Positions 1 through 64,000 of a DNA stretch of 64,000 bases are shown piece after piece. This DNA comes from Clostridiales bacterium (GTDB lineage: Bacteria > Bacillota > Dehalobacteriia > UBA4068): positions 824,213 through 888,212 of the forward strand of contig JAXGOI010000001.1 of assembly GCA_040767605.1 (NCBI GenBank), read 5' to 3'. Positions within the stretch are counted from its first letter, which is position 1. Every line of letters starts with the position of its first letter. Below the pieces are notes generated by a model. It was not told the DNA's origin, did no database searches, and saw only the letters and a program-made list of their open reading frames with translations. The position numbers were made by a program, and so were the translations under genes.

Positions 1-888
1 ACCCGCTATGGCAGGGATACCCTGGCTATTGAAGAGCAATTTGGCAAAGCGACGATTATGGCATTATTAATCCCTAAAAATGATATGGCAAAAGAGCGGG
101 CCTTATGTGAAGATATTAAGGCTCTGCCCTATATAACCGGGATTATGGCATATTCTGAAAATGTATCCCCCGTTATTCCCCCGGATTTTCTGGGCAGCGA
201 AATAATTAAGCAATTTTACTCTCAAAACTATGCCCGGATTATTGTATATACAAATACTCCGGCCGAGGGGGATATTGCCTTTGGTACCGTAGAGGCTATA
301 AATGAAAAGACAAAAGACTATTATGAGGATGATTTTTATACCTTAGGCCAAAGCGCCAATTTATATGATATGAAAACCCTGGTTAAAAAAGATAATTTAA
401 TTGTTAACCTTATTGCCGCCTCCGCTATTTTTATTGTTTTATTATTTACATTTAAATCCGTACTCTTAGGGTTTATGCTGGTTCTTACCATAGAGGCCGG
501 TATTTGGATTAATCTGGCTATACCCTATTTTAGCGATACTTTAATAAACTTTATGGGCTATTTGGTTATCAGCACAATACAATTAGGGGCAACGGTAGAC
601 TATGCCATCCTCCTTACCAGCACCTATTTGCGAAACAGGGGGGAATTGCCAAAACATGAGGCAATTCATGTATCTTTAGGGAGCTCCTTTAAATCTATCC
701 TTGTTTCGGCAATTACTCTTTCCACTGCCGGTTTTGCTTTGTATGCAACATCTTCAAACAGCGCTATTTCCGATATCGGCCTATTATTGGGGCGGGGCAC
801 TCTCCTCTCTCTATTTATGGTAACCTGCTTTTTGCCCCCCCTGCTTTTAGCCTTCGATAAACTGATTACTAAAAAAAGTAAAAAATAA
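1..888 (+). CDS. MMPL/RND-superfamily membrane transporter, C-terminal part (5' truncated by the window edge)
   Basis: Frame is open from base 1 to the ATG at 58; IQLGATVDYAILL motif and multiple TM helices typical of MMPL/RND. Confidence 0.85.
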   Translation, partial: TRYGRDTLAIEEQFGKATIMALLIPKNDMAKERALCEDIKALPYITGIMAYSENVSPVIPPDFLGSEIIKQFYSQNYARIIVYTNTPAEGDIAFGTVEAINEKTKDYYEDDFYTLGQSANLYDMKTLVKKDNLIVNLIAASAIFIVLLFTFKSVLLGFMLVLTIEAGIWINLAIPYFSDTLINFMGYLVISTIQLGATVDYAILLTSTYLRNRGELPKHEAIHVSLGSSFKSILVSAITLSTAGFALYATSSNSAISDIGLLLGRGTLLSLFMVTCFLPPLLLAFDKLITKKSKK

Positions 889-997
889 GCCCATAATATA
901 AGGCTTTAAACATATAAAAAAAATATATAAGAACCTTATAATAGGGTATTTAAATTATAAAAACAAAGCGCCGCTTTGTAAAAAAGGAGTACTTAAA

Positions 998-3310
998 GTG
1001 AGCTTAATAAATACTAAAAATATGTCTTTTATAAAAAAAATAACGGCCCTGGTTTTAATAACGGCCCTTATTTTAGGCTTCCCCTTATTAGGCCCGGCAA
1101 AGGCCGAAACCCTGAAGGAGGAAATTGCCTATGTACGCCTTTTTAATGACGGCTCTTTAGATAAAATTTATATTGTTAACAGCTTTGAACTGGGGGATAA
1201 TAAGCAAATCCTCGATTACGGGAATTATGCCTATGTGAAGAATTTAACTAATTCAGACCCTATAAAGCTTCAAAACGGCACCGTTACTTTAAATGCCAAG
1301 GGAGACCGCCTTTATTATGAGGGCTTTCTTTTAGATGCCCAGCTGCCATGGATAATCTCCATAAATTACTGGCTGGACGGCAAAAAAATAGCCCCCGGGG
1401 ATTTAGGGGGCCAAAGCGGGCGGCTTAAAATTACAATAAATACCGAAGAAAACCCCTTGGGAAGCCGGGATTTTTTTGATAAATACTGCCTGCAAATAGG
1501 CATAACCTTAGATGCCGACCTTTGCTGCAATATAGAGGCGGAATCCGCCACCCTGGCCTCAGCCGGGAGCAATAAGCAAATAAACTTTCTGGCCCTCCCG
1601 GCAAGAGCCAGCTACGGGGAAATAACAGCGGATGTTAAAGATTTTAAAATGACAGGCATTACCCTTTCGGGTATAGCTATGGATATGAATATGGATAGTA
1701 ATTTTGACGATATGGATATGGCGGATATTCATAAATTAATTGATGCCTTGGCTGAACTGGATGACGGGGTGCAGGAGCTTTTAGACGGCATATTTGAAAT
1801 GGAAGACGGCGCCGCCGAGCTCCATAAGGGTACTTTAGAATTTGCCGACGGCAGTGGGGATTTGGCGGAAGGCGTCTATGAGCTTTCCGACGGCTCGGGG
1901 CAAATTTCAGACGGGGCGGGCAAGCTAAAAGACGGCGCCCGGGATATAACCGAGGGAGCCTTTGACTTTGCCGACGGAATAGAAAAATTGCGGGACGGAG
2001 TTATAGAGCTTGACGACGGTACAGGAGAGCTGGAAGACGGGGGCTACGCTTTTTATGCGGGCACCGCTAAGCTGCATAAAAGCACAAAGGAGCTTTATGG
2101 TGGAATTAATGAATTAAATGAAGGCGCCGGGAATTTGGCAGCCGGGGCAGAGGAGCTTAGCTTGGGGCTCAACCAGGCGGCATCGGGAGGGCAGAGCCTG
2201 ACAAACGGCTTTGAGGCTTATTTTAATGCCCTGCTTTATATGGCCAATGCCCAACTGGCCCCTGCCGGCATTGAGGTTGGCCGAGATAATTATGAGGAGG
2301 TAATTCTGGAATACCTTTACGGTTCGGCAATCAGCGCCGCCAGGGCAAATATATATGCCGCCCTAAATGAACGCCGGGGGGAAATATTAGCCGGAATCCT
2401 GGCCCAAATGGAGCTGACCTCCGAAGAGTATGAACTTCTCCCTCCGGAGATTCAGGATCAGATTAATCAGGAAGTGGAAAATATTATTCTGGGAATGGCA
2501 GAGGAGGCTCTGGAAGAGCAAATGGAGCTAATAAAAGCTGGGGCGGAAGCCGAAGGAGCCCAGCTTCTCGGGGTTTTAGAGCTGCTTAAAAATTATGATA
2601 CCCTTTTAAGCGGTTTAAAAACATATAGTTTGGGCATTAACGGCTTAAGCGGCGGGGCCGGGAGTTTAGCCGCGGGTATTTCCGCCTTCCATAGCGGCCT
2701 GAACCAATACACTAATGGAATGGGAGAATATACGGAGGGAGTTAAGACCTTCGCCCAAAATGCCGGGGAGCTGGCGGAGGGCATAAGCGATTTAAAAAAC
2801 GGAACCCTTGAGCTTAAAGACGGTACAATTGAATTGCATGACGGTTTTAGAGAGTTCAGAGACGGTATTGTTAAGCTGCAGGACGGCATTATTGAATTAT
2901 TTGACGGCATTATTGAATTGCATGACGGAATAATTGAGCTTTATGACGGCACCCTTGAGCTAAAAGACGGAGCTCTTAAGCTTACCGATGCCACCGGCCA
3001 GCTTTTAGACGGCATAAGAGAACTTTATGACGGCGTAGAGGAGCTTAAAGACGGCACTTATGAGCTCAGGCAAAACACAGCAAATTTAGATACCGATATT
3101 ATAGACGGTATAAAAGAATCTCTGGAGGATTTATTTGGCAAAAACATACCCGTAAAATCTTTTGTTTCAGAAAAAAATACTGAAATTAAGGCGGTTCAGT
3201 TTATAATGCAAACCCAGGGTATTTCAGCCCCGGAGGCAGAGAAAATTGAGCCTGAGGTAAAGCCCAAGTTTAATTTGTGGCAACGCTTTATCCGCCTTTT
3301 TGGTTTCTAG
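998..3310 (+). CDS. YhgE/Pip-like secreted protein with X-X-X-L-X-X-G heptad repeats
   Basis: N-terminal signal peptide; many LxDGxxEL heptads; LxGxSG and SFVSEKN motifs; follows an MMPL gene, a pairing common in Clostridia. Confidence 0.75.
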   Translation: MSLINTKNMSFIKKITALVLITALILGFPLLGPAKAETLKEEIAYVRLFNDGSLDKIYIVNSFELGDNKQILDYGNYAYVKNLTNSDPIKLQNGTVTLNAKGDRLYYEGFLLDAQLPWIISINYWLDGKKIAPGDLGGQSGRLKITINTEENPLGSRDFFDKYCLQIGITLDADLCCNIEAESATLASAGSNKQINFLALPARASYGEITADVKDFKMTGITLSGIAMDMNMDSNFDDMDMADIHKLIDALAELDDGVQELLDGIFEMEDGAAELHKGTLEFADGSGDLAEGVYELSDGSGQISDGAGKLKDGARDITEGAFDFADGIEKLRDGVIELDDGTGELEDGGYAFYAGTAKLHKSTKELYGGINELNEGAGNLAAGAEELSLGLNQAASGGQSLTNGFEAYFNALLYMANAQLAPAGIEVGRDNYEEVILEYLYGSAISAARANIYAALNERRGEILAGILAQMELTSEEYELLPPEIQDQINQEVENIILGMAEEALEEQMELIKAGAEAEGAQLLGVLELLKNYDTLLSGLKTYSLGINGLSGGAGSLAAGISAFHSGLNQYTNGMGEYTEGVKTFAQNAGELAEGISDLKNGTLELKDGTIELHDGFREFRDGIVKLQDGIIELFDGIIELHDGIIELYDGTLELKDGALKLTDATGQLLDGIRELYDGVEELKDGTYELRQNTANLDTDIIDGIKESLEDLFGKNIPVKSFVSEKNTEIKAVQFIMQTQGISAPEAEKIEPEVKPKFNLWQRFIRLFGF

Positions 3311-3319
3311 GCAAGTAAA

Positions 3320-3350
3320 AAAGCCCTGCCCCTTTTAGGGGCAGGGCTTT
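3320..3350. terminator. Bidirectional intrinsic terminator
   Basis: AAAGCCCTGCCCC-tttta-GGGGCAGGGCTTT between the convergent Pip-like gene and serS. Confidence 0.85.
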
Positions 3351-3394
3351 ACTTATACAGGCCTGTTTTTATTTTAATAAATTGTATAAGCGGA

Positions 3395-3454
3395 TTTTAC
3401 TCTCATGGGTTTTACTCTTATGGGTTTCATTCTTTCGAGTTTTACCCCCATATT
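3395..3454. repeat. Degenerate 15-bp tandem repeat x4
   Basis: ttttactctcatggg / ttttactcttatggg / tttcattctttcgag / ttttacccccatatt. Confidence 0.6.
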
Positions 3455-3482
3455 TTAATTTAAAAGTATTTATTTTACCGCC

Positions 3483-4912
<1,430 letters not shown>

Positions 4913-4947
4913 AAATAGGGGTGTGGTTTTTCTGGTTTAAATAAACC

Positions 4948-5042
4948 TGGCGGAGAGCAAGGGATTCGAACCCTCGATACAGGTTTTTGCCCGTATACTC
5001 GCTTAGCAGGCGAGCGCCTTCGACCGACTCGGCCAACTCTCC
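4948..5042 (-). tRNA. tRNA-Ser(GCT)
   Basis: GGAGAGTTGGCCGAGT...ctGCTaa, long variable arm, GTTCGAATC, GCCA end. Confidence 0.97.
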
Positions 5043-5050
5043 ATAACATT

Positions 5051-5140
5051 TGGCGGAGGGGGTGGGATTCGAACCCACGGAACCCTTTGAGGCTCAACGG
5101 TTTTCAAGACCGCCTCCTTAAACCGCTCAGACACCCCTCC
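5051..5140 (-). tRNA. tRNA-Ser(TGA)
   Basis: GGAGGGGTGTCTGAGCGG...ctTGAaa, long variable arm, GTTCGAATCC, GCCA end. Confidence 0.97.
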
Positions 5141-5173
5141 CTAGGAATTGTTTGGGTTTGAGGTACATCAAAT

Positions 5174-5202
5174 ATAATAACAAATCAAAATGGTAATGTC
5201 AA
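5174..5202 (-). promoter_or_regulatory. SigA promoter for the tRNA cluster
   Basis: TTGACA-N17-TATTAT with extended TG. Confidence 0.8.
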
Positions 5203-5346
5203 TCTTTTAAGGCTCTTTTATCTTTTTTATTCCCGCTTTTTCCTGCCCTTTAAACTTTCTGTTGCCGGCATAAATAAAGGGCCGGCTTTTATTTTTCAGT
5301 CTTCCCCTTGGCTTAAAATTTTTTAAACATACCTATAAATATGAAT

Positions 5347-6051
5347 TTAAGCTAAGTCTATTTTTACCCGCTCTTTTAAAATTAAAAAATCTCTGTCCAG
5401 GGAGGAATCATAGGCTAAAAGCTTAACCCCCGCTTTTTTTGCCCTTTTTAAGGCCTCGCCAAATTCCGGCTGGGTGATATTATTGGGGGTAAAATATTTT
5501 ACCCCCTCCATTTGGATTAAAAAAATTATAAAGGCATCCTCCCCCTTTTGGGCGGCCTTTATTAATTCCTCCACATGGCGTAAACCCCTTTGAGTAGGGG
5601 CATCCGGAAAGGAAGCTATGCCTCCGTTTTCCAAAGTAACCCCTTTAACCTCCAGCCAGCCTAATTTATTTTTGCCTTTTAAGGCAAAATCTATCCGTGA
5701 GGAATTAAGCAAAGCCTCCGGCTGAAGGCAAAATTCCCCCTCCCAGCCGGGTAAAATCAGGCTGCGGTTTAAAAGAGCCTCCTTTACTACCCGGTTTGGG
5801 GCCTGGGAATCAATATTTATAAGGCGCCCTTCCTTTTCCGCCGCAATTAAGCTAAAGGCCGTTTTGCGCCGGGGGTTTTCGGCCTCCTTTAAAATAACTT
5901 TTGCCCCGGGCCGCAAAATCTCCTTACAGCGGCCGGTATTGGGTACATGGGCAATAATCTCTTCCCCGTTTAAAAGGCAGCGGGCAATAAAACGATTAGG
6001 GCGGCTTATAAAAGCCGCCGAAAAAACATTCTTATATAACATATCTTTCAC
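5347..6051 (-). CDS. sfsA: DNA/RNA nuclease SfsA
   Basis: RPNRF, HVPNTGR, SRIDF, EVKGVTL and FPDAPTQRG motifs. Confidence 0.95.
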   Translation of the reverse strand: MKDMLYKNVFSAAFISRPNRFIARCLLNGEEIIAHVPNTGRCKEILRPGAKVILKEAENPRRKTAFSLIAAEKEGRLINIDSQAPNRVVKEALLNRSLILPGWEGEFCLQPEALLNSSRIDFALKGKNKLGWLEVKGVTLENGGIASFPDAPTQRGLRHVEELIKAAQKGEDAFIIFLIQMEGVKYFTPNNITQPEFGEALKRAKKAGVKLLAYDSSLDRDFLILKERVKIDLA

Positions 6052-6087
6052 CCTGTAAATAGGCTTTAATCTTAATAAAGCCGTATT

Positions 6088-6678
6088 TTATTTATTTCTG
6101 TCTATGGCGGAGGTATTTTTCTCCCGCAAATAGGTGGCTTCTAAATCCGCCAAATGCAGCTTAACCGCAAAGGGGTATTTTTCATAAGCCAGAGAAATTG
6201 TAAAAGCCCCCGCCTTGGGGGAATCATCAAAGCCCCCCATATGCCAGCGTATAGCCATGGCCTCCACGGGCTTTAAACGAATAAAACGCTCAATTAAAAA
6301 AACGGATTTTTCCCCATGGCCGTAGGGAAAGCTATCCTCCACCTTATAAAAGGGCTGCTTTTCCCATTCGCCGGTTTCTTCATTTTTTACATTTCTGGTG
6401 CTGGTTTTATAAAACTGAGCCTTGCAAATATCATGAAGCAGGGCGCAAATAGCGCAGCTTTCCGGGTTATCTATCCCTTTTTCATAATGTTTTTCCATTA
6501 AAACATGATAAACATTTAAAGAGTGCTGCACCAAGCCGCTTTCGCAGGCGCAATGAAAACGGGTGCTGGCCGGGGCTGTATAAAAATCCGTAGTATCCAG
6601 CCAGGCCAATAATTCCGCCGCCCCCGGGCGGCTTATATTCTCTGTAAATGTATTAATAAACTCCTGACGATAATCCAT
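6088..6678 (-). CDS. HD-domain phosphohydrolase
   Basis: APASTRFH, HS, LLHDICK, GHGEKS, IRWHMG. Confidence 0.85.
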   Translation of the reverse strand: MDYRQEFINTFTENISRPGAAELLAWLDTTDFYTAPASTRFHCACESGLVQHSLNVYHVLMEKHYEKGIDNPESCAICALLHDICKAQFYKTSTRNVKNEETGEWEKQPFYKVEDSFPYGHGEKSVFLIERFIRLKPVEAMAIRWHMGGFDDSPKAGAFTISLAYEKYPFAVKLHLADLEATYLREKNTSAIDRNK

Positions 6679-6729
6679 ATAAATCTCCTTTTATTTCACT
6701 CCCGCCCCTATTTAAAAGGGATATTGCTT

Positions 6730-7992
6730 TTAGCGGAAAAGCCGCCTGGGGTCGGATACCTCCCGGCGTTTATTATAATTCCGGCGGCGGCGAATATCTA
6801 AAACAAGTGCAATAATTCCGATTAAAATAAAGGCCAGGGGAAATATATACCACCATGGCCAGGGGAAGCCTTTAAACCCCCCTTGCAGGCTGGCTTTAGC
6901 CACTGCCGAGGCAATTACCGGGGGGGAAAGCTCTAAGCTGCCCAGCTTTTCATACATTAAGCCATTATTCTCAGGCAGGGAAAATTCCAGCCGGGCGGAG
7001 CTTTCATTATCTTCTGCCAGAGTTATTTTAACCTGCTCCAAGGGTATATCTTTATGCAATAAAAAGCCGAAAACATTCCCCACAGACCATTGCTTATCGC
7101 TTTGGCCTTTAATAAAAAGGCTGAGTTTATCTGCAGGTAAAATACTTTTATTAAAGCTGTTAAAACCGTAATCCAGAAGGCTTGTGGTATCGGTATATTT
7201 TCCCTTGGAGGAAGCGCATTTCATAACCACGGCAATTAAAGCCCTGCCGTCCCTTTCGGCAACCGTAACCATGGTATGGCAGGCCTGCCGAGTCCAGCCC
7301 AGCTTACCCCCGGTAATGCCCTCGCAATCATATTTGGCAGCTTTGGGCAAATAGATAAATTCATGCTGATTATTAAAAAAACGCTTTTCCGGCTGGATAT
7401 TTGTAGGGGGCATTTCCCAGCTGCTAATATTAAAATACTCCCGAAAGAGGGGGTTTTTATAGGCATTATAGGTAATTAAGGCCATATCGTAGGCTGTTGT
7501 ATAATGGTCATCATCACTCAGGCCGGAAGGGTTTACAAAATTGCTGTTTAAAGCCCCCAGGGCCTTTGCCTTTTCATTCATCATTCTGGCAAAATCCTCA
7601 ATGGTGGAGCCCATATGCTCCGCCAGGCCGTTTGCGGCGTCATTGGCAGAAACAGTCAGTAAGGCGGCCAGAGCATCTTTTACTTTTATTTCTTCCCCCT
7701 CGTTTAAGGCAATATGGCTGGAGCCCCGGGGTATGGAAAAAACCGCATTGCGGCTCATTATTATTGTCTCTTCGGTATTTAAATATTCTACGGCCAAATA
7801 GGCGGTTAAAATCTTTGTAATACTCGCGGGGTATTCCCGGGTATTCATATTTTTTGACCATAAAACCTGCCCGCTGCCGGCATCCATTAAAACCGCCGCC
7901 TCGGATTCTATTACCGGGGCGGCAAATGCCGCCTGCCCCATAAAAGCCCAAAACAGAATAGAAAAACAAATAAGCGCCAAATATTTTCTCAT
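6730..7992 (-). CDS. D-alanyl-D-alanine carboxypeptidase (peptidase S11)
   Basis: PASITK (SxxK), SAND (SxN), GGKLG; signal peptide and C-terminal TM anchor. Confidence 0.92.
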   Translation of the reverse strand: MRKYLALICFSILFWAFMGQAAFAAPVIESEAAVLMDAGSGQVLWSKNMNTREYPASITKILTAYLAVEYLNTEETIIMSRNAVFSIPRGSSHIALNEGEEIKVKDALAALLTVSANDAANGLAEHMGSTIEDFARMMNEKAKALGALNSNFVNPSGLSDDDHYTTAYDMALITYNAYKNPLFREYFNISSWEMPPTNIQPEKRFFNNQHEFIYLPKAAKYDCEGITGGKLGWTRQACHTMVTVAERDGRALIAVVMKCASSKGKYTDTTSLLDYGFNSFNKSILPADKLSLFIKGQSDKQWSVGNVFGFLLHKDIPLEQVKITLAEDNESSARLEFSLPENNGLMYEKLGSLELSPPVIASAVAKASLQGGFKGFPWPWWYIFPLAFILIGIIALVLDIRRRRNYNKRREVSDPRRLFR

Positions 7993-8426
7993 GCTTTACC
8001 CCGTATTTATGTTTTTTTACACTTTAATTATATGGCTATTCTTTATAGCTATCTATTTATAATACCCCGGCGGATATTATAATCCCTTTAAGTTTTGTTT
8101 AATTTTTTATTACTTTGGCAAACATTATACTCTTTAAATATGTAAATTTAGTGAAGGCCGAAAGTTTTTATTTAAAAAAACAAAGGCCGCATTTATTGCT
8201 CTTATTGCCCCTTATTGCCCTTCTTTTAATTATAAAACATTATTAAGTAAAAGGTCAATAAAGATTGACCCTTAAAAACAGCAGGCTTTTTAAAAGAGCC
8301 TGCCGCTTATTTTATGGATTATTTTTTCTTATTTTTATTGTTGCGGTTTTTTAGCCGCCTGGCTTTTCAAATATAAAAAAAGCCCCGGCTGTTTTTATCC
8401 GGGGCTTTGCCTATAAAAAGCTGTAA

Positions 8427-9413
8427 TTAAATAGTTGCCACCATAACCGCTTTAATGGTATGCATTCTGTTTTCCGCCTCATCAAAAACCACGGAAAAGC
8501 GGCTGCGGAAAACCTCATCCGTAACCTCGCGGATATCATAACCTTTTTCCTTAAAAGAGGCCGCCATTTTTGTTTCAAAATCATGAAAAGAAGGCAAACA
8601 ATGCATAAATAAAACATGGGGATTATTTGTTCTTTCAAGCATGGCCATATTTACGCGGTAAGGGGTTAAAAGCCTGACCCTTTCAGGGATGCTCTCTTCC
8701 TCCCCCATGGATGCCCAAACATCCGTATAAATAACATCCGCCCCCTCTAGGGCAGGAAAATCGCTGCTAAAGGAAATATCCGCCCCGCTTTCCTCCGCCA
8801 GGGCCAAAACCTTATCCATAACTTTTTTATCAGGATTAAGCTCATTGGGGCCCAGGGCAACCATAGTCATCCCCATTTTAGCGCAGCCGTACATCCAGGC
8901 ATAGGCCATATTATTGCGGGTATCCCCTACAAAAACCACCTTAATTTCATTTAAGGGCTTATAAATATGCTCCTCAATTGTCATAAGATCGGCCAAAATC
9001 TGCGTGGGATGATCGGTATCTGTTAGGCCGTTCCAAACCGGCACGCCGGAAAACCGGGCTAAATCCTGAACAACCTCCTGCTTAAAGCCGCGGTATTCAA
9101 TACCGTCATAATAGCGGCCTAAAACAATAGCCGTATCCTCAAGGGATTCCTTTTTACCCATCTGAGAGCTTGCGGAATCTAAAAATGTTATATGAGCCCC
9201 TTCATCCAAAGCGCCTACCTCAAAGGCACAGCGGGTGCGGGTAGAGCTTTTTTCAAATAAAAGCACAATATTTTTACCCTTTAAAAGATTATCGCAAATA
9301 CCGGCCTTTTTTTTCCTTTTAAGGTCATGGGCTAAATCTAATAAATAACGGATTTCTGATTTGGAAAAATCCAATAAAGAGAGAAAGCTTTTGCCTTTTA
9401 AATTTGCGGACAT
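8427..9413 (-). CDS. argF: Ornithine carbamoyltransferase
   Basis: SSTRTR, HPTQ, DVWASMG, FMHCLP; start moved to ATG 9413, which follows a GAAGGAG RBS. Confidence 0.93.
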   Translation of the reverse strand: MSANLKGKSFLSLLDFSKSEIRYLLDLAHDLKRKKKAGICDNLLKGKNIVLLFEKSSTRTRCAFEVGALDEGAHITFLDSASSQMGKKESLEDTAIVLGRYYDGIEYRGFKQEVVQDLARFSGVPVWNGLTDTDHPTQILADLMTIEEHIYKPLNEIKVVFVGDTRNNMAYAWMYGCAKMGMTMVALGPNELNPDKKVMDKVLALAEESGADISFSSDFPALEGADVIYTDVWASMGEEESIPERVRLLTPYRVNMAMLERTNNPHVLFMHCLPSFHDFETKMAASFKEKGYDIREVTDEVFRSRFSVVFDEAENRMHTIKAVMVATI

Positions 9414-9460
9414 CGGGAACACTCCTTCATGTTTATACATAATAATTAATATTTAAGCAT

Positions 9461-9489
9461 ATTTTAGCATAGATTTCCCGGCTTTTCAA
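9461..9489 (-). promoter_or_regulatory. SigA promoter of argF; possible ARG box just downstream (TGTATAAACATGAA)
   Basis: TTGAAA-N17-TAAAAT with TG extension; the ARG-box match is imperfect. Confidence 0.55.
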
Positions 9490-9572
9490 TCCCCCAAAGG
9501 AGCCCCTAATAAAATATTTTAGCCTTTAAAAACAAAAAAAGCAGGGGTATTTACCCCCTGCTTTTTAGCTGA

Positions 9573-9635
9573 TTTTGCTCTTTATTTTTTGCTCTTTATT
9601 TTTTGCTCTTTACTTTTGCTTTTTTGCTCTTTTCT
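9573..9635. repeat. 14-bp tandem repeat (ttttttgctcttta), about 3-4 degenerate copies
   Basis: Directly visible downstream of the stop of 9640..11079. Confidence 0.65.
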
Positions 9636-9639
9636 TTTA

Positions 9640-11079
9640 TTATTTTACAAGGGTAATAATTTTGCTTTGGCTATTCCAATCTACTTTATAACCCAGGGAT
9701 TGAAAATCTCTTATTTTTACAAAAACCCGGTTGTTTTTAATAATCCCGCTGAATTCAACTTCGCCGCCGTCTTTAGCTGTGGCCTTGGCAACTTTTTTTG
9801 TATTATCCCAGCCTATATTTTCACCAAAAATTTCCCCGATTTTACGCAATGGCAAATAGGTAAAATCATTTGCCATAATTACATCCGTAGAGCCAAAGCT
9901 CACTTCCGGCTTAAATGTATTGCCGCTTACCGCAATATATTCATTTATTTCCGCCGCGGTAAGGAAAAGAGTTAAAGTGGTTTTGGGAGGGAAAACCTGA
10001 TTAAAAGAAACCGTTTCTCCCTCGGGGGCATTAATCTTCACGGAGGCCACGGGTTTCATCCTTAAATTATCCTGAATTCTTAAAGAATTGCTGCCGCTAA
10101 ATTCTAGCTTAACCAGCATATCCGTGGCGGATACATAGCTGCCGCCGGCCTCTTTAACCAGGCTGTATTCAAAATAGCTGCCCTTAATTATTTCCTCAAA
10201 CTGGGGCAATTGCTTTTTAACACCATCAAGGGCCTCTAGGGCTCCCTTCTTACCTTCTTCCGAGGCAATCTGGTCAAAAAGGGTTTCAAGGCCGGCAATT
10301 AATTCTTCATGGCTGATACCCGGCATATTCATAAGCTCAATATACTCTTTAATATAGCGGGTTTTATACAGATCAATAATCCCGGGGCGGATTTTTTGAG
10401 AATTATTTAAAGAATATGAGGCAAAGCCCAGGCAAACCGGGGCAAAATCTTTATCTTTTAAGGTTATTTTATAGCCCTGGGGTATTTTATCGATTATACC
10501 CTCCCCAAGGGAGTACTCTTTATAACCTTCATTAATAATTTTATCCACCACAAGGATAACCTCTTCAAGCATGGGCTGGAATTCGCCAAAAAAGCTGCTA
10601 AAGCCGTCTAAGCCCATATCCCCGGCAAAATCCATGGTAATATATTTTGCCTCTCCTACGGCTTTATTAAATTCGGCAATGTCTTGAGGGGAGCCGTATT
10701 TTTGCAGAATTTCTTTTAAGCCCTCAATAGGTAAATAATAAATATTATCCTTAAAAACCATCTTATTAAGGGTAAATTTATCCAGCGGAGTGGTTATGGT
10801 AATATCCATTTCCATTTCCATTTTTTTATTATCGGCTTTATATTCAATTTCTAAATCTACGGTTTTAAGCATTGCCGCCGCCATTTTTAATTCGGCGCTT
10901 TGCAGCAATTCATCCGCCGCCTTAAGCTCAAGGCTTACTTTTTGAGTGGCTTCATAGGCCTCTATTTTCCCCATTTCCTTATTGAGCTTATAATAACCCA
11001 GCTCATTTTCGGTGCAGCCGCTAAAAACCGCCACTGCAAGAATAAGTATTATACCCAGAAAAAATAATTTTTTTGTCAC
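9640..11079 (-). CDS. Lipoprotein with C-terminal copper-amine-oxidase-N-like (stalk) domain
   Basis: Lipobox FSGC; C-terminal TYLPLRKIGEIFGENIGWD and VFVKIRDFQSLGYKVDW. Confidence 0.7.
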   Translation of the reverse strand: MTKKLFFLGIILILAVAVFSGCTENELGYYKLNKEMGKIEAYEATQKVSLELKAADELLQSAELKMAAAMLKTVDLEIEYKADNKKMEMEMDITITTPLDKFTLNKMVFKDNIYYLPIEGLKEILQKYGSPQDIAEFNKAVGEAKYITMDFAGDMGLDGFSSFFGEFQPMLEEVILVVDKIINEGYKEYSLGEGIIDKIPQGYKITLKDKDFAPVCLGFASYSLNNSQKIRPGIIDLYKTRYIKEYIELMNMPGISHEELIAGLETLFDQIASEEGKKGALEALDGVKKQLPQFEEIIKGSYFEYSLVKEAGGSYVSATDMLVKLEFSGSNSLRIQDNLRMKPVASVKINAPEGETVSFNQVFPPKTTLTLFLTAAEINEYIAVSGNTFKPEVSFGSTDVIMANDFTYLPLRKIGEIFGENIGWDNTKKVAKATAKDGGEVEFSGIIKNNRVFVKIRDFQSLGYKVDWNSQSKIITLVK

Positions 11080-11389
11080 AACAAATTCCCCCTATTTATT
11101 TTCACCTTATGTACTTTTACCCTGCTTCTTTTCACCCTGCCCATTTTACCTTGTTTATTTTACCCTGTTTTTATTTTAGCACAGTATTTTTTTAAAAACA
11201 ACTTTTAAAACAACGGTATTGCCCCTATAAAAGACCCCTTAAGGGCCGTTTAAATTATAAATATGCCAAATAGGAGGAGTTATTCTTTAATTACCTTACA
11301 GCACCATTAATTTTTTTTAAAATACGGCCTTATTTTATAAATATTTATTTTGGCCCTTAAAAACAGCAATTTGCACTTTAGCTCAAGCA

Positions 11390-12631
11390 TTAAGCAAAGG
11401 GCTTGGGGTATATAATATGCTCCTCTTTGGGGTTTAAACCGGCAAGATCCTTATCCTCATAAACTATGGCCCGCCCAATACAATTATAACCAAAGCGGCG
11501 GCGCAAATCATCAAGAACCCGGTTAAGGTTTTCTTCCTTTTCCCGCAGGGCAATATCATCAAAAAGGCTTAGCTGGCGGCAATCTTGGGGGGTTTCCAAA
11601 TCAATAGCCCTAAGGCCCAAACTTCTTAAGGGCTGCCGCCACTGATAGCTTTTATTAAATAAATCTAAAGCTTTTTTAGCCAAAACCCCGGAGCTGCAGC
11701 TGGGCCTGTTTAACTTAGCCTGACGCTCAAAGGAATATAAAAGCTTATCCCTAATTTGAATCTGAACTCCGTTACAGCTTAAATTTGCCCCCCGCAGGCG
11801 GGAGGCTACACTCTCCGCCAGAACATAAAAAATTATCCTCACATCCTCCGGGGTTTTTAAATCTCTGGGGGTGGTAATACTATTGCCGATGGATTTTATT
11901 TGCCTTTGAGAGAGGCTTTCCGCAACGGGGGTATTATCCTCCCCATTGGCAAAGCACCAAAGGGTTTCTCCGTTTTTACCTAAAAGTGAAACTAAAAGCT
12001 CCTTTGGGGTACGGGCTAGGGCGCCGATGGTTAAAATGCCGAGTTCGGCCAGGCGGGCTTCGGTGGCGGCCCCCACAAAAAGCAAAGACCTTACCGGCAA
12101 ATTCCAAACCAGGCTGCGGTAATTTTCCCGGCTTATTACGGTGGTGGCATCGGGTTTTTTATAATCGGAGCCCAGCTTGGCAAAAATTTTATTATAGCTA
12201 ACCCCTACGGAAAGGGTAATCCCCAGCTCCTGCCGGGTTTTAAAGCGGAGATTATCCGCAATTTGCCGGCCTTTTTCTAAATCTATTTTTTTGCCGCTTA
12301 TATCAAGCCAGGCCTCATCCAGCCCAAAAGGCTCCACAAAATTTGTATAGCTGTCAAAAATTTTCCTTACTTTGGCGGAAAAAAGCAAATATAAATCAAA
12401 GCGGGGGGGCACCACAATTAAAGCCGGGCATTTTCTTCTGGCCTGCCAAAGGGTTTCTCCCGTTTTTATGCCGAAGGATTTGGCAAGGTAATTTTTGGCC
12501 AAAACAATACCATGGCGCCTTTCCTCATTCCCCCCCACCGCCACCGGCTGCCCTTTAAGCTCCGGGCGCAGCAGGCACTCTACCGAGGCATAAAAATTAT
12601 TTAAATCTCCGTGTAAAATAACTCTTCCCAT
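11390..12631 (-). CDS. dinB: DNA polymerase IV (Y family)
   Basis: DLNNFYASVE, LDEAWLD, AKLGSDYKKPD; SOS box upstream. Confidence 0.93.
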   Translation of the reverse strand: MGRVILHGDLNNFYASVECLLRPELKGQPVAVGGNEERRHGIVLAKNYLAKSFGIKTGETLWQARRKCPALIVVPPRFDLYLLFSAKVRKIFDSYTNFVEPFGLDEAWLDISGKKIDLEKGRQIADNLRFKTRQELGITLSVGVSYNKIFAKLGSDYKKPDATTVISRENYRSLVWNLPVRSLLFVGAATEARLAELGILTIGALARTPKELLVSLLGKNGETLWCFANGEDNTPVAESLSQRQIKSIGNSITTPRDLKTPEDVRIIFYVLAESVASRLRGANLSCNGVQIQIRDKLLYSFERQAKLNRPSCSSGVLAKKALDLFNKSYQWRQPLRSLGLRAIDLETPQDCRQLSLFDDIALREKEENLNRVLDDLRRRFGYNCIGRAIVYEDKDLAGLNPKEEHIIYPKPFA

Positions 12632-12642
12632 TTTTAACTCCG

Positions 12643-12654
12643 GAACATATGTTC
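12643..12654. promoter_or_regulatory. LexA (Cheo) SOS box
   Basis: GAAC-ATAT-GTTC immediately upstream of dinB. Confidence 0.85.
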
Positions 12655-12702
12655 GATATATTTATTATACCCCGGGGCTCTTTTTTTTACAAGGGCCTAA
12701 TT

Positions 12703-12729
12703 AAAAAAGACGCTTAAAGCGTCTTTTTT
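12703..12729. terminator. Intrinsic terminator of msrAB
   Basis: AAAAAAGACGCT-taa-AGCGTCTTTTTT. Confidence 0.75.
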
Positions 12730-12760
12730 ATCTTTGTTTTTTTAGTTTTTATACTTCGCC

Positions 12761-13759
12761 TTAATCAATAAGGGGTAAAAACTGCCCATAGCCCCGGGCA
12801 GGCATTTCCTCTTTGGGAATAAAGGCCAGTGAGGCGCTGTTTATGCAATAGCGCAGGCCGCCCTCTTCTTTAGGCCCGTCTTTAAAAACATGGCCTAAAT
12901 GGATATCCCCCACCCGGCTTCTTACCTCGGTTCTTCTCATATTATAGGAATTATCCGGCAATTCCTTAATCACCCCGGGGTCTAAGGGCCTGGTAAAGCT
13001 GGGCCAGCCGCTGCCGGAATCAAATTTATCCCGGGAGGAAAAAAGCGGCTCCCCGCTGGTAATATCCGCATAAAGGCCGGGTTTTATATTATCCCAATAG
13101 GCATTTTTAAAGGGGGCCTCTGTGCCGCTTTCATAAATAACGGCATATACATCCGGCATAAGCCTAGCCTTCATCTCTTTCGGGCAGGGCTTATTATAAA
13201 GAAGAGGGTCCACTCTAAAGGCTGCGGCCTCAGCTATTTGAGATGGGCTTATATGGCAATAACCGCCGGGGTTCTTTTCCAGATAATCCTGATGATAATC
13301 TTCCGCGGGGAAATATTGCCGCAAGGGCAAAACCTCTGTTAAAATTGCCTTGCTGTATTTACTTTCCTCTTTTTTCAGGGCTTTTTCTATAATCGGTTTA
13401 TCTTTAGGGCAGGTATAATAAATTCCGCTTCTGTACTGGCTGCCTATATCATTCCCCTGGCGGTTTTTTAAGGTGGGGTTAATTATTTTTAAAAAATACT
13501 CCAGCAGGGTTTCCAAGCTAATATATTCCGGGGAGTATTTAACCCGCACCGCTTCCGCATGGCCGGTATTTAAATAGCAAACTTGCTCGTAGGTGGGGTT
13601 TTCTGTATTACCGTTGGCATAACCCGCCTGGGCGTCTAAAACTCCCCAAAGCTTTTTAAAATAATGCTCCACACCCCAAAAACAACCTCCGGCTAAATAA
13701 ATTTCCTTAACGGCGGTATTCTTAAAATCCGGCTTAAGGTTTTTATTATTTTCGGCCAT
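12761..13759 (-). CDS. msrAB: Bifunctional peptide methionine sulfoxide reductase MsrA/MsrB
   Basis: GGCFWG (MsrA); GWPSF, HLGHVF and RYCINS (MsrB). Confidence 0.96.
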
Positions 13760-13808
13760 ATAATTCCCCCCTAATTTAAGAAATTTAAAAACCCGGCAAA
13801 TCTTAAAA

Positions 13809-14627
13809 CTAAAAAACTATTTTGCCTGTAACTATTATCCCTAAAAGAATAAATAAAATATACAATATTGGCTGATGAATTAAATAAAATAAAAGGGCGT
13901 GCCTGCCTACAAATAAAACCGGGCGCAAAAAGCTCCCTTGCCCCCGTTGAGGGAAATAGCTTTTTTTTGTGCGGTAAAATAAAGGCCCCAAGGCCGCCCC
14001 CATTAAAAAATAGCCCCCCCAGGGTAAAAAGGGGAAATAATCCGCAGAGTAAAAACCGCTGCCAAGGCCTAAAAAACCTAAAAAAGAATGGGAAATTTGC
14101 AGGGGGTAAAATTTAAAAGCCCAGCCTAAAGCCGCCAGGATTACCCCAAAAATTAAAACTACGCCGTTCCCAAACCGGCTAAGAGCCCAATAAAGCAAAA
14201 TAGCCAAAGAAAGCATATGTAATATGCCAAAACGAATGGTAAAAACATCCGCCTGGTCTAAAAATTTATCCATACCCCAGGTAAAAACGCTTAACAGCAG
14301 GGCAACCCCTGCAAGCCTAAGGCCCCTTTTAAGGTTGGAACTGCTTAAGGAGCAGCTTAAACCGCAAAGGCCGATGAAGAAAAAAAGAACAATACCTCTG
14401 GCAATAAAATGCAATAGGGATGGATAATAAAAATCTTTGGCAATACCCGCGGCCCAGTACCAAAAACCGCTCCCCGCCCCGCCGGCAAACCAGAGGCTTT
14501 TAAAAACATAGCCTAAATCATACATGGCATGGTCAAAAATCATTAAAATAACGCAAAGCCCCCGGATAAAATCTAATTCCCAAATTCTGCTTTTATAATT
14601 ATCTGCCCTTAAAATATTTGCCTTCAT
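13809..14627 (-). CDS. DUF1624 / heparan-alpha-glucosaminide N-acetyltransferase-like membrane protein
   Basis: [31 protein letters not shown]. Confidence 0.8.
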
Positions 14628-14894
14628 CTTCGCTTTATTTTGCCTTCCTTAAACAAATTATTTAAACAGCCTATTTAAACAAAGTTTTTAAAAACAAATT
14701 AAACAATTATTACTTTATTTTACCATAACTCCCGCCAGAAAACAGCAAAACCTTTTACCCTTCACCTGAAAAACCCCTATATAATAGGATTTTTTTTAAA
14801 AAAGCCCAAAATAAAAAGCAAGCCTTAGCCTGCTTTTTATTTTTCCCTAATATTTTAAATTTTTTATTCAGCCTTTTAAGGGCTTGGTTTTACC

Positions 14895-15422
14895 CTAAAG
14901 GGAAGCCTTTTCTTTTATATATTCTTCTATTTTAATTCCGTCTAAATATAGGCCGGAAATTACCGCATCCCCATTTTTAACTCTTACCGTAATATATGCG
15001 TTTTTACCGGCGTTTTCCCAATAGAGCCTTTCCGCCTCGGGGGCCGCTTTTTCTTCCATATAATAGCGGTCCAAAGGCAGGATAAATTCCCCATATTTAT
15101 AGCTGCCTTTAATATAAGGCTCATTTAAGGGTTTTTTAACGCTTATTCTTTCCACATAGGCAAAGCCCCTGGCATCTGTATTTAAAACCCCGTAAAGGCC
15201 ATGGCCGTTATCTTCTTTTACGGCCTCAGACAAAACATTTTGGTTTAAACCAATTGCCACATACCTGCCTCTAAAGGCATCATAGGGGTCTACCGGGGCT
15301 ACCTCAAGGCGAAATTCCTCTCCCCTATGCAAAGTATTAAAGCGGCCTGCCATTACAAATACCGGCAGGGCAATTTGAATTAAAATCATTAAAATAAGCC
15401 CCCAAAAAAGAAGTTTTTTCAT
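14895..15422 (-). CDS. GDYXXLXY-family membrane-anchored protein
   Basis: APVDPYDAFRGRY, RYYMEE; N-terminal TM; overlaps the stop of the DUF2157 gene. Confidence 0.8.
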   Translation of the reverse strand: MKKLLFWGLILMILIQIALPVFVMAGRFNTLHRGEEFRLEVAPVDPYDAFRGRYVAIGLNQNVLSEAVKEDNGHGLYGVLNTDARGFAYVERISVKKPLNEPYIKGSYKYGEFILPLDRYYMEEKAAPEAERLYWENAGKNAYITVRVKNGDAVISGLYLDGIKIEEYIKEKASL

Positions 15423-16726
15423 TTTGCCACCGCCTTTCTTCTTTTTATTAAATATAAATTAGCGCCTAAAAAGGCCGCCCCTAAAATTACAAAGGCAATC
15501 CCCCTGGCTAAAAAATCCATTTCCCAATCAAAAAAGCGCAATATTATTAAAAAACATAAGGCGGCCATGCCGGTATTGGTATAAAATAAATTAATTTCCT
15601 TAACCCCCCGCAGAATAATTAAAATGCTTAGGGCAAGAACCATGCCATTAACTAATAAAGCAAAGAAAAACCCTTCGGAAAGGCCTGAAAAATATTTTAT
15701 TAGAAGCAAAAAACCCAGAAGCAGCGGGCTTAGAGTAAAGGCGAGATTTAAAGGCTCTTTTTTAGAGGGGAGGAAAAGCCATAAGCCGCCACCCAGCATA
15801 GATAAAGCCAAAATAAGATTGGGAATATAAGCATAGTGTAAGCCCGTCTCCCCCAATTGCAAGCCTCCCCAGGAGCCAAAATAAGAATAAATATATAAAA
15901 GGGTAAATGCCCCCAAAGCTCCTACTATTTTAAGAGGATAATACCCTCCCCCATTCCCGTGGGAAGCAGCCCAGGCATAGATTAAAAAGAAATAAAAACA
16001 TAAAGCCGCGGCCAGGAGAATGCCCCCTAAAGGCATCAGGCTTATATTTAAAAATAGAACCGCAAAAAAACCTCCGAAAGCCGTAAGCCATAAAAGCAGC
16101 TGCCCCCTAACGCCCTCTCTTTTATTTTTTATTTTCTCCGCAATAAAGGGGGCCAATAAAGCCATAAATAAAATTAACCACCAGACGCGGTAATTCTCCC
16201 CCTCGTATATATAGGCGCCGGTATTTAAATCGGACCAGTTTAAAACAGCCCAGGTATAAATAAGGGCCGGGGCAACAGCATCTAAAATATAGATTACCGG
16301 CAGGCTTAAAAGCGCGCAAATTAAAATATAATTATCAAAAGCTGCGGATAAATGAAAAATCTGCCCGATTAAGGCCTGATTCCCAAAAACAGCCAGGGTA
16401 AGGAATACCGCCACCCCTTCCCGCCAGGCCAAAGAGGCCCGGCGCTTAAAGAAAACAAAAGCCGTAAGCCCCTGCCCCGCAAAAAGAGGCAGAAAAGAAA
16501 GGCCTACCCTGAAAAAAACAGGCAGCTCGTACCAGTTTTTAGCGAAGATTAAAATAATCCCCGCCCCCAGTAAAATTGCCCCGGCAATGGAAAATACCAA
16601 AAACAGTATATTGGGGTTTTCTTTATCCGGGTAAATGCTTTTAAGCCCAAGGCCCGCCTCCGGGGTAATCAGCCCCTGAGAGACCCAGGCATCAATCTCC
16701 TGCTTTAGCCATTTTTCTCTTTTCAT
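15419..16726 (-). CDS. DUF2157 membrane protein
   Basis: WVSQGLIT, GAGIILIFAKNW, LIGQIFH; many TM helices. Confidence 0.8.
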   Translation of the reverse strand: MKREKWLKQEIDAWVSQGLITPEAGLGLKSIYPDKENPNILFLVFSIAGAILLGAGIILIFAKNWYELPVFFRVGLSFLPLFAGQGLTAFVFFKRRASLAWREGVAVFLTLAVFGNQALIGQIFHLSAAFDNYILICALLSLPVIYILDAVAPALIYTWAVLNWSDLNTGAYIYEGENYRVWWLILFMALLAPFIAEKIKNKREGVRGQLLLWLTAFGGFFAVLFLNISLMPLGGILLAAALCFYFFLIYAWAASHGNGGGYYPLKIVGALGAFTLLYIYSYFGSWGGLQLGETGLHYAYIPNLILALSMLGGGLWLFLPSKKEPLNLAFTLSPLLLGFLLLIKYFSGLSEGFFFALLVNGMVLALSILIILRGVKEINLFYTNTGMAALCFLIILRFFDWEMDFLARGIAFVILGAAFLGANLYLIKRRKAVAK

Positions 16727-17068
16727 GCTTAGAATAACTCCTCCTTCCGATAATAAAAATTAAGCGGATATTTTTATTATACCTTAAAAAGCCGCTTTGC
16801 CATATATTTTTTACTTATTTTTTATTCCGCCCTTTAATTAATTTTATTTAGCCTATTAGGGCCCGGGCTAAACTTTTAGTCTGCGGCCTGTTTATACAGG
16901 CCTTATTTTTAAACACCGCCGTATACTAATTAAGGGGCTCTTTTAATTTTTTTATTTTGCTATTTGTTGCCCTATATATTTTCTCTATCCATTTTTTCTA
17001 TCTATTTTTTCTATATATTCAATATATCTTCCATTTTCAGCAAAATTGGCCTATAATTTAGACTAGGA

Positions 17069-17998
17069 TTGTTTTTCAGGGGGAAGATTATGGGGATTAG
17101 TATTGCCTTAATTGCAGCTATTTTAATTCTTAACCCTTTGGCGGCCATATGGCTGCTTTGGGATATGCGCAAACATAAAGAAGAAATGCAAAAAGAGCCG
17201 GGTAACCTTTGGGGGCAGCGGATATTTGCAGTTGCGGCCAGCTTTCTCAGCGCTTTTGGTATTTCGGATTATGCAATTGCCACCGTATTTTATAACAAAC
17301 TGGGCTGGGTGCCTACAAAAAAACTCCCCGGCACTTTAAATACCCAAACCATGATGCCGGTTGCCCTGATTTCTCTTGCTTATATTATCGGCACCGAGGC
17401 AGATATTATAACTTTAATCCCCTGTATGCTAATGCAGATAGCCGGGGGGATTTGCGGCTCCCGTTTTACGGCTAAAATGAATGCCCCCGCCATTAAAAAA
17501 GTTCTTTCCATCGGCTTATTTTTAGCCGGAGGCTTAATTTTGGCAAATAAATTCACCCTTATCTCTCTGGGTGGGGAGGCTTTAGGGCTGTACGGCTGGA
17601 GGCTGCCCCTGACGGCAGCAGTGATTTTTTTTATCGGCTTTGCCAAAAGCCTTGGTATAGGCTCTTACCCTCTTACAATAATTCTTGCCTTTTTCCTGGG
17701 GCTTCACCCTATTGTGGCCTATATACTTATGATGGGAGGCGGGGCATTATCCGGCCCTTTTGCCAGCTGGCAATTTCTTAAAATGCAAAATTACAGCCGC
17801 CGCCTTACCCTGTATTTTACTACTTACGGTTTAATCGGAGTTATTTTAGCGGTTTTTATTGTCCGCAGCCTGGATATTAACCTTCTTCAATGGGTAATGG
17901 CCGTTGTGGTTATTTGGGCCGCTTTAGATATGCTTTTAAGCTCATGGCGGCGGAATAAACCCGAAGAAGAAGGCCTTACGGGTAATAAAGAACAATAA
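17069..17998 (+). CDS. TSUP (TauE/SafE) family sulfur-compound transporter
   Basis: LPGTLN, LGIGSY, IMMG-like motif; multiple TM helices; start may be ATG 17090. Confidence 0.75.
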   Translation: MFFRGKIMGISIALIAAILILNPLAAIWLLWDMRKHKEEMQKEPGNLWGQRIFAVAASFLSAFGISDYAIATVFYNKLGWVPTKKLPGTLNTQTMMPVALISLAYIIGTEADIITLIPCMLMQIAGGICGSRFTAKMNAPAIKKVLSIGLFLAGGLILANKFTLISLGGEALGLYGWRLPLTAAVIFFIGFAKSLGIGSYPLTIILAFFLGLHPIVAYILMMGGGALSGPFASWQFLKMQNYSRRLTLYFTTYGLIGVILAVFIVRSLDINLLQWVMAVVVIWAALDMLLSSWRRNKPEEEGLTGNKEQ

Positions 17999-18102
17999 TA
18001 GTTTTCTCTTTAAGTCTGTACTAAGAGCTTAAAGCCCCGGCTCTAGAGGAGTAAATACTTGTAGTTTGTAAAATATTAGCCCGGCTTAATAAAACTGCTT
18101 TT

Positions 18103-18128
18103 AAAGCGCGTAAATACGCGCTTTTTTT
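18103..18128 (+). terminator. Intrinsic terminator
   Basis: AAAGCGCGT-aaat-ACGCGCTTTTTTT. Confidence 0.75.
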
Positions 18129-18298
18129 ATGGGTTTAAGCTATTCTAGCCTTCGGCAAATTAAGCATATGTTCATTATAAAGGGGGTTGTAATAAAAAAA
18201 TATATTCTGTTTGCCGTATAGGGCTAAAAGGCACAGTTCATGACATTCCCCTTGTATTCAAGCAGGGAATCTGCTAGTATAAATTAGGGAGGGGTATT

Positions 18299-19840
18299 AT
18301 GATTTTCTATGAAAAGCTGGATTTTCTGATGAATATAACTAAAACCACCAATAGCGAGCTTGCCCGCAAATTGGCATTAGACCCGTCTTATATAAGCAGG
18401 CTCCGCAGGGGAAAGCGCCTGCTCCCTAAAAACGAAAATCTAATTAAAGATATTGCAGACAGCCTTTCTCAGCGCTTTACTCAGGATTATCAAAAAAAAG
18501 CTTTAGCCGATACCATTGGGCTAAAAGGCCTGCCGGGGCAAATTAACCCCCTGGCTGAGGAAATAACCCTCTGGCTCCTCAGGGATGATACGGAAAGCCT
18601 TCATTATATTAAAGCCTTTTTAAATAAACTCTCCGGCACAAAAAGCAAAAGCCCCCTGCCTTTAAGGGGAGATTGCCAATTCCCCGTTACCGACCGGGCG
18701 GTTTCCATCTATTACGGAGTAGAGGGAAAGCGCCGGGCCGTGGAAGCCTTCCTTTGCGAGGTTGCAGCTAAAAAAAGCCCCCAAACCCTGCTTCTTTACA
18801 GTGATGAGGAAATTTCCTGGCTTACGGAGGATCCGGCCTTTTTAAAGCGCTGGTCTGAATTAATGTTTCTTATCCTTTCAAGAGGGAATAAAATTAAAAT
18901 TATCCATAATATAAGCCGGGATTTAGACGAAATGCTGGCGGCTATTATAAATTGGATGCCCCTGTATATGAGCGGCAATATTAAGCCTTCTTTTTACCCC
19001 AAAAAATTAGATTCCGTCTTTAAAAGAACTCTTTTTATTGCCCCGGAAACAGCGGCGATAATTTCCAACTCTCTTGATAATCAAATCTTAGTGGCGGCAA
19101 ATATTTTATATCGGGACCAAAATATTATTGCCACTTTTGCCGAAGAGTTTTTTAATTATTTGCAGCTTTGCCGGCCTCTTATGGAGATTTTTACCCTTAA
19201 AGATAAAAATGAATGCCTGCCTGCCATTATAAATTTTGAGCAAGAGCCATCGGATGTGATAATTAAGACGGAATCCCTCTCCTTACTTACCATGCCCCAA
19301 GAGCTGCTTGGCCCAATTATTCAGCCCCCGGGCCCCGGGTATCAGGGGCTGAGGCAATTTTATGAACAGCGGCATAAAAGATTTTTAGAGGATTTAAAAT
19401 TAAAGCGTTTTGATGAAATTATCTGCCTGCCCGATACTGAAGATATTATAAAGGGCAAGGTTAAAATGTCTATTTCCGATATTTTAAGCGGAAAACCCAT
19501 CTATTATAAGCCTGAAGAGTATATTGCTCATCTGGAGCAGATTATTTATCTCCTTGGCAATTACCCCAATTACCATATTTATTTTACACATAACCGGGAG
19601 GAAGGGCACCATACCGTTTATGTAAGAGAAAATACAGGTGTAATTGTTGCCAAAACATCCCAATCCCCTATTATTCTAGTTATGAACGAGAATAATTTGA
19701 CCATTGCTTTTGGAGATTTTTTAAAAAGCATGATTCATACCCGGGCTTATACAAAAAGGGAAAGATCAAAGGCTATTTCCCGGCTAAGAGAGTTTTTGCT
19801 TAAGCTTAAAAAAGCCTGTGATGAAGAAAAAACAGATTAA
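18299..19840 (+). CDS. Transcriptional regulator with N-terminal XRE-type HTH and a large C-terminal domain
   Basis: NSELARKLALDPSYISRLRRGKR HTH; GGAGG RBS. Confidence 0.75.
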   Translation: MIFYEKLDFLMNITKTTNSELARKLALDPSYISRLRRGKRLLPKNENLIKDIADSLSQRFTQDYQKKALADTIGLKGLPGQINPLAEEITLWLLRDDTESLHYIKAFLNKLSGTKSKSPLPLRGDCQFPVTDRAVSIYYGVEGKRRAVEAFLCEVAAKKSPQTLLLYSDEEISWLTEDPAFLKRWSELMFLILSRGNKIKIIHNISRDLDEMLAAIINWMPLYMSGNIKPSFYPKKLDSVFKRTLFIAPETAAIISNSLDNQILVAANILYRDQNIIATFAEEFFNYLQLCRPLMEIFTLKDKNECLPAIINFEQEPSDVIIKTESLSLLTMPQELLGPIIQPPGPGYQGLRQFYEQRHKRFLEDLKLKRFDEIICLPDTEDIIKGKVKMSISDILSGKPIYYKPEEYIAHLEQIIYLLGNYPNYHIYFTHNREEGHHTVYVRENTGVIVAKTSQSPIILVMNENNLTIAFGDFLKSMIHTRAYTKRERSKAISRLREFLLKLKKACDEEKTD

Positions 19841-19888
19841 AGCCGGCCCTCTGCCCGGCCCTCTGCCCGGGGCTTTGTCCGCAAAATA

Positions 19889-19926
19889 AAGACCGCATAA
19901 AGGCCTAAAACCTTTTATGCGGTCTT
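19889..19926. terminator. Bidirectional terminator
   Basis: AAGACCGCATAAAGG...CCTTTTATGCGGTCTT. Confidence 0.7.
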
Positions 19927-20046
19927 ATATTATATATTTCAAGCGGCCCTATATTTGCCTGCTATTTGCCTGCTATTTACCTGCTTTTTGCTGCCTTTGC
20001 AACTCGGTTAAAGCCCCTAATTAAAGTGCCGTTAATTAATTGGATA

Positions 20047-20619
20047 TTAATAGGCTTTCTTTTTCCAAAATTCTTCCTGTATGCGGGTTAAAGCCTCCCC
20101 AAAACGCTGAAAATGGTTAATTTCCCTTTGGCGCAAAAATGCAAGAGCATCATAGAGGCCGCTGTCATCCGTCATATCCATTAAATGATTATAGGTGGCT
20201 CTGGCTTTTTGCTCCGCCGCCATATTCTCCTGTAAATCGGCAATGGGGTCATCCTTTGCCTGAATATAGGTTACGGTAAAAGGGTTCCCTCCGGCATCCA
20301 CATAAAATAAAGCCTTGCCGTGATCGGCAAAATGCGCTGCCATTCCGGCCTCTTCCATTTGCTGAAGAGTGGCATTTCTGGTTAATTGATAAACCATAGC
20401 TCCTATCATTTCCATATGAGCCATTTCTTCAGTGCCTATATCCGTCAGCAGAGCCTTAGTGCGATTATCCGGCATGGTATATCTTTGATTCAAATAACGC
20501 AGGCTGGCGGCTAACTCACCGTCTGGTCCTCCATACTGGGTAATAATTAGCTTTGCCAGGCGGGGGTTTGTTGTTTGTACTTTAACGGGGTAAAGCAGCT
20601 TTTTTTCATAACTCCACAT
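20047..20619 (-). CDS. cotJC: Spore coat protein CotJC (manganese catalase family)
   Basis: MWSYEKKL, QYGGPDGEL, DIGTEEMAH, REINHFQRF. Confidence 0.95.
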   Translation of the reverse strand: MWSYEKKLLYPVKVQTTNPRLAKLIITQYGGPDGELAASLRYLNQRYTMPDNRTKALLTDIGTEEMAHMEMIGAMVYQLTRNATLQQMEEAGMAAHFADHGKALFYVDAGGNPFTVTYIQAKDDPIADLQENMAAEQKARATYNHLMDMTDDSGLYDALAFLRQREINHFQRFGEALTRIQEEFWKKKAY

Positions 20620-20634
20620 ATTTTATCCTCCTTT

Positions 20635-20922
20635 TTATTCATCCCATGGGAAGTTTTGCAAAGCCCAAAGCCATTCATCTCCGGGAGTTATGTCTGTTGC
20701 GCTTATAGGGCCGAACCTTTCAACATAGACGGCATGAACAGCCGCTCTTTGGCGGCTAATCTCCTTCATTGTGGCCAGAGCGGATTGATCCTGGGGGTGG
20801 CTGTCTAAATATTGCACCATATCCGTAGCTGCAAAATCCAGCTGCCAAAGCTCTTTTTTTAAAGCCTCCTTAGATGCCGTAGCCCAATTATCGCCGGCGG
20901 CGGTATTTATTATTTTCTCCAC
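20635..20922 (-). CDS. cotJB: Spore coat protein CotJB
   Basis: FAATDMVQYLDSHP, FGPI, WLW..FPW; directly upstream of cotJC. Confidence 0.88.
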   Translation of the reverse strand: MEKIINTAAGDNWATASKEALKKELWQLDFAATDMVQYLDSHPQDQSALATMKEISRQRAAVHAVYVERFGPISATDITPGDEWLWALQNFPWDE

Positions 20923-20937
20923 GGTTTTATCTCCTTT

Positions 20938-21132
20938 CTATCTTGTGCCCCTTTGGTTAAAGTTTTCATTCGGGCCGTAATCACCCTTGGGCATATTTAA
21001 AACCGGGAAAAGTGTTCCCGTCGCCAGGGCTGTTTCAAAATAATAAATTGTTTTGGCTATTTGAGGGGGCACAGTAGCATAGCCTACCCTCTCCGGCGCC
21101 AGGTTAGTGCTAAGTTCATTATTATCCGGCAT
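20938..21132 (-). CDS. cotJA: Spore coat protein CotJA
   Basis: GYATVPPQ, ALATGTLFPVL; ATG 21132 after a GAGGAGG RBS. Confidence 0.85.
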   Translation of the reverse strand: MPDNNELSTNLAPERVGYATVPPQIAKTIYYFETALATGTLFPVLNMPKGDYGPNENFNQRGTR

Positions 21133-21163
21133 ATTTATCCTCCTCAATGGTATTTATAAAATT

Positions 21164-21191
21164 ATTCTATGTTTTTATTAACTATTGGTGC
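21164..21191 (-). promoter_or_regulatory. Mother-cell (SigK/SigE-like) promoter of cotJ
   Basis: GCAC-N16-CATAGAAT. Confidence 0.55.
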
Positions 21192-21307
21192 TTGTATAAT
21201 GCCTTTGTTTTTTACAAGCCCTATAATATAGGCTAAAAAAAGAAAGGAGCCGAAAGCTCCCTTTTATTTTTGCTTATTAAATTATTTAAACCGGATAAAT
21301 TTTTTAA

Positions 21308-22843
21308 TTACATCAGGGGGGCAAAAATTTTGAGAATCATTCTGAAAAAATGCTTATACCAAGGAATATTCCGGCTTTCCTCAAGGGTTATCTCATTACA
21401 AAGCTCGAGGGTTTTAAGATAATCCTCTTTAAGCTCTTTTACGGCCCTTGTTTTATACATCCAGATTCCGCATTCAAAATGCAGGTAAAAGCTGCGGTAA
21501 TCCATATTAACCGTGCCCACAACGGCAATATTATCATCGGCTAAAAATGTTTTAGAGTGCATAAACCCGGGGGTATATTCGTATATCTTAACCCCCGCCT
21601 CTATCAGCTGCTCATAAGAGGCCCGGGTAAGGGCATGAACATAGCCTTTATCCCCAATAAATGGGGTAACAATTCTTACATCCACCCCGTTTTTGGCCGC
21701 CAGCATTAAGGCCATGGCCAATTCATGGCTGGAAACCAAATAAGGGGTATTAATATAAATATACTCCTTAGCCTTATTAATTAAATTAAGGTAAACCATA
21801 ACCCCTATGGATTCATCCTCCAGAGGGCTATCCCCGTAGGGCAAAACATAGCCGTCGCTTTCAAAGGGCTCGGGGTGGTGAACATGGGGCAAATAGCATT
21901 CATAATCATCGCTGCGGTTAAGAGTAGAATTCCAAAGGTGCAAAAACATAAAGGTAAGGCTCCAAACCGCCTCCCCTTTTAAATATACCGCGGCATCTTT
22001 CCAATGGCCGAAGCGCTGTATTTTATTTATATATTCATCGGCTAAATTAATCCCCCCGCAAAAACCCGTATGGCCGTCAATAACTGTTATTTTACGATGA
22101 TCCCGATTATTTAAACGAAAAGTTAATCTTGGGGTAAAGGGCTGAAAAACAAGGGTTTTTATACCTAAAGCCTCTAGCTTTAAATTATATTTATAGGGCA
22201 GGGTTTGAAGGCAGCCGGCATCATCATACATCATCCGCACATCCAGCCCCTCTTTGGCTTTCCTGGCCATTATTTCTAAAATACTGTCCCACATTTCCCC
22301 TTCCTCAACAATAAAATACTCCATAAAAATATACTGCTCCGCCTTTTCCAGCTCCTCTTTTAAGCGGCGGAACATTTCCTCCCCGGGGCTTAAATACTCC
22401 GTAAGAGTATTTTTATAAACCGGATAAGCGGCATTATTATAAAGGTATTTTATTTGAGCTAAAACACCCTCGTCTTCTGACTTTAATTCCTCCATAATAC
22501 CCGGGCTTTGCTTCAAAAAGCAAATTGCCTTGGCATATTCTACACGGATATTCTGTTTAAAGCTTTTTGTTGAGCGCCCGCCGCCTAAAAATAAGTAAAA
22601 CAAGCCCCCAAAAACGGGGAATAAAAGTATAGGTATAGTCCATGCCAGCTTATAGGCGGGGTGGCCGTCCTTATTTAAAATAATAAAGACAACCGCCAGG
22701 CTTATAAATACAAAAACAAAATAAACATAGGTAAAATAATTGGAGAGCTTCCAAATTGCAGCCGATAAAATTATTAATTGCAGGATAATAATTGCGCTGA
22801 CAATAAAAATTCTGCTGAAAAGAACCCGAAAAAGGGTTTTCAT
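21308..22843 (-). CDS. cls: Cardiolipin synthase
   Basis: Two HKD motifs (HRKITVID, HSKTFLAD); N-terminal TM helices. Confidence 0.95.
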   Translation of the reverse strand: MKTLFRVLFSRIFIVSAIIILQLIILSAAIWKLSNYFTYVYFVFVFISLAVVFIILNKDGHPAYKLAWTIPILLFPVFGGLFYLFLGGGRSTKSFKQNIRVEYAKAICFLKQSPGIMEELKSEDEGVLAQIKYLYNNAAYPVYKNTLTEYLSPGEEMFRRLKEELEKAEQYIFMEYFIVEEGEMWDSILEIMARKAKEGLDVRMMYDDAGCLQTLPYKYNLKLEALGIKTLVFQPFTPRLTFRLNNRDHRKITVIDGHTGFCGGINLADEYINKIQRFGHWKDAAVYLKGEAVWSLTFMFLHLWNSTLNRSDDYECYLPHVHHPEPFESDGYVLPYGDSPLEDESIGVMVYLNLINKAKEYIYINTPYLVSSHELAMALMLAAKNGVDVRIVTPFIGDKGYVHALTRASYEQLIEAGVKIYEYTPGFMHSKTFLADDNIAVVGTVNMDYRSFYLHFECGIWMYKTRAVKELKEDYLKTLELCNEITLEESRNIPWYKHFFRMILKIFAPLM

Positions 22844-23052
22844 AAGCTCCTCCTTTATAATTATTACCCTTTAGTATATTGCGGCAGATTAAATTTTAAT
22901 TCATTTAAATTATCTCTTTTGCTTAAATATACACTATTTCCCTATCTATTACCAGTTAAGCCCAAAAAATAATCCGGGTATTTCCCTTAAAGAGTTTGCA
23001 AATACTATTTTATATTAAGATTTGGCAGAAGATATTTCAAGGAGGTTCTTAT

Positions 23053-23481
23053 ATGGAAAGAATGGCAATAGTTTTTTGGAGCGAAACAGGGAATACCGAG
23101 TGTATGGCCCAGGAAATAGCCAAAGGCGCTAAGGAGGCCAATGCGGAAATTCAAATTTTTGCCCCCGGCAACTTTGTAAAAGGGGATATGGGGAACTTTA
23201 CCAAATTCGCCTTTGGCTGCCCCTCCATGGGGGATGAGGTTTTAGAGGAAGAAGAATTTGAGCCAATGTTCAGTTCGATTGAAGAAAACCTGAAAAACCT
23301 TAAAGTGGCGCTTTTTGGCTCCTATGGCTGGGGGGACGGGGAATGGATGAGAAATTGGGAGCAAAGGGTAAAAGATGCCGGGGCCTACCTTTTTGAAGAA
23401 GGCTTAATTATTAACGAGGCCCCGGATGAAGAAGGTAAAAGAGCCTGCTATAACTTTGGGAGGGCCTTTGCAAATTTTTAA
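23053..23481 (+). CDS. Short-chain flavodoxin
   Basis: SETGNTE, GCPSMG, FGSYGWGDGEWM; ATG 23053 after AAGGAGG. Confidence 0.93.
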   Translation: MERMAIVFWSETGNTECMAQEIAKGAKEANAEIQIFAPGNFVKGDMGNFTKFAFGCPSMGDEVLEEEEFEPMFSSIEENLKNLKVALFGSYGWGDGEWMRNWEQRVKDAGAYLFEEGLIINEAPDEEGKRACYNFGRAFANF

Positions 23482-23518
23482 TTTTAGTTTTAAAGAGGCA
23501 AAGGGGTATTAGCCTAAA

Positions 23519-23552
23519 TAAAAACTATCGGCTTTTTCGCCGATAGTTTTTA
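23519..23552. terminator. Bidirectional terminator
   Basis: TAAAAACTATCGGC-tttttc-GCCGATAGTTTTTA. Confidence 0.85.
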
Positions 23553-23597
23553 TATAAAGCTCTCTGTTTTAAAAATATAAGGCCGTCTATTTTAAAC

Positions 23598-26500
23598 TTA
23601 ATTAAAAGAATTATTTAATAATGGGATTAAGCGGTAAAGAATTGCCGCAAGCTCCCCGCGGCTTATCTCTTCCTTAGGGGCAAGGAGATTTCCGCCCCTG
23701 CCTTCAATTATACCCTCGCCGATTAAATACTCAAAAGCGGCTTTAGCCCAGGGGGCAATATTTTCCCCATCTTTAAAGCCTGAAATATCCCCCTTGGCAG
23801 GCGAAGTATTTAGCCCTAAAGCACAGCTATAATTAAAAATAATTACGGCTAATTCTTCCCTGTTTATATTTTGCAAGGGTAAAAATCTGCCCCCCGGATA
23901 GCCCGCAATAAGCCCCTTTTCAAAAGCCCAATTTAAACCCGAAGCATAGTGGGGGCTTTCTTCAATATCATAAAGGGGCGCCTTTAGCACAGGCTTTTCC
24001 TGCCCTTCTAATCTATGTAAAACCGTAAGCAGCATTCCCCTGTTTAAAGGGGCCCCCGCGCCGAAAATACCTTCACTCATGCCTTCAAATAAACGGCGGG
24101 AGGCAGTAAAATCAATATATTCCTTCGCCCAGTGATTAAGAGAAATATCTTTAAAATTTTGCCTATATACAGCTATTTTAATTTTACCGGAGCCTTTAAG
24201 GGGCCCCGCCAAGCCATTTGATACGGCAAAGGCCTTGGGGATAATTTGGCTTTCGCCTTTATCATTAATAAATATAAGTATTAACGATGGGGAAATATCC
24301 TTAAAAGGCAATACCGCCCATAAACCATTAAAATTATTTAAAATTCTGCCGTCTGTAATGCATTCAATAATTAAAGATGAATCCTCTCCCTTTTTTAAGC
24401 TTAGGCTTAAATGTTGCCAGTTTTCGTCTAAGGCCGGTGCAAAAAGAGCCATATTTAAGGCTAAATATCCTAAATCCGTTTTTAAAAGGATTTTCTCCCC
24501 CACTCTAGCAAGGGCGGCAAAAGCTTGCCGGCTAATCTCCAGATATACGGCCTCCGTATTCTTGGGGATATCCGGGCTGATAATTATTTTATTAATCCCC
24601 ATAGCCCCGGCAGGTATTTTATTAATTTCATTGGGGCTAAGTATAAGCCTTGCCTGATTATTTTTAATTAAAACTTTTGGCAGAAGAATTAAATTGCCTT
24701 CTGAATCTGTTTCGGCCGGGATTGCGGAATTTATTTCTGCCCCGCCTGTTCCGGGAAGCGGCGGGGCAGAGGGCTTTGCTTTAATTATAAGGCTGCCGGA
24801 AAGTATATTTACAGAATAATTCTTTGAATAAAACTGCGGGGCATTTTTAAAAACAATGGCATATTCGCCTTTTTCCCCGGTATTTTCCAGCCTTTCTCCC
24901 AAGGCATTTTTAACCTCCAGCTCAAGGCCGCCTGCAATTAGTTCTATAACCTCATTTAGATTATCCCCTTCGGCCAGGCCGCTTATTTCATATTCCAATA
25001 TAGGCAAAGGGGCATTTTCATAAACCGTATAGCTTTTAGGGCTTAAAAGCAGCTCTCTTTTAGTAATTTTAAAGGGTATTTCCAGGCTGCCTTCATAATC
25101 CGGATTATCCTCCGGAATCGATATATTAAGCTTATAATCCCCGGCATCTACAGGGGGGTTGGGGCTATTATAATCAGCGCCCCCTGTGCTTGTAAAAACC
25201 AGGGAATACTCGCTTATTATAATATCATTCCCTCCTGCTTCCCCCATGGGGCTGCCCCAAAAGGCAATGGGGCCGGCATCATAAATTTTATCTTCTATAA
25301 AAATATTTTTAAGGGTAATCTCGGTTTTTGGCGCTATACAAAAATCCAGCAAAAAGTTAATATCAGTATAATTTCTGCTTTCGATTAGAATACTTTGCCT
25401 TGCTTCTCCATAGCCTGAGCTTAAAGCGGTAAATTCCAGCATTATGCCGCCCTCGCCAAGGGCAGGTTTTTGGCTGAATAATTCATCCCCGCTAAAATCC
25501 CCTATTTTATAAATAATCTCGCCGGTATCCTCTTTATTAAAAATCAGGGAGGAAAGATCATATGTATAACCCTTGAGGGTATTTCTGGCTAAAATATAAG
25601 GGCTTTCCCCTTGAGCAATGAGGCCGTCTCCTTTTAAAATATCCCCCAAAAAGGCAAAAGTATCTTCAGCCAATAAATAATTTGCGGCCTTATCCGTAGG
25701 ATTAAGGCTTAACCCGGCGCTGATATTTATATTTATTCCGGCATTGGCATGGGCAAATTCGGCGCTTGCGGTATAATCCAGGCCTAAAACAAGGCTTTCC
25801 CCATTTTTTAGCCCCTTAAATTCAATACTCTCAACTAAACCCTGATTATTCCCATTATAGATTTTAGGGTATAAATTTACCTTATTAATTTCCAGCGCGG
25901 CCTTTTTTATATCCCCGCGGATTTCATTAAAGGAGAAAAGTATATAATTTGAGGCATCCTTCCCGGCAAGGGACGGCTCCCCCTGGGGTAAAATAATTTT
26001 ATTATCTTCGGCGGCGGCGTTCCCGCTTAAGCCCCAGGCAGGCAAAACCAGGCTAACATCATCCCCCGGCAATACCCCCTCCAAGGCACCCCCTGTAAGG
26101 GCTATTTGGCAATTGCCGTCATAGCTCTTTTCCTGCCCCAAAATTCCCAAAGCACTTATTGGCTTGGGATTAATCTCAAAATCAATTTCAATTTTACCCT
26201 TATATTGGCTGTCAGCCTCGCTTATTTCAATTATAAGCTTGTATTTCCCCGCCTTATAAGGGGGTTCGTTGCTTAAATAACTCTCGTCGTCGGCACTTTT
26301 ATAGGTATAGGTATATTCTCCAATTATTATAATATTTCCCTCATCATCCCTGGCAAGAGGGGGCCCGGTATAAATAATAGGTGTTTTATCGTAATTTTTA
26401 TTATCAATCTCTATGCCTTCCAGGCTTAATTCCCGCTTTTCCCCTAAAATAAGCCATTCAGAATTTAAATCCCCCGGGGTTAGGGAATTTAGCCCCATTA

Positions 26501-27596
26501 AAAGCCGCCCCCCTTGGGAGGCATAAAATATATATTGGGTATCCTCATTTACCAAAGTTAGCAGCTTGCTTTTTGCCCCGATATTTTCGGGTAAAACCAA
26601 CCCCTCCTTAAAAGCTCCGTTTTGATAAAGCAATAAGCCTTCCTCATTGGCGGCGGCATAATAGGGCTCCCCGGAAGAATCCAGAGCCAGCCCGGCTCCA
26701 ATGGGAGAAAAAGACCTTTCCCCCTGGTTAATGGTAATACCGTCTTTATTTATATATAAGCGCCCCTCTGCTTGATATAAAGCATAAATCCCCTCACTGC
26801 CTGCCTTGGCGGCTAAAAGAGCAATGGTATTATCAGGAGTATTGGTGTTTTTCAGCAAATATTCATGGCCTATTGCCTCCGGGATATTATAAATATTATA
26901 TTTATAAGTATAATCCTGGCCGCCGGGGTATTTATCAAAGGTATAATTAAAATTACCTAAATAACAATTCCCCTCATAAGACGCCATTTGAGAAGGAGGG
27001 AAGGCATAAGTTTGCCCCTCATAAGCACCGGCCTCCCAGCCGTCGCTATAGCTTATAACCGTTTTTGTAAAAGAGCCCCCGGCATTTGTGGCATAAATTA
27101 AATCTTCTTTATCATAGGGGGCATAATCATTAAAAAAGAAATAGCCCCCGGCAGAATCATGATAAGAAATATGCACAAAACCCTCATTATCCGCCGCTAT
27201 ACTGGGGTAACTAAGCTTACCCGGAATATCATTCCAATTTAGGGATTCAATAATCTCCGGCTCCGACCAGCCGGAGGCCGTTTGGGAGATATAAACTAAA
27301 TTATCCTCGCTATTAATATAAGCTATATGGGCCTTGCCTGTTTTTTCTATGGCTAAAGCCCCTTGGCTGCCCGGGGCTATTTTTTGGCTTTGCCAGGTTT
27401 TTGTATTTACCTGATAAAACCCGCAGCAGATTTCTCCGCTATCTGTATATAAAAGGGCTATATCCCCATTGGGGAGCAATTGGGCGGCGCAAATATTTTT
27501 TGTTTCGCCATCCCCCAGGGCAATATTCGGCTTATAGGCAAAAAGCAAAAAAAACAGCCCTAAGACAGATATCCCCAGTAAAATCTTTTTAAGCAT
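23598..27596 (-). CDS. Large cell-surface protein with YDG/MBG-like Ig repeats and three C-terminal SLH domains
   Basis: Signal peptide; KSYDG/KIYNG/KIYDA repeats; PxxAGxY; SLH motifs FKDI..HWA, LNRGML, INREEL, ISRGEL. Confidence 0.85.
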   Translation of the reverse strand: MLKKILLGISVLGLFFLLFAYKPNIALGDGETKNICAAQLLPNGDIALLYTDSGEICCGFYQVNTKTWQSQKIAPGSQGALAIEKTGKAHIAYINSEDNLVYISQTASGWSEPEIIESLNWNDIPGKLSYPSIAADNEGFVHISYHDSAGGYFFFNDYAPYDKEDLIYATNAGGSFTKTVISYSDGWEAGAYEGQTYAFPPSQMASYEGNCYLGNFNYTFDKYPGGQDYTYKYNIYNIPEAIGHEYLLKNTNTPDNTIALLAAKAGSEGIYALYQAEGRLYINKDGITINQGERSFSPIGAGLALDSSGEPYYAAANEEGLLLYQNGAFKEGLVLPENIGAKSKLLTLVNEDTQYIFYASQGGRLLMGLNSLTPGDLNSEWLILGEKRELSLEGIEIDNKNYDKTPIIYTGPPLARDDEGNIIIIGEYTYTYKSADDESYLSNEPPYKAGKYKLIIEISEADSQYKGKIEIDFEINPKPISALGILGQEKSYDGNCQIALTGGALEGVLPGDDVSLVLPAWGLSGNAAAEDNKIILPQGEPSLAGKDASNYILFSFNEIRGDIKKAALEINKVNLYPKIYNGNNQGLVESIEFKGLKNGESLVLGLDYTASAEFAHANAGININISAGLSLNPTDKAANYLLAEDTFAFLGDILKGDGLIAQGESPYILARNTLKGYTYDLSSLIFNKEDTGEIIYKIGDFSGDELFSQKPALGEGGIMLEFTALSSGYGEARQSILIESRNYTDINFLLDFCIAPKTEITLKNIFIEDKIYDAGPIAFWGSPMGEAGGNDIIISEYSLVFTSTGGADYNSPNPPVDAGDYKLNISIPEDNPDYEGSLEIPFKITKRELLLSPKSYTVYENAPLPILEYEISGLAEGDNLNEVIELIAGGLELEVKNALGERLENTGEKGEYAIVFKNAPQFYSKNYSVNILSGSLIIKAKPSAPPLPGTGGAEINSAIPAETDSEGNLILLPKVLIKNNQARLILSPNEINKIPAGAMGINKIIISPDIPKNTEAVYLEISRQAFAALARVGEKILLKTDLGYLALNMALFAPALDENWQHLSLSLKKGEDSSLIIECITDGRILNNFNGLWAVLPFKDISPSLILIFINDKGESQIIPKAFAVSNGLAGPLKGSGKIKIAVYRQNFKDISLNHWAKEYIDFTASRRLFEGMSEGIFGAGAPLNRGMLLTVLHRLEGQEKPVLKAPLYDIEESPHYASGLNWAFEKGLIAGYPGGRFLPLQNINREELAVIIFNYSCALGLNTSPAKGDISGFKDGENIAPWAKAAFEYLIGEGIIEGRGGNLLAPKEEISRGELAAILYRLIPLLNNSFN

Positions 27597-27909
27597 ATAA
27601 AAGCCCCCTATTTAAATTTAATTATTTTTAAGGGTTAAAACCTGTATTTTTACCAGTTTTAAGAGGGCAGCCCCTTTGCCCGGGCAAATAAAAAGCCGGA
27701 AGAGTTTTTTATCTTTTTGGCTAAAGCGGTCTGCTTTGGGTAAATATCTATTTAAGATCTGTTTTTTATTATTCTCTTTTTATTATTCTGTTTAGCTTTA
27801 TGGCTTAAATTTACGGCATTTTTTAGTTATATAGGCCCCTTTGCGATTTTTTATGCTTATTTCCGATTATTTTAGCTCAAATATCTGTTTGCCTTTAAAA
27901 GCTAAGGCC

Positions 27910-28371
27910 TTAATACATTTGCTTATTTGTAATTTTGGAATAGACCTCAAAAAGCTTCAGGCAATCCTCTTTATCTAATTCCTCCATTTTATAGACGCCT
28001 TCCCCTTTGCAAAGAATATCATAAAAAAGCCTGTCTCTAAAGCCGATTTCCTCAGTATCTTCTTTGGGGCAGCCATAATAAACCTCTTCTATTCCGGCCC
28101 ATAAAATTGCCCCCACACACATAGGGCAGGGCTGGGCTGTGGTATAAAGCTGGCAGCCCCTTAAATCCGGGCTTTGTAATTTACGGCAGGCATCACGAAT
28201 GGCCTGAATTTCCCCATGGGCGGTGGGGTCGTTATCCGCAATAACTCTATTATGCCCCTTGCCGATTATTTTGCCGTTTTTTACAATAACTGCGCCAAAG
28301 GGCCCCCCCGCCCCGGTTTCTATACCATAATAGGCCTCAGAAATGGCCTCTTTCATAAAACTATTCAGCAT
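27910..28371 (-). CDS. guaD: Guanine/nucleoside deaminase (CDA superfamily)
   Basis: GGPFGAVIV, DPTAHGE, PCPMC, GFRD. Confidence 0.82.
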   Translation of the reverse strand: MLNSFMKEAISEAYYGIETGAGGPFGAVIVKNGKIIGKGHNRVIADNDPTAHGEIQAIRDACRKLQSPDLRGCQLYTTAQPCPMCVGAILWAGIEEVYYGCPKEDTEEIGFRDRLFYDILCKGEGVYKMEELDKEDCLKLFEVYSKITNKQMY

Positions 28372-28509
28372 ACTATAACCCCTTGCTTTTTTATTTTAAT
28401 CTTATTGCCAATTTAATTTTAGGCTATAAAAAAAGCCTTGTCAAATAAAGTCTGTTTTTGGGGATTTTATGGTATAATAAGCTAAGTATAAATATAGGGG
28501 GGCAAAATT

Positions 28510-28800
28510 GTGAAGGCTAAAAAAACCCTTATTCTCTTAAGGCGAATTATTATAGCCCTTATTGTTATTTGGCTGGCTTGCGCAATAACTGATTTCAGGC
28601 ATGTTTTCGGCCGGCAGCAAAGGCCGGTTTTTTCCCTGCCGGCAAGGCTGGAAGAGGACGGGGCCTCCGGGCTTTACCGGGGCTTGGGCTATTCCTTCCT
28701 TATTGAGGGCAATTTTAAGCCCGAGGATGAGAATCCGGGGATTACAAAAGCCCAACTCTCTTTTTTGGGCAAAGAAATTAAAACATATATAAGAGATTAA
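28510..28800 (+). CDS. Hypothetical membrane-anchored protein
   Basis: GTG after a GGGGG RBS; N-terminal TM; DG..G.YRGLGYS motif; upstream TTGTCA/TATAAT promoter-like boxes. Confidence 0.65.
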   Translation: MKAKKTLILLRRIIIALIVIWLACAITDFRHVFGRQQRPVFSLPARLEEDGASGLYRGLGYSFLIEGNFKPEDENPGITKAQLSFLGKEIKTYIRD

Positions 28801-28896
28801 AAAAACCCTTACCCGCCCTTTAAAAACAGCCAAAAACTTGGCTGTTTTTTTCTTCTAAAGCCGCCGCTTTTATTTTGCCATTAAAGGCCTTTAAAT

Positions 28897-29364
28897 TTAA
28901 GCTTCAATTTCTTTAATTAAATTAGCCATTTCTATAAAGGCAACGGCGGATTCAAAACCTTTATTACCCGCCTTAGTGCCGGCTCTTTCAATTGCCTGCT
29001 CGATATTTTCCGTAGTAATAACCCCAAACATCACCGGTATATCTGCCTTTAAAGAAACATTGGCAATACCCTTGGAAACCTCACTGCAAACATAATCATA
29101 ATGGCTTGTGGAGCCCCGAATAACGGCGCCAAGGCAGATAATCCCGTCATATTTAGCGCTTTTAGCCATTTTAGAGGCAATAAGGGGGATTTCAAAAGCC
29201 CCCGGAACCCAGGCAATATCAATATTTTGCTCTTTTACCCCATGGCGCTTTAAGGCGTCTAAAGCTCCGGCAAGCAGCTTGGAAACTATAAATTCATTAA
29301 ACCTTGCCGCCACAATACCCACTTTAATTCCGTCTGAAACCAGCTTACCCTCAAAAACCCGCAT
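28897..29364 (-). CDS. ribH: 6,7-dimethyl-8-ribityllumazine synthase
   Basis: [33 protein letters not shown]. Confidence 0.97.
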
Positions 29365-29383
29365 ATTATATCCCTCTCTTATT

Positions 29384-30613
29384 TTAATAATTTAAGATAT
29401 GACCCATTTTTTCTTTTTTTGTTTTAAGGTAAAACTCATCATATTTATTTGTCTCAATCTGAATAGGCAGGCGCTCGATTATTTCCATGCCAAAATCTGA
29501 AAGACCCTCGATTTTTTTAGGGTTATTAGTTAAAAGGCGCAGCTCTTTTACGCCTAAATCCCTTAAAATTTGGGCGCCTATATAATACTCCCGCATATCC
29601 TCAGGGAAACCAAGGGCTAAATTAGCCTCCACGGTATCAAGGCCTTCATCCTGCAGGGCATAGGCCTTAAGCTTATTAACAAGCCCTATACCCCTGCCCT
29701 CCTGGCGCATATACAAGAGCACCCCCCGGCCTTCTGCCTCTATGGCCCGCATAGCTCCGGCAAATTGCTGGCCGCAATCACACCTTACGGAGGCAAAGGC
29801 ATCGCCTGAAAGGCATTCCGAATGCACTCTCCCTAAAACCGGCCTGCCGTCTGATATATCCCCCTTAACCAGCGCAATATGATGCTCGTTATTTAAAATA
29901 TTTATATAGCAATAGGCTGTAAATTCTCCGTATTTTGTAGGCATATGCGCCGCGGCTACCTGCTTAACCAGCTTCTCATTTTTTTTGCGCCATTTTTGTA
30001 AATCCCGGATAGTAATAAATTTTAAATTATGCCGTTGGGCCAGCTCAATTAGCTGGGGGGTACGCATCATGGCGCCGTCCTCATTCATAATTTCGCAGCA
30101 TAAGCCGCATTCTTTTAAACCGGCCAGGCGCATTAAATCCACAGTCGCCTCAGTATGGCCGTTGCGCTCCAAAACTCCATTTTTTCTTGCAAGGAGGGGG
30201 AACATATGCCCCGGCCTGCGGAAATCCTCCGGGCGGGAATTTTCTTCCGCGCATTTTCTGGCGGTTAGGCCCCGCTCCTCGGCGGATATTCCCGTAGTGG
30301 TATTTATATGATCAATAGAAACCGTAAAGGCTGTGGCATGGGTATCCGTATTATTTTTAACCATTTGGGGTATATTCAGCCTTTCAATATATTCCCGGCT
30401 CATAGGCATACAAATAAGGCCTTTGCCATGGCTTGCCATAAAATTTACATTTTCGGTGGTGGCAAATTCCGCGGCGCAAATAAAATCCCCCTCGTTTTCC
30501 CTATTATCATCATCAGTAACCAGAATAATCCTGCCTTCTTTAAGCTCATTTAAGGCCTCTTCTATGGTACTGTAGCTAAATGCAGCGCATTTAAGCATAT
30601 TATTTTTAGACAT
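29384..30613 (-). CDS. ribBA: Bifunctional DHBP synthase / GTP cyclohydrolase II
   Basis: [33 protein letters not shown]. Confidence 0.97.
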
Positions 30614-30699
30614 ATTGCCTCCTTAATTAAAACAATTATTAAAACCTTTATTAAAGCCCTTATAAAAACCGCTGTTAAAAACCGCTATTTATTTTGATC

Positions 30700-31347
30700 T
30701 TAAAAGCCGGCCCGGCTTAAAAATTCTTCCGTTATAACGCCTTTTTCTCTCTCTTTTTCCGGGGTTTTAAAGAGCTTTTCTATATATTTGCCGATAATAT
30801 CATTTTCCAGATTAAGAATATCCCCCGGTGATTTATCTATTAATGTAGTATTTTCTGCCGTATGGGGTATAACAAAAACCTGAAAAGTGTTGCCCTTTAT
30901 ATTTGCCACTGTTAGGCTTATGCCGTCCATGGCAATAGAGCCCTTTTTAATAATATAGCGGGAAATTTCCGCCGTGGTTTCTACGCTGAATATAATTGCC
31001 CGGCCATCCCTTTCAATTTTTGTTATTTTGCCTGTGCCGTCAATATGGCCTGAAACAATATGCCCCCCAAACCTGCCGTAAGCCGGCAGGGCCCTTTCTA
31101 AATTAACCGGGCTGCCGGCCCTTGCCGCCTTAAGGGAGGTTCTGGCAAGGGTTTCGCTGACCGCCTCAGCCTCAAAGCAATTCCCCTTAATTGAGCTGAC
31201 GGTTAAGCAAACGCCGTTTACCGCCACGCTATCCCCCAGCTTTAAATCATCAAAAATAATTTTGCCGGAAATTGTAAGGGTAGAGGCCTTAGGCCCCGGC
31301 CGGATATTTATAATTTTGCCTGTTTCTTCTATAATACCGGTAAACAT
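30700..31347 (-). CDS. ribE: Riboflavin synthase
   Basis: MFTGII, GVCLT, GGHIVSGHIDG. Confidence 0.97.
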   Translation of the reverse strand: MFTGIIEETGKIINIRPGPKASTLTISGKIIFDDLKLGDSVAVNGVCLTVSSIKGNCFEAEAVSETLARTSLKAARAGSPVNLERALPAYGRFGGHIVSGHIDGTGKITKIERDGRAIIFSVETTAEISRYIIKKGSIAMDGISLTVANIKGNTFQVFVIPHTAENTTLIDKSPGDILNLENDIIGKYIEKLFKTPEKEREKGVITEEFLSRAGF

Positions 31348-31351
31348 AAAT

Positions 31352-32434
31352 TCACCTCACCTTATACTCAAGCAGTATATCCTCCCCTAAAAGGCTGATT
31401 TTTCTTTCCTCAAATAAAAATGCGGAATCGGGATTATCTATACCTATGCCACCCATACCTGTTTTTGCCCTCTTCCCGCCGAACATTTTGGGGGCAATAT
31501 AAATATAGGCCTTTTGAATAATCCCCGCCTCCAAGGCGCTGTAATTTAATTCCGGCCCCCCTTCCAATAAAATGCTGCTTAACCCCTCTTTGCCTAAATA
31601 AACCATTAATTCTTTTAAATTCACCCTATTATTATAAGCGGGCATTTTAAGGAGTTTTAGGCCTGAATTTAAAAGGGCCTTTTCTTTTTCTTTATCCCCC
31701 AGGCAATAGGCAATATAGGTGGGGATTTCTTCAGCGGTTTTAACTATTTTTGATTTTAAGGGCAGCCTTAAGCGGCTGTCGCATATTATGCGCAGGGGGT
31801 TTTTACCCCCTTTAAGCCTGCAATTTAAAATAGGGTCATCCTGAATAACCGTATTTATGCCAACCATAATGCCGCTATACTTATGGCGCAGGCCGTGAAC
31901 ATGCTCTCTTGCCGCCTCCCCTGTTATCCAGCGGGATTTTCCGCTTTCGGTTGCCGTTTTGCCGTCTAAGGTCATGGCATACTTTAAAGCCGCAAAGGGG
32001 GTTTTATTTTTTATATAATGAAAATACGCCTGGTTTATATCCCGGGCCCGGGCCTCTAAAACCCCGCTTATAACATCTAAGCCCGCCTTTTTTAAAATTT
32101 TTGCCCCTTGGCCGCAAACCATAGGGTTAGGGTCTAAAACCCCTATTACAACTCTTTTTAGGCCGCTTTTAATAATTGCCTCGGTGCAGGGAGGGGTTTT
32201 GCCATAATGGCAGCAGGGCTCTAAATTTACATACAAAGTTGCCCCCTTGGGGGGTTTTATACAGTCTTTAAGGGCATTAATCTCCCCATGAGGGCCGCCG
32301 TATTCCTTATGGTAGCCCTTGCCGATAATTTCCCCCTCTTTAACAATTACGCAGCCCACCGCAGGGTTGGCTCCGGTATGCCCAATTCCCAGTTCGGCTA
32401 AATCAAGGGCTTTTGCCATATAAAAATCATCCAT
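31352..32434 (-). CDS. ribD: Riboflavin biosynthesis deaminase/reductase
   Basis: HGE, LEPCCH..KTPPC, SRWIT, EGG. Confidence 0.96.
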   Translation of the reverse strand: MDDFYMAKALDLAELGIGHTGANPAVGCVIVKEGEIIGKGYHKEYGGPHGEINALKDCIKPPKGATLYVNLEPCCHYGKTPPCTEAIIKSGLKRVVIGVLDPNPMVCGQGAKILKKAGLDVISGVLEARARDINQAYFHYIKNKTPFAALKYAMTLDGKTATESGKSRWITGEAAREHVHGLRHKYSGIMVGINTVIQDDPILNCRLKGGKNPLRIICDSRLRLPLKSKIVKTAEEIPTYIAYCLGDKEKEKALLNSGLKLLKMPAYNNRVNLKELMVYLGKEGLSSILLEGGPELNYSALEAGIIQKAYIYIAPKMFGGKRAKTGMGGIGIDNPDSAFLFEERKISLLGEDILLEYKVR

Positions 32435-32514
32435 ATTTACCCCCTAAAAATAAAACGGCCTTGAAATATTCAAGGCCTTCGATTTTTTTGCCCCTTAAAT
32501 TTATATTTATCGTA

Positions 32515-32550
32515 AAAAAAACTCTGAAATGAATACATTTCAGAGCTAAA
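32515..32550 (-). terminator. FMN riboswitch expression-platform terminator
   Basis: GCTCTGAAATG-tatt-CATTTCAGAGT followed by a T-run on the minus strand. Confidence 0.8.
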
Positions 32551-32582
32551 ATGCGACAAAAACAATTGTTTAAGGCATTATT

Positions 32583-32690
32583 ATCTTCTTTCATCCAGAC
32601 TTTACTGTCGGCTTCGGAGTTACACCGAATCATACCTTGCGGCTCGTGGGCTATACCACCGGTAGGGATTTTCACCCTGCCCTGAAGATT
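32583..32690 (-). ncRNA. FMN riboswitch (RFN element)
   Basis: TCTTCAGGGCAGGGTGAAAATCCCTACCGGTGGT...AGCCCACGAGC...CCGACAGTAAAGTCTGGATGAAAGAAGA upstream of ribD. Confidence 0.97.
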
Positions 32691-32861
32691 TTATATTTAA
32701 TTACTTAATTAATATAACATATTGCTGTTTTTTTAGCAAGCCAAATACTTAAAAACTGCTTTTTTAGCGCTTAATAGCGATATACAGATTGAAGGCCTTC
32801 TTATTATATGGTATATTTTATATATTATATTTGCCTTAATATTGCGATATTTTAAGGGACG

Positions 32862-33737
32862 GTGAAGGTATTGGCGGATCCCCCCTGCAAAGAGCTTAAA
32901 GTAAATTCCGCTTTAAATAAACTTAAGCGGAGAATACCCTATGGCTGGGATTTAAATATTTACAGGGGCTGCGGCCATAATTGCCTCTATTGCTATGCCC
33001 AATATTCCCACACTTACTTAAAGGATGAGGGCTTTTTTAAAAGCATTTATTATAAAGGTAATATTGTCGAAATATTAGATAAGGAGCTTTCCGCTCCGGG
33101 GTGGAAAAGAGAAATTGTTAATCTCGGGGGGATTACAGATAGTTATCAGCCGGCGGAAGAGCATTATAAAATAATGCCGGAAGTTTTAAAGCTGATGATT
33201 AAATATAAAACCCCCATTATAATTTCTTCTAAATCTGCCTTAATTCTTCGGGATTATGATTTAATAGATGAATTATCCCGCCTTACTTTAGTTAATATTG
33301 CCCAAACAATAACCACAACGGATGAAAATTTGCGTAAAAAAATTGAACCATTTGGGGCGCCTTCTTTAAAGCGTTTTGAGGTGCTTAAGGTATTCCGTAA
33401 AACAAATGCCAGTATAGGCCTGCATATTATGCCGGTTATTCCCTTTCTTAGTGATTCTGAAAAAAATCTCGAGGAGCTTTTATTTCTCGCTGCAGAGGCC
33501 CAGGTTGATTATGCCCTTACGGGTACTTTGTATTTAAGGGGTAAAACCAGAACCTGCTTTATGAGCTTTATGGAGCAAAACTATCCGGAAATATTTACGG
33601 ATTTTTCCGCCTTATATAAAAAGGGCGGGGCGGGTAAAAGCTATAAAGATACTCTTTATCAAAAAATCAATTCTCTAAGGGCAAAATATAAAGTATCCTC
33701 AGCCTATATGAAGCCCCTGAGAGAAAGGCTGAAATAA
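32862..33737 (+). CDS. Radical SAM protein (spore-photoproduct-lyase-like family)
   Basis: YRGCGHNCLYCYA (CxxxCxxC), TDSYQP, IEP. Confidence 0.88.
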   Translation: MKVLADPPCKELKVNSALNKLKRRIPYGWDLNIYRGCGHNCLYCYAQYSHTYLKDEGFFKSIYYKGNIVEILDKELSAPGWKREIVNLGGITDSYQPAEEHYKIMPEVLKLMIKYKTPIIISSKSALILRDYDLIDELSRLTLVNIAQTITTTDENLRKKIEPFGAPSLKRFEVLKVFRKTNASIGLHIMPVIPFLSDSEKNLEELLFLAAEAQVDYALTGTLYLRGKTRTCFMSFMEQNYPEIFTDFSALYKKGGAGKSYKDTLYQKINSLRAKYKVSSAYMKPLRERLK

Positions 33738-33794
33738 AAATTCGCCACGGCTTTTTTAAAATTACGGCCTAAGCAGGCAAAAGGAGGTATTCAG

Positions 33795-35006
33795 ATGGAT
33801 GTTTATGTAGCCAGGCAGCCAATATTTGACACAAAAATGAATACCTACGGCTATGAGCTGCTATTTAGAAAAAGCCAAAATAATTTTTATGAGGGAACAG
33901 ACCCTGATGAAAGCACCGCAAGCCTCATAAGCAATTCCTTTCTTGTAGTGGGCTTTGATGAATTAACCGGGGGAGCCCGGGGTTTTATTAATTTTCCCCA
34001 AAACCTTTTGGGACAAGGAATGGCCCTTTTACTCCCCAAAGACAGAGTGGTAATAGAAATTCTTGAAACTGTCCGCCCTACGGAGGAAGTTATTGAGGCC
34101 TGCCTGGAACTGAAAAACCAAGGCTATATTCTGGCCTTAGACGATTTTGTACTTAAAAATGAGGTTGAGTTTTCCCCCTTGATAGTTCTTGCGGATATTA
34201 TAAAAATAGAATACCCCCAAACCCCCATTATTGACCAAATTAAATTTATAAAAAAATATAAAAAAAGCATTACCTTTTTAGCGGAAAAAATAGAAACCAG
34301 AAAAGAATATTCAAGCGCCGTTAAAATTGGCTACCAACTCTTTCAGGGGTATTTTTTCAGCAAACCCCTTATGGTTAATGCAAAGGAAATCGGGGCTTTA
34401 AATATTAATCTTATTCAGATGTTAAATGAGCTGAATAATCCCGAGCCGGATTATAAAATTATCGCGGGTATTGTGGAGAGTGATTTGGACCTTGCCTATA
34501 AGCTTTTAAAGCTGGTTAATTCGGTTTATTTCTCAGCGAGATATACCATTAAATCCATTCATCAGGCTCTGGTGCATTTAGGAACAAAAGAGCTGAGACG
34601 CTGGACTTATTTACTTCTTTTAAGGGGTTTGCAATCTCCGGATAATGCCGAATTAATAAAAACCTCCTTAATCCGGGGTAAAATTCTTTCCCTTTTTGCC
34701 GTTGAAACAAAAAAAACCCGCCAGGAAACAGATTATTTTATTAGCGGTATTTTTTCTTCAATAGATGTGCTTTTAAATAGGGATATTGCAGAAATTTTAA
34801 AAGAACTCCCCTTAAGCCGCCAGGTTAAAGAAGCTCTTTTAGGGGGGGATAATGAAATAAGGCTTTGCCTAAATGCCCTTTTGGATTTTGAAAAGGGGGA
34901 TTACAGCACTTTAGAAAATGCCACCGCCGCCCGGGGCCTTAAAAGCGAAAAATTTATGGAGCTTTATTTGGAGGCTTTGCGCTGGCAGAGAAGCCTGCTT
35001 TTTTAA
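33795..35006 (+). CDS. EAL + HDOD domain c-di-GMP phosphodiesterase-like protein (YuxH/PdeH-like)
   Basis: ARQPI, YELLFR, ALDDF, LAEKIE, FQGYFFSKP; HDOD KLLKLVNS. Confidence 0.9.
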   Translation: MDVYVARQPIFDTKMNTYGYELLFRKSQNNFYEGTDPDESTASLISNSFLVVGFDELTGGARGFINFPQNLLGQGMALLLPKDRVVIEILETVRPTEEVIEACLELKNQGYILALDDFVLKNEVEFSPLIVLADIIKIEYPQTPIIDQIKFIKKYKKSITFLAEKIETRKEYSSAVKIGYQLFQGYFFSKPLMVNAKEIGALNINLIQMLNELNNPEPDYKIIAGIVESDLDLAYKLLKLVNSVYFSARYTIKSIHQALVHLGTKELRRWTYLLLLRGLQSPDNAELIKTSLIRGKILSLFAVETKKTRQETDYFISGIFSSIDVLLNRDIAEILKELPLSRQVKEALLGGDNEIRLCLNALLDFEKGDYSTLENATAARGLKSEKFMELYLEALRWQRSLLF

Positions 35007-35080
35007 ACAGGCATATAGCGCTTTTAAAAATATATTTAACCTCGCAAACTTTCTAATCCTATAAGCACCGCTTTTTATAA

Positions 35081-35113
35081 AAAGGCGGCCTGTATTTAAT
35101 ACAGGCCGCCTTT
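35081..35113. terminator. Bidirectional terminator
   Basis: AAAGGCGGCCTGTAT-tta-ATACAGGCCGCCTTT. Confidence 0.85.
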
Positions 35114-35139
35114 AAAACTCCAAAAAACGCTTAAAAGGT

Positions 35140-36057
35140 TTAAGTTAAATTATTAAGATCATAAGGGGTTTCCTGATAAACATAATAATTAAGCCAATTG
35201 TTAAACAAGAGCATTTCATGGCTGCGCCAGGATAAAACCGGCGGGTTTTCAGGATTATTTTGAGGGAAATAATTCTCCGGCACCCGGGGGTTAAGGCCCT
35301 TTTTAAAATCCCTGGCATATTCTTCAGCCAAAGTATTTCTATCATATTCCCCATGGCCGGTGGCAAAAAACTGCCGCCCGTTTTTATTGGCTATTATATA
35401 GGCCCCGGCCTCTTTTGAGGCGGCCAGTATTTCCAATTCCGGCACTTTTTTAAGCTCTCTTTCATTAAAATGGCTGTATCTGGAATGGGGCGCGTAAAAA
35501 ATATCATCAAAGCCCCTTAATAAGTGGTGGCGGGGTTTTAAATTCTCATGCAAATAAACTCCTGAAAGCTTTTGGCAAAGCTCATATTTCTCTAAACCAT
35601 AATGATAATAAAGCCCAGCTAAAGCCCCCCAGCAAATATGAAAAACAGAATAAACATTCTTTTTACTCCATTTGAAAATTCGGCAAAGCTCCGGCCAATA
35701 ATCAACCTCTTCAAAAGAAAGACGCTCCACCGGGGCCCCGGTAATAATCATACCGTCATACCTTTTTTCTTTTACCGTCTCAAAATCCGTATAAAAATTT
35801 TCCAGGTATTTGGCCGGGGTATTTTTAGAAATATGGCTTTTTACCTGTAAAAGCTCAATTTCTATTTGGAGGGGGGAATTACTTAATAAGCGTAAAAGCT
35901 GAACCTCCGTTACGGGTTTTTTAGGCATCAGGTTTAAAATTAAAATTTTTAAAGGCCGAATATCCTGATGCTCGGCTCTCTCCTGCCCCATTACAAATAT
36001 ATTTTCTTTTAAAAGCTCCTCCGCCGCGGGAAGGCCGTTGGGTATTTTTACCGGCAT
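35140..36057 (-). CDS. metA: MetA-family homoserine O-acyltransferase, probably an acetyltransferase
   Basis: LNLMP, ITGAPVE (Glu at the acyl-specificity position), ICWG, PHSR. Confidence 0.93.
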
Positions 36058-36084
36058 TTTTATCGCCTCCTAAACTTTTTTGCC

Positions 36085-37380
36085 TTAAGCTTTAAAGGCT
36101 TTCTTTAAGGCCTGATTTAAATCGTCGATTAAATCCCCCGCATCCTCAAGGCCTATGGAAAGGCGGATAGTCTCCGGTCCGCAGCCCGCTTTTAACTGCT
36201 CTTTTAGGCTAAGCTGCTGATGGGTTGTGCTGGCAGGGTGAATAACCAGAGATTTTGTATCCGCCACATTGGCTAAAAGGGAGAAAATCTCCAAAGAATC
36301 AATAAATTTTTTGGCCTTATTAATATCTCCGCCCTTTAAACTAAAGCTGAAAATAGACCCGGCCCCTTTTGGGAAATATTTTTTTGCCAGGGAATAATAT
36401 TTGCTCCCTTTAATAGAGGGGTAATTAATTGAAGATACATAAGGGCTTCCTGAAAGGAATTCTATGATTTTTTCGGTATTTTCCACATGTTTTTTAACCC
36501 GGAGGGAAAGGGTTTCCAGCCCCTGAATAAATAAAAAAGCGTTTAAAGGCGCAAGAGCCGCCCCGGTATCTCTTAAAAGCTGCGCCCTGATTTTAGTAAC
36601 AAAAGCCGCCGGGCCAAAATCCTGATAATATTTAATCCCGTGATAGCTTTGATCCGGCTGATTAAAACCGGGGAAGCGCTTGCTTTTTTCCCAATTAAAT
36701 TTACCCCCTTCTACTATTACCCCGCCTATAGAGGAACCGTGGCCGCCGATAAATTTTGTGGCGGAGTGAACAACAATATCCGCCCCATGTTTTAAGGGCT
36801 GAAAAAGATAAGGTGTGGCAAAGGTATTATCCACTATTAAGGGCAAATCATTTTCATTGGCGATTTCGGCCACAGCCTGTATATCCACAATATTAATGCC
36901 GGGATTACCCAGGGATTCAAAAAATATGGCCTTGGTTTTTTCATTTATGGCTTTGCGGAAATTTTCCGGATTGTCGGCATTTACAAAATTAGTTTTTATG
37001 CCGAACTTTGGCAGGGTTGAGGCAAATAAATTATAGGTGCCGCCGTATAATGTGGCGGCAGAAATTATTTCATCCCCGGCCTGGGCAATATTTAAAATGG
37101 CATAATTAATAGCAGCCGAGCCGGAAGCTACGGCAAGCCCGGCGGAACCCCCCTCCAGAGCCGCCACCCTTCTCTCAAAAACCTCATTTGTAGGGTTACC
37201 CAGGCGGGTATAAATATTCCCTTGGGTCTTTAAGGCAAATAAATCTTCCGCATGCCGGGAGTTCTTAAAAACATAGGATGCTGTTTGATATATAGGGACG
37301 GCACAAGCCCCAGTTGACGGGTCCGGGAATTGCCCGGCATGAACCTGTAAGGTATCAAAACCCAATTCTTTTTTTATCAT
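36085..37380 (-). CDS. metY: O-acetylhomoserine sulfhydrylase
   Basis: [20 protein letters not shown] (PLP Lys), [11 protein letters not shown]. Confidence 0.93.
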
Positions 37381-37407
37381 TTATAATCAACCTTTCTCTT
37401 TTAAAAT

Positions 37408-37435
37408 AAAAAAACGGCCATCAACCGGCCGCTTT
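37408..37435 (-). terminator. Attenuator-type terminator upstream of metY
   Basis: Minus strand GCGGCC-ggttgat-GGCCGT followed by a T-run, ending just before the metY RBS. Confidence 0.7.
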
Positions 37436-37489
37436 AAAAATTCAACAATATGCTTAATTAAGCATTGATATAAGCTAAGGCAGATGTTT

Positions 37490-37582
37490 TCAGCACATTA
37501 AAATAGACCTGCTCATCCGGCACATCAGCATATCGGCAAAATATTGGTTTTTTCTCTTTTGATTTTGCGTTTTAAAAGTCAT
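37490..37582 (-). CDS. Putative Met/Cys-rich leader peptide MTFKTQNQKRKNQYFADMLMCRMSRSILMC
   Basis: Translated by hand; AAAGGTGA RBS; 4 Met + 2 Cys in the last 13 codons; lies between the promoter and the terminator of metY-metA. Confidence 0.7.
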   Translation of the reverse strand: MTFKTQNQKRKNQYFADMLMCRMSRSILMC

Positions 37583-37628
37583 AAATCTTCACCTTTTTCA
37601 AAATTCCTATATAACTGCTATGCTTTAT

Positions 37629-37657
37629 AGGATACAATATAAAGCCCCTAAAGTCAA
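37629..37657 (-). promoter_or_regulatory. SigA promoter of leader-metY-metA
   Basis: TTGACT-N17-TATCCT. Confidence 0.65.
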
Positions 37658-37772
37658 GGCTTTTGTTTTATAATTTGCGGCTCCTTAAATTTTACCCCTA
37701 AAACAGGCTAAATATCCCCAAAAAAATAGAGCCCGCTTTTAATCGGCGGGCTTTTTTATGCTCTTTTGGGCT

Positions 37773-39026
37773 TTAGCTGATATTAGGGACTAATTCCCCA
37801 TGCCTGAATGTATTGGCCTCAAAGAAGGGGTCGCCCTCCGCCATTTGTGTTGAAGTCCATCCATATACCCCGGGAATTAAACCGGAAAACTCAACAACAT
37901 AATTTTCCGGAACATCTTCCGTTGCAAAATCCAAAGCGGCCTGAGAGGGAACAGAAACAGCGCCTGTTGTATAAATTTGAGTTTTTGTTGTTGGAGTAAG
38001 AGAATACACAGCTGCGCTTACCGTTACCGCCGCTGATGTATTATTAAATACCTTTATAACCAGCCTATTGGCATCAGTTGTGGCAAACACCGGCCCTGTT
38101 GTTTTATTGCTGCTTTGGGCATTGGATAATATCTGGTCAACCTCAGTTTTAATTTCCTCAAGACCAAAGTCTGAACTTAAAACAGCGCTTTCAATAGCGT
38201 TTACCTCAGTTTTAATTTCCTCAAGGCCAAAATCCGAACTTAAAACGGCACTTTCAATAGCGTTTACTTCAGTTTTAATTTCCTCCAGTCCAAAATCCGG
38301 GCTTAAAACAGCATTCTCAATAGCGTTAACTTCAGTTTTAATTTCCTCCAGTCCAAAATCCGAACTTAAAACGGCATTCTCAATAGCGTTTACTTCGGTT
38401 TTAATTTCCTCTAAACCGAATTCAGAACTTAAAACGGCACTTTCAATAGCGTTTACTTCCGTCTTGATTTCCTCCAGGCCGAATTCAGAACTTAAAACAG
38501 CGCTTTCAATAGCGCCTACTTCCGTTTTAATTTCACTAAGACCAAAATCCGAACTTAAAACGGCGCTTTCAATAGCGCCTACTTCCGTTTTAATTTCACT
38601 AAGACCAAAATTCGGGCTTAAAACGGCATTCTCAATAGCGCTTACTTCGGTTTTAATTTCCTCCAGGCCGAATTCAGAACTTAAAACAGCGCTTTCCGTA
38701 GTATTTATTTCCGACATAATTTTCCTAAGGCCGTAATCCGGCCTATGGAGCAGCCTTTCTATCTTCTCCGTATTCTTAAGTATAGCTCTTTGCCCTTGCC
38801 CGGCTACGGGGCAAGGGCAGTGAGGCGCCGTATTTGGCCGGGAATTTGTATTCCCTCTCCGGAATCTTATTGGGCCGTAAACCTGATTAAATAAATCCTC
38901 CGGCATGCAGGCGCCGGAGCCTCTTAAAATACCGGTATCATCATCCCCTTGCAGGTCGGTAAAATCTTCCTCATGATCAAAAAGCTCGCCATTAAAATCA
39001 GGCGTAGTTTTATCCTTATGTTTCAT
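37773..39026 (-). CDS. Uncharacterised 21-aa-repeat coiled-coil protein, probably spore-surface associated
   Basis: 9 copies of AVLSSxFGLEEIKTEVxAIEx; no signal peptide; SigK-like promoter upstream. Confidence 0.75.
   Translation of the reverse strand: MKHKDKTTPDFNGELFDHEEDFTDLQGDDDTGILRGSGACMPEDLFNQVYGPIRFRRGNTNSRPNTAPHCPCPVAGQGQRAILKNTEKIERLLHRPDYGLRKIMSEINTTESAVLSSEFGLEEIKTEVSAIENAVLSPNFGLSEIKTEVGAIESAVLSSDFGLSEIKTEVGAIESAVLSSEFGLEEIKTEVNAIESAVLSSEFGLEEIKTEVNAIENAVLSSDFGLEEIKTEVNAIENAVLSPDFGLEEIKTEVNAIESAVLSSDFGLEEIKTEVNAIESAVLSSDFGLEEIKTEVDQILSNAQSSNKTTGPVFATTDANRLVIKVFNNTSAAVTVSAAVYSLTPTTKTQIYTTGAVSVPSQAALDFATEDVPENYVVEFSGLIPGVYGWTSTQMAEGDPFFEANTFRHGELVPNIS
38124..38690 (-). repeat. 63-bp coding tandem repeat x9
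   Basis: Period of 63 bp seen directly (e.g. 38161 vs 38224). Confidence 0.92.
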
Positions 39027-39070
39027 AATTACTATCCCCTATAAAAAATAAATTATTTGGCCCCAATAAT

Positions 39071-39099
39071 AATATATGCTTAAATAAAAGCCTTAGTGA
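39071..39099 (-). promoter_or_regulatory. SigK-like promoter
   Basis: TCAC-N17-CATATATT. Confidence 0.5.
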
Positions 39100-39203
39100 A
39101 AGGCTTTTTTATGCTCCCATAATTAAAAAGAGCGCCTTAGTTGATTGCTAAAGCGCCCCCTGGTTTTTGTTTTTATTTAGCGGCCTAAAAATTATTTAAA
39201 TTT

Positions 39204-40592
39204 TTATTCTCCGGCAAGAACCGGATCTTCCCTTATTGTGTCAAATTTTGGCAGCTTGCGGGAATAAAGGTAATACCAGGTATATTCCCATACTCCCCTG
39301 AAGACAGCCCCGGCGGTAACCGCAATCCAAATCCCATATAAGCCTAAAGATGTTTTGGAAAGGAAATAGGCTGCAACAACCCGTAAAAAACAGCTGGTAA
39401 TTATAACTATGGAGGGTGGAATTGTTCGCCCCAAACCCCTGAAAGAACCTAAAGATATACCCTCCAAACAGGAGGCTATCTGGCTGATTGAAAGAATGCG
39501 GAGATTAATAACACCCAGGTATATAACATCCGCCTCATGAGGGAGGAAGATTTTAAATATAAATTCCGCCCCGAAAAACAACAGTACGGTAACAATTACA
39601 CCCCAAATAATCATTAGCTGTGAACCAATTTTAAAGCTTTTATGAATGCGGCTCCATTTGCCGGCGCCGTAGTTTTGCCCCACAAAGCTGATTAAGGCCG
39701 TGCAAAAACCGGATGCAATTAGCCAGGAAAGGCTTTCTACCTGCAAGCCGATTCTTTGGGCGGCTAAAGCCCCTGCCCCGTAGGCAGCCACCATAGCCGT
39801 AATAAGCATAGAGAAAAATGAGAATAAAAAGGTATCGGCGGCAATTGGGGCAACCCATTTAGTTATTTTTTTTGCATACTGCCAATTTGGTTTCGCAAAA
39901 AGTCTGAATTTATCAAAGGGGCGGTTTTTATAGGCAATAATCGCCCAGGCGGAGACAATACCCGCTACAACTTGAGCAATTGTTGTTGCCCAGGCCGCGC
40001 CTTCCACTCCCCAGCCGGCACAAAAAATCAAAAGCGGGTCCAATATCATATTAATTGCCAAACCGATTAAATTTGTTATAAAAGGTATTCTGGAATTCCC
40101 GCTGCCATTATATATACCTGTAACAGAGGCGGATAAAAAAACAACGGGAAAGCCGAAGCTGACAATAGCCAAATAGTTTTCTGTGCTCTTTATCAGGGCT
40201 ATATCCCCCAGGCGGAAAAAGCCGATTAATTGGCCCCTGAAAACAATAAATAACAGCCCTAAAAGTAAGCCCAAGAAAATATTTATTAAAGCTGCTGTTT
40301 GCCCGTATTCGCGGGCGGTTTTAATTTCGCCCTGCCCCAGGTTTTGAGAAACCCCAATTTCTGAGCCCGTCCTGCCGTAAGCCATTAAAGACATAGACAT
40401 AAACATAAATAACCCGGCGGTGCCGGAGGCGGCTACGGCATCACTCCCTACCCGCCCCAGCCAAATCATATCGATTAAATTATATGCCATCTGGACTATT
40501 TGTGTACCCACCATGGGCAAAGCAACTAAAAACAGCCTTTCTAAAATAGAACCTTCCGTAAGATTATATTTACTTAACATGCCATTACCCAT
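39204..40592 (-). CDS. MATE family efflux transporter
   Basis: LTEGSI...ALPM, DMIWLGRVG, ILDPLLIF, GQNYGAG; about 12 TM helices. Confidence 0.93.
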   Translation of the reverse strand: MGNGMLSKYNLTEGSILERLFLVALPMVGTQIVQMAYNLIDMIWLGRVGSDAVAASGTAGLFMFMSMSLMAYGRTGSEIGVSQNLGQGEIKTAREYGQTAALINIFLGLLLGLLFIVFRGQLIGFFRLGDIALIKSTENYLAIVSFGFPVVFLSASVTGIYNGSGNSRIPFITNLIGLAINMILDPLLIFCAGWGVEGAAWATTIAQVVAGIVSAWAIIAYKNRPFDKFRLFAKPNWQYAKKITKWVAPIAADTFLFSFFSMLITAMVAAYGAGALAAQRIGLQVESLSWLIASGFCTALISFVGQNYGAGKWSRIHKSFKIGSQLMIIWGVIVTVLLFFGAEFIFKIFLPHEADVIYLGVINLRILSISQIASCLEGISLGSFRGLGRTIPPSIVIITSCFLRVVAAYFLSKTSLGLYGIWIAVTAGAVFRGVWEYTWYYLYSRKLPKFDTIREDPVLAGE

Positions 40593-40606
40593 AAAAGTGC
40601 CCCTAA

Positions 40607-40645
40607 CTATGTAGCTGATAAGCAGTTAAATTTAAGCCTACTCAT
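40607..40645 (-). other. Putative uORF MSRLKFNCLSAT in the MATE leader
   Basis: GAGGAA RBS 7 nt before the ATG; stop codon abuts the MATE RBS. Confidence 0.4.
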
Positions 40646-41075
40646 CCAATTATTCCTCTGGCTTTAAACTGCCTATAATTTTACAAGAACAACTGACTAA
40701 TTAGGCATAATAAAAATAATCACCCCTTCCCTAAAAAAGAGATAATTATTTAAACAGGCCATAATTAGCTGGAGTTCCCCCTTATTATAATCTAAAAAAA
40801 CATAAAATGCAAAGCTCAAAGGGCTTTTTACAAAATACCACAAATTATTTATAGAGCATAGCAAATTTTTAATAGAGTTTATTTAACCCGGCTTAATTAT
40901 GCCTATAAATATATTAAATTAAAAATTCTCCCTTAATATACAAAAGAGAACACCGGGTTTTATCTTCTTCTAGAATAAATCGGGATTATAATATAATAAG
41001 TGAATAAGAAGGCGGGCCAATAAGAAAAATTAAACCCCTTTGCCGTTTTATCCCGGCTTCAGGGGTTTTTAGTGC

Positions 41076-41309
41076 TTATTTTTCTTTAACCTGAATTTTT
41101 AAAATATCAAAGCCCATTGCGGATATGGCTTTTTCTACATCATCTACGGATATTTTTTCTTCATCAAAATCAAATTTTAATTTGCTGGAATTAAAAAGCA
41201 CCTCTACGCTGTCCTTATCAATCCCGTTTAAGGATTTTGCCATCTTTTCTACCTTAATAACACAGGAAGGGCAGGTTAAAGTTTCCAATTGCATTATTGC
41301 ACTTTTCAT
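41076..41309 (-). CDS. Heavy-metal-associated (HMA) domain protein
   Basis: LTCPSC motif, VLFNSSK. Confidence 0.9.
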   Translation of the reverse strand: MKSAIMQLETLTCPSCVIKVEKMAKSLNGIDKDSVEVLFNSSKLKFDFDEEKISVDDVEKAISAMGFDILKIQVKEK

Positions 41310-41359
41310 TTTTATCTCTCCTTAATATTTACTTTATATATATAAATTAATATCTCTTT

Positions 41360-43213
41360 TTAATATCTTAATTTATACCGCAAAAGACGCATTCCGTTTA
41401 GAATAACCGCTAATATACTCCCCTCATGCACCAGCATACCAATGGACATATTCATCCAATCGCTTAAAAATACACTTGCGAGAAGAATAATTACAACACC
41501 TACGGCAATAAAAATATTTTGCCACATATTAAGGGCCGTGGCCTTTGTAAGCCCCAAAGCATGGGGAAGGCGGCTGAAATCGGAATTCATTAAAACTATA
41601 TCCGATGTTTCAATGGCAATATCGGTGCCGCTGCCCATGGCAATCCCAATTTGGGCCAGGGCAAGGGAGGGGCTGTCATTTACTCCGTCTCCCACAAAGG
41701 CAATAATATGGCCCCGGGCTTTTTTGGCCTCAATATAGGCGGCCTTATCTTCCGGCAGCATATGGCCATGGGCCTCTGTTAACCCCAATTCCCCGGCAAC
41801 TAAATCAACCGTAGCTTGATTATCCCCGGAAAGCAGCACCAGCTCTTTAACGCCCAGCCTTTTTAGCTTTAAAAGATCCTCCTTCACCCCCCGGCGAATT
41901 TGATCCCGAATACCCATTAAGGCTTTTAATTGGCCGTCAACCGCCGTAAGAACCAGGGAATTGCCCTTTTTTTCAAAAGACTTTATATCGCAGCGGGCCT
42001 TTTCGCTTAAAAACACATTTTCTTTTTCCATTAAGGCGGCATTGCCTACGGCAATTCTATGGCCATCAACTAAAGAGATAATCCCGCCGCCCTTAATTAC
42101 ATCGGTTTTTTCAACTTTATATAATTTTATATCCCCGATATATTCCGTTACTGCTTTAGCCAGGGGATGATCCGATTCCCTCTCTACGCTGGCAAGATAA
42201 GCCAATACCTCCTGGGTATTATCCGTATAAAATTCGCTGTCGGCTACTTTGGGGTTCCCTATGGTAAGGGTGCCCGTTTTATCAAAAACAAATATATCCG
42301 CCCTACTGAAATCATTTATAACCTCGCTGCCCTTTAAAAGAACGCCATGGCGGGCCCCATTGCCAATACCCGCCACATTAGAAACCGGCACCCCAATTAC
42401 CAAAGCCCCGGGGCAGCCTAAAACCAGTATGGTAATGGCTAATTCTATATTTTTTGAAATCAGCCAAACAATAAAGCCTAAAATTAAAACCGCCGGGGTA
42501 TAGTATTTGGAGAACCTGTCAATAAAGCGCTCCGCCTGAGATTTTGAATCCTGCGCTTCCTCTACCAGCTCAATTATTTTGCCGAAGGTAGTGTCTTCCC
42601 CTACCCGGTCTGCAATAATCTGAAGTGTGCCGTTTTCCAGGATTGTTCCGGCATATACCCCTGAATTTTGCCTTTTTCTTACCGGCACGGCCTCCCCGGT
42701 AATGCTGGCCTCATTAATATAGCCCTCCCCGCTTAAAACCCGGCCGTCCACAGGGATTTTAGCGCCGGTTTTTACCAGTAAAATATCCCCCGCTTTAACC
42801 TCATCCACGGCAACCTCTGTAAATTCGCCGCCGGGCATTTGCTTTAAGGCATTTTCCGGGGCCATTTCCGTCAGCTCCTTTATGGCGGATCTGGTTTTAT
42901 TTAATGTGCGCTGCTCTAAAAAAGCGCCGAATAAAAAAAGAAAGGTAACAATGGCGGATTCTTCCAGATTCTTAATAAAAAATGCACCCATAACAGCAAT
43001 AGTAACTAAAACATCTATACTTACAACTTTAATTTTTAATGCCTGATAGGCCTGAATAGCTATGGGAGCAGCCCCTATAATAGAGGCGCAGGCAAAGGCA
43101 ATAATAGCCGCAATTTCATTTTTAAAAGCCAGCTTACTAATAAAACCGGCCGTAATTAAAATTGCCCCCACCAAGGCAATTTGGTTTTTTTTGCTTAAAA
43201 TAAACCTTTTCAA
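41360..43213 (-). CDS. Heavy-metal P1B-type ATPase with CPG/HEGS motifs
   Basis: ITGE, GCPGAL, DKTGTLT, SDHP, GDGVND, HEGS. Confidence 0.93.
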   Translation of the reverse strand: MKRFILSKKNQIALVGAILITAGFISKLAFKNEIAAIIAFACASIIGAAPIAIQAYQALKIKVVSIDVLVTIAVMGAFFIKNLEESAIVTFLFLFGAFLEQRTLNKTRSAIKELTEMAPENALKQMPGGEFTEVAVDEVKAGDILLVKTGAKIPVDGRVLSGEGYINEASITGEAVPVRKRQNSGVYAGTILENGTLQIIADRVGEDTTFGKIIELVEEAQDSKSQAERFIDRFSKYYTPAVLILGFIVWLISKNIELAITILVLGCPGALVIGVPVSNVAGIGNGARHGVLLKGSEVINDFSRADIFVFDKTGTLTIGNPKVADSEFYTDNTQEVLAYLASVERESDHPLAKAVTEYIGDIKLYKVEKTDVIKGGGIISLVDGHRIAVGNAALMEKENVFLSEKARCDIKSFEKKGNSLVLTAVDGQLKALMGIRDQIRRGVKEDLLKLKRLGVKELVLLSGDNQATVDLVAGELGLTEAHGHMLPEDKAAYIEAKKARGHIIAFVGDGVNDSPSLALAQIGIAMGSGTDIAIETSDIVLMNSDFSRLPHALGLTKATALNMWQNIFIAVGVVIILLASVFLSDWMNMSIGMLVHEGSILAVILNGMRLLRYKLRY

Positions 43214-43259
43214 GACCTTACCCCTCTCCCGCTAAATTATTATAACAAAGCCCGGCTAT

Positions 43260-43562
43260 TTAAGGGCGGTAGGCCTTATCCAATTCAAAAAGCATTTTAT
43301 AAACGGCCTCATAACTTTCGCAAACATCATCGGGTACGGTATAATTATCCGTTAATTCCTCTAGTTTATTAAATTCCTCATTTAATTCCGGCCTGTTTTT
43401 GCCGGCCGCTTGTATTTTCAGCGCCATTTCCTCAAATAAGGCGCGAATTTTATGGAATTTTGGATGGCTTTTGCCATGGACTTTATCTACAACGGGTATA
43501 TATTGCTTTAATGTTTTAAAATGCTTTTCTAATACTTCATTAAAAAGTAAATTATTTGCCAT
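43260..43562 (-). CDS. Short Ric/ScdA-like iron-sulfur repair di-iron protein
   Basis: VDKVHGKSHP and LTDNYTVPDDVCESY resemble Ric segments. Confidence 0.7.
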   Translation of the reverse strand: MANNLLFNEVLEKHFKTLKQYIPVVDKVHGKSHPKFHKIRALFEEMALKIQAAGKNRPELNEEFNKLEELTDNYTVPDDVCESYEAVYKMLFELDKAYRP

Positions 43563-43580
43563 TTTTATTTCTCTCCAATG

Positions 43581-43636
43581 GTTTTATTTTAAGGGTTTTC
43601 TTTCAAGAGTTTTATTTCAAGGGTTTTATTTAATGG
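43581..43636. repeat. 14-bp tandem repeat x4 (gttttatttcaagg)
   Basis: Fills the hemerythrin-ric spacer. Confidence 0.75.
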
Positions 43637-44176
43637 CTATTCCGGGGTAAAAGCCTCTTCCCAGGTATCAATCATAGCATGGAGCTTCTCATGTATACCG
43701 TGACCAATGGCTTTCTCCTCATGGTCTTCAAATAATTCAAAAAGCAAATTTTGCTCTTTTTCATCCAGCAATTTATCCGCCGGAATAAAAAGCTCTTCCT
43801 CTTCCTTTTTAATATGCCGCCGCAATAAACCCCGGTATAAGGCGGCGTATTTATTAAACTCCCCTATCTCCTGGTTTTCAAGGCTCCGGCTCATCTTTGA
43901 GAGGTATTCCCTGCTTTGAGTATGTTCTTCTAGCATTTGGCTAATAATTGCAGATAAATTAGGATTCTCCTTATTTAAAATTTCTTTAAATAAGTACTTC
44001 TCCTCCTTGCCATGATGGCATTTATCGGCAAATATATTGAGGAAATAAATAATTTCCTCATAGTAGGCAAGCAGGGCTTTGGAATCCTTTTGGGATTGAA
44101 GCATTTTATCCAGTATTTTAAGAACAAAAAGAATAGATTTATGCTCGTTTTGAAGATCCTGTATAGCTTTCCCCAT
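43637..44176 (-). CDS. Hemerythrin (HHE) domain protein
   Basis: NEH, DKCHHGKEE, EEH, HIKKEE. Confidence 0.9.
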   Translation of the reverse strand: MGKAIQDLQNEHKSILFVLKILDKMLQSQKDSKALLAYYEEIIYFLNIFADKCHHGKEEKYLFKEILNKENPNLSAIISQMLEEHTQSREYLSKMSRSLENQEIGEFNKYAALYRGLLRRHIKKEEEELFIPADKLLDEKEQNLLFELFEDHEEKAIGHGIHEKLHAMIDTWEEAFTPE

Positions 44177-44263
44177 TTTCAGCCCCCCTATTTTTATTTA
44201 AAATTAACCAGCCTTTAAAAACAGTATATATTTTAAGTGTAGCATAAAAAAGCGGCTCTGTAT

Positions 44264-44277
44264 GTTGTATTTACAAC
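44264..44277. promoter_or_regulatory. Putative Crp/Fnr operator
   Basis: GTTGT-ATTT-ACAAC palindrome upstream of the hemerythrin gene; same geometry as 45048-45061. Confidence 0.6.
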
Positions 44278-44339
44278 GGATTAAAACAGCTCAAGAACCT
44301 TGTGAGAAGAAGGCAGTAGGCCTTCTTCCGCCTTCCCTC

Positions 44340-45032
44340 TTAAGCCTTACCATTACTATTTGTGTATGGCCGGAGAAAAAACTTTTTTAAGAGCCTTACA
44401 GATTTTGCATCATAATCAATGAGGCCTTCCTCTTTCATTTTTGTAAACTCTCTGGAGAGGGATGTTCTTTGAACACCAATTCTCTCTGCCAGGGCCTTTT
44501 TTGTCATACTTAATAAAATAATATTTGAACCCTGCTTTTCCCTTTCATAATCCAGGTAGCTTATAATACTTTCTCTTATTGTCCTCCGCATATAATGTTT
44601 TATTTTATCCCCTAAAATTAGGGTATTATCAGATATACATGCAAGATAATTACTTAAAAAGGCCTGATTCCCCCTAAGCAGCTTAAAAAGACAATCCTTA
44701 TTAATCTCTAAAATTACCGTATCCCGGTCTGCGATAACCATAAGGGGGTAAGAGGGGTTTTTTGAGAAAATAAGATTCCCCCCGAGAATATCCCCGCTAA
44801 AGAACTCCCCTATTACCATTAAATTGCCGTTTTCATCAATCCTCTGTACGGTCACCTTCCCCATGAGTATAATCTCTATTTTTAGGCAAACCTCGCCGGA
44901 GAAATGGATAATATTATTTTTACCGTATTGAATTATTTTAAAACTCCCCCGGTTTAAACAGGCTTTTATATCTTGGGCCTCAAGGGGTTTTAAAAAATCG
45001 ATGCACTCTATTAATTTTAAATAACTTTTCAT
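44340..45032 (-). CDS. Crp/Fnr family regulator (HcpR-like)
   Basis: cNMP-binding-like domain and HTH LAERIGVQRTSLSRE. Confidence 0.9.
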   Translation of the reverse strand: MKSYLKLIECIDFLKPLEAQDIKACLNRGSFKIIQYGKNNIIHFSGEVCLKIEIILMGKVTVQRIDENGNLMVIGEFFSGDILGGNLIFSKNPSYPLMVIADRDTVILEINKDCLFKLLRGNQAFLSNYLACISDNTLILGDKIKHYMRRTIRESIISYLDYEREKQGSNIILLSMTKKALAERIGVQRTSLSREFTKMKEEGLIDYDAKSVRLLKKFFLRPYTNSNGKA

Positions 45033-45042
45033 ATAACTCCCT

Positions 45043-45066
45043 AAAGTGTTGCATTGGTAACACTTT
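45043..45066. promoter_or_regulatory. Putative Crp/Fnr operator in the divergent promoter region
   Basis: AAAGTGTT-GCATTGGT-AACACTTT perfect 8-bp inverted repeat. Confidence 0.65.
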
Positions 45067-45117
45067 TTTACTTATTTTAGCATTATAATAAATATATCTC
45101 AATAGGGAGGCATTATT

Positions 45118-45738
45118 ATGAAATATATAACGAGTACAATACGGCTTCTTTTTTTGGCACTTTTTATTTTTCTGATGATAAAGGGGAAAATAATGCTTTG
45201 GCTTGCCTTATATGGCCTAAGCCTTATGGCCGCTTTAATCTTTGGCAGGATCTACTGCGGATATATCTGCCCGATGAATACATTGATGATACCGGTAGAT
45301 AAGCTTGGGCAAAAACTAAAAACCCAGATTGCAAATACGCCAAAATGGCTTAAAAACGGCTATTTCCCCTGGGTTACCCTTATTCTTAGCATAGCATTAA
45401 TTTTAATCTCAAGAAAGCTCTTAAATATTAATTTGCCTATATTACCTCTTTGGCTCATTATTGCCCTTATTATAACCCTTAAATATAAACCGGCGGTATT
45501 TCACAACCTTATTTGCCCCTTCAGCGCTTTACAAAAGCTCTTTGGGCGCTTTGCCCGGCTGGGGAAGAAAGTTAATAAAGATGCCTGTATCGGCTGTAAA
45601 TTATGTGAGGGTGTCTGCCCGTCTAATGCTATTATTGTTCTCCCTGAAGATAAAAAAGCCGTAATCGACAGCAAATTATGCCATCAATGCCAAAATTGCC
45701 GGGAGGTTTGCCCCCAGGGGGCTATTGGGCACCCCTAA
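45118..45738 (+). CDS. Membrane 4Fe-4S binding protein (NapH-like polyferredoxin)
   Basis: GRIYCGYICP, CIGCKLCEGVCP, CHQCQNCREVCP. Confidence 0.88.
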   Translation: MKYITSTIRLLFLALFIFLMIKGKIMLWLALYGLSLMAALIFGRIYCGYICPMNTLMIPVDKLGQKLKTQIANTPKWLKNGYFPWVTLILSIALILISRKLLNINLPILPLWLIIALIITLKYKPAVFHNLICPFSALQKLFGRFARLGKKVNKDACIGCKLCEGVCPSNAIIVLPEDKKAVIDSKLCHQCQNCREVCPQGAIGHP

Positions 45739-45789
45739 GCAAAAGCCTAAAGCTGCCAAATATTAGCGCTTTTTTAAACTAAAAATATA

Positions 45790-45844
45790 TTGACAAATAC
45801 TATTTTTTTATTTATACTGTTAATATATCAAATAATTTTGATAT
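45790..45844 (+). promoter_or_regulatory. SigA promoter plus ArsR operator
   Basis: TTGACA-N17-TATACT followed by ATATCAA-N6-TTGATAT (45825-45844). Confidence 0.75.
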
Positions 45845-45855
45845 GAGGTGAGAGC

Positions 45856-46167
45856 TTGGAAAAAGATTATAGCCAAAATGCCAAAATATTTAAAGCCTTT
45901 TGCGATGAAAAACGCCTGCAAATACTGAATTTATTATGCGGCGGGGAGAAATGTGCCTGTGTTTTACTGGAGCAGCTGGATTTAGGGCAATCGGGGCTTT
46001 CCTACCATATGAAGGTTTTAGTGGAATCCGGAATAGTTATCAGCCGCCAGGAGGGCAAATGGACTCATTATAAAATCAGCAAAAAGGGCAGCGCCTATGC
46101 TCTTACCCTCCTTAAAGAATTAACAAATGCCAATACCTTTATTAAAGAGGATAATTACCCCTGTTAA
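45856..46167 (+). CDS. ArsR/SmtB family regulator
   Basis: FKAFCDEKRL, EKCAC, QSGLSYHMK, GKWTHY. Confidence 0.92.
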   Translation: MEKDYSQNAKIFKAFCDEKRLQILNLLCGGEKCACVLLEQLDLGQSGLSYHMKVLVESGIVISRQEGKWTHYKISKKGSAYALTLLKELTNANTFIKEDNYPC

Positions 46168-46227
46168 AGAAGATAATCGCCCCATATAGTAAAAGCCATC
46201 GTAGTGATGGCTTTTATTAGGGGCTAT

Positions 46228-46247
46228 ATATCAATAAAACTTGATAT
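46228..46247. promoter_or_regulatory. Second ArsR operator
   Basis: ATATCAA-TAAAAC-TTGATAT upstream of the permease gene. Confidence 0.7.
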
Positions 46248-46278
46248 GATATTAATTTGAGGAAAGAAGGTTTTCTTT

Positions 46279-47292
46279 ATGCAAATAATAAAATCGGGCT
46301 GGGGGTTTTTCCAAAACCAGCTTTTAGGAATGAAGTGGCTGAATACCCTTATCGGCAAAGCCTTAACCGCCTTGGGGCTGGATATTTCCGGCTCTCTGGG
46401 GGGGAGTATTCACTTTTTTATTTACGATATTCTAAAAATTACCGCCTTATTATGTATTCTGATTTTTATTATAAGCTATGTACAAAGCTATTTCCCCCCG
46501 GAGCGCAGCAAAAAAATATTAGGCCGCTTTAGGGGTATTTGGGCAAATTCCATTGCTGCCCTTTTAGGGACTGTAACCCCGTTTTGCTCCTGCTCCTCCA
46601 TACCGATATTTATCGGTTTTACCTCCGCCGGCCTGCCTTTGGGGATTACCTTCTCCTTTCTTATATCCTCCCCAATGGTAGATTTAGGCTCCCTTATTCT
46701 TTTAATGAGCATATTCGGGGCAAAAATTGCCTTTTTATATATAATCTTCGGGCTGATAGTTGCCGTAATTGGCGGCGCCATTATTGAAAAAGCCCATATG
46801 GAAAAATATATCGAAAGCTCTATTTTAAATTCCGGGAGCATAAATAAGGCCTCCCAAAATCTCACAAAAAAAGAGCGCCTTGTTTACGCCGAAAAAGAAA
46901 TGCTTGCTACATTTAAGGGGGTCTTGCCCTATATTTTAGCCGGGGTGGGCATAGGGGCGATTATCCATAACTGGATACCCGAGGCCTGGGTAATATCCCT
47001 TTTGGGGAGGAATAACCCCTTTGGCGTAATTTTGGCGGCGGCAATCGGGGTGCCTATGTATGCGGATATTTTCGGTACAATACCCATAGCCGAGGCTTTG
47101 CTTTATAAGGGGGCTCAGTTAGGCACGGTTTTAGCCTTTATGATGGGGGTAATTACTTTATCCCTGCCGTCTCTTATTATGCTCCGCAAGGCAATTAAGC
47201 CGAAGCTTATGGCCCTGTTTATTGCAGTTTGCTCTATTGGGATTATCCTTGTTGGTTATTTATTTAATATTTTAGAGCCCTTTATATTATAA
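46279..47292 (+). CDS. ArsP-like (DUF318) permease
   Basis: TPFCSCSSIP, FLISSP, GVPMY, LSLPS. Confidence 0.9.
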   Translation: MQIIKSGWGFFQNQLLGMKWLNTLIGKALTALGLDISGSLGGSIHFFIYDILKITALLCILIFIISYVQSYFPPERSKKILGRFRGIWANSIAALLGTVTPFCSCSSIPIFIGFTSAGLPLGITFSFLISSPMVDLGSLILLMSIFGAKIAFLYIIFGLIVAVIGGAIIEKAHMEKYIESSILNSGSINKASQNLTKKERLVYAEKEMLATFKGVLPYILAGVGIGAIIHNWIPEAWVISLLGRNNPFGVILAAAIGVPMYADIFGTIPIAEALLYKGAQLGTVLAFMMGVITLSLPSLIMLRKAIKPKLMALFIAVCSIGIILVGYLFNILEPFIL

Positions 47293-47357
47293 GGCATATT
47301 TATTATTAAAACGCCGGTTTATGCTTAAAATAACCGCAAAATAAGGCTAAAAACAAT

Positions 47358-47398
47358 AAAAAAAGCCGAGGCCCTTTAAAAGAGCCCCGGCTTTTTTT
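47358..47398. terminator. Bidirectional terminator
   Basis: AAAAAAAGCCG...CGGCTTTTTTT between the permease and nagB. Confidence 0.7.
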
Positions 47399-47417
47399 AA
47401 AAATCTAAAAGATATTT

Positions 47418-48185
47418 TCAGATATTTTTTAGTTTGGAGGCCGCTTCTTTATCTAAAATCACATAGCTTTCTCCTTTAAAAAGCTGAATAGCGGAGGCTG
47501 TAATATCCGTAGTTACGCTGCCTTCCAAAGCTTTGGCAATTATATCTGCCTTTTTTATTCCATTAGCCAGCATAATCAGGCTTTTGGCCTCAAGAATAGT
47601 GCCGATACCCATGGTAATTGCAGAATGGGGCATACTCTCCCTTGGAATACCGGCAGCCTTATAAAAAGACTCATAATTATCATCCAGAGTTTGTTTGGTT
47701 AATCTTTCCACTCTGGTTCTAGAAGAGAGACTCGAGCCCGGCTCATTAAAGGCCCAGTGACCGTCGCCCCCTATACCTAAAAGTTGTAAATCTATACCCC
47801 CGGCCTTTTTTATTGCCTCCTCATAGCTTAGGCAAAACTCCTTCGGGTTTTTAGTAAGGCCATGGGGGATATGAATATTTTCCTCTTTAAGATTAATATG
47901 CTTAAAAAACTCCTCCTGCATAAATCTGGCATAGCTTTGATCCATTTCATAAGGCATTGCCATATTTTTGCCTATACCTAAATACTCATCCAGATTAAAT
48001 GTTTTTACCCTTGAAAAATCCAGCCCCTGCTTATGCATTTTAATTAATTCCCGGTAAGTTCCCATAGGGGTACTCCCCGTGGCCAGCCCCAGAACACAAT
48101 CGGGCTTGTTTTTAACCAGCTCCCCGATTTTTTCAGCCGCGGATTTGCTCATTGCCGAATAATCTTCTTTAATAATTATTTTCAT
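47418..48185 (-). CDS. nagB: Glucosamine-6-phosphate deaminase
   Basis: LGLATGSTP, FNLDEY, GIGGDGHWAFNEPG, TMGIGTI; ATG 48185 after AAGGAG. Confidence 0.95.
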   Translation of the reverse strand: MKIIIKEDYSAMSKSAAEKIGELVKNKPDCVLGLATGSTPMGTYRELIKMHKQGLDFSRVKTFNLDEYLGIGKNMAMPYEMDQSYARFMQEEFFKHINLKEENIHIPHGLTKNPKEFCLSYEEAIKKAGGIDLQLLGIGGDGHWAFNEPGSSLSSRTRVERLTKQTLDDNYESFYKAAGIPRESMPHSAITMGIGTILEAKSLIMLANGIKKADIIAKALEGSVTTDITASAIQLFKGESYVILDKEAASKLKNI

Positions 48186-48235
48186 CCGGATTCTCCTTAT
48201 AATAAGCATATTTATTCTTAATTATATTATATCAT

Positions 48236-48301
48236 AAATAAAACCGCCAGAAAAAATCTTCTCTATTCTAAAATTTTAGTAAAAAATAAAAATAAAGCCC
48301 G
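48236..48301. repeat. Direct repeat, left copy (partner at 59704-59764)
   Basis: aaccgccagaaaaaatcttctctattctaaaattttagtaaaaaa...ataaagcccg. Confidence 0.85.
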
Positions 48302-48565
48302 AGGAATAAAAGGTTCTTAAAAAATCTAACCCTCAAAAATTAATGCGTAAATAAATTTTTTGCCTTAATCCCGGGTTTTAATACCAAAAGACAAGAGCGG
48401 GGGATTGCTCTTGTCTTTGGGACTGCGTCTCAGTCTTAGGTAAAAGGTCTCCGGCTTCAGCTGGGATGAGCAGAAGAAGCCCTAGACCGGAACTTTAATT
48501 TTTTTGCTTAGCCCCTGATAAAGATCTGTTTTAGAGGAATTTAGGCTCTAATTATGGGCTTTTGC

Positions 48566-49864
48566 CTAGGCCTGCGCCCTGCCGCACCAGCGGACAATGG
48601 CATTGGTTAAAATTTTAATAGAAAGTATAAGCTGCTCAACTAAAATATACTCATTATTGCCATGGGCGTTTTGATCTATGGAGCCCGGCCCAAAGGCTAT
48701 AGCGGGAATACCCTGTTTATACAGGAAGCTGGCATCATTTACGGCGCTAAAACCCGAAAAAAGGGCGGGTTTTTGAGTTATTTCCTCATAGGCGCCGGCC
48801 AACGCCCGGCAAGCCGGGTGTTCCGGCTCGGTAATATACCCCGGCCAATCATAAAATATTTTAAATTCCGGGGGGTTGGCCTTAAGCCAATCATCCCGCT
48901 GAACCACCGAGTCTATTACATCCCGCACCTCCGCCTCCGCCTCGCTAAAGGGTACCCAGGGAGCATAGGAAAAGCAGCCCTGAACTTGCGCATGGCCGGG
49001 GACGGCTACAATATAATCTCCGGAACGGATTATGGCGGGGACAATGCAAAAAAGCCCCACCCCGCTTTTATCCTTGCCGGGGTAGCCTCCGCCGCCTAAA
49101 ACCCTGTCCCGCCAGCGAAAATTCCACTGAGTCTCTAAATCTTCAAGGGCATCAAGAATTTTTAAGGCTTTTTTAAAGGCATCCACCCCGATATCGCTTC
49201 CGGTTTTTATTCCGAAGGCCTGTGGGTATTTTATTTTATTGGCCTGCGCATTATGTACGGTTTTACCTTTTACATTTAATTCCCAGGCAACAGCCCCCGG
49301 GGATTTTGTATGAAGCTCGCAATCCGTAGGCTCCAGCACAATGGCAAAATCTCCCCGGTGGCCCCTCTTTACTGTTGCGGTGGTTCCTAATATATGCTCG
49401 CAGCGCTCCTCCCCCACAACAGATTCTAAGATTAAATCCCCCATTAGGGGAATATTATTTTCTTTTAAAGCCAGGGCGGCAAAATACATAGCCGTAAGCC
49501 CGCCCTTCATATCTGTTGCCCCTCTTCCGTAAATGGCCCCGTTTCTCAATTGGCCCTGCCAGGGGTCACTTTCCCATAGCTTTAAATCCTCGGGGCTTAC
49601 AGGCACAACATCACAATGGCCGTTAAGAATCAGGCTGGGGGCATTGCCTTTGCCTTTTACGGTGCATACTACATTCGGGCGCAGCTTATCTTTATCCTCC
49701 GCCCAAAAATCCACCCGGCCTAAAGCGGCCTCCTCGCATTTATTCCGAAACCATTCCTGAAAAGGCAGCTCCGCCCCGGTAACAGATTTTTGAGAAATAC
49801 CGTCGCAGCAAAAATTAATTATCTCCCGGCGGTTATCTTCAATCCATTTATATACCTTTTTCAT
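48566..49864 (-). CDS. M20A ArgE/DapE-family deacylase (YlmB-like)
   Basis: LILNGHCDVVP, GRGATDMKGG, GEE, FGPG..AHGNNE; ATG 49864 after GAGGAG. Confidence 0.88.
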   Translation of the reverse strand: MKKVYKWIEDNRREIINFCCDGISQKSVTGAELPFQEWFRNKCEEAALGRVDFWAEDKDKLRPNVVCTVKGKGNAPSLILNGHCDVVPVSPEDLKLWESDPWQGQLRNGAIYGRGATDMKGGLTAMYFAALALKENNIPLMGDLILESVVGEERCEHILGTTATVKRGHRGDFAIVLEPTDCELHTKSPGAVAWELNVKGKTVHNAQANKIKYPQAFGIKTGSDIGVDAFKKALKILDALEDLETQWNFRWRDRVLGGGGYPGKDKSGVGLFCIVPAIIRSGDYIVAVPGHAQVQGCFSYAPWVPFSEAEAEVRDVIDSVVQRDDWLKANPPEFKIFYDWPGYITEPEHPACRALAGAYEEITQKPALFSGFSAVNDASFLYKQGIPAIAFGPGSIDQNAHGNNEYILVEQLILSIKILTNAIVRWCGRAQA

Positions 49865-50004
49865 ATTCGCACTCCTCAAACCCCATAAGGGGCCCTCCTA
49901 AAGCGGCCAGGCCATAGGCAAAAGCCTGTGCATTAAACCTCTTTAAAGAAAGCCCCTTTTAGTTAGTGACGCTAATTAAAATATGCTTTAAATACTCTTA
50001 TAAC

Positions 50005-51171
50005 TTATTTTTTTACGGAAGAAATTGTGCCTTTTACAAACCAATCAATTTTATTATACACATCATCTTTACTGAGGTATTTGCCTTCTTCGCATTTAAG
50101 ATTGCCGTCGTTATCGTATATGGGCCCTTTGTAAACAATGGAGTACATATCGTCTGCGGCAAGCAGTTCAGCATAAACCTCTTCAAATTTATCTCTTACA
50201 TCCTGAGGAACATTTTTGGTGTATTCCTGGGGAATAGCAGCTTCGGTTTCCAAACCGGGGGAGTACATGGTAGGTACAAAGGTGCCGTCATAAATTCTCT
50301 GGAAGGTATCAATATAATATACTTCCCAGTTAAGGAATTCTCCGCCTAAGTAGCTATCCGGGCCAAAATCACGCTGGTCGGCATACTGGCTCATGGCATA
50401 AAGCCCTTTTTCCTGAGCTACCTGAACATGGGAAGGGGTATCGGTATTATTCCAGAGAACATCGCAGCCTGCCTCGGCCAGGCTGTAAGAAGCATCTGTT
50501 TCCGCTGCCGGATCATAGAATGTACCGATATAGATAACAGTCTGGGTAACATCGGGGTTAACGGACTGAGCCCCTAAGAGGAAGGAGTTCTGGCAAACTA
50601 ATACCAGGGGAATAGGATTGGAGCCGACAAAACCAATTTTATTGGTTTTAGTCATCATGCCTGCCATAACACCGTACATATACCAAAGAGAGGTTCTGTC
50701 CGGCCAGAAGGATTCAATATTAGAAGAAGAAATGGAGCCGGAGCAAAGCAAGAACATAGTATCGGGGTAATTGGGGGCAATTTTTTCAACATCAGACTGA
50801 TAAGCTGCGGTTGCAGCAACTACTACATCATATTTATCCTCGCCTAATTGAGTAAAAACCTGTTCTGCAGCTGTACCGGGGGTAACAGGCTCAATGTAAG
50901 TGGTGTCGATAATATCATTAAGGGTTTGCTGAGCCGTTTTACGGGCGGTTTCGTGGCGGTCGCACCAGCCGTCATCACCAACTGCGCCATTATAAACAAA
51001 AGCAATTTTTAATTTTTCTTTACCTGCGCCGCTATTGTCATTATCCCCGGGGTCCTGTGTATCCCCGGTGCTTGCATTTCCGCCGCAGGCGGCGAGGAAC
51101 AACGCTGAAGCAAGAAGCAGTACCACTAATAATCCCAACAGGGGGTAGGCGCCCTTTTTAGCTATCTTCAT
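50005..51171 (-). CDS. BMP-family ABC substrate-binding lipoprotein
   Basis: Lipobox LAAC; AFVY.G.VGDDGW; AGMMTKTNKIGFV. Confidence 0.9.
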   Translation of the reverse strand: MKIAKKGAYPLLGLLVVLLLASALFLAACGGNASTGDTQDPGDNDNSGAGKEKLKIAFVYNGAVGDDGWCDRHETARKTAQQTLNDIIDTTYIEPVTPGTAAEQVFTQLGEDKYDVVVAATAAYQSDVEKIAPNYPDTMFLLCSGSISSSNIESFWPDRTSLWYMYGVMAGMMTKTNKIGFVGSNPIPLVLVCQNSFLLGAQSVNPDVTQTVIYIGTFYDPAAETDASYSLAEAGCDVLWNNTDTPSHVQVAQEKGLYAMSQYADQRDFGPDSYLGGEFLNWEVYYIDTFQRIYDGTFVPTMYSPGLETEAAIPQEYTKNVPQDVRDKFEEVYAELLAADDMYSIVYKGPIYDNDGNLKCEEGKYLSKDDVYNKIDWFVKGTISSVKK

Positions 51172-51218
51172 TATATCAGCCTCTTTTCTTTTTTTTTATA
51201 TAAACGGGGTAAAGGAAC

Positions 51219-52193
51219 TTATTTACCCTCGCGTATATACGGTACTCCTAGGGTTCGGGGAGCAACATTAACTTTGCGCTTATTTAACCAGCTAACTAAT
51301 ACTAAAATAATAATGGGCAGAAGATAGGGTATCATACGGAGGAAATAAGGGGGTATGCCGACACCTAAAGTTTCCAGGCGAAGGCCTAAAGAGTGGAATA
51401 TCCCAAAGATATATGCCCCCGCTACTGCGTTTAAGGGGTTCCAAAGGGAGAAATTCACCAGGGCAATGGCCAGCCAGCCGCGGCCGGCAGTCATACCCTC
51501 AACCCAGGAAAGGCTGTAGCCAAGGGATAAATACGCGCCCCCCATGCCGGCAAAAACGCTGCCTATAATTACGGCAATCATACGGATGCGGTAAATATTA
51601 ATCCCGGCGCTATCCACAGCCCCCGGCTGGTCGCCGGTGGCCCTAAGATAAAGGCCGTATTTGGTGCGGTAGATAAAAAACCAGGCTGCCACAGCCAGCA
51701 GAAGGGCAATAATAACCATTTCGTCCTGCTGCAGGAAGAGCTGTAATAACGGCATATCATTTAAAGCCTCCAGCTTAAAGGATTTAAAGGCATCCGGCGG
51801 AACCTTGCCTAAATAGGGCTTACCCAAAAGGCTGGAAAGGCCTATGCAAAAAATTATAAAGGCAATACCCGTGGCCACCTGATTGGCCCTAAGCTTAACC
51901 AGGAGAAATGCCAATAAAGCTCCAAGTATGGCGCAGAAAACCATAGCCCCTAAAAGACCCAGCCAGCGGTTACCGGTCATATTGGTAAACATGAAACCGC
52001 TCATGGCGCCCATTAGCATCATACCCTCAACACCAATATTCATAACGCCGGATTTTTGCGTGATAATTTCTCCGATGGCTGCGAAGAGTATGGGCGTACC
52101 GGCGGTAATACCGGCGGATAAAACATAGACAATGAATCTTAAATCAATCTCCCCCACCTTGTTTTCCCTCCTCTTTTTTAGCTTTTTTACCAA
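51219..52193 (-). CDS. Nucleoside-type ABC transporter permease
   Basis: GVMNIGVEGMMLMGA, MTAGRGWLAIA; true start probably the GTG near 52157. Confidence 0.9.
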   Translation of the reverse strand: MVKKLKKRRENKVGEIDLRFIVYVLSAGITAGTPILFAAIGEIITQKSGVMNIGVEGMMLMGAMSGFMFTNMTGNRWLGLLGAMVFCAILGALLAFLLVKLRANQVATGIAFIIFCIGLSSLLGKPYLGKVPPDAFKSFKLEALNDMPLLQLFLQQDEMVIIALLLAVAAWFFIYRTKYGLYLRATGDQPGAVDSAGINIYRIRMIAVIIGSVFAGMGGAYLSLGYSLSWVEGMTAGRGWLAIALVNFSLWNPLNAVAGAYIFGIFHSLGLRLETLGVGIPPYFLRMIPYLLPIIILVLVSWLNKRKVNVAPRTLGVPYIREGK

Positions 52194-53376
52194 GGGGCGT
52201 AAATAAATCCTTTATCATCCAGATCAGCCCCGTATTAGGGGCATCATCATCTAGGAAATCCGCCTCCTGGGCATCGTCATCATCCTTGGTTCCCTTGGGC
52301 ACCCAGGAAATCTTATAGAAAGTGAAGATTTCCCCCGCCAGAATGAAGAAAAGAATCAGGCCTTTAATAATTTGCACAATGGAGCTTTGAAAGCCCGCCA
52401 TTTGTAATTTAAAGCCCACAACCGTAAAGCCCGCGAATAAATAGCTTACAACCAGCACCACAAGGGGATTAAGACGGGAAACCCAGGCAATTACAAAGCC
52501 CGATAAACCATAATCCGAAGCAAGCTGCGGCCGGATACGATGGGAAACCCCGCATACCTCCAGAAAACCGGCCATCCCGGCTAAGCATCCGCTGACAAAC
52601 ATGGCAATAAAGAAAATCTTTTTAATATTAATCCCGGAATAGCGGGCGCTGGGGGTAGATAACCCCACGGCCCTCATTTCATAGCCGAAAACAGAGTTCC
52701 TCAATAAAAACCACACCGCAATAATGGCCAGTATTCCTATAACAAAGCCCCAGTGTAGCCTCCCGGCATTGGGTATTCGGGGTATAACGGAATTTGCAAA
52801 TATGGTAATGCTCTGGGGGGAAGTTGAAGTTGTATCCCGCCAGGCCAAATTAGAGAGATAGCCGATCCAATATCCGGCAACGCTGTTTAAAAGCACCGTT
52901 GTCAGGATTTCATTAATCCCAAAATAAATCCGGGGCAAAACAGATACATAACAGTAGAGGCCGGCTGCCGCCATAGAAGCAATAAAAATTATAGGGATCA
53001 TAATAAACCAGGGAAGATTAGGAAAGGCTATGCCAAGACCAGCCGCCACAGAAGCGCCTACCAAAAACTGACCCTCTACCCCAACATTCCAAAGCCCGGC
53101 CTTTGCCGCCACCACCACAGCCATAGCACAGAGGGAGAAAGAACTTACATATACTAAGAGGCTAAGAATACCGCCTTTTGTAAAATAGGTTTCTTTAAAG
53201 GTTTTTAAAATAATATTTAGGGCATCGTACCCGGCAATTTGTAAAACCAGAATACTCACCAGCAAAGAGAGAAAAACTGCCGCAACGGAAACCAGAATTA
53301 CGGATAAGGAATTTGCGGTTCGCCTTCTTTCAATTTTAAGCAATTTCGCCCCCTCCTTCCCCTTGGGCCCCGGCAT
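52144..53376 (-). CDS. Nucleoside-type ABC transporter permease
   Basis: WNVGVEGQ, NEILTTVLLN, GYEMRAVG; true start probably the TTG near 53343. Confidence 0.9.
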   Translation of the reverse strand: MPGPKGKEGAKLLKIERRRTANSLSVILVSVAAVFLSLLVSILVLQIAGYDALNIILKTFKETYFTKGGILSLLVYVSSFSLCAMAVVVAAKAGLWNVGVEGQFLVGASVAAGLGIAFPNLPWFIMIPIIFIASMAAAGLYCYVSVLPRIYFGINEILTTVLLNSVAGYWIGYLSNLAWRDTTSTSPQSITIFANSVIPRIPNAGRLHWGFVIGILAIIAVWFLLRNSVFGYEMRAVGLSTPSARYSGINIKKIFFIAMFVSGCLAGMAGFLEVCGVSHRIRPQLASDYGLSGFVIAWVSRLNPLVVLVVSYLFAGFTVVGFKLQMAGFQSSIVQIIKGLILFFILAGEIFTFYKISWVPKGTKDDDDAQEADFLDDDAPNTGLIWMIKDLFTPLGKKAKKEEGKQGGGD

Positions 53377-54892
53377 CGGCCAGACCCATCATGGCATAAC
53401 CCAGGGCATCTAATGTCCATTGATCATTGGCTTTCTTCTGAGTAAGGCTGCCTTTATACATAACGGCAATTTGATCCGAAACCTCAAAAAGCTCGTCTAA
53501 ATCTTCCGAAATTAGAAGTATGGCATAGCCCTTTTTCTGCTGCTCCAGTAAAAGGTCATGGACTCTCTCTACGGCGGAAACATCCAGGCCGTAGGTGGGG
53601 TGCACCGCCACAATAACTTTTGGGTTCTCATTTATTTCCCGGGCAAAAATCAGCTTTTGAATATTGCCGCCGGATAAAAACCGAATTGGCAGATAAGGGG
53701 TGGCCATTCTGACATCAAATTCCCGCATCAGCCGGTTACCAAAGCTTACCACCTCTTTTTGGTCTATCATTCCCCCCTTGCGCACAGGCGCCCGGTCATA
53801 AGATTTTGAAATAATATTTTCATAACAGGTAAAATCGGCAACGCATCCTACCCCTATTCTGTCTTCCGGTACATGGCTTACCCCCGCGTTTATAAAATCC
53901 TGGGGGTTTTTATTGGTTAATTCCTGCTTATCTACATAAATAGCGCCGCAGGTAACCTGGTGCAGGCCCGTAAGGCATTCCGCCAGCTGAGATTGGCCGT
54001 TACCGGATACCCCCGCAATACCCAATATCTCGCCGGAGGCCACCTCCAGGGAGACATTATCTAAAAGCAATTGTCTTTTTTCCCCCACGGCGGAAATATT
54101 ATCCACTTTAAGCATGGCATCGCCTTTGCCGTTGGAGAGGGTTTTTTTCCGGGTAGAGGCCCTCATTTCGCGGCCTACCATCATATGGGCCAGCTCATGG
54201 GCATTGGTATCTTCCTTATTCATGGTTTTGATAACCTCGCCCCGGCGCAAAATTGTAACTCTGTCGGCAATCTGAATAACCTCATTTAGCTTATGGCTGA
54301 TAAAGATTACTGTTTTGCCCTGCTCCTTCATTTGCATAAGGTTTTTAAACAGCTCCTGGCTTTCCTGAGGGGTTAAAACCGAGGTTGGCTCGTCCAAAAT
54401 CAGAAGATCAACATCCCGGTAAAGCATTTTTACAATTTCCACCCTTTGCATTTCACCCGCGGAAAGCTTAGAAACTATTGCCTCGGGCTGAATAGGCAAA
54501 TTAAATTTCTCCGTAACATCCATAAGCTTTTTATATAGCTTGCGCTTGCGGATGATTCTGCCCAAATCCTCATGGCCCATAAGTATATTCTCCGCAACGG
54601 AAAGGGTTTCCACAAGTTTAAAGTGCTGGTGTACCATGCCGATACCCAGGCAGCAGGCATATCTGGGGTTTTTAATATACTCCTCCTTGCCGTTAAAAAG
54701 TATCTTGCCTTCATCCGGTATATACAGCCCTATTAAAATATTCATTAAAGTGGATTTCCCTGCCCCGTTTTCCCCCAATAGGGCATGAATTTCGCCCCGT
54801 TTGATTTTAAGGTTGATGTCTTTATTAGCCGCAACCTTGTTAAAGCGCTTGGTTACATGCTGTAACTCTAAAATATATTCCGTGTTGGCCAA
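53336..54892 (-). CDS. ABC transporter ATP-binding protein (two NBDs, CUT2 type)
   Basis: GENGAGKST, LILDEPT, LSGGNIQK. Confidence 0.95.
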   Translation of the reverse strand: MANTEYILELQHVTKRFNKVAANKDINLKIKRGEIHALLGENGAGKSTLMNILIGLYIPDEGKILFNGKEEYIKNPRYACCLGIGMVHQHFKLVETLSVAENILMGHEDLGRIIRKRKLYKKLMDVTEKFNLPIQPEAIVSKLSAGEMQRVEIVKMLYRDVDLLILDEPTSVLTPQESQELFKNLMQMKEQGKTVIFISHKLNEVIQIADRVTILRRGEVIKTMNKEDTNAHELAHMMVGREMRASTRKKTLSNGKGDAMLKVDNISAVGEKRQLLLDNVSLEVASGEILGIAGVSGNGQSQLAECLTGLHQVTCGAIYVDKQELTNKNPQDFINAGVSHVPEDRIGVGCVADFTCYENIISKSYDRAPVRKGGMIDQKEVVSFGNRLMREFDVRMATPYLPIRFLSGGNIQKLIFAREINENPKVIVAVHPTYGLDVSAVERVHDLLLEQQKKGYAILLISEDLDELFEVSDQIAVMYKGSLTQKKANDQWTLDALGYAMMGLADAGAQGEGGGEIA

Positions 54893-54948
54893 CCTAAATC
54901 ACTTCCTTCTTTTCAGTATACATCTGCGCTTAACCCCCAAATCCTGCC

Positions 54949-56031
54949 TTAATTGGCTCCTCCCATAGCATCGGCAGCGATTATAGCGTTTAGAATTTCC
55001 CCGGCGGTAATATTATTACCCTCATGATGCAAATAAGGGTCATTATAAGCGGCTATTGCCACATCATGCAGTTTTTCCCGGCTAATGCCTTCCAGATGCA
55101 ATTCCTCAAAAGTAGTGGGTAAACCCACTTGTTTATAAAAATCATAAAGCTCAGCCAATTCCCCCGGGGGGGCATCCGTAAGATGCAGCTCGGCTAAAAT
55201 CCCGAAGGCTACGATTTCCCCATGGAGACAGCTATGAATTTCAGGCAGTATAGTCAGCCCATTATGTATGGCATGAGCCGCTGCCAGTCCGCTGCCTTCA
55301 AAAGCGATACCGGCGGCTAAAAGGTTAATTTCTATTATCCGCTCAACAGCGGGGGTAACGGCCTTTTTCTCATAAGCGAGCTTTGCGGCAAGGCCGTATT
55401 CTAATATGCTCTTATAACAGTATTCACTAAGGGCCAAAGCGCAAAAGGTCTGCCTGGCGGAGAGGGAATTTTGGGCCCCGGTTTTTTGGCAGGCCCTGCC
55501 TTCAAAATAAGTTGCCAGAGCATCCCCCATACCGGCCACAAAATAGCGCACCCCGGAACCGATAATAATTTCATTATCCACCAGTAAAACATCGGGGCTG
55601 TGCTTTTCATAATATACGGATTCGGCAATACCCTCGGGGGTATAAATAACGGAGCAAGCGCTGAAAGCGGCGCTGCTTGCCGCTACACTGGGAACCATTA
55701 TTACCCTTAAATCCAGCTTGTCCCCGATAACTTTAGCGGTATCCACCACTTTACCGCCGCCTAGGCCGACAATTACCGTATAACCCCCCTGGGAAACCTC
55801 CTCAATAAGGCGGTTAATCTCCTGCCAGCAGCAATGAGCGGAAAAGGCTCTGACGGTATAAAGATTCTTCCAGCCCCGGGCTTCGGCTAAAGAAATCATA
55901 GACGGGGTAACCAGTAAAAAAGCCTTACCGCCATAAAGGTCAATAAGCCCGGGTAACTCCCCTATGGCATTATTACCCTGAATATACTTTCCCGTAAAGT
56001 ATGATTTTCTTAAGTCCATTGCATTTGCCAC
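54949..56031 (-). CDS. Glycerol-dehydrogenase (GldA)-family oxidoreductase, divergent paralog
   Basis: GLGGGK, AGMGDALATYFE, AAAHAIHNGLT, HGEIVAFG; GTG 56031 after GGGAGG; ASTDAP replaced by AASSAA. Confidence 0.85.
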   Translation of the reverse strand: MANAMDLRKSYFTGKYIQGNNAIGELPGLIDLYGGKAFLLVTPSMISLAEARGWKNLYTVRAFSAHCCWQEINRLIEEVSQGGYTVIVGLGGGKVVDTAKVIGDKLDLRVIMVPSVAASSAAFSACSVIYTPEGIAESVYYEKHSPDVLLVDNEIIIGSGVRYFVAGMGDALATYFEGRACQKTGAQNSLSARQTFCALALSEYCYKSILEYGLAAKLAYEKKAVTPAVERIIEINLLAAGIAFEGSGLAAAHAIHNGLTILPEIHSCLHGEIVAFGILAELHLTDAPPGELAELYDFYKQVGLPTTFEELHLEGISREKLHDVAIAAYNDPYLHHEGNNITAGEILNAIIAADAMGGAN

Positions 56032-56429
56032 AGCAGTGCCTCCCGTGCTTATTAAATTATCCTGAGTAAAAACTGCTGCCTTAAACCCCCTCATCATATA
56101 TGCACGGATAAAGGGAATATTCCGGCGCCCGTGTTCAGTACAAGTGTACTTAAAGCGACAGTTTTATTTTACATGAATTATAATGCCTAATGCTATAATT
56201 GTCAAGGGCTCCTGAACCTTAAAATGCACTACAACTCCTTCTTTTCTATTGGAAATTTATTCTAAAGCCCTGCAAAAGGGCTGCAAAAAAACTTTTTATT
56301 GTAGCTTTGCTTTAAACATTTAAAAAATTTCCAGCACTAATAGTTATTTATACTGGACAAACTTATCCCCTGCATGATACAATATTTCCATAATAATTAT
56401 CACTTAAATCATTAAAAGGGGGTAAACCA

Positions 56430-57533
56430 ATGGCCATAGTTATACAATCACCATGGAAATATGTTCAAGGACCGCATGTATTTGAAAACCTTGGGGAATA
56501 TGCCCGTACCTATGGGGATAATTACCTGATTTTAACCAGTAAAACTCCGCTGAAATTCTTTAAAGAGAAAATAGAAAAAAGCTTTCAGGAATGTAATATT
56601 AAAGGAACCTTTGAGGTTTTTAACGGTCAATGCACTCTTAAAGAAATTGCCAGAGTTGAAGAGCTGGTAAAAGAGAACGGCTATAATGCCATAATCGGCT
56701 TGGGAGGCGGCAAGGTATTGGATGTTTCCCGCTGCGTAGCGGGGAATTTAAAGCTCCCCTTAGTTATTGCTCCCACTATTGCCTCAACAGACGCACCCAC
56801 CAGCTCGGATTCCGTAGTTTATAATGAAGACGGCACGGTGGCCTTTGCTCCCGTATATCCTCATAATCCTCATCTGGTAATTGTAGACAGCCATGTTATA
56901 GCAAATGCCCCTGTTCGTATGCTGGTAGCCGGCATGGGAGATGCTCTGGCAACTTATTTTGAGGCCAGGGTTTGCGCCGAAATGAATTCCCCCAGCACAT
57001 TGGGGCACGGTCTTTCCGTAGCTGCTCTGGCTTTGGCAAGAGCCTGTTATGATACCCTTATGGAGCATGGTTATAAAGCTAAAATTGCCAATGCCAATAA
57101 AAAAGTAACCCCCTCTTTAGAGAAAATTATTGAAGCCAATACCTATCTCAGCGGCATTGGTTTTGAAAGCGGCGGCCTTTCCTTATGCCATGCCATGCAT
57201 GACGCTTTAACCGCTATTCCCGAATGCCATAAATTCCTCCATGGGGAAAAGGTAGCCTTTGGGGCTGTAACCATGCTGGTAATGGAAAACCGCCCCCAGG
57301 AGGAAATCGAAAAAACTCTTGCCTTCTGCGCCAGTGTTGGGCTCCCTATTACCCTGGCCCAGCTGGATATAACAGAAAATGTGGAGGAAAAACTCCGCAA
57401 GGTTATACACATAGCCGTACCCAAAGACCATGCCCTTTATCGTATTCCCCCCGGCATAACTGAAGATGCGGCGGTTGGGGCGGTTTTAGTAACAGACCAA
57501 TTAGGCAGGGACTTTTTAGCAAAGCAAAAATAA
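56430..57533 (+). CDS. Glycerol-dehydrogenase (GldA)-family oxidoreductase
   Basis: SPWKYVQG, IASTDAP, AGMGDALATYFEA, GFESGGL..HAMH, HGEKVAFG. Confidence 0.9.
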   Translation: MAIVIQSPWKYVQGPHVFENLGEYARTYGDNYLILTSKTPLKFFKEKIEKSFQECNIKGTFEVFNGQCTLKEIARVEELVKENGYNAIIGLGGGKVLDVSRCVAGNLKLPLVIAPTIASTDAPTSSDSVVYNEDGTVAFAPVYPHNPHLVIVDSHVIANAPVRMLVAGMGDALATYFEARVCAEMNSPSTLGHGLSVAALALARACYDTLMEHGYKAKIANANKKVTPSLEKIIEANTYLSGIGFESGGLSLCHAMHDALTAIPECHKFLHGEKVAFGAVTMLVMENRPQEEIEKTLAFCASVGLPITLAQLDITENVEEKLRKVIHIAVPKDHALYRIPPGITEDAAVGAVLVTDQLGRDFLAKQK

Positions 57534-57571
57534 AACACCATCCTCAGTATTCCATCGCCTGTTCTATTCAG

Positions 57572-57609
57572 GTTAAAGCCGGAGCCTTTAGGCTCCGGCT
57601 TTAACTTTT
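57572..57609 (+). terminator. Intrinsic terminator
   Basis: GTTAAAGCCGGAGCC-ttta-GGCTCCGGCTTTAAC followed by a T-run. Confidence 0.85.
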
Positions 57610-57812
57610 ATGCTCTTTCCGGTATTTATACCCCTTTGGCCTTTTATACCGGCTTTAGCTTTTATTATCTGCTTTTATTTTATACCCCTCCCTTACTTTT
57701 ATACAAAAGTAGCGGGGTAATTATTCGCATAAATTATTAACTGTAAAGAGGCTTCGTCATAGGCATCGGCCAGCTATCTAATCATATAAATCTCCGGTAT
57801 ATTTATAAATGC

Positions 57813-57845
57813 GAAACCCCGCGCGGCTATGCCGCGCGGGGTTTC
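57813..57845. terminator. Strong GC hairpin downstream of the HisB-like gene
   Basis: GAAACCCCGCGCGGC-tat-GCCGCGCGGGGTTTC. Confidence 0.75.
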
Positions 57846-57867
57846 TGAGGAATGCGGATTTGACTTA

Positions 57868-58530
57868 TTATACAAGGGAGGCGTCGGCGATGCCTTCCTC
57901 GCCATAATACGGATTATGGCTGGCTTTACGCCAGGGGTTGGCTTCATAAGCCATACGCAGAGCTTCACCCACAGCGTGGAAAGCGGATTCCCAAGCATGG
58001 TGAGCATCTCTGGATTTTAAGAAATCTAAATGCAGGGTTGCAGGGAAGCCCTGGAAGAAACCTTCCATAAAGCCTTCCATATCAGCAAATTGCATATCTT
58101 CAACCATTTCAATTCTTCTTACTTTATCGGTATAGGTAATAAAGACATTCCGGCGGCCTTCCATGCTCACCATTGCGCTGGCCAGGGATTCATCCAGGCC
58201 GAATAAGGCAAAACCGTTAATGTTCATGCCCTCATTATTGAGCTTGGTATAGAAGAGCTTTTTCAAGGCGGCGCCTAAGGTTATGGCAACGTCTTCGGCA
58301 ATGGTATGAGTGGAACGCCATTTGCCGCACTCAACTTTACAGCCAATGGACATGCAAAGACCCCAGGAAAAGGTGTCAAGCATATGATCCAGGAAATGAA
58401 TGGTTGTATCCGGGCGCAATTCCGGCCGGTAATCTGTAGTTACCTCTATGGTAATATCAATTTCTTGGGTCTTCTTTTGGAGCTTAACATAAGTAGGGGT
58501 CTCTTTATGCAAAGTAAATAAATGTGCCAT
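57868..58530 (-). CDS. Divergent imidazoleglycerol-phosphate dehydratase (HisB/IGPD)-fold protein
   Basis: FLDHML, HTIAEDVAITLG, LDESL, GR, HHAWE; lacks PSTKG; not in a his operon. Confidence 0.8.
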   Translation of the reverse strand: MAHLFTLHKETPTYVKLQKKTQEIDITIEVTTDYRPELRPDTTIHFLDHMLDTFSWGLCMSIGCKVECGKWRSTHTIAEDVAITLGAALKKLFYTKLNNEGMNINGFALFGLDESLASAMVSMEGRRNVFITYTDKVRRIEMVEDMQFADMEGFMEGFFQGFPATLHLDFLKSRDAHHAWESAFHAVGEALRMAYEANPWRKASHNPYYGEEGIADASLV

Positions 58531-58896
58531 TTTGCATCGTCCTTTCTTTTTTAATTTTTAATCATATGGCGCGAGGGATAACTATACCTGTGCAACCATC
58601 TAATTTAACAAGAATATAACACCAATATAGTCTTTTGTCAAGTATCTTTATACAAAAAAACGATATTCCGCCACTTTTATTAATCTTTTATTTCCGACAT
58701 AAATCTGTTATCTTTGGGGTATGCCAGTTTTACTGGTGTTACGGTACAAAAAGACAAAATTTTTTATTTGGCGAGGCTTAAAATATGCTTAACCTAGTTG
58801 GACATTAAATTTTTTAGCTTTTGCAATATATACTGGACATAATCAGGAAAATAGATTAAAATATATTTTAAGATAATTTCTAAGGAGGAGCATTTA

Positions 58897-59499
58897 ATGG
58901 TTGATGTTGGGAAGAGACTTACTGAGTTAAGAAAGGGAAAAAATCTATCCATGGCTGCGCTTGCTAAAATTGTTGGGGTTTCCAGAAGCTTAATCAGCCA
59001 GGTGGAAAAAAACGATGCCTACCCCTCCTTACAAACATTAAGTAAAATTGTGGAGGCTCTGGGCACATCCATGAGCGAATTTTTCCGCGTTGAGCCTAAT
59101 GCCAAAAATGAAAATGCTTTAATTGTACGCTCCGATGCCCGGGATGTAATCTATATGCAGGATTCAGAAATGAAATATTATATTCTTTCCCCCAGCGCCT
59201 ACCGGGATATGGAGTTTTTAATTTCCGAATTCCCCCCTTATAGGGAAGGCGCCGCCATTGATTATTTCCGTCATGAGGGCCATGAGTATTTCTATGTGCT
59301 TAAGGGCCAGCTCCAGCTTACCCTGGGGGATGAAACATATTTGCTGAATGAAGGAGACAGCGGCGGCTTTGATGCAGGGCAAACTCATTATTTTGTAAAT
59401 AAAACCAATGAAATTGCCAGGCTGATTGTGGCGGCCACCGAGCCCTGCGTACAAATAAACCCGGAGAAAATCTCCGGCCCGGGGGAAATACAGGTATAA
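58897..59499 (+). CDS. XRE-HTH + cupin transcriptional regulator
   Basis: LAKIVGVSRSLISQVE..YPSL; HEGHE..YVLKG; EGDS..F...H. Confidence 0.92.
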   Translation: MVDVGKRLTELRKGKNLSMAALAKIVGVSRSLISQVEKNDAYPSLQTLSKIVEALGTSMSEFFRVEPNAKNENALIVRSDARDVIYMQDSEMKYYILSPSAYRDMEFLISEFPPYREGAAIDYFRHEGHEYFYVLKGQLQLTLGDETYLLNEGDSGGFDAGQTHYFVNKTNEIARLIVAATEPCVQINPEKISGPGEIQV

Positions 59500-59703
59500 A
59501 CTATTAAATATTTGATATTGGGTATTATTATATTAATTAAAAATAAACCGCCCCGGCTGCTTTGCCTGATTTAAACCGCATAAATATTTAAAACCCCCAG
59601 CTTAGGCAAGTTAAGTGCCGTTTATCTAAAATACAGATAAAGCCCTTTTAAATAATGGGCAAGGCTGCTCTTGATTATTTAGCAAAATTTGTTTAAAATC
59701 TTA

Positions 59704-59764
59704 AAATACAACCGCCGGAAAAAATCTTCTCTATTCTCAAATTTTAGTAAAAAAATAAAGCCCG
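59704..59764. repeat. Direct repeat, right copy (partner at 48236-48301); overlaps the fprA terminator
   Basis: aaccgccggaaaaaatcttctctattctcaaattttagtaaaaaaataaagcccg. Confidence 0.85.
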
Positions 59765-59792
59765 TATGAGAAAATTCTCAAACGGGCTTTTA
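59757..59792 (-). terminator. Intrinsic terminator of fprA
   Basis: AAAGCCCGT.TGAGAA...TTCTCA.ACGGGCTTT with a minus-strand T-tract. Confidence 0.75.
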
Positions 59793-59818
59793 TTAATGAT
59801 TAAAACCTAAAAGCCGAA

Positions 59819-61006
59819 TCAGGCTTTGGCAATAGTTTTGCCAAATTCAACCGCCGCTTTTTTAGAATCCTCATCCGGATTCCACAATGTTTTATAACCC
59901 TCGCCAATAACTTTAAAGCCTGCATCCGCCATTAATTCATTAATTAATTTAACAGATTCTCCGCTCCAGCCATAGCAGCCGAAGCCGGCGGCTTTTTTAT
60001 TTTTAAATTTAAGGGATTTTAAATAGCAAATTAAGCCGCCCACCGAGTGTAAAATATTATTCCCCATAGTTGGCGAGCCCACTACCACGGTTTTAGATTT
60101 AAAAATTTCTGTTACAATATCATTTATATCTTTTTTAGCCAAGCTAAAGGTTTTTACAACAACCTCTTTATCCTCTTGAATAATACCCTCCGCTATTCTT
60201 TCGGCCAGCTCTTTTGTGCCGTTCCACATAGTATCATAAACAATTGTAATTTGATTTTCCTGATAATCATTGGCCCATTGGGCATATTTTTCAACTATTT
60301 GCATGGGGTTATCCCGCCAGATAACACCATGGCTGGTTGCAATAATATCTATGGGCAAATTCAGGGCAATTACCTCATCCAGCTTTTTCCGGAGAATAGC
60401 GCTGAAAGGCGTCAGGATATTCGCATAATATTTAATACATTCCTCAAATAAATTGCACTGGTCTACCTGATCGTTAAAAAGCTTTTCATTGGCATAATGC
60501 TGCCCGAAGGCGTCATTGCTGAATAAAATATTATCCCCAGTTAAATATGTTGCCATGCTGTCCGGCCAGTGGAGCATTTTCATTTCCACAAAAACCAGGC
60601 TCTTGCCATTGCCGATATCCAGGGAATCCCCGGTTTTAACTACTTTAAAATTCCAGTCTTTATGGTATTGCCCCTTTAAGGATTTTACCGCGCTTTCCGT
60701 ACAATATATAGGTGTATCCGGAATATGTTTCATTAATTCGGGGAGGGCGCCGCTATGGTCTACCTCGCCATGGTTTGCGATAATATAATCGATTTTATTT
60801 AAATCAATTTCTTTGGCTAGATTATTAACAAACTCCTCTGCAAAGGGCATCCAAACCGTATCAATTAAGACGGTTTTTTCCTCCTCAACTAAATAAGAAT
60901 TATAGGTTGAGCCTTTATGAGTGGAAAATTCATCGCCGTGAAATTTCTGCAAATCCCAATCCACTTTACCAACCCAGCAAACATTATTTTTAACTCTCTT
61001 TTTCAT
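59819..61006 (-). CDS. fprA: Flavodiiron protein (FprA, O2/NO reductase)
   Basis: GSTYNSYL, NHGEVDH, LHWPD, NDAFG, YDTMWNGT, YGWSGE. Confidence 0.95.
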   Translation of the reverse strand: MKKRVKNNVCWVGKVDWDLQKFHGDEFSTHKGSTYNSYLVEEEKTVLIDTVWMPFAEEFVNNLAKEIDLNKIDYIIANHGEVDHSGALPELMKHIPDTPIYCTESAVKSLKGQYHKDWNFKVVKTGDSLDIGNGKSLVFVEMKMLHWPDSMATYLTGDNILFSNDAFGQHYANEKLFNDQVDQCNLFEECIKYYANILTPFSAILRKKLDEVIALNLPIDIIATSHGVIWRDNPMQIVEKYAQWANDYQENQITIVYDTMWNGTKELAERIAEGIIQEDKEVVVKTFSLAKKDINDIVTEIFKSKTVVVGSPTMGNNILHSVGGLICYLKSLKFKNKKAAGFGCYGWSGESVKLINELMADAGFKVIGEGYKTLWNPDEDSKKAAVEFGKTIAKA

Positions 61007-61412
61007 AAAGCAACACTTCCTTTCGTTCCGTATAAAAGTAGATTATCCGTATTATATTTTTATTATACCCTCCAAAGGGGATATATACAATCCCGTTTAA
61101 AATATTGCGCCTTGGTAGCTTAAAAAATAAAACCTTAAACCGGATAGTAAGCATATTAATATATCTTATACAAAAATAAAAAGAGGCCAGGTAAATTAAG
61201 ACCGCGTGGGAACCCTTTGTATAAAGGATTTTATGCTGTAATAAACGAATAATAAGCTATAGACCTTAACTGAAACCCATATAACATATAATACAGAAGC
61301 TTACACCAAAAAAACATTATTTGCCATAATGCGGAGGGGAAACCTAGTTTGTTAAAATATAAATATAAGAATTAGGCATTCGGCAGCTTTGCAGTTATGG
61401 GGGGGGGTATAG

Positions 61413-62273
61413 GTGCTTCCGGTTAAAAAACTATATACAATCGGCCAGGTATCACAAATTACAGGCATTAGCAGCAGAATGCTGCGGTATTACGAAAAAA
61501 AGGAAATACTTATGCCGGCGGAGAGAAGCCCGGAAAACAATTACCGCCTTTATACGGAAAAACAATTAGAAGAATTGCTGCTATTTAAGGAGCTTAACCG
61601 GGTAGGGTTTTCAATGGAGAACCTTATAAATATTTTTGAAGACCGTGATTTAAGCTCTTTGCAAAAAGAACTGGAAAATAAAATCCAGCTTGCAAATAAA
61701 GAAATTCTCGATGCAATCCGTAATTATGTCCATATAAATGAACTCCATTTTAGGGTGCTAAAATCCCTAAACATTTTGCAAAGCAAAAATACTATTGCAT
61801 CTAATTCGGTTATTAATTTAATTGATATGCCCGATCAAGAAGTAGTTTTTATCCGCTATTATGGTCTATTTAACAGCAGAGAAATATTTATGGAAAAGGT
61901 TGGGGAATTATATCGCTTAATAAAAAAATATAATCTGTTTACCTTAGGCCCCCTATTTGTTATCTTTCATGATCAATACCTTACATCATTCAATATGGTA
62001 AAGGGAGATGTGGAAATTTGTGTACCTCTGGAAAACACGGATACAAAATGCCCTAATATCAGAACCCTTAAGGCTTTCAGGGCCATTTCACATCTGCTTG
62101 TGGGTCCATATTCGCAGCTTGAAACCACATATAAAGCGCTGGAACTCTGGGGCAGGGAACATAATTTTAAGCTGTCGGGCTCTTCTCTTGAAGAATATGT
62201 AGTAAACCCCACAATGACTTCCGTAGATAATAATTATGCAACCCAAATATATTTGCCAATAATAAAGGATTAA
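61413..62273 (+). CDS. MerR-family regulator with GyrI-like effector domain (BmrR type)
   Basis: YTIGQVS...MLRYYE..NNYRLY; C-terminal GPYSQL, EEY. Confidence 0.9.
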   Translation: MLPVKKLYTIGQVSQITGISSRMLRYYEKKEILMPAERSPENNYRLYTEKQLEELLLFKELNRVGFSMENLINIFEDRDLSSLQKELENKIQLANKEILDAIRNYVHINELHFRVLKSLNILQSKNTIASNSVINLIDMPDQEVVFIRYYGLFNSREIFMEKVGELYRLIKKYNLFTLGPLFVIFHDQYLTSFNMVKGDVEICVPLENTDTKCPNIRTLKAFRAISHLLVGPYSQLETTYKALELWGREHNFKLSGSSLEEYVVNPTMTSVDNNYATQIYLPIIKD

Positions 62274-62569
62274 TAGCTATAAAAACCTACTTAGAAATTC
62301 CCAACAAAAAAAAGATGAGCAAATAACACATTTTTAGGTCTTCGCCATTGGCGAAGACCATTTTTATGTTCTTTTAAGCAAGTTTCTGTAAATAATCAAA
62401 CAGGTCTTATTCTGCTTCTTTTGTTATTCTAAATAGTTATAATATCATATATGACCCGATAGAAAACTCCCCTCTGTATAGCCCTGAATTTTATTATTTC
62501 AGGTGTCTGCACAAAGGGGAGCATATCCCCGATGTTACTATAGATTTTTGTTTTTATATTTTTAAAATA

Positions 62570-63991
62570 TTAATCCGTGCTTTCCGCCTGTACCTTTTTC
62601 TCCCACTCAACAAGTCTGTTCTCTTCGGGTTTTGTCAGCAAGGAAACAGCAATAATTGTAACTAACCCCGCCAAAACCCCGTATATAATTGTCATATTAG
62701 AACTCATGCCAAGCTTCATTACCCCTCCGATAAAAACCACCATACTTACAATCATAGATGATACGGCAGCCTTTGTTGTGCATCTATTCCAGAATAGAGC
62801 AGCTAGGGTAGGAACAAGCATACCCCCTACTAAAACACCGTAACTGAAATCCAGGGCAACTAAAATATCCTGAAGCCTTAGGGCTACAATAATAGTCAAA
62901 ACACCTATTATAAGCAATGAATTACGAAGATATTTTAATTTTTGATCATCCGTTAAATCCTTTTTAAAAGGTGCAATTAAGTCATAAACTACCACAGTAC
63001 CCGCGGATAGAAAAGGTCCGTCCATTGTAGACATAATTGCAGATAAGCAACCGCCAATAATAAGCCCGGCAAAACCAACCGGCAGATAGTTTACAATCAT
63101 CCTTCCATATGCCATTTGAGGGTCTTCCAAACCCGGTATAAGTATAGCAGCACACATACCGATGATTACTACTCCTATGCCGTATAGCCAGGCAAAGCCC
63201 ATAGCAGCTACAGAACCGACTTTGGCAACCTTAACGCTTTTTGCCGTAAACAGCCGCTGCCACATAGATTGGTCAACAAAAATCCCTAATGTGTAAAGAA
63301 CAAAGAAAGAAAATATTCTTTCCCAACCAACCGAGGTAACACTGAAATATGATGGTTCAAGTGATGTGGCGAGGCTGGAAAAACCACCCGCATTATATAG
63401 GGCAATAGGTACAAAAACAAATAATACTCCAACCATAAGTATTATCCACTGAAAAAAGTCCGTGTATGATACTGCCCACATTCCGCCCATATAAGAATAT
63501 GCAATCCCAACTATACCACCAATTAGCATCGATAAAACAAGGTTCCAGCCCAAAAGGGAATTGAGCAAAGTGCCCATGGCTATAACCTGCACAACAGAGA
63601 GAGTCATTAAAAATACCACCATAAAAATAGAGCATAGTAATTGAGCCGTACGATTATAACGGATACCTAAAAGCTGTCCTAAGGTAGTCAGTTTTGATTT
63701 TATCAGCCTGCTGCTGAAAAAGATCCCCAGCAAACCAACACCAAGGGCCAGGAGAAATACAAACCAAAAGCCTGAAATTCCAAATTCATACCCCAAGCGC
63801 GCGCTGCTTAAAGTAGAAGCTCCACCAAGAATTAGGGCACACATGCAGGGGGTAAATAGCCATATTTTTAAACCCCTGTTTGCAACCAGATAGCCCTCAA
63901 TATTTTCGGTTCTTTTTTTAGTAAAATAACCAACCAACAACATACCGATAAGATAGGCAATAACTACAATAATATCCAGTGTCCTACTCAA
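62570..63991 (-). CDS. Sodium:solute symporter (SSS family)
   Basis: YLVANRGL, GGMWAVSYTDFFQ, QSMWQR, SAIMST; about 13 TM helices. Confidence 0.92.
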   Translation of the reverse strand: MSRTLDIIVVIAYLIGMLLVGYFTKKRTENIEGYLVANRGLKIWLFTPCMCALILGGASTLSSARLGYEFGISGFWFVFLLALGVGLLGIFFSSRLIKSKLTTLGQLLGIRYNRTAQLLCSIFMVVFLMTLSVVQVIAMGTLLNSLLGWNLVLSMLIGGIVGIAYSYMGGMWAVSYTDFFQWIILMVGVLFVFVPIALYNAGGFSSLATSLEPSYFSVTSVGWERIFSFFVLYTLGIFVDQSMWQRLFTAKSVKVAKVGSVAAMGFAWLYGIGVVIIGMCAAILIPGLEDPQMAYGRMIVNYLPVGFAGLIIGGCLSAIMSTMDGPFLSAGTVVVYDLIAPFKKDLTDDQKLKYLRNSLLIIGVLTIIVALRLQDILVALDFSYGVLVGGMLVPTLAALFWNRCTTKAAVSSMIVSMVVFIGGVMKLGMSSNMTIIYGVLAGLVTIIAVSLLTKPEENRLVEWEKKVQAESTD

Positions 63992-64000
63992 GCTAAACCC

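Follow-up and report, generated by a model that had tools for sequence, protein, structure and literature searches.

In the trp leader, the regulatory codons lie in region 1 of the transcript and the stop codon falls between regions 1 and 2. Textbooks assign methionine genes to other devices, the S-box riboswitch or the T-box in Gram-positive bacteria and repressors in enterobacteria. Among Firmicutes, comparative genomics led to the proposal of a histidine leader peptide before hisS/hisZ paralogues of bacilli, where it replaces a T-box (Naville and Gautheret 2010, PMC2965389); the available text of that article presents it as the first 'regular' leader peptide in this group and argues for its repeated independent origin. 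Cysteine has been linked to ribosome stalling experimentally in mycobacteria, in which leaderless polycysteine short ORFs sense Cys and control sulfur amino-acid genes (bioRxiv 10.1101/834739). As described in the available portion of that preprint, control is translational, is exerted by sequestering a Shine-Dalgarno site, involves no terminator and relies on consecutive Cys codons. Similarly, Seliverstov et al. (2005, PMC1262725) predicted by comparative genomics that cys and cbs operons of Actinobacteria are preceded by short ORFs in which Cys codons run together close to the stop; within the accessible part of their article, no terminator hairpins were found, Rho dependence was proposed and methionine operons showed no upstream RNA element. 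Our search of the full-text literature, with subscription journals and supplementary files outside its scope, retrieved no account in which metY is preceded by a methionine or Met/Cys leader peptide.

Here we analysed the leader of a metY-metA operon in a Clostridiales bacterium, within a contiguous stretch of 64,000 nucleotides that we refer to throughout as the window. The operon and its leader comprise the following elements, given in window coordinates and in the order of transcription.

37728..37754, minus strand: bidirectional terminator hairpin that ends the upstream gene (37773-39026), located by a scan for terminator-like sites and in the sequence.
37657-37629, minus strand: sigma-70-like promoter (-35 at 37657-37652, 17-nt spacer, -10 at 37634-37629; 9/12 matches).
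37594-37589, minus strand: Shine-Dalgarno-like hexamer, 6 bases 5' of the leader ORF ATG, read from the sequence.
37582-37490, minus strand: leader ORF of 30 codons plus stop, from an ORF search.
37514..37531, minus strand: codon cluster 1, that is, codons 18-23 of the leader ORF (Met, Leu, Met, Cys, Arg, Met); proposed stall site, within the 5' strand of hairpin P1.
37493..37498, minus strand: codons 29-30 (Met, Cys), abutting the stop codon.
37467..37534, minus strand: hairpin P1, with ORF codons 17-25 as its 5' strand (region 1) and 37485-37467, past the stop, as its 3' strand (region 2); -18.3 kcal/mol, z -1.77.
37472..37485, minus strand: candidate antiterminator strand, pairing with the terminator 5' arm at 37434-37424; weak, not above chance.
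37465-37450, minus strand: small palindromic hairpin P2; -4.8 kcal/mol, z -1.0, not significant.
37435-37411, minus strand: intrinsic terminator with a U-run to about 37405; 10-pair stem, 5-nt loop, -13.5 kcal/mol.
36085..37380, minus strand: metY, O-acetylhomoserine sulfhydrylase (homocysteine synthase), 431 codons, ATG at 37380; TIGR01326, 635.9 bits against a cut-off of 495.1.
35140..36057, minus strand: metA, acetyl-type homoserine O-acetyltransferase, second gene of the operon; NF047918, 473.6 bits against a cut-off of 460.5.

The promoter, ribosome-binding site, ORF, hairpin, terminator and metY ribosome-binding site that a preliminary description of this DNA had listed on the minus strand were all recovered where it had placed them, and its count of four Met and two Cys in the last 13 codons of the 30-codon ORF proved correct. 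Since the terminator hairpin at 37728..37754 closes the upstream gene, the leader forms a transcription unit of its own; the 277 bases between that hairpin and metY hold all of its parts when read from the minus strand. The ORF starts about 40 nt after the promoter-like site, which defines the predicted 5' UTR, and is preceded by a hexamer that is presumably complementary to the 3' end of 16S rRNA. The promoter match is without statistical weight, because the 1-kb region contains two such sites as compared with 2.3 +/- 1.4 in shuffles. Terminator-like sites are enriched in the same 1-kb region, with six against the 1.7 expected.

The enrichment of Met and Cys codons in the leader ORF is beyond chance. 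These amino acids account for 2.2% and 1.3%, respectively, of the residues in the long ORFs of the genome, and at such frequencies the binomial probability of at least six Met plus Cys within 13 codons is about 2.6e-6. Among all 33,761 short ORFs scored genome-wide (10-70 codons, first start, both strands), 42 reached at least five Met plus Cys in 13 codons and four reached at least six. When nested starts were allowed, 101 ORFs on the two strands contained at least five in 13 codons, and the metY leader ORF was the single one of these combining a Shine-Dalgarno-like site with a hairpin plus T-run within 200 nt. All five ATG triplets within the ORF lie in its own frame.

We also inspected the genomic context of sulfur amino-acid metabolism. 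The 1.86-Mb genome encodes a CysK above the family cut-off and a second cysK-like gene, shows MetH as separate domain-sized matches only, and yielded no match to a B12-independent methionine synthase. A Met/Cys leader ORF is absent upstream of cysK, of the second cysK-like gene and of the three MetH-domain genes, and a genome scan for leader ORFs rich in other amino acids returned no persuasive candidate for a His, Trp, Leu or Thr attenuator. Contigs assembled from four metagenome runs over positions 36900-37800 revealed no variant within the leader, but their coverage was patchy.

We then scanned for the RNA elements that might be expected at this site. No Rfam family covered the metY leader at the gathering score, and relaxing the threshold to E = 10 uncovered no SAM-class or T-box match in it. 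This agrees with the preliminary description, which had noticed neither SAM-I nor T-box and had named a riboswitch match over the region as evidence against its own proposal. Rfam models of amino-acid leaders likewise had no match to the minus-strand leader; weak plus-strand matches to enterobacterial leader models (E up to 10) fall on the terminator of the upstream gene. SAM-I (RF00162) is missing from the whole 1.86-Mb genome, and none of the six T-box (RF00230) matches in it is located at the metY leader (861593-861872 of the genome, G000). As a positive control, the same procedure placed SAM-I directly 5' of metY in 10 of 20 loci outside the window's class. Of these 20 loci, 18 belong to taxa recorded as Bacillota-type, and the remaining pair (L071 and L084, see below) have Met/Cys leaders in their own right and lack SAM-I. 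Within the window's own class, SAM-I directly preceded metY in 0 of 40 loci.

To assess recurrence of this arrangement, we collected metY-like loci from the window's class, which comprises 73 species genomes, 38 of them with a metY-like match at E <= 1e-100, in 44 places that were all fetched. Another 80 loci from a genome collection and 80 from metagenomes were added, and the pooled count was made on 157 non-identical loci with at least 300 nt upstream, 10 of 167 having been dropped as too short upstream or identical. ORFs with at least five Met plus Cys in 13 codons occurred on the sense strand in 12 of the 157 loci, in 1/157 on the antisense strand of the same regions and in 11/3140 shuffles, a comparison that overstates independence because some of the loci are related to one another (L007, L008 and L009 belong to one subfamily). 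With the threshold raised to at least six, the sense count was seven loci of 157, and neither the antisense strand nor the shuffles scored any. A Met/Cys-dense sense ORF precedes the metY-like gene in nine of the 38 class genomes that have such a gene. These ORFs lie 91-212 nt upstream of the metY-like genes. Outside the class, they were found in an Acidobacteriaceae genome (L071), in a metagenome contig (L140) and, more weakly, in a Saccharofermentans genome (L084). The remaining 145 of 157 loci have no such ORF, including those with the MetY proteins most similar to that of the window.

The candidate leaders share further elements with the window. In 11 of 15, a terminator finder called a terminator 9-54 nt past the stop codon, and in L009 and L023 a terminator beyond those 11 is visible in the sequence. 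Promoter-like pairs scoring 9-12 of 12 and ending 6-74 nt 5' of the ORF were evident in 14 of the 15. Two Met/Cys-rich ORFs, in L065 and L222, lack a terminator and were regarded as doubtful members, L222 being still within the 12 counted. L010 and L026 contain a second short ORF between the first terminator and metY.

On the other hand, the leaders are not related by sequence. The leader DNA of the window has no homologue in the 73 class genomes, the best matches spanning 17-50 nt at E 6.9e-4 or worse, and when MetY was searched against genomes and metagenomes in the two collections, no relative exceeded 72% identity. Covariation analysis of the window leader is impossible because no close homologue exists. 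The peptides encoded by leaders other than L007-L009 are unrelated to one another, and it is Met/Cys content and position that recur. The recurrence is one of analogy in design, without nucleotide homology. Within the L007-L009 subfamily, differences were distributed as 19, 22 and 27 over codon positions 1, 2 and 3, with 11 synonymous against 34 non-synonymous codon changes; no clear translation signature emerges, because the core of these leaders is conserved at the nucleotide level.

These data bear on whether the ORF belongs to metY regulation at all. It might have arisen by chance or encode an independent small protein, in which case promoter, ORF and terminator would form a separate unit that merely precedes metY. 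Such a unit does have a promoter-like site and a terminator of its own, its peptide matches no NCBIfam model, and four ORFs in the genome equal its Met/Cys density. However, the terminator ends 30 nt 5' of the metY ATG, with the metY ribosome-binding site in between, which leaves no room for a promoter; metY must therefore be reached by read-through, be it conditional or leaky. A separate unit also fits poorly with analogous peptides that are conserved in Met/Cys content and position and not in sequence, and with the leader ORF being the sole one of its kind in the genome to have both a ribosome-binding site and a terminator. Taking both sides together, we consider it improbable that the ORF is unconnected with metY.

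A related question is whether the peptide itself, rather than the charging of its tRNAs, could be the sensor, as in the arrest peptides TnaC, which responds to tryptophan, and the MTO1 region of plant CGS1, which responds to SAM. Here the nascent chain would sense free Met or SAM. A Cys-Arg-Met core, written with different synonymous codons, is common to the window ORF and the otherwise dissimilar L007-L009. Yet a three-residue match is weak, the core is absent from the analogous leaders L012, L199 and L010, and its arginine codons are G+C-rich and may be retained for base pairing. Arrest by abundant Met or SAM would furthermore have the wrong sign unless the logic of the RNA structures were inverted. 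An arrest peptide at this locus is accordingly most unlikely in our judgement. A broader proposition, in which Met/Cys leaders would have replaced SAM riboswitches at metY class-wide, would have originated repeatedly in other phyla and would act, through the Cys-Arg-Met core, as nascent-peptide sensors of SAM or sulfur amino-acid status comparable to the arrest peptides TnaC and plant CGS1, is very unlikely to hold in all its parts.

We turn to the reading that we favour: the leader is probably a ribosome-mediated transcription attenuator of metY-metA that senses the charging of Met- and Cys-tRNA. That both tRNAs would be monitored together is suggested by the codon content of the ORF. Transcription would start about 40 nt before the 30-codon ORF, and translation would proceed behind the moving RNA polymerase. 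With Met-tRNA and Cys-tRNA well charged, the ribosome would clear codons 18-23 and reach the stop codon, upon which P1 and the terminator at 37435-37411 would form and most transcripts would end 30 nt before metY. Under poor charging, the ribosome would instead stall on the Met/Cys cluster and mask the 5' strand of P1; the 3' strand thus freed would interfere with the 5' arm of the terminator, allowing the polymerase to enter metY-metA. Several elements of this scheme are predictions, namely that the ORF is translated, that ribosomes stall on it, which strand acts as the antiterminator, and that the operon responds to Met and Cys.

RNA folding was used to evaluate these steps. From codon 16 to the terminator (131 nt), the transcript forms three consecutive hairpins, P1, P2 and the terminator, with a z of -2.64 and 1 of 200 shuffles folding as well, while the fold of the whole 250-nt leader is unremarkable (z -1.24; 23/200 shuffles as good). 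The duplex between the two P1 strands is worth -16.2 kcal/mol, which was equalled or bettered in 97 of 2000 shuffles and, when random genomic 26-mers were used, in 303 of 2000, so that P1 is only borderline.

The three hairpins could also be taken as the signature of an undescribed metabolite riboswitch, for SAM, methionine or homocysteine, with the ORF incidental, and the leader indeed occupies the site that SAM-I holds in many other Bacillota. Riboswitch aptamers are normally conserved over class-level distances. This leader shows no nucleotide conservation with any of the 73 class genomes and matches no SAM or T-box family even at E = 10, and what metY leaders conserve is in-frame codon content and not sequence or fold. 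A riboswitch is in consequence a highly improbable explanation.

For the attenuator that we prefer, the decisive structure would be an antiterminator. We folded leaders truncated before the 3' arm of the terminator, with the ribosome footprint masked at each Met/Cys codon. Truncated folds were adopted because masking a ribosome in full equilibrium folds had no discriminating power, 8 of 11 leaders folded keeping their terminator; in the window, the equilibrium fold keeps 90-100% of terminator pairs with the ribosome on any Met/Cys codon. In the truncated fold of the window with the ribosome on codon 18, nucleotides 37485-37472 form a 10-pair duplex with 37434-37424 that contains a 1x1 loop and a 3-nt bulge. 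This pairing of region 2 with the 5' arm of the terminator amounts to -8.8 kcal/mol, a value reached in 236 of 2000 shuffles and, when random genomic 26-mers were used, in 863 of 2000. An alternative partner, the end of the ORF (37504-37483 facing 37441-37421), yields -7.6 kcal/mol, with 217/2000 shuffles as good. Across the truncated folds of the window, pairing of the 5' arm gains just 1.3-3.2 kcal/mol.

Analogous leaders behaved in a more defined manner under the same protocol. In 7 of the 11 with a called terminator (L007, L008, L012, L071, L084, L140 and L199), the 5' arm pairs best with an ORF segment situated 10-25 nt downstream of the codon cluster, and this pairing is worth 8 to 21 kcal/mol with the ribosome on early cluster codons. 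In most of the seven, it is lost or becomes much weaker once the ribosome moves on or reaches the stop. The Acidobacteriaceae leader (L071) exemplifies this, with values of -16 to -18 while the ribosome occupies Met 8-12, of -1 when it has advanced to Cys 17-19 and of -6.4 once it is at the stop; L007 and L140 retain pairing of about stall strength when the stop codon is occupied. Predicted pairing that depends in this way on ribosome position is what a leader-peptide attenuator should show. The codon cluster and the 5' arm of the terminator are separated by approximately 65-117 nt in the analogous leaders, and the 79-96 nt of the window fall within this range.

Classical attenuation as put forward in the preliminary description was thus borne out in part. 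Neither of the computational outcomes that it had named as refuting was obtained: the window leader matches no known riboswitch or T-box, and the comparison of orthologous leaders that it had suggested revealed Met/Cys-rich upstream ORFs with terminators recurring before metY. The antiterminator that it had proposed to seek by RNA folding did not stand out, the two window pairings being weak and no better than shuffles. For this reason, the antiterminator of the window is put forward by analogy with the other leaders.

The weakness of these pairings lends some support to a further interpretation, in which ORF and terminator are real and no classical switch exists: a constitutively leaky terminator would set a low basal level of metY expression, or a DNA-binding factor would exert control mainly at the promoter, the contribution of the short ORF being small. 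The promoter -35 lies inside an imperfect inverted repeat (37663-37641), and a palindrome covers the -35 in 6 of the 15 candidate leaders. Moreover, the promoters of the metY leader and of cysK have in common an 11-mer, located around the -35, of which the genome contains only these two copies. It may be read as a hint of an additional DNA-binding regulator, yet two copies in 3.7 Mb (both strands) are close to chance expectation. Neither variant explains why a Met/Cys-dense ORF equipped with a ribosome-binding site should recur before metY in unrelated sequences, or why 7 of the 11 leaders with a called terminator show antiterminators that depend on ribosome position. We regard basal or promoter-level control in place of a classical switch as rather unlikely.

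If the attenuator reading is correct, a Met/Cys leader of the trp style adds a missing amino-acid specificity to classical attenuation, and a lineage without SAM-I at metY would sense sulfur amino acids through the ribosome. The novelty resides in the amino-acid specificity and the host group, for a mechanism already known. Methionine starvation also limits translation initiation and the supply of SAM, and the behaviour of a Met-codon sensor is consequently not obvious. Unannotated short ORFs of this kind deserve annotation as regulatory leaders, and the device could serve as a genetic switch responsive to Met and Cys.

Comparison with the described systems delimits the place of this locus among them. 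In many other Bacillota, SAM-I acts at the same place, the metY 5' leader, and likewise ends transcription prematurely; it reads SAM directly through an RNA aptamer, whereas the window leader has no match to it. The histidine system of bacilli concerns another amino acid and other genes, and a methionine/cysteine leader peptide goes unmentioned in the available text of that study (PMC2965389). Set against the mycobacterial polycysteine ORFs as the accessible part of that preprint describes them (10.1101/834739), the window leader combines a canonical terminator with a Shine-Dalgarno-like site and a predicted 5' UTR of about 40 nt, and its regulatory codons are in the majority Met, with just two non-adjacent Cys codons; the 5' UTR, the Shine-Dalgarno-like site, the separated Cys codons and the terminator set it apart from attenuators of that type. 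With the trp, his, leu, thr, pheA and ilv attenuators of enterobacteria (Rfam RF00513, RF00512, RF00506, RF01859 and others), from which it differs in its Met plus Cys specificity, its Bacillota host and an antiterminator that is only a weak candidate, the leader shares a short, predicted-translated ORF in the 5' leader and an intrinsic terminator before the first gene. Its topology is that of the trp leader, in that the Met/Cys cluster belongs to region 1 and the stop codon separates this region from region 2.

In Rfam searches, the sole matches in the window were an FMN riboswitch and three tRNA genes, as follows.

Window 32579-32693, minus strand: FMN riboswitch, matched at 113.6 bits
Window 4839-5140, minus strand: three tRNA genes

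An FMN riboswitch also lies just downstream of metY at L099, a distant metY locus. Over the whole of G000, the genome to which the window belongs, no SAM-I riboswitch was detected and six T-box matches were recovered. Searches of the same genome for the B12-independent methionine synthase returned no match, and MetH is represented solely by separate pieces, each the size of a domain. We also noted another short ORF, located ~3 kb ahead of the window, with a Shine-Dalgarno-like site and, downstream, a hairpin followed by a T-run.

G000 821019-821048, plus strand: 9-codon ORF with three His codons

On its upstream side, the metY-metA leader is directly preceded by a repeat-containing gene.

Window 37773-39026, minus strand: gene with a 417-residue product

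This product contains ~11 tandem copies of a ~22-residue repeat; its comparison with NCBIfam yielded nothing above the cut-off, only weak matches of coiled-coil type.

The leader was further compared with those of metY-like loci from other genomes and metagenomes. The short upstream ORF dense in Met and Cys codons is absent from the loci encoding the most similar MetY proteins (69-72% identity; L031, L034, L038, L110-L114, L118, L145, and others), at which a conserved gene, known from its C-terminal 34-51 residues alone, ends 60-110 nt before metY. At L010 and L026, the Met/Cys-rich ORF is located ~210 nt upstream of metY, a spacing similar to that at L221, and the stretch between the first terminator and metY in the former two loci accommodates a further short ORF, the second in these leaders, whose product carries an Arg-Met(-Cys) motif.

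Inspection of the leader promoter itself revealed an imperfect inverted repeat (window 37641-37663, minus strand) that contains the -35 element. An 11-mer around this element has just one other copy in the genome, located at the -35 of the cysK promoter (G000 132725). This common sequence may represent an operator shared by both promoters for a sulfur regulator, or may have arisen by chance. At six metY loci from other genomes (L007, L008, L009, L010, L065, and L222), the -35 hexamer of the leader promoter sits inside a 17-nt palindrome whose arms are 5 nt long, an arrangement which suggests that an additional, DNA-binding regulator would act besides the leader ORF.

Follow-up and report, generated by a model that had tools for sequence, protein, structure and literature searches.

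Among described proteins, the nearest counterparts of the dehydratase considered here are the HisB/IGPD enzymes of histidine biosynthesis (EC 4.2.1.19, PF00475). Dehydrogenases of the GldA family act on hydroxyketone and diol groups (hydroxyacetone/1,2-propanediol), and thiamin pyrimidine salvage combines the ThiXYZ importer, the deformylase YlmB, and TenA. Genes of the first two families lie together with importer and M20 deacylase genes in a Clostridiales bacterium (Dehalobacteriia; UBA4068) from an anaerobic digester, whose genome is a single contig of 1.86 Mb (96.5% complete; assembly GCA_040767605.1). The window analyzed is a 64,000-nt stretch of contig JAXGOI010000001.1 (positions 824,213 to 888,212, forward strand), and the block under study occupies positions 48566 to 59499 of it. 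Pfam and NCBIfam profile searches of the window open reading frames placed nine genes there, each in the family named by the first-pass annotation. They are listed with the flanking NagB gene, which lies downstream of the M20 gene on the same strand:

47418..48209, minus strand: NagB, glucosamine-6-phosphate deaminase (TIGR00502, 261.9 bits; cutoff, 236.9)
48566..49879, minus strand: M20 deacylase of the ArgE/DapE family (PF01546, 104.5 bits; TIGR01910, 228.9 bits; cutoff, 217.6)
50005..51171, minus strand: BMP-family lipoprotein substrate-binding protein (PF02608, 112 bits; lipobox LAAC)
51219..52193, minus strand: ABC permease 1, BPD_transp_2 (PF02653, 147 bits)
52144..53376, minus strand: ABC permease 2, BPD_transp_2 (PF02653, 115.8 bits)
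53336..54892, minus strand: ABC ATPase of the CUT2 type with two ATP-binding domains (PF00005 in two stretches)
54949..56097, minus strand: GldA_a, diverged glycerol dehydrogenase family protein (NF006941, 361 bits; cutoff, 336)
56430..57533, plus strand: GldA_b, more typical glycerol dehydrogenase family protein, monocistronic (NF006941, 462 bits)
57868..58530, minus strand: IGPDl, paralogue of IGPD-fold metal-dependent dehydratases (PF00475, 94 bits)
58897..59499, plus strand: XRE-HTH and cupin regulator, divergent from IGPDl (PF01381, PF07883)

The IGPD-like protein and its clade

A Foldseek search with the AF2 model of IGPDl (pLDDT, 91.2) returned 29 matches at an E value of ≤0.001, all to IGPD chains, with TMq values of 0.67 to 0.76 among the matches listed (23 of 29); at the level of the predicted structure, the IGPD fold is confirmed. 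IGPDl nevertheless misses every HisB equivalog cutoff (best score, 99.6 bits; 13 cutoffs of 189 to 443). The 26 aligned clade sequences, 45 to 81% identical to the window protein, have 33 invariant columns, including the equivalents of E21, H47, H73, E77, H169, H170, E173, and R121, and 25 of them keep the equivalent of H145. Of the HisB active site, IGPDl thus keeps both catalytic glutamates, R121, and all metal ligands but one of the eight; the exception, H74, is Thr in all 26 sequences. Given these residues and the HisB-like fold, IGPDl is probably a binuclear-metal dehydratase that removes a hydroxyl next to an imidazole-type ring.

The residues that hold the phosphate of IGP in HisB are lost. 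Q51, H55, and R99 are replaced throughout the clade, the K177 site is never Lys (Arg in 5/26), and the C-loop S199/K201 is supplanted by a conserved NNPYYAEEGIADASL C-terminal tail. The loss of cationic phosphate-binding residues thus extends across the clade, in line with the nonphosphorylated substrate supposed in the first-pass annotation. The closest outgroup in the tree consists of archaeal HT-type IGPDs (L034 and L035), which share the HTIAED motif and also lack the canonical Q51, H55, and R99. These proteins keep Arg at the H55 site (W-R), Arg at K177, and a V-K-G C-loop, whereas the IGPDl clade lacks all three basic residues (except the K177-site Arg in 5/26) and carries the tail insertion. 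The archaeal genes sit between hisD and hisH in complete his operons, and therefore the changes at H74 (to Thr), Q51, H55, and R99 do not by themselves exclude IGP as the substrate.

A search of 5.8 billion proteins delimits the clade at about 105 clusters (E ≤5.9e-43, ≥44% identity over most of the query), below which scores fall to canonical IGPDs (E ≥1.5e-12, ≤35% identity). The clade forms 27 rows in the tree with support of 100/99 and spans at least seven phyla, judging by record titles.

IGPDl cannot serve de novo histidine synthesis in the window genome, because HisG and PRA-CH gave no match in the 96.5%-complete sequence, while 14/14 control genomes matched. The first-pass remark that no other his genes lie nearby holds for the 43.6- to 64-kb part of the window that was scanned and, for HisG and PRA-CH, genome-wide. 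IGPDl is the only PF00475 gene of the genome, a status that the first-pass annotation had regarded, together with complementation of a hisB mutant, as speaking against a catabolic role, but it does not do so here because the remainder of the upper histidine pathway is missing. A canonical IGPD is also encoded in 16/22 other carrier genomes (187 to 230 bits versus 77 to 105 bits for the IGPDl/type-2 copies), in several of them within a few kilobases of HisG on the same contig, which makes IGPDl an extra paralogue there. Unlike HisB, IGPDl therefore occurs either without the histidine pathway or as a second copy beside it, and none of the 26 clade loci is a his operon. Literature searches found no paper on an IGPD paralogue with another role, in agreement with the initial impression that the gene combination is not a described pathway.

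Transcription units, importer, and conserved partners

Strand, promoter-like sites, and hairpins divide the nine genes into four transcription units and rule out a single operon. The sites outside the genes are as follows:

56177..56205, minus strand: promoter-like site before GldA_a (TTGACA-17-TATAAT, 12/12)
58613..58641, minus strand: promoter-like site before IGPDl (TTGACA-17-TATATT, 11/12, TG extension)
56346..56359, plus strand: shared 14-nt motif, copy 1, ATWTATACTGGACA, overlapping the promoter-like −35 of GldA_b
58826..58839, plus strand: shared 14-nt motif, copy 2, overlapping the promoter-like −35 of the XRE-cupin gene
57813..57845: perfect 15-nt inverted repeat, terminator-like, just past the IGPDl stop codon

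A one-mismatch relative of the shared motif, ATACTTGACAA, lies at the IGPDl −35. In the 1.86-Mb genome, the 11-mer core of the motif has no copies other than the two in the cluster. A perfect 16-nt palindrome follows GldA_b (57572 to 57605). The GldA_a gene leads the operon that encodes the importer and M20. It is 56 nt from the ATPase gene, and no terminator-like site intervenes on the minus strand; the sole strong terminator-like hairpin on that strand is at 47399 to 47357, past the NagB gene. Membership of NagB in the cluster is doubtful; its GC content (0.409) resembles that of the flanks (0.36 to 0.43), unlike the nine genes (0.45 to 0.50). Two metatranscriptome runs yielded contigs over IGPDl (57854 to 58592 and 57854 to 58590, both ending at 57854), GldA_b (one contig per run, 56416 to 57558 and 56406 to 57557), the XRE-cupin gene (58892 to 59431), and parts of M20, as well as a contig (49930 to 52911) that crosses the BMP gene and permease 1 into permease 2. 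A DNA run was flat at about 10.8 over the region.

The importer had been placed in a family that takes up nucleosides, purines, and related heterocycles. By sequence, its BMP protein groups with binders of flat, purine-like bases: the best solved relatives are AtzT (6pi5, 189.5 bits), which binds guanine, and a Brucella protein (3s99, 185.4 bits) with adenine modeled, and these bind free purine bases rather than sugars. The window lipoprotein keeps the aromatic sandwich of AtzT (Y45 to W and W194 to F) and N218 but has Leu for E165, Asp for N220, and Thr for S97, so that it does not preserve the hydrogen bonds made to guanine or adenine. Among the 5.8 billion proteins, no more than five clusters reach ≥65% identity to it. 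The nearest NCBIfam model of the ATPase is a “putative B6 ABC” ATPase (475.5 bits; cutoff, 670), the M20 protein reaches no ArgE or DapE equivalog cutoff in NCBIfam, and the regulator scores 92 bits against the PuuR model (cutoff, 211).

The dehydrogenases differ in their association with IGPDl. GldA_a carries SSAA in place of the STDAP stretch of GldA_b, which itself scores 435 bits against NF047954 (cutoff, 700). In 5/26 clade loci (L003, L010, L011, L013, and L016), the gene immediately downstream of IGPDl is an orthologue of GldA_a (60 to 64% identity). Within the order of the window organism, the approximately 500-bit GldA_a type occurs in four of five IGPDl-carrying genomes and in none of 46 others. 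As judged from these sequences, GldA_a is the recurrent, conserved partner of IGPDl and the sole one from the cluster. The proposed linkage of two GldA genes to the HisB-like gene thus stands for GldA_a but not for GldA_b, no orthologue of which was near IGPDl at any of the 30 species-level IGPD-like loci examined. BMP and M20 genes were likewise absent from all 30, and L008, the closest species-level relative (83% identity), has IGPDl without any partner gene. The nine genes are therefore not a widely conserved unit: the sole other co-occurrence with the importer and M20 is one 26,688-bp contig of a diverged relative, which holds M20 (67%), BMP (65%), and IGPDl (79%) orthologues, each a singleton. 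A second pair of M20 and BMP orthologues lies on a 3,468-bp contig (M20 orthologues, 67 to 68% identity), and IGPDl proteins of 81 to 82% identity are encoded on 65- and 70-kb contigs, the lengths of which correspond to no BMP or M20 match.

In addition, an NAD(P) alcohol dehydrogenase (GldA, HisD-like, Zn-ADH, or SDR) lies no more than three genes away in 14/26 clade loci, and many have neighbors of N-heterocycle type, i.e., NCS1 permease, large subunits of the xanthine dehydrogenase family, amidohydrolases, and HutD. An OTCase gene occurs in three loci, adjoined in L023 by a gene of the amino acid kinase family, and some loci lie in corrinoid methyltransferase clusters. One substrate common to the whole clade is unlikely, since the neighborhoods are so diverse.

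A candidate catabolic route and its rivals

The evidence points to an undescribed breakdown route for a compound that carries a sugar-like side chain on a nitrogen-containing ring; a nonphosphorylated imidazole-type polyol is the best guess. We put the probability at about 0.5 that, taken together, the region is a genuine cluster for catabolism or uptake that is expressed, with a neofunctionalized IGPDl and a dedicated NAD-dependent GldA_a at its core, with the importer and M20 wired in, and that it does not serve histidine biosynthesis. The importer would take up a nonphosphorylated N-heterocycle, most simply an imidazole, with a vicinal-diol or glycerol-like side chain, and M20 would deacylate this compound if it arrives N-acylated, as it may. 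IGPDl would then remove the ring-adjacent hydroxyl by IGP dehydratase chemistry, giving an α-hydroxyketone (“acetol”) for the GldA enzymes to reduce or oxidize. GldA_b, IGPDl, and the XRE-cupin regulator are separate units beside the GldA_a-headed operon. The division of IGPDl, GldA_b, and the importer operon among transcription units counts against a pathway, as does the fact that the cluster encodes no kinase, no enzyme to open the ring, and no other enzyme for later steps. The catabolic pathway first proposed is thus partly upheld, in the nonbiosynthetic IGPD, the GldA_a pairing, and the purine-type BMP protein, but not in the conservation of all nine genes.

Alternatively, IGPDl may turn imported imidazole-glycerol, or a close relative, into imidazole-acetol for a HisC-family aminotransferase (to histidinol) and an orphan HisD-like enzyme (to histidine), so that an auxotroph bypasses the missing upper pathway. 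The window genome has such a HisD-like gene (508 bits) and two TIGR01141 (hisC) matches above the cutoff, all four order relatives with IGPDl lack HisG and canonical IGPD, and nonphosphorylated intermediates fit the lost phosphate-binding residues. HisD-like genes also adjoin IGPDl in L015, L020, L026, L027, L028, and the sister locus L030, and the HisD-like protein of the window genome shares 50 to 52% identity and a G-x-Y-P-L motif with its counterparts in L020, L026, and L027. However, neither HisC-family gene has a related neighborhood, the HisD-like gene is 520 kb away, and 16/22 other carriers have HisG as well as a canonical IGPD and so need no salvage. Three relatives (G046, G047, and G049) have IGPDl and GldA_a (on a separate contig in G046) without HisD, and a GldA-type dehydrogenase, the conserved partner in the cluster, would be superfluous. 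This phosphate-free salvage as a whole is therefore an unlikely reading.

It is similarly improbable that the genes form no nine-gene pathway and that three unrelated elements are simply neighbors: an importer of purine-like bases together with an M20 amidohydrolase, a glycerol dehydrogenase of the ordinary kind, and the IGPDl unit. The four transcription units, the 30 loci without BMP or M20, and the unpaired GldA_b would fit such a mosaic, as would the 49%-identical transporter of the relative G048, which sits amid quite different genes (PreT/PreA-like, CoA-transferase, two TenA, Zn-ADH, and AOR). Against it, the importer operon begins with GldA_a, the gene specifically paired with IGPDl, one contig of a diverged relative unites M20, BMP, and IGPDl orthologues, and the units share a promoter motif, a raised and uniform GC content, and coverage in the same RNA runs. 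Far less probable still, IGPDl would be a vestige, now in decay, of a his operon that has been lost, or a noncatalytic protein. The pathway is indeed lost and H74 replaced, but the intact IGPDl frame has its own promoter-like site and hairpin and is covered by RNA contigs, and both catalytic glutamates and six metal ligands (with the seventh in 25/26) are among the invariant columns of a clade found in many phyla, often beside a canonical IGPD.

Comparison with described systems

Like thiamin pyrimidine salvage, the cluster of the favored catabolic reading has both an ABC importer and a deacylase of the M20 family, which in thiamin salvage serve a formylated heterocycle, and the G048 transporter is followed by two TenA genes within about 1.6 kb. 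The window binding protein is of the BMP type rather than the NMT1 type, and that route has no place for GldA or IGPD-like genes. Neither TenA nor ThiC is found in the window genome, and although membership in the M20 family is confirmed, the suggested analogy with YlmB is weakened by the lack of TenA.

The HisD-like paralogues beside IGPDl in five clade loci and L030 recall the four-electron alcohol dehydrogenases HisD and HpsN, the latter a member of the HisD family able to oxidize a 1,2-diol to a 2-hydroxy acid. The IGPDl-linked proteins have G-[RKG]-Y-P-L, neither the G-R-Y-A/S-H of HpsN nor G-S-A-P-L, and in the window genome the HisD-like gene is unlinked to IGPDl. The proposed sequence of dehydratase and reductase resembles glycerol dehydratase with 1,3-propanediol dehydrogenase (DhaB/DhaT), in which a polyol dehydratase is combined with an NAD enzyme of the Fe-ADH superfamily acting on the carbonyl product. 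The window dehydratase has the IGPD fold, rather than being a B12 or glycyl-radical enzyme. IGPDs yield products of the acetol class, and it is this functional group that enzymes of the GldA family use.

Layout and transcription of the cluster

The first-pass annotation proposed a nine-gene catabolic cluster for an N-heterocycle-polyol or an N-acyl aminodiol, and its genes and families are borne out by open reading frames on which Pfam and NCBIfam agree.

Features of the cluster and the adjoining NagB gene
54949-56097, minus strand, GldA_a, one of two GldA-like genes, first in transcription order (NF006941, 361.1 bits versus a cut-off of 336)
53336-54892, minus strand, double-domain ABC ATPase
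52144-53376, minus strand, BPD_transp_2 permease
51219-52193, minus strand, BPD_transp_2 permease
50005-51171, minus strand, BMP-family binding protein of the importer (BMP; PF02608)
48566-49879, minus strand, M20 ArgE/DapE-family deacylase (M20; TIGR01910 subfamily)
3' of M20 after a 357-nt gap, NagB
56430-57533, plus strand, GldA_b, the other GldA-like gene (NF006941, 462.3 bits versus 336)
57868-58530, minus strand, IGPDl, the HisB-like, IGPD-fold gene (PF00475)
58897-59499, plus strand, XRE-cupin regulator gene (HTH_3 and Cupin_2 domains)

Strands, promoter-like sites and hairpins divide the nine genes into four units rather than a single operon. Promoter-like sites lie 5' of GldA_a (12/12 match) and of IGPDl (11/12); the GldA_a-ATPase gap is 56 nt, with no terminator-like site there on that strand, and the sole 20-pair terminator-like hairpin on the minus strand of the scanned stretch is 3' of NagB. 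The convergent GldA_b/IGPDl spacer holds perfect palindromes of 16 nt after GldA_b and 15 nt after IGPDl, both adjoined by a 22-nt direct repeat (57595-57616 and 57649-57670; 86% identity, 54 nt apart). The 11-mer TATACTGGACA has two copies in the whole genome, each overlapping a -35 (GldA_b and the regulator gene), and a one-mismatch relative sits at the IGPDl -35; because the motif was found post hoc, it is weak evidence of linkage. GC content is 0.45-0.50 in each of the nine genes versus 0.36-0.43 in the genes on either side, and the block is among the top 5.6% of 10-kb windows (genome mean, 0.431). An Rfam search of 46-62 kb (E<=1) found no riboswitch or leader, its seven sub-threshold matches all lying elsewhere than 5' of the cluster genes. 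The XRE-cupin protein misses the PuuR-type equivalog NF007408 (92.2 bits versus 211).

The flanks (43637-45738 and 59819-62273) encode a hemerythrin, a Crp/Fnr-type regulator, a NapH-like ferredoxin, a flavorubredoxin (NF008887, 673.6 bits versus 635) and a MerR/GyrI-like regulator. They are an oxidative or nitrosative stress neighbourhood with no relation to the cluster.

The stretch is represented in anaerobic-digester runs. Two metatranscriptome runs were examined (small-share wastewater and landfill runs were left out), and they are not independent because they belong to the study that also includes the probable source of the stretch. IGPDl has RNA contigs to itself (57854-58592 and 57854-58590), as has GldA_b; RNA contig cover also spans BMP-permease 1-permease 2 (49930-52911) and extends to the regulator gene and to M20 in part. 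The DNA run gives a flat profile (~10.8). NagB (46967-47900) has no RNA contig cover in either run and GldA_a and the ATPase gene are thinly covered, from which no conclusion is drawn because such contigs attest the presence of RNA, not levels or single transcripts, and cannot rank expression.

IGPDl and the histidine pathway

The window's genome (one contig, 1.86 Mb, 96.5% complete) has no match to HisG or PRA-CH, both of which are present in 14 of 14 control genomes, and IGPDl is its sole PF00475 match. Its one HisD-like gene is isolated, beside a MerR-type gene and nrdD, and two hisC-family (TIGR01141) genes above the cut-off are both in unrelated contexts. The one strong His_biosynth-family gene closes a purM-purN-purH-purD operon; this lone HisA/HisF-like gene (218 bits) lies at C1:251517-252194 (L066:9485-10210). 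The first-pass annotation held that its reading would fall if IGPDl were the only IGPD in the genome and complemented a hisB mutant; the clause on the only IGPD is literally true, but the reading is not refuted by it, because no upper pathway is present for IGPDl to serve. IGPDl and its cluster are not for de novo histidine biosynthesis.

Within the bacterial order of the window, IGPDl occurs in five of 51 genomes, the window's own included, and the other four carriers (loci L011, L012, L015 and L016) all lack HisG and canonical IGPD. Outside the order, HisG is found in 16 of 22 further carrier genomes, and 16 of 22 encode a canonical IGPD (187-230 bits) besides IGPDl (77-105 bits); in several of them canonical IGPD and HisG are a few kb apart on the same contig. 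None of the 26 clade loci (those with IGPDl-clade members) has a his operon context. A separate function fits, because IGPDl is kept both with and without the histidine pathway.

IGPDl scores 94.1 bits against PF00475 (gathering cut-off, 27) and falls below the cut-off of each of 13 NCBIfam HisB equivalogs (best, 99.6 bits versus 189-443). All 29 Foldseek matches to its AF2 model (pLDDT 91.2) at E<=0.001 are IGPD chains (23 listed; TMq 0.67-0.76), and a protein Atlas search returned IGPD-family clusters only. In a collection of 5.8 billion proteins, approximately 105 clusters match IGPDl at E<=5.9e-43, mostly with 220-222 residues and at least 44% identity over most of the query; beyond them scores drop abruptly, to canonical IGPD at E>=1.5e-12 and <=35% identity. 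A 38-row tree places IGPDl inside a 27-row clade (support 100/99) nested in a wider 33-row "HT-type" group (100/99), on a long branch from canonical IGPD. Single-protein searches for relatives found very little: P0001 gave two loci in genome contigs and three in metagenome contigs, none of the latter useful.

Residue numbering was transferred by motif and 2f1d ranges to an alignment of 26 clade members. The metal ligands of IGPD, which we take to be eight, include the H-H of both HHxxE motifs, a pair seen in 7/7 canonical rows. Six of the seven ligands other than H74 are invariant in 26/26 clade members, H47, H73, E77, H169 and H170 among them, and H145 is kept in 25/26; H74 is Thr in all 26, giving a first motif H-T. 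The equivalents of catalytic E21 and E173 (E23 and E181 in IGPDl) are likewise invariant (26/26).

The phosphate site is less well kept. Residue roles are those given by Bisson et al. 2015 (PMC4509728), in which Q51, H55, R99, R121, K177, S199 and K201 bind phosphate. R121 (R126 in IGPDl) is invariant and is the sole phosphate-binding residue kept. At the Q51 site, 24/26 members have T/S and the remaining two N or E; G occupies the H55 site in 23/26, the R99 site holds I, G, A, L or V, and the K177 site H, M, T, R or Q. A conserved tail, N-N-P-Y-Y-A-E-E-G-I-A-D-A-S-L, stands in place of the C-loop with S199 and K201, and R127 has been gained in the window clade.

HT-type IGPDs without canonical Q51, H55 and R99 also occur in complete his operons of two archaeal MAG loci, L034 (2757-3374) and L035 (9974-10612). 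The former operon reads hisG-hisD-IGPD-hisH-hisA-hisF-hisIE, and the latter has the same order from hisD on, with no hisG among the scanned genes. Because these operon proteins also have Thr for H74 and lack Q51, H55 and R99, such changes are insufficient by themselves to exclude IGP as a substrate. Unlike the archaeal proteins, the window clade lacks the Arg of their W-R motif (H55 site), the Arg at the K177 site (except in 5/26 members) and their C-loop V-K-G, and is short of three basic groups round the phosphate site, which would favor a non-phosphorylated substrate. The archaeal proteins look like a divergent yet isofunctional IGPD class, of which no description was found in the literature.

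A third IGPD type ("type 2") lies two genes past IGPDl, with a HisD-like gene between, at L015:3473-4105 and L028:11975-12610. Its signature is H-L, W-R-S, and V-A-G in place of V-K-G, and both loci hold two distinct IGPD paralogues within one operon. Because IGPD active sites are composed of several chains, mixed IGPDl/type-2 oligomers are conceivable.

Partner enzymes, importer and deacylase

Thirty loci from species-representative genomes, 26 of them clade loci, were searched by tblastn with the window proteins and by Pfam; C-terminal fragments of 53-56 residues (L036 and L037) were left out of all counts, and ORF calling was crude, with wrong-strand frames in high-GC loci corrected in part. 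Of the cluster genes, the GldA_a type recurs directly 3' of IGPDl in 5/26 clade loci (L003, L010, L011, L013 and L016; 60-64% identity), and BMP and M20 are absent from all 30 loci; the lone M20 match is 27% identical, 7 kb off and on the opposite strand. A HisD-like gene adjoins IGPDl in five clade loci (L015, L020, L026, L027 and L028) and in the sister locus L030, and in the three genomes checked it is a second copy besides the his-operon HisD. Zn-ADH is near IGPDl in six clade loci and SDR in four. In all, 14/26 clade loci have one or more NAD(P) alcohol dehydrogenases no further than three genes off, or 15/26 with the two 2-hydroxyacid dehydrogenases of L018 added, and the dehydrogenase contexts track subclades of the tree. 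The 12 clade loci with no dehydrogenase partner include that of the closest relative (L008; 83% identity).

Other recurrent neighbours are NCS1 and APC permeases and CUT2 or NMT1-type ABC systems for transport and, among enzymes, xanthine-dehydrogenase-family subunits, amidohydrolases, HutD, LarA-like proteins, TPP enzymes and aminotransferases; OTCase occurs in three loci, adjoined in L023 by an amino-acid-kinase-family gene. Such neighbours are typical for catabolism of N-heterocycles or amino acids. MtmB-like (corrinoid-methyltransferase-type) genes and a ferredoxin-domain gene are found in L021, L031 and L032, with a pterin-binding gene in L021 and L032 and a B12-binding gene in L031, which suggests an N-methylated substrate in these lineages. 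The MtmB-like gene is directly 5' of a CUT2 ABC system, followed by IGPDl, Zn-ADH and a divergent OTCase, at L021:2711-6142 and L032:2609-6128; at L031:7459-9769, MtmB-like and B12-binding genes are directly 5' of IGPDl and Zn-ADH.

In the order, the ~500-bit GldA_a type is confined to genomes G000, G046, G047 and G049, that is, 4/5 IGPDl genomes and 0/46 others, counts that refer to related genomes and not to independent samples. GGGK, GMGDAL, HAxH and LHGE are invariant in 6/6 aligned GldA sequences, and both GldA proteins retain the nucleotide motif (GGGK) and the metal motifs (D...H...H). "SSAA" in GldA_a replaces the "STDAP" of GldA_b, and both proteins miss the E. coli-type GldA equivalog NF047954 (267 and 435 bits, respectively, versus 700). 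In a GldA_a alignment search with the general pattern AAAHAIHN, the matches listed were all ordinary GldA (<=49% identity), and the search is uninformative on the GldA_a subfamily. A second, partial GldA_a-like frame at G049:C20:87574-88347 (52% identity, query residues 30-287, one in-frame TAA) is probably a pseudogene copy.

BMP, which matches PF02608 and has a lipobox, gave one distant locus in genome contigs and just five clusters of >=65% identity in the whole 5.8-billion-protein collection. The singletons P0008 (IGPDl, 79%), P0126 (BMP, 65%) and P0191 (M20, 67%) are each on one 26,688-bp contig, and P0190 (M20, 68%) and P0122 (BMP, 73%) on a 3,468-bp contig. We infer that the three share one contig and the two likewise; if so, the IGPDl-BMP-M20 trio persists in a relative at 65-79% protein identity. 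The link is loose, because IGPDl relatives of 81-82% identity are on 65- and 70-kb contigs and no BMP or M20 match is on contigs of that size. M20 exceeds the TIGR01910 subfamily cut-off (228.9 versus 217.6 bits) and misses every equivalog listed, ArgE, DapE and YgeY included (for PRK06915, 227.9 versus 428).

A relative's BMP transporter (49% identity; L059, G048:C12:184645-204644) lies among PreT/PreA-like dihydropyrimidine-dehydrogenase genes, with a family III CoA-transferase, two TenA, a Zn-ADH and an aldehyde:ferredoxin oxidoreductase (AOR) as further neighbours, and may belong to a pyrimidine-type catabolic or salvage cluster. Thiamin-pyrimidine (YlmB-TenA) salvage is ruled out for the window's genome, which has neither TenA nor ThiC; TenA (PF03070) has 0 matches there and is found in 6/14 control genomes.

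Proposed function and comparison with known systems

We read the nine genes, with a probability of approximately one-half, as an uptake and catabolic cluster for a non-phosphorylated heteroaryl polyol, in the simplest case of the imidazole-glycerol type. At its core would be an IGPD-fold dehydratase put to a new use, along with a GldA-type enzyme dedicated to it. The imidazole ring is favored mainly because other lineages have jointly recruited two his-derived paralogues, IGPDl and a HisD-like enzyme. What chemistry each step involves, what M20 does and which way the redox step runs are all predictions. The same recruitment, and the carriers devoid of HisG, could be accommodated by phosphate-free histidine salvage, which we consider unlikely given the many carriers that also keep a canonical IGPD. 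The division into four units and the absence of BMP and M20 from the 30 loci could be read as a mosaic of unrelated units, an improbable reading set beside the uniform GC content of the nine genes and the dedicated GldA_a type. That IGPDl is a relic gene in a genome lacking the pathway is highly improbable for a protein with invariant catalytic residues and RNA cover.

Beyond uptake and catabolism of such a polyol in the window, a wider proposal is tentative and, taken jointly, has clearly less than even odds. The IGPD fold may have a second natural function in anaerobes, where a paralogue clade without the phosphate site would team up with a co-evolved GldA-subfamily enzyme and dehydrate free compounds of the imidazole-glycerol type (heteroaryl vicinal diols). 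Other lineages would use a paralogous HisD, Zn-ADH or SDR instead, the pair would form the dehydratase/oxidoreductase module of undescribed N-heterocycle fermentations, and the window would hold one such pathway complete with importer, deacylase and regulator. A conserved, expressed clade of this kind outside the pathway would be a defined case of neofunctionalisation for enzymologists and would point to a hitherto unknown heterocycle-polyol substrate imported by anaerobes. It would also offer an annotation rule (HT motif plus NPYY tail, "not HisB") to keep genomes from gut, rumen and digesters from being wrongly called "histidine prototroph". Because IGPDl, the partner GldA and BMP are all small, soluble proteins, the question lends itself to direct testing.

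In the full-text literature searched (main texts), IGPD is solely a single-function histidine-synthesis enzyme and a herbicide or antibacterial target, and no IGPD paralogue with another role is described. Full-text searches on IGPD paralogues or homologues, and on the catabolism of imidazole-glycerol or imidazole-acetol, likewise turned up no account of such a clade or pathway; the sections consulted of a family-wide network paper (PMC10978614) do not mention the clade. Diversification of the HisD family to sulfonates is known from excerpts of two papers (PMC11382572 and PMC12814064). C3-sulfonate (HpsN-type) chemistry was rejected for the HisD-like neighbours, because the His that binds the sulfonate in the G-R-Y-A/S-H motif is absent from them; PDB scores were unable to separate HisD from HpsN. 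The orphan HisD-like protein of the window's genome (C1:1407164-1408393; L065:9977-11251) has G-G-Y-P-L, versus G-S-A-P-L in E. coli-type HisD and G-R-Y-A/S-H in HpsN, and shares 50-52% identity with the HisD-like neighbours of IGPDl in the Lachnospiraceae loci.

The best solved relatives of BMP are 3s99, in which adenine is modelled, and AtzT, which according to the portion of its description consulted (PMC6834077) binds guanine and also adenine and 2-hydroxyatrazine. Of the six guanine side-chain contacts of AtzT given there, one is identical in BMP (N218), three are conservative and two are changed. The aromatic sandwich is retained (Y45 to W69 and W194 to F218) and S97 is Thr, whereas E165 has become Leu and N220 Asp. 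The comparison suggests, at the level of sequence, that BMP binds a flat heterocycle that is neither guanine nor adenine.

Follow-up and report, generated by a model that had tools for sequence, protein, structure and literature searches.

What does a homologue of imidazoleglycerol-phosphate dehydratase (IGPD) do in an organism that appears unable to make histidine? The question is raised by a gene at 57868..58530, on the minus strand of the window, a 64,000-nucleotide stretch of a Clostridiales bacterium genome. The gene encodes a 220-residue protein, and the plus-strand frame over the same positions is interrupted by stops. The IGPD family is regarded as single-function, and by their source names all family members among the matches are annotated automatically as 'imidazoleglycerol-phosphate dehydratase'. 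An earlier note on this DNA had proposed a neofunctionalised dehydratase for a non-phosphorylated substrate. The protein most likely does dehydrate a different, non-phosphorylated compound, partly on grounds other than those given in that note.

The placement of the gene and its assignment to the HisB/IGPD family both hold. The Pfam IGPD profile (PF00475) matches over its full length (1–144 of 144) with 94.1 bits against a cut-off of 27. IGPD assembles as a Mn-dependent 24-mer in which each active site draws on three chains; the AF2 model is of a single chain and of high quality (pLDDT 95.4, pTM 0.93); the top 29 Foldseek matches with it are IGPD throughout (probability 1.00), the VIA structure comparison gives Z 22.7–25.9 to 21 IGPD entries and 6.2 for the next best, and an ESM Atlas look-up returned IGPD clusters only. 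The nearest known enzyme is canonical IGPD (HisB/HISN5/His3; PF00475; EC 4.2.1.19; A. thaliana IGPD2 entries 4mu0, 4mu3 and 4mu4). The model resembles 4mu4 with Z 25 and an rmsd of 2.0 Å over 195 residues, with the C loop modelled in the closed-lid position. Identity to canonical IGPD is 23–29%, and all 13 NCBIfam HisB equivalog models score below their cut-offs, the best at 99.6 against 231 bits.

The signals around the gene suggest a transcription unit of its own. A sigma-70-like promoter (TTGACA, 17 nt, TATATT, with TG) lies at 58613..58641 on the minus strand, as a consensus match only (11 of 12 positions in the scan), and GAAAGGA, read from the sequence about 10 nt before the ATG, resembles a ribosome-binding site by consensus only. 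A 15-bp GC-rich hairpin, 22 nt past the stop codon and followed by TTTCGCATTTAT, is a likely terminator (57813..57845, minus strand; the 81-nt downstream stretch folds at -34.5 kcal/mol), and with it the gene would be monocistronic. The terminator scan did not list this hairpin, whose T tract is interrupted.

The protein belongs to a subfamily, here called NPYY, and within it to a sub-type with His at position 185. NPYY comprises about 104 sequence clusters and is represented here by 25 genomic loci; its members come from five bacterial phyla. The 104 clusters lie at 44–82% identity, after which identity falls sharply to 29% for canonical IGPDs, and in a tree of IGPD relatives with 27 NPYY rows the clade is monophyletic (99% SH-aLRT) and nested within a larger group, type II, described below. 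The window protein carries the full signature: W56-G57, H75-T76, G-R126-R127-N and the tail N-P-W-R/K...N-P-Y/F-Y-x-E/D-E-G. The dN/dS ratio is 0.03–0.07 in two NPYY pairs; dS is saturated in two others, including the window gene against that of L005, for which pN is 0.10 and pS 0.82. NPYY is a real subfamily under purifying selection, and the earlier suggestion of a new IGPD subfamily stands. No NPYY-like clade is described in the literature searched, a limited collection on IGPD paralogs, imidazole glycerol/acetol salvage and HisD-IGPD fusions, or in the available sections of a 2024 family network paper (PMC10978614). Fragments or frameshifted copies occur at L027, L030, L034 and L035.

According to the available sections of Bisson et al. 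(2015; PMC4509728), the Mn1 ion of IGPD is bound by H47, H74, H169 and E173, Mn2 by H73, E77, H145 and H170, and the catalytic acid/base residues are E21 and E173. Seven of these eight ligands are kept in the 220-residue protein, the exception being H74, replaced by T76. The two catalytic glutamates are kept as E23 (E21) and E181 (E173) and are invariant in NPYY. The motifs listed in the earlier note as retained (FxDHML, DE, GR, HHxxE) are all present in the translation, as F46-L-D-H49-M-L, L-D113-E114-S, E-G-R126-R127-N and H177-H178-A-W-E181-S-A-F-H185-A, the last with His for the canonical Lys. At ten positions (E23, H49, H75, E79, D80, D113, R126, H177, H178 and E181) conservation reaches 90% or more in each of the three groups, NPYY, type II and canonical. 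Where the canonical motif is D-x-H-H-x-x-E-D, the protein has S73-T-H75-T76-I-A-E79-D80. A single His of the pair remains, as had been noticed, and which one is missing is ambiguous by sequence: the HMMER alignment to 1rhy lacks the second His, and that to the M. tuberculosis enzyme is shifted by one. H75 and E79 stand in i,i+4 spacing, which points to H74 as the lost residue. With both catalytic glutamates, seven of eight metal ligands and the conserved Asp in place, the catalytic core is intact.

The phosphate pocket is changed far more deeply. The published contacts are Q51, H55, R99 and K177, plus R121, S199 and K201, and the C loop is described as essential for activity, again in the available sections of Bisson et al. 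(2015; PMC4509728); R99, K177 and S199 are among the Arg, Lys and Ser residues that had been named earlier as phosphate binders. Six of the seven contacts are absent from the 220-residue protein (Q51 to T53, H55 to G57, R99 to I104, K177 to H185, S199 to G210 and K201 to E212), and R121 alone is kept, as R126. The Arg column of the canonical G-I-(K/R)-R-(F/Y)-G holds Ile in G101-M-N-I104-N-G106; the missing Arg (RFG to NG) and the Lys-to-His change in HHAWESAFHA were both read correctly. The PSTKG loop, thought to be absent, is present in remodelled form: Y209-G-E-E212-G213 stands in register with P-S-T-K-G in two independent alignments, which puts Glu in place of the phosphate-binding Lys (K201). 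A three-residue insertion precedes YGEEG and a short extension follows it, and the tail of the AF2 model matches the C loop that is ordered in the closed-form structures 4mu4 and 5el9 (model 11–217 to chain 9–207).

Which of these changes bear on function is decided by comparison with the nearest relatives of NPYY. These form a clade, labelled type II here, at 35–45% identity, made up of archaeal his-operon IGPDs and HisD-IGPD fusions (e.g. P0123, P0127); no description of it was found in the same limited literature collection. Both groups have W56, have lost H74 (V/T/L) and R99 (Gly), and begin the C loop with N-x-W-R-K. In type II, Arg takes the places of H55 and K177 and the C loop reads A-G-V-K-G-T-L, whereas NPYY proteins have G, H/M/T and Y-G-E-E-G. 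Type II genes sit in hisD-hisB-hisH-hisA-hisF-hisIE operons (L032, L033) and are the only IGPD-family gene in four archaeal genomes, whereas NPYY genes are never found in a his operon. Because type II includes such sole IGPD genes of archaeal his operons, the loss of His74 and Arg99 is uninformative on function, and the missing metal ligand and Arg99, as read from these sequences, are no evidence of a new one; the earlier argument from the metal ligand falls, and that from the phosphate site survives without Arg99. For the same reason the full set of eight manganese ligands may not strictly define a functional IGPD. That a large clade of presumably working IGPDs has neither His74 nor Arg99 also matters for the accepted model of the metal site.

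What remains distinctive is confined to NPYY. Position 57 is Gly in NPYY, Arg in 16 of 25 type II proteins and His in 52 of 66 canonical ones; position 212 is Glu in NPYY and Lys in 25 of 25 and 63 of 66 respectively; and position 185 is His, Met or Thr in NPYY and Arg in the nearest his-operon relatives. The R99 column is variable within NPYY. These comparisons support a phosphate site that has been dismantled in a subfamily-specific manner (G57, H/M/T185, E212), and conservation of the pocket substitutions throughout the subfamily argues against both chance and decay. Two charged pairs, acidic E211-E212 and basic R126-R127, are also invariant in the clade, their side-chain placement being inferred from the alignment. 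Since R127 is new and invariant beside the kept R126, an anionic group (a carboxylate, a sulfonate or even a phosphate) could still bind there, elsewhere on the substrate.

The genomic setting also separates NPYY from histidine synthesis. The check for a canonical hisB elsewhere in the genome, suggested with the first reading, was run across genomes, and a canonical IGPD (205–223 bits) co-occurs in four of the six tested (G001, G003, G004, G005). No homologue of HisH, HisA, HisF or HisIE was found in the window or at any of the 25 NPYY loci, and none of the 25 is a his operon. Unlike canonical IGPD, NPYY is present in genomes that lack hisG or hisI: neither was found in the organism's own genome (one contig, 96.5% complete), hisI was not found in any of the five other genomes of the window's sub-type, and hisI and hisD are both missing in four of those five. 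Co-occurrence, the lack of his operons and the missing hisG and hisI together support the view that the NPYY gene is probably not a housekeeping HisB. In the own genome most his genes are gone; an orphan hisD (486 bits), a HisA/F-like gene and two HisC-grade genes are kept. Judged by this gene content, the organism cannot make histidine itself. Salvage to histidine by the IGPD-like protein, an aminotransferase and HisD was rejected as a general role because hisD is missing in four of the five other sub-type genomes, and catabolism by the Hut pathway was rejected for this organism, in whose genome neither urocanase nor histidine ammonia-lyase was found.

The genes near the IGPD-like gene point to a redox partner. 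A 382-residue dehydrogenase of the GldA family (Fe-ADH fold) is encoded at 54949..56097 on the minus strand, assigned by NCBIfam and by orthology to NPYY-adjacent genes in five loci. It is 61–64% identical to the neighbours in L007, L008, L012, L017 and L022, which lie 0–50 bp downstream of the NPYY gene or overlap it by 35 bp. The partner thus adjoins the NPYY gene in five of 25 loci and is nearby in the window. In a reciprocal search with the partner, among 40 relatives, the only ortholog-level match adjoins the other NPYY gene. Among NPYY genomes without an adjacent partner, which are MAGs of unstated completeness, an ortholog stands elsewhere in one of five, and none was found in the L005 genome, the closest relative and likewise a MAG of unstated completeness. 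The protein resembles the GldA family in passing the NF006941 glycerol dehydrogenase subfamily cut-off (361 against 336), but it reaches only 267 of the 700 bits of the GldA equivalog cut-off and forms a group of its own that travels with NPYY genes. A second, more canonical gldA paralog lies between the two genes on the plus strand (56430..57533; NF006941, 462 bits), at 36–37% identity to the partner and 31–38% to the partner group, and is probably outside the module.

A sigma-70-like promoter for a partner/ABC-transporter operon is predicted at 56177..56205 on the minus strand (12 of 12 matches, consensus match only). The same-strand genes that follow the partner (48566..54892) encode, by Pfam, a double ABC ATPase (53336-54892), two BPD_transp_2 permeases (52144-53376 and 51219-52193) and a Bmp/PnrA-like binding protein (50005-51171), and, by NCBIfam, an ArgE/DapE-family deacylase (48566-49879; TIGR01910, 228.9 against 217.6). 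Together they are a possible uptake system for the substrate of the IGPD-like enzyme, linked to it only through the partner gene; no transporter of this Bmp type occurs in the other NPYY loci. The window's M20 gene was compared with those in L025 and L034 as a possible counterpart and dropped, as it shows no similarity to them. Divergent from the IGPD-like gene, at 58897..59499 on the plus strand, lies a gene for an XRE-HTH and cupin regulator (Pfam HTH_3 and Cupin_2), PuuR-like at 92 bits and below the NCBIfam cut-off of 211, with a homologue (cluster c27) near the NPYY gene in L013; its product is a candidate regulator of the IGPD-like gene. An operator common to the IGPD-like and partner promoters was sought, and the search yielded only a marginal 11-mer, which lies in the plus-strand promoters that serve the regulator gene and the second gldA.

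Taken together, these features lead us to favour, tentatively and with rather less than full conviction, an NPYY protein that uses Mn to dehydrate a diol without phosphate, probably one that bears an imidazole. In this scheme an active Mn-dependent enzyme of IGPD fold would no longer use imidazoleglycerol phosphate (IGP). It would still bind a heterocycle that bridges the metals and has a diol next to it, a head group like that of imidazole-glycerol, and would dehydrate it through the imidazolate/diazafulvene route of IGPD. At its other end the substrate would be neutral or positively charged and carry no phosphate. A ketone product or substrate would be handled by the co-inherited NAD-dependent GldA-family dehydrogenase (54949-56097), and the ABC transporter encoded after it may import the substrate. 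The neofunctionalised dehydratase of the earlier note is thus upheld as regards the kept core, the rebuilt pocket and a role other than HisB; its argument from His74 and Arg99 is withdrawn, and R127 would allow an anionic group.

The identity of the head group is where the strongest competing account arises. A substrate without imidazole, such as a 2,3-dihydroxy acid or a small polyol whose carboxylate or diol sits on both metals, is somewhat unlikely. NPYY neighbourhoods are heterogeneous, with many loci holding KduD/gluconate-5-DH-like SDRs, threonine/idonate-DH-like Zn-ADHs, D-2-hydroxyacid dehydrogenases or LarA-like genes, together with GntR/FCD regulators and CUT2-type sugar ABC systems, and such neighbours fit an imidazole-free hydroxy-acid or polyol substrate equally well. 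R126 and the new invariant R127 would hold the acid group. A sugar-acid or polyol pathway would then take in the neighbouring GldA-like, SDR, Zn-ADH and 2-hydroxyacid-dehydrogenase genes. Formate is bound in an IGPD-Mn structure, according to the title of entry 4qnj. The joint absence of hisI and hisD from four of five sub-type genomes removes any tie of the module to histidine there. Against this, the residue set for the imidazolate/diazafulvene route is at least 90% conserved, for which the same reactive head group is the simplest account; hisD-grade genes (450–520 bits against 243.8) adjoin the NPYY gene in five loci, and HutI (440.7 against 298), HutD or urocanase in four; and an acidic tail would be repelled by E211/E212 in the loop that closes the site. 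These hisD and hut links belong to the sub-types with Met or Thr at 185, not to that of the window. An organosulfonate was also considered, in view of an SsuA-like binding protein and a resemblance of HisD to HpsN, and is disfavoured: the binding protein stays just under the SsuA cut-off (157.9 against 163.5), the neighbouring HisD genes have the scores of true hisD, and the acidic loop speaks against a substrate with an anionic tail.

A sharper version of the favoured imidazole diol gives it a carboxylate or amino-acid tail, as in the conversion of imidazole-glycerate to imidazole-pyruvate or in a beta-hydroxy-histidine-type compound, with R126/R127 binding the carboxylate and E211/E212 the ammonium. 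The invariance of both pairs suits it, as do the amino-acid permeases that adjoin the gene in L007, L013 and L019 and the class I/II and class III aminotransferases in L013 and L024. HisD-family enzymes convert primary alcohols to carboxylates, which also fits the five loci with adjoining hisD-grade genes. Such substrates are purely inferred, with no known pathway to supply them, and the partner of the window's sub-type is of GldA type, whose characterised members act on small neutral diols and hydroxyketones; this version is accordingly unlikely.

Less probable again is an alternative HisB that still dehydrates IGP, with R126, R127 and R201/K202 compensating for the lost phosphate ligands. 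The intact core, the five hisD-adjoining loci and the type II genes, which imply that IGPD tolerates large changes, would all be in keeping with it. It is opposed by the genomes: with hisI missing in the organism's own and all five other sub-type genomes and hisG also missing in its own, IGP cannot be made there, a canonical IGPD co-occurs in four of six genomes, and no NPYY gene among the 25 loci and the window stands in a his operon. The phosphate-ligand Lys has moreover become Glu in the very C loop given as essential (PMC4509728). That the gene is a non-catalytic relic of a decaying histidine pathway, for which the sparse his genes of its own genome (the orphan hisD and the HisA/F-like gene) and the four loci with broken copies might speak, is very improbable, since relatives in the same family carry a canonical-type hisB and not an NPYY gene, which was therefore not the ancestral copy, while strong purifying selection, a clade with invariant catalytic residues across five phyla and the gene's own strong promoter-like site and terminator-like hairpin all speak for use.

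A wider and distinctly more doubtful proposal builds on the favoured imidazole diol. NPYY proteins would be the first IGPD-fold members with a substrate other than IGP and would define a hitherto undescribed pathway for free imidazole polyols such as imidazole-glycerol, in which dehydration yields an imidazole-acetol-type ketone and GldA-like, HisD, SDR or Zn-ADH partners carry out the redox steps. The products would go to histidine and the Hut pathway where hisD and hut genes are present, and to another end in histidine-auxotrophic gut and digester anaerobes. A conserved clade of this kind, its metal centre intact and the charge of its substrate lid reversed, would be the first case of new chemistry or a new substrate in the IGPD fold, histidine-prototrophy calls for gut and digester Bacillota would need correction (six genomes carry an 'IGPD' without hisI), and the clade would point to a metabolite, most probably with an imidazole ring, that passes between members of anaerobic communities. 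The clade would also be a natural experiment on the IGPD residues needed for imidazolate/diazafulvene dehydration.

Double-IGPD proteins occur among the distant matches (P0149, P0153); the window protein is a single copy outside a his operon. A metagenome search for close relatives with long context returned only two short contigs, and one locus (L060) repeats the arrangement of L022.

The minus-strand gene at 57868-58530 is a single open reading frame of 220 amino acids; the plus-strand reading of the same interval is full of stops. Its product matches the Pfam family of imidazoleglycerol-phosphate dehydratase (IGPD, HisB; PF00475) over the whole model with 94.1 bits and falls far below the cut-off of all 13 NCBIfam HisB equivalog models (best 99.6 bits versus 231). 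The AlphaFold2 model predicted from a 108-sequence alignment is confident, with a mean pLDDT of 95.4 and a pTM of 0.93, the final two 10-residue blocks scoring 90 and 81. IGPDs were all of the top 29 Foldseek matches of this model in the PDB, and VIA-align gave Z of 22.7-25.9 to 21 IGPD entries and 6.2 to the next fold.

A word-indexed protein search (E ≤ 0.001) matched 146 proteins, the best 120 of which were examined. Among the matches listed, 104 clusters (P0002-P0105) share 44-82% identity with the window protein (165-428 bits), and the following match falls sharply to 29% and 66 bits. An exhaustive search of 50%-identity representatives returned 996 matches at E ≤ 0.001, only seven of them at E ≤ 1e-30. 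Groups were assigned by tabulating 18 key positions over 133 sequences and from a tree of 124 (quick IQ-TREE, SH-aLRT, midpoint rooting; six fragmentary rows dropped, identical rows merged). Three groups were resolved. Canonical IGPDs carry the HH pair, R99, K177 and PSTKG. The group here called type II has V/T/L for H74, G for R99, R for H55 and K177 and the C loop AGVKGTL; it includes L028, P0104 and L033. The third, NPYY, is named from its tail motif and contains the window protein. Branch support is 99% both for the split of canonical IGPDs from type II plus NPYY and for NPYY as a single clade (27 rows), which sits within type II. The possible new IGPD subfamily of the earlier note is thus a distinct clade, and this family-level result is solid. 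Selection on NPYY genes is purifying (dN/dS 0.073 for L009 versus L012 and 0.033 for L008 versus L017); the window gene versus L005 (pN 0.10, pS 0.82) is saturated, as is L023 versus L025. A search of one literature collection found no IGPD paralog with another function and no description of a type II clade, and the family network in PMC10978614 shows no clade like either. The source annotations read 'imidazoleglycerol-phosphate dehydratase' or 'hypothetical protein'.

In IGPD, Mn1 is bound by H47, H74, H169 and E173 and Mn2 by H73, E77, H145 and H170, while the phosphate contacts are Q51, H55, R99 and K177 when the enzyme is open and R121, S199 and K201 of the C loop when it is closed, as described by Bisson et al. 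(2015; PMC4509728). By alignment, the window protein keeps E23, H49, H75, E79, R126, H167, H177, H178 and E181; Q51, H55, H74, R99 and K177 are changed to T53, G57, T76, I104 and H185 respectively. Which His of the HH pair was lost is formally ambiguous, because the HMMER alignment to the Mycobacterium tuberculosis enzyme displaces the pair by one; the i,i+4 spacing of H75 and E79 makes H74 the likelier loss. Translation and alignments agreed with all the motif readings of the earlier note save the absence of the C-terminal PSTKG loop. Two separate alignments, a global one of 133 sequences by MAFFT and one of the tails by L-INS-i, place Y209-G-E-E212-G213 in register with canonical P-S-T-K-G and type II A-G-V-K-G, with a 3-residue insertion before it and a short extension after; the phosphate ligand K201 is therefore replaced by Glu. 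The tail of the model can be aligned with the ordered C loop in the closed-form structures 4mu4 and 5el9 (both model 11-217 to chain 9-207) and in 6fwh, whereas open-form structures align only up to about residue 200. From these comparisons we infer the side-chain positions in the pocket. K19, G57, S61, R127, P163, N206, P207, Y209 and E212 each occur in at least 90% of NPYY and at most 15% of both other groups.

Loss of the metal ligand and of Arg99 had been taken as a mark of new function, but type II genes show that it is not diagnostic. The archaeal type II genes (L031:7956-8603, L032:2757-3374, L033:7974-8612, L028:2036-2674) include two, in Thermoplasmata (L032) and Micrarchaeia (L033), that lie inside hisD-IGPD-hisH-hisA-hisF-hisIE operons, and a type II gene is the sole PF00475 match in four archaeal genomes of unstated completeness. 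The H74 and R99 losses therefore predate NPYY, are found in presumably working IGPDs and do not mark its function. If type II enzymes are functional, the textbook site can do without one of its Mn1 ligands. What sets NPYY apart is that three further positive residues are gone (Arg replaced by G57, Arg by H/M/T185 and Lys by E212) and that R127 has been gained.

Two type II proteins, P0123 (661 aa) and P0127 (651 aa), join an N-terminal histidinol dehydrogenase to a C-terminal IGPD domain in a single polypeptide, linking non-consecutive pathway steps; none appeared among the papers listed by a literature search on such fusions. In L011:1442-4105 and L026:7986-10610, a hisD-grade gene stands between two different divergent IGPD paralogs, one NPYY and one with N-H-L-L-C-E-D and a G-V-A-G tail, and a hetero-oligomer of the two is possible. 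Double-IGPD-domain proteins are present among distant matches.

The window protein is not a housekeeping HisB. Its genome, a single contig of 1.86 Mb at 96.5% completeness, has no canonical hisB, the NPYY gene being its only IGPD-family gene; hisG and hisI were not found, and neither were urocanase and histidine ammonia-lyase. Two HisC-grade genes are present, with an intact orphan hisD (G000:C1:1407164-1408393, L036:9141-10415; TIGR00069, 486 bits versus a 243.8 cut-off) that stands isolated, with a MerR-like gene on one side and nrdG/nrdD on the other, the upper histidine pathway missing. The one HisA/HisF-family gene (G000:C1:251517-252194, L037:8485-9210, minus; Pfam His_biosynth, 218 bits) closes a purB-purC-purM-purN-purH-purD operon. 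Both lie outside the window. Four (G001, G003, G004, G005) of six other NPYY genomes searched with PF00475 also hold a canonical IGPD (205-223 bits); G002 and G010 have the NPYY gene only. Five further genomes with the window's sub-type (G010, G002, G051, G052, G054) lack hisI, although G051, that of the closest relative, keeps hisD. Of 40 genomes related at family or order level, G020 and G039 alone have NPYY-level matches (62%); 27 have canonical-level matches only (23-33%) and 11 none.

A genome scan matched 39 stretches, 32 of which encode a relative, spread over 31 loci. NPYY loci number 25 (L005-L027, L029, L030; L027 and L030 frameshifted) and are spread over Bacillota, Actinomycetota, Coprothermobacterota, Spirochaetota and Thermodesulfobacteriota; the archaeal type II loci are L028 and L031-L033. 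Neighbours were taken crudely as the longest non-overlapping ORFs, the gene in seven loci of high GC or antisense ORFs being recovered separately, and were clustered by BLAST, with representatives scanned and other members named by similarity only. In these loci and the window segment, blastp and tblastn found HisH/A/F/IE homologs in L032 and L033 only. Decayed NPYY copies comprise C-terminal fragments in Ruminococcus callidus and Pectinatus haikarae (L034:8001-8168, L035:8001-8159), a frameshifted tail running into a urocanase gene (L027:8001-10046) and an internal frameshift (L030:8001-8663); assembly error is a possible source.

Neighbours differ with the residue at position 185. In the window's His185 sub-type, a GldA-family dehydrogenase gene lies directly downstream in L007, L008, L012, L017 and L022, at 0-50 bp or with a 35-bp overlap; its window ortholog (54949-56097, minus; 61-64% identity) is separated from the IGPD-like gene by a second gldA on the opposite strand (56430-57533; 31-38% identical to the partner group). 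In a reciprocal test of the 40 relatives, the sole ortholog-level match to this partner (64%) adjoins the NPYY gene of G039, which has a second, partial, stop-interrupted copy (52%) on another contig; the remaining matches (six genomes and the second gldA) reach 37-41%. In five NPYY genomes that lack an adjoining partner gene, just one ortholog was found elsewhere, in G052 (63%); G051 and G054 gave no match. Met185 loci L011, L016, L023, L025 and L026 have adjoining hisD-grade genes, and Met185 loci also carry SDR, Zn-ADH and binding-protein genes. True HutI (440.7 versus 298), a HutF-like deiminase and an M20 protein resembling ErtE/allantoate amidohydrolase precede these genes in L025; HutD occurs in L016 and, by clustering, HutI plus HutD in L014. 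The Thr185 sub-type (Actinomycetota and one Formimonas copy) has aminotransferases, amino-acid permeases and an XdhA-like molybdoenzyme, with urocanase directly downstream in L027. Beside the NPYY genes of L018, L029 and L030 lie MtmB-family methyltransferase, corrinoid-binding and pterin-binding genes, a hint that the substrate of these lineages is a methylated amine.

We tentatively propose, at slightly below an even chance, that the window protein dehydrates a non-phosphorylated imidazole diol. With the catalytic Glu pair, metal ligands and D113 (which we infer from its offset to R121 to be At D108) conserved, chemistry at the ring-proximal carbons would be retained from IGPD. The distal substrate group would no longer be a phosphate, and more likely neutral or cationic, given a rebuilt lid and pocket with three cations lost and a Glu-Glu pair. 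The earlier proposal of a non-phosphorylated substrate is partly supported; against it, an anion could be held by R126 and R127. For the family as a whole, the hisD and hut genes beside NPYY genes of other sub-types speak for imidazole compounds. Characterized GldA enzymes reduce hydroxyacetone and aminoacetone, and the partner would fit a small alpha-hydroxyketone/diol couple. However, generic enzymes for polyols or hydroxy acids are common among the neighbours, the GldA-type partner is not universal among NPYY genomes and, within the window's own sub-type, nothing links the module to histidine. A salvage route to histidine, though it would suit this auxotroph, was rejected as a general role because hisD is missing in four of five genomes of that sub-type.

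The IGPD-like gene looks monocistronic from its putative signals: a sigma-70-like promoter (58641-58613; 11/12 consensus matches, with TG), an RBS-like GAAAGGA and a 15-bp GC hairpin (57813-57845) 22 nt beyond the stop. Divergent from it is an XRE-cupin regulator gene (58897-59499). The 11-mer TATACTGGACA is present at 58829-58839 and 56349-56359, overlapping -35 boxes of plus-strand promoter-like sites of the regulator and second gldA genes (chance expectation roughly 0.06), and is a possible shared operator. Just past the regulator lie genes for a flavodiiron-type protein with ODP/metallo-beta-lactamase and flavodoxin domains (59819-61006, minus) and a MerR plus GyrI-like regulator (61413-62273, plus), both ordinary and probably unrelated.
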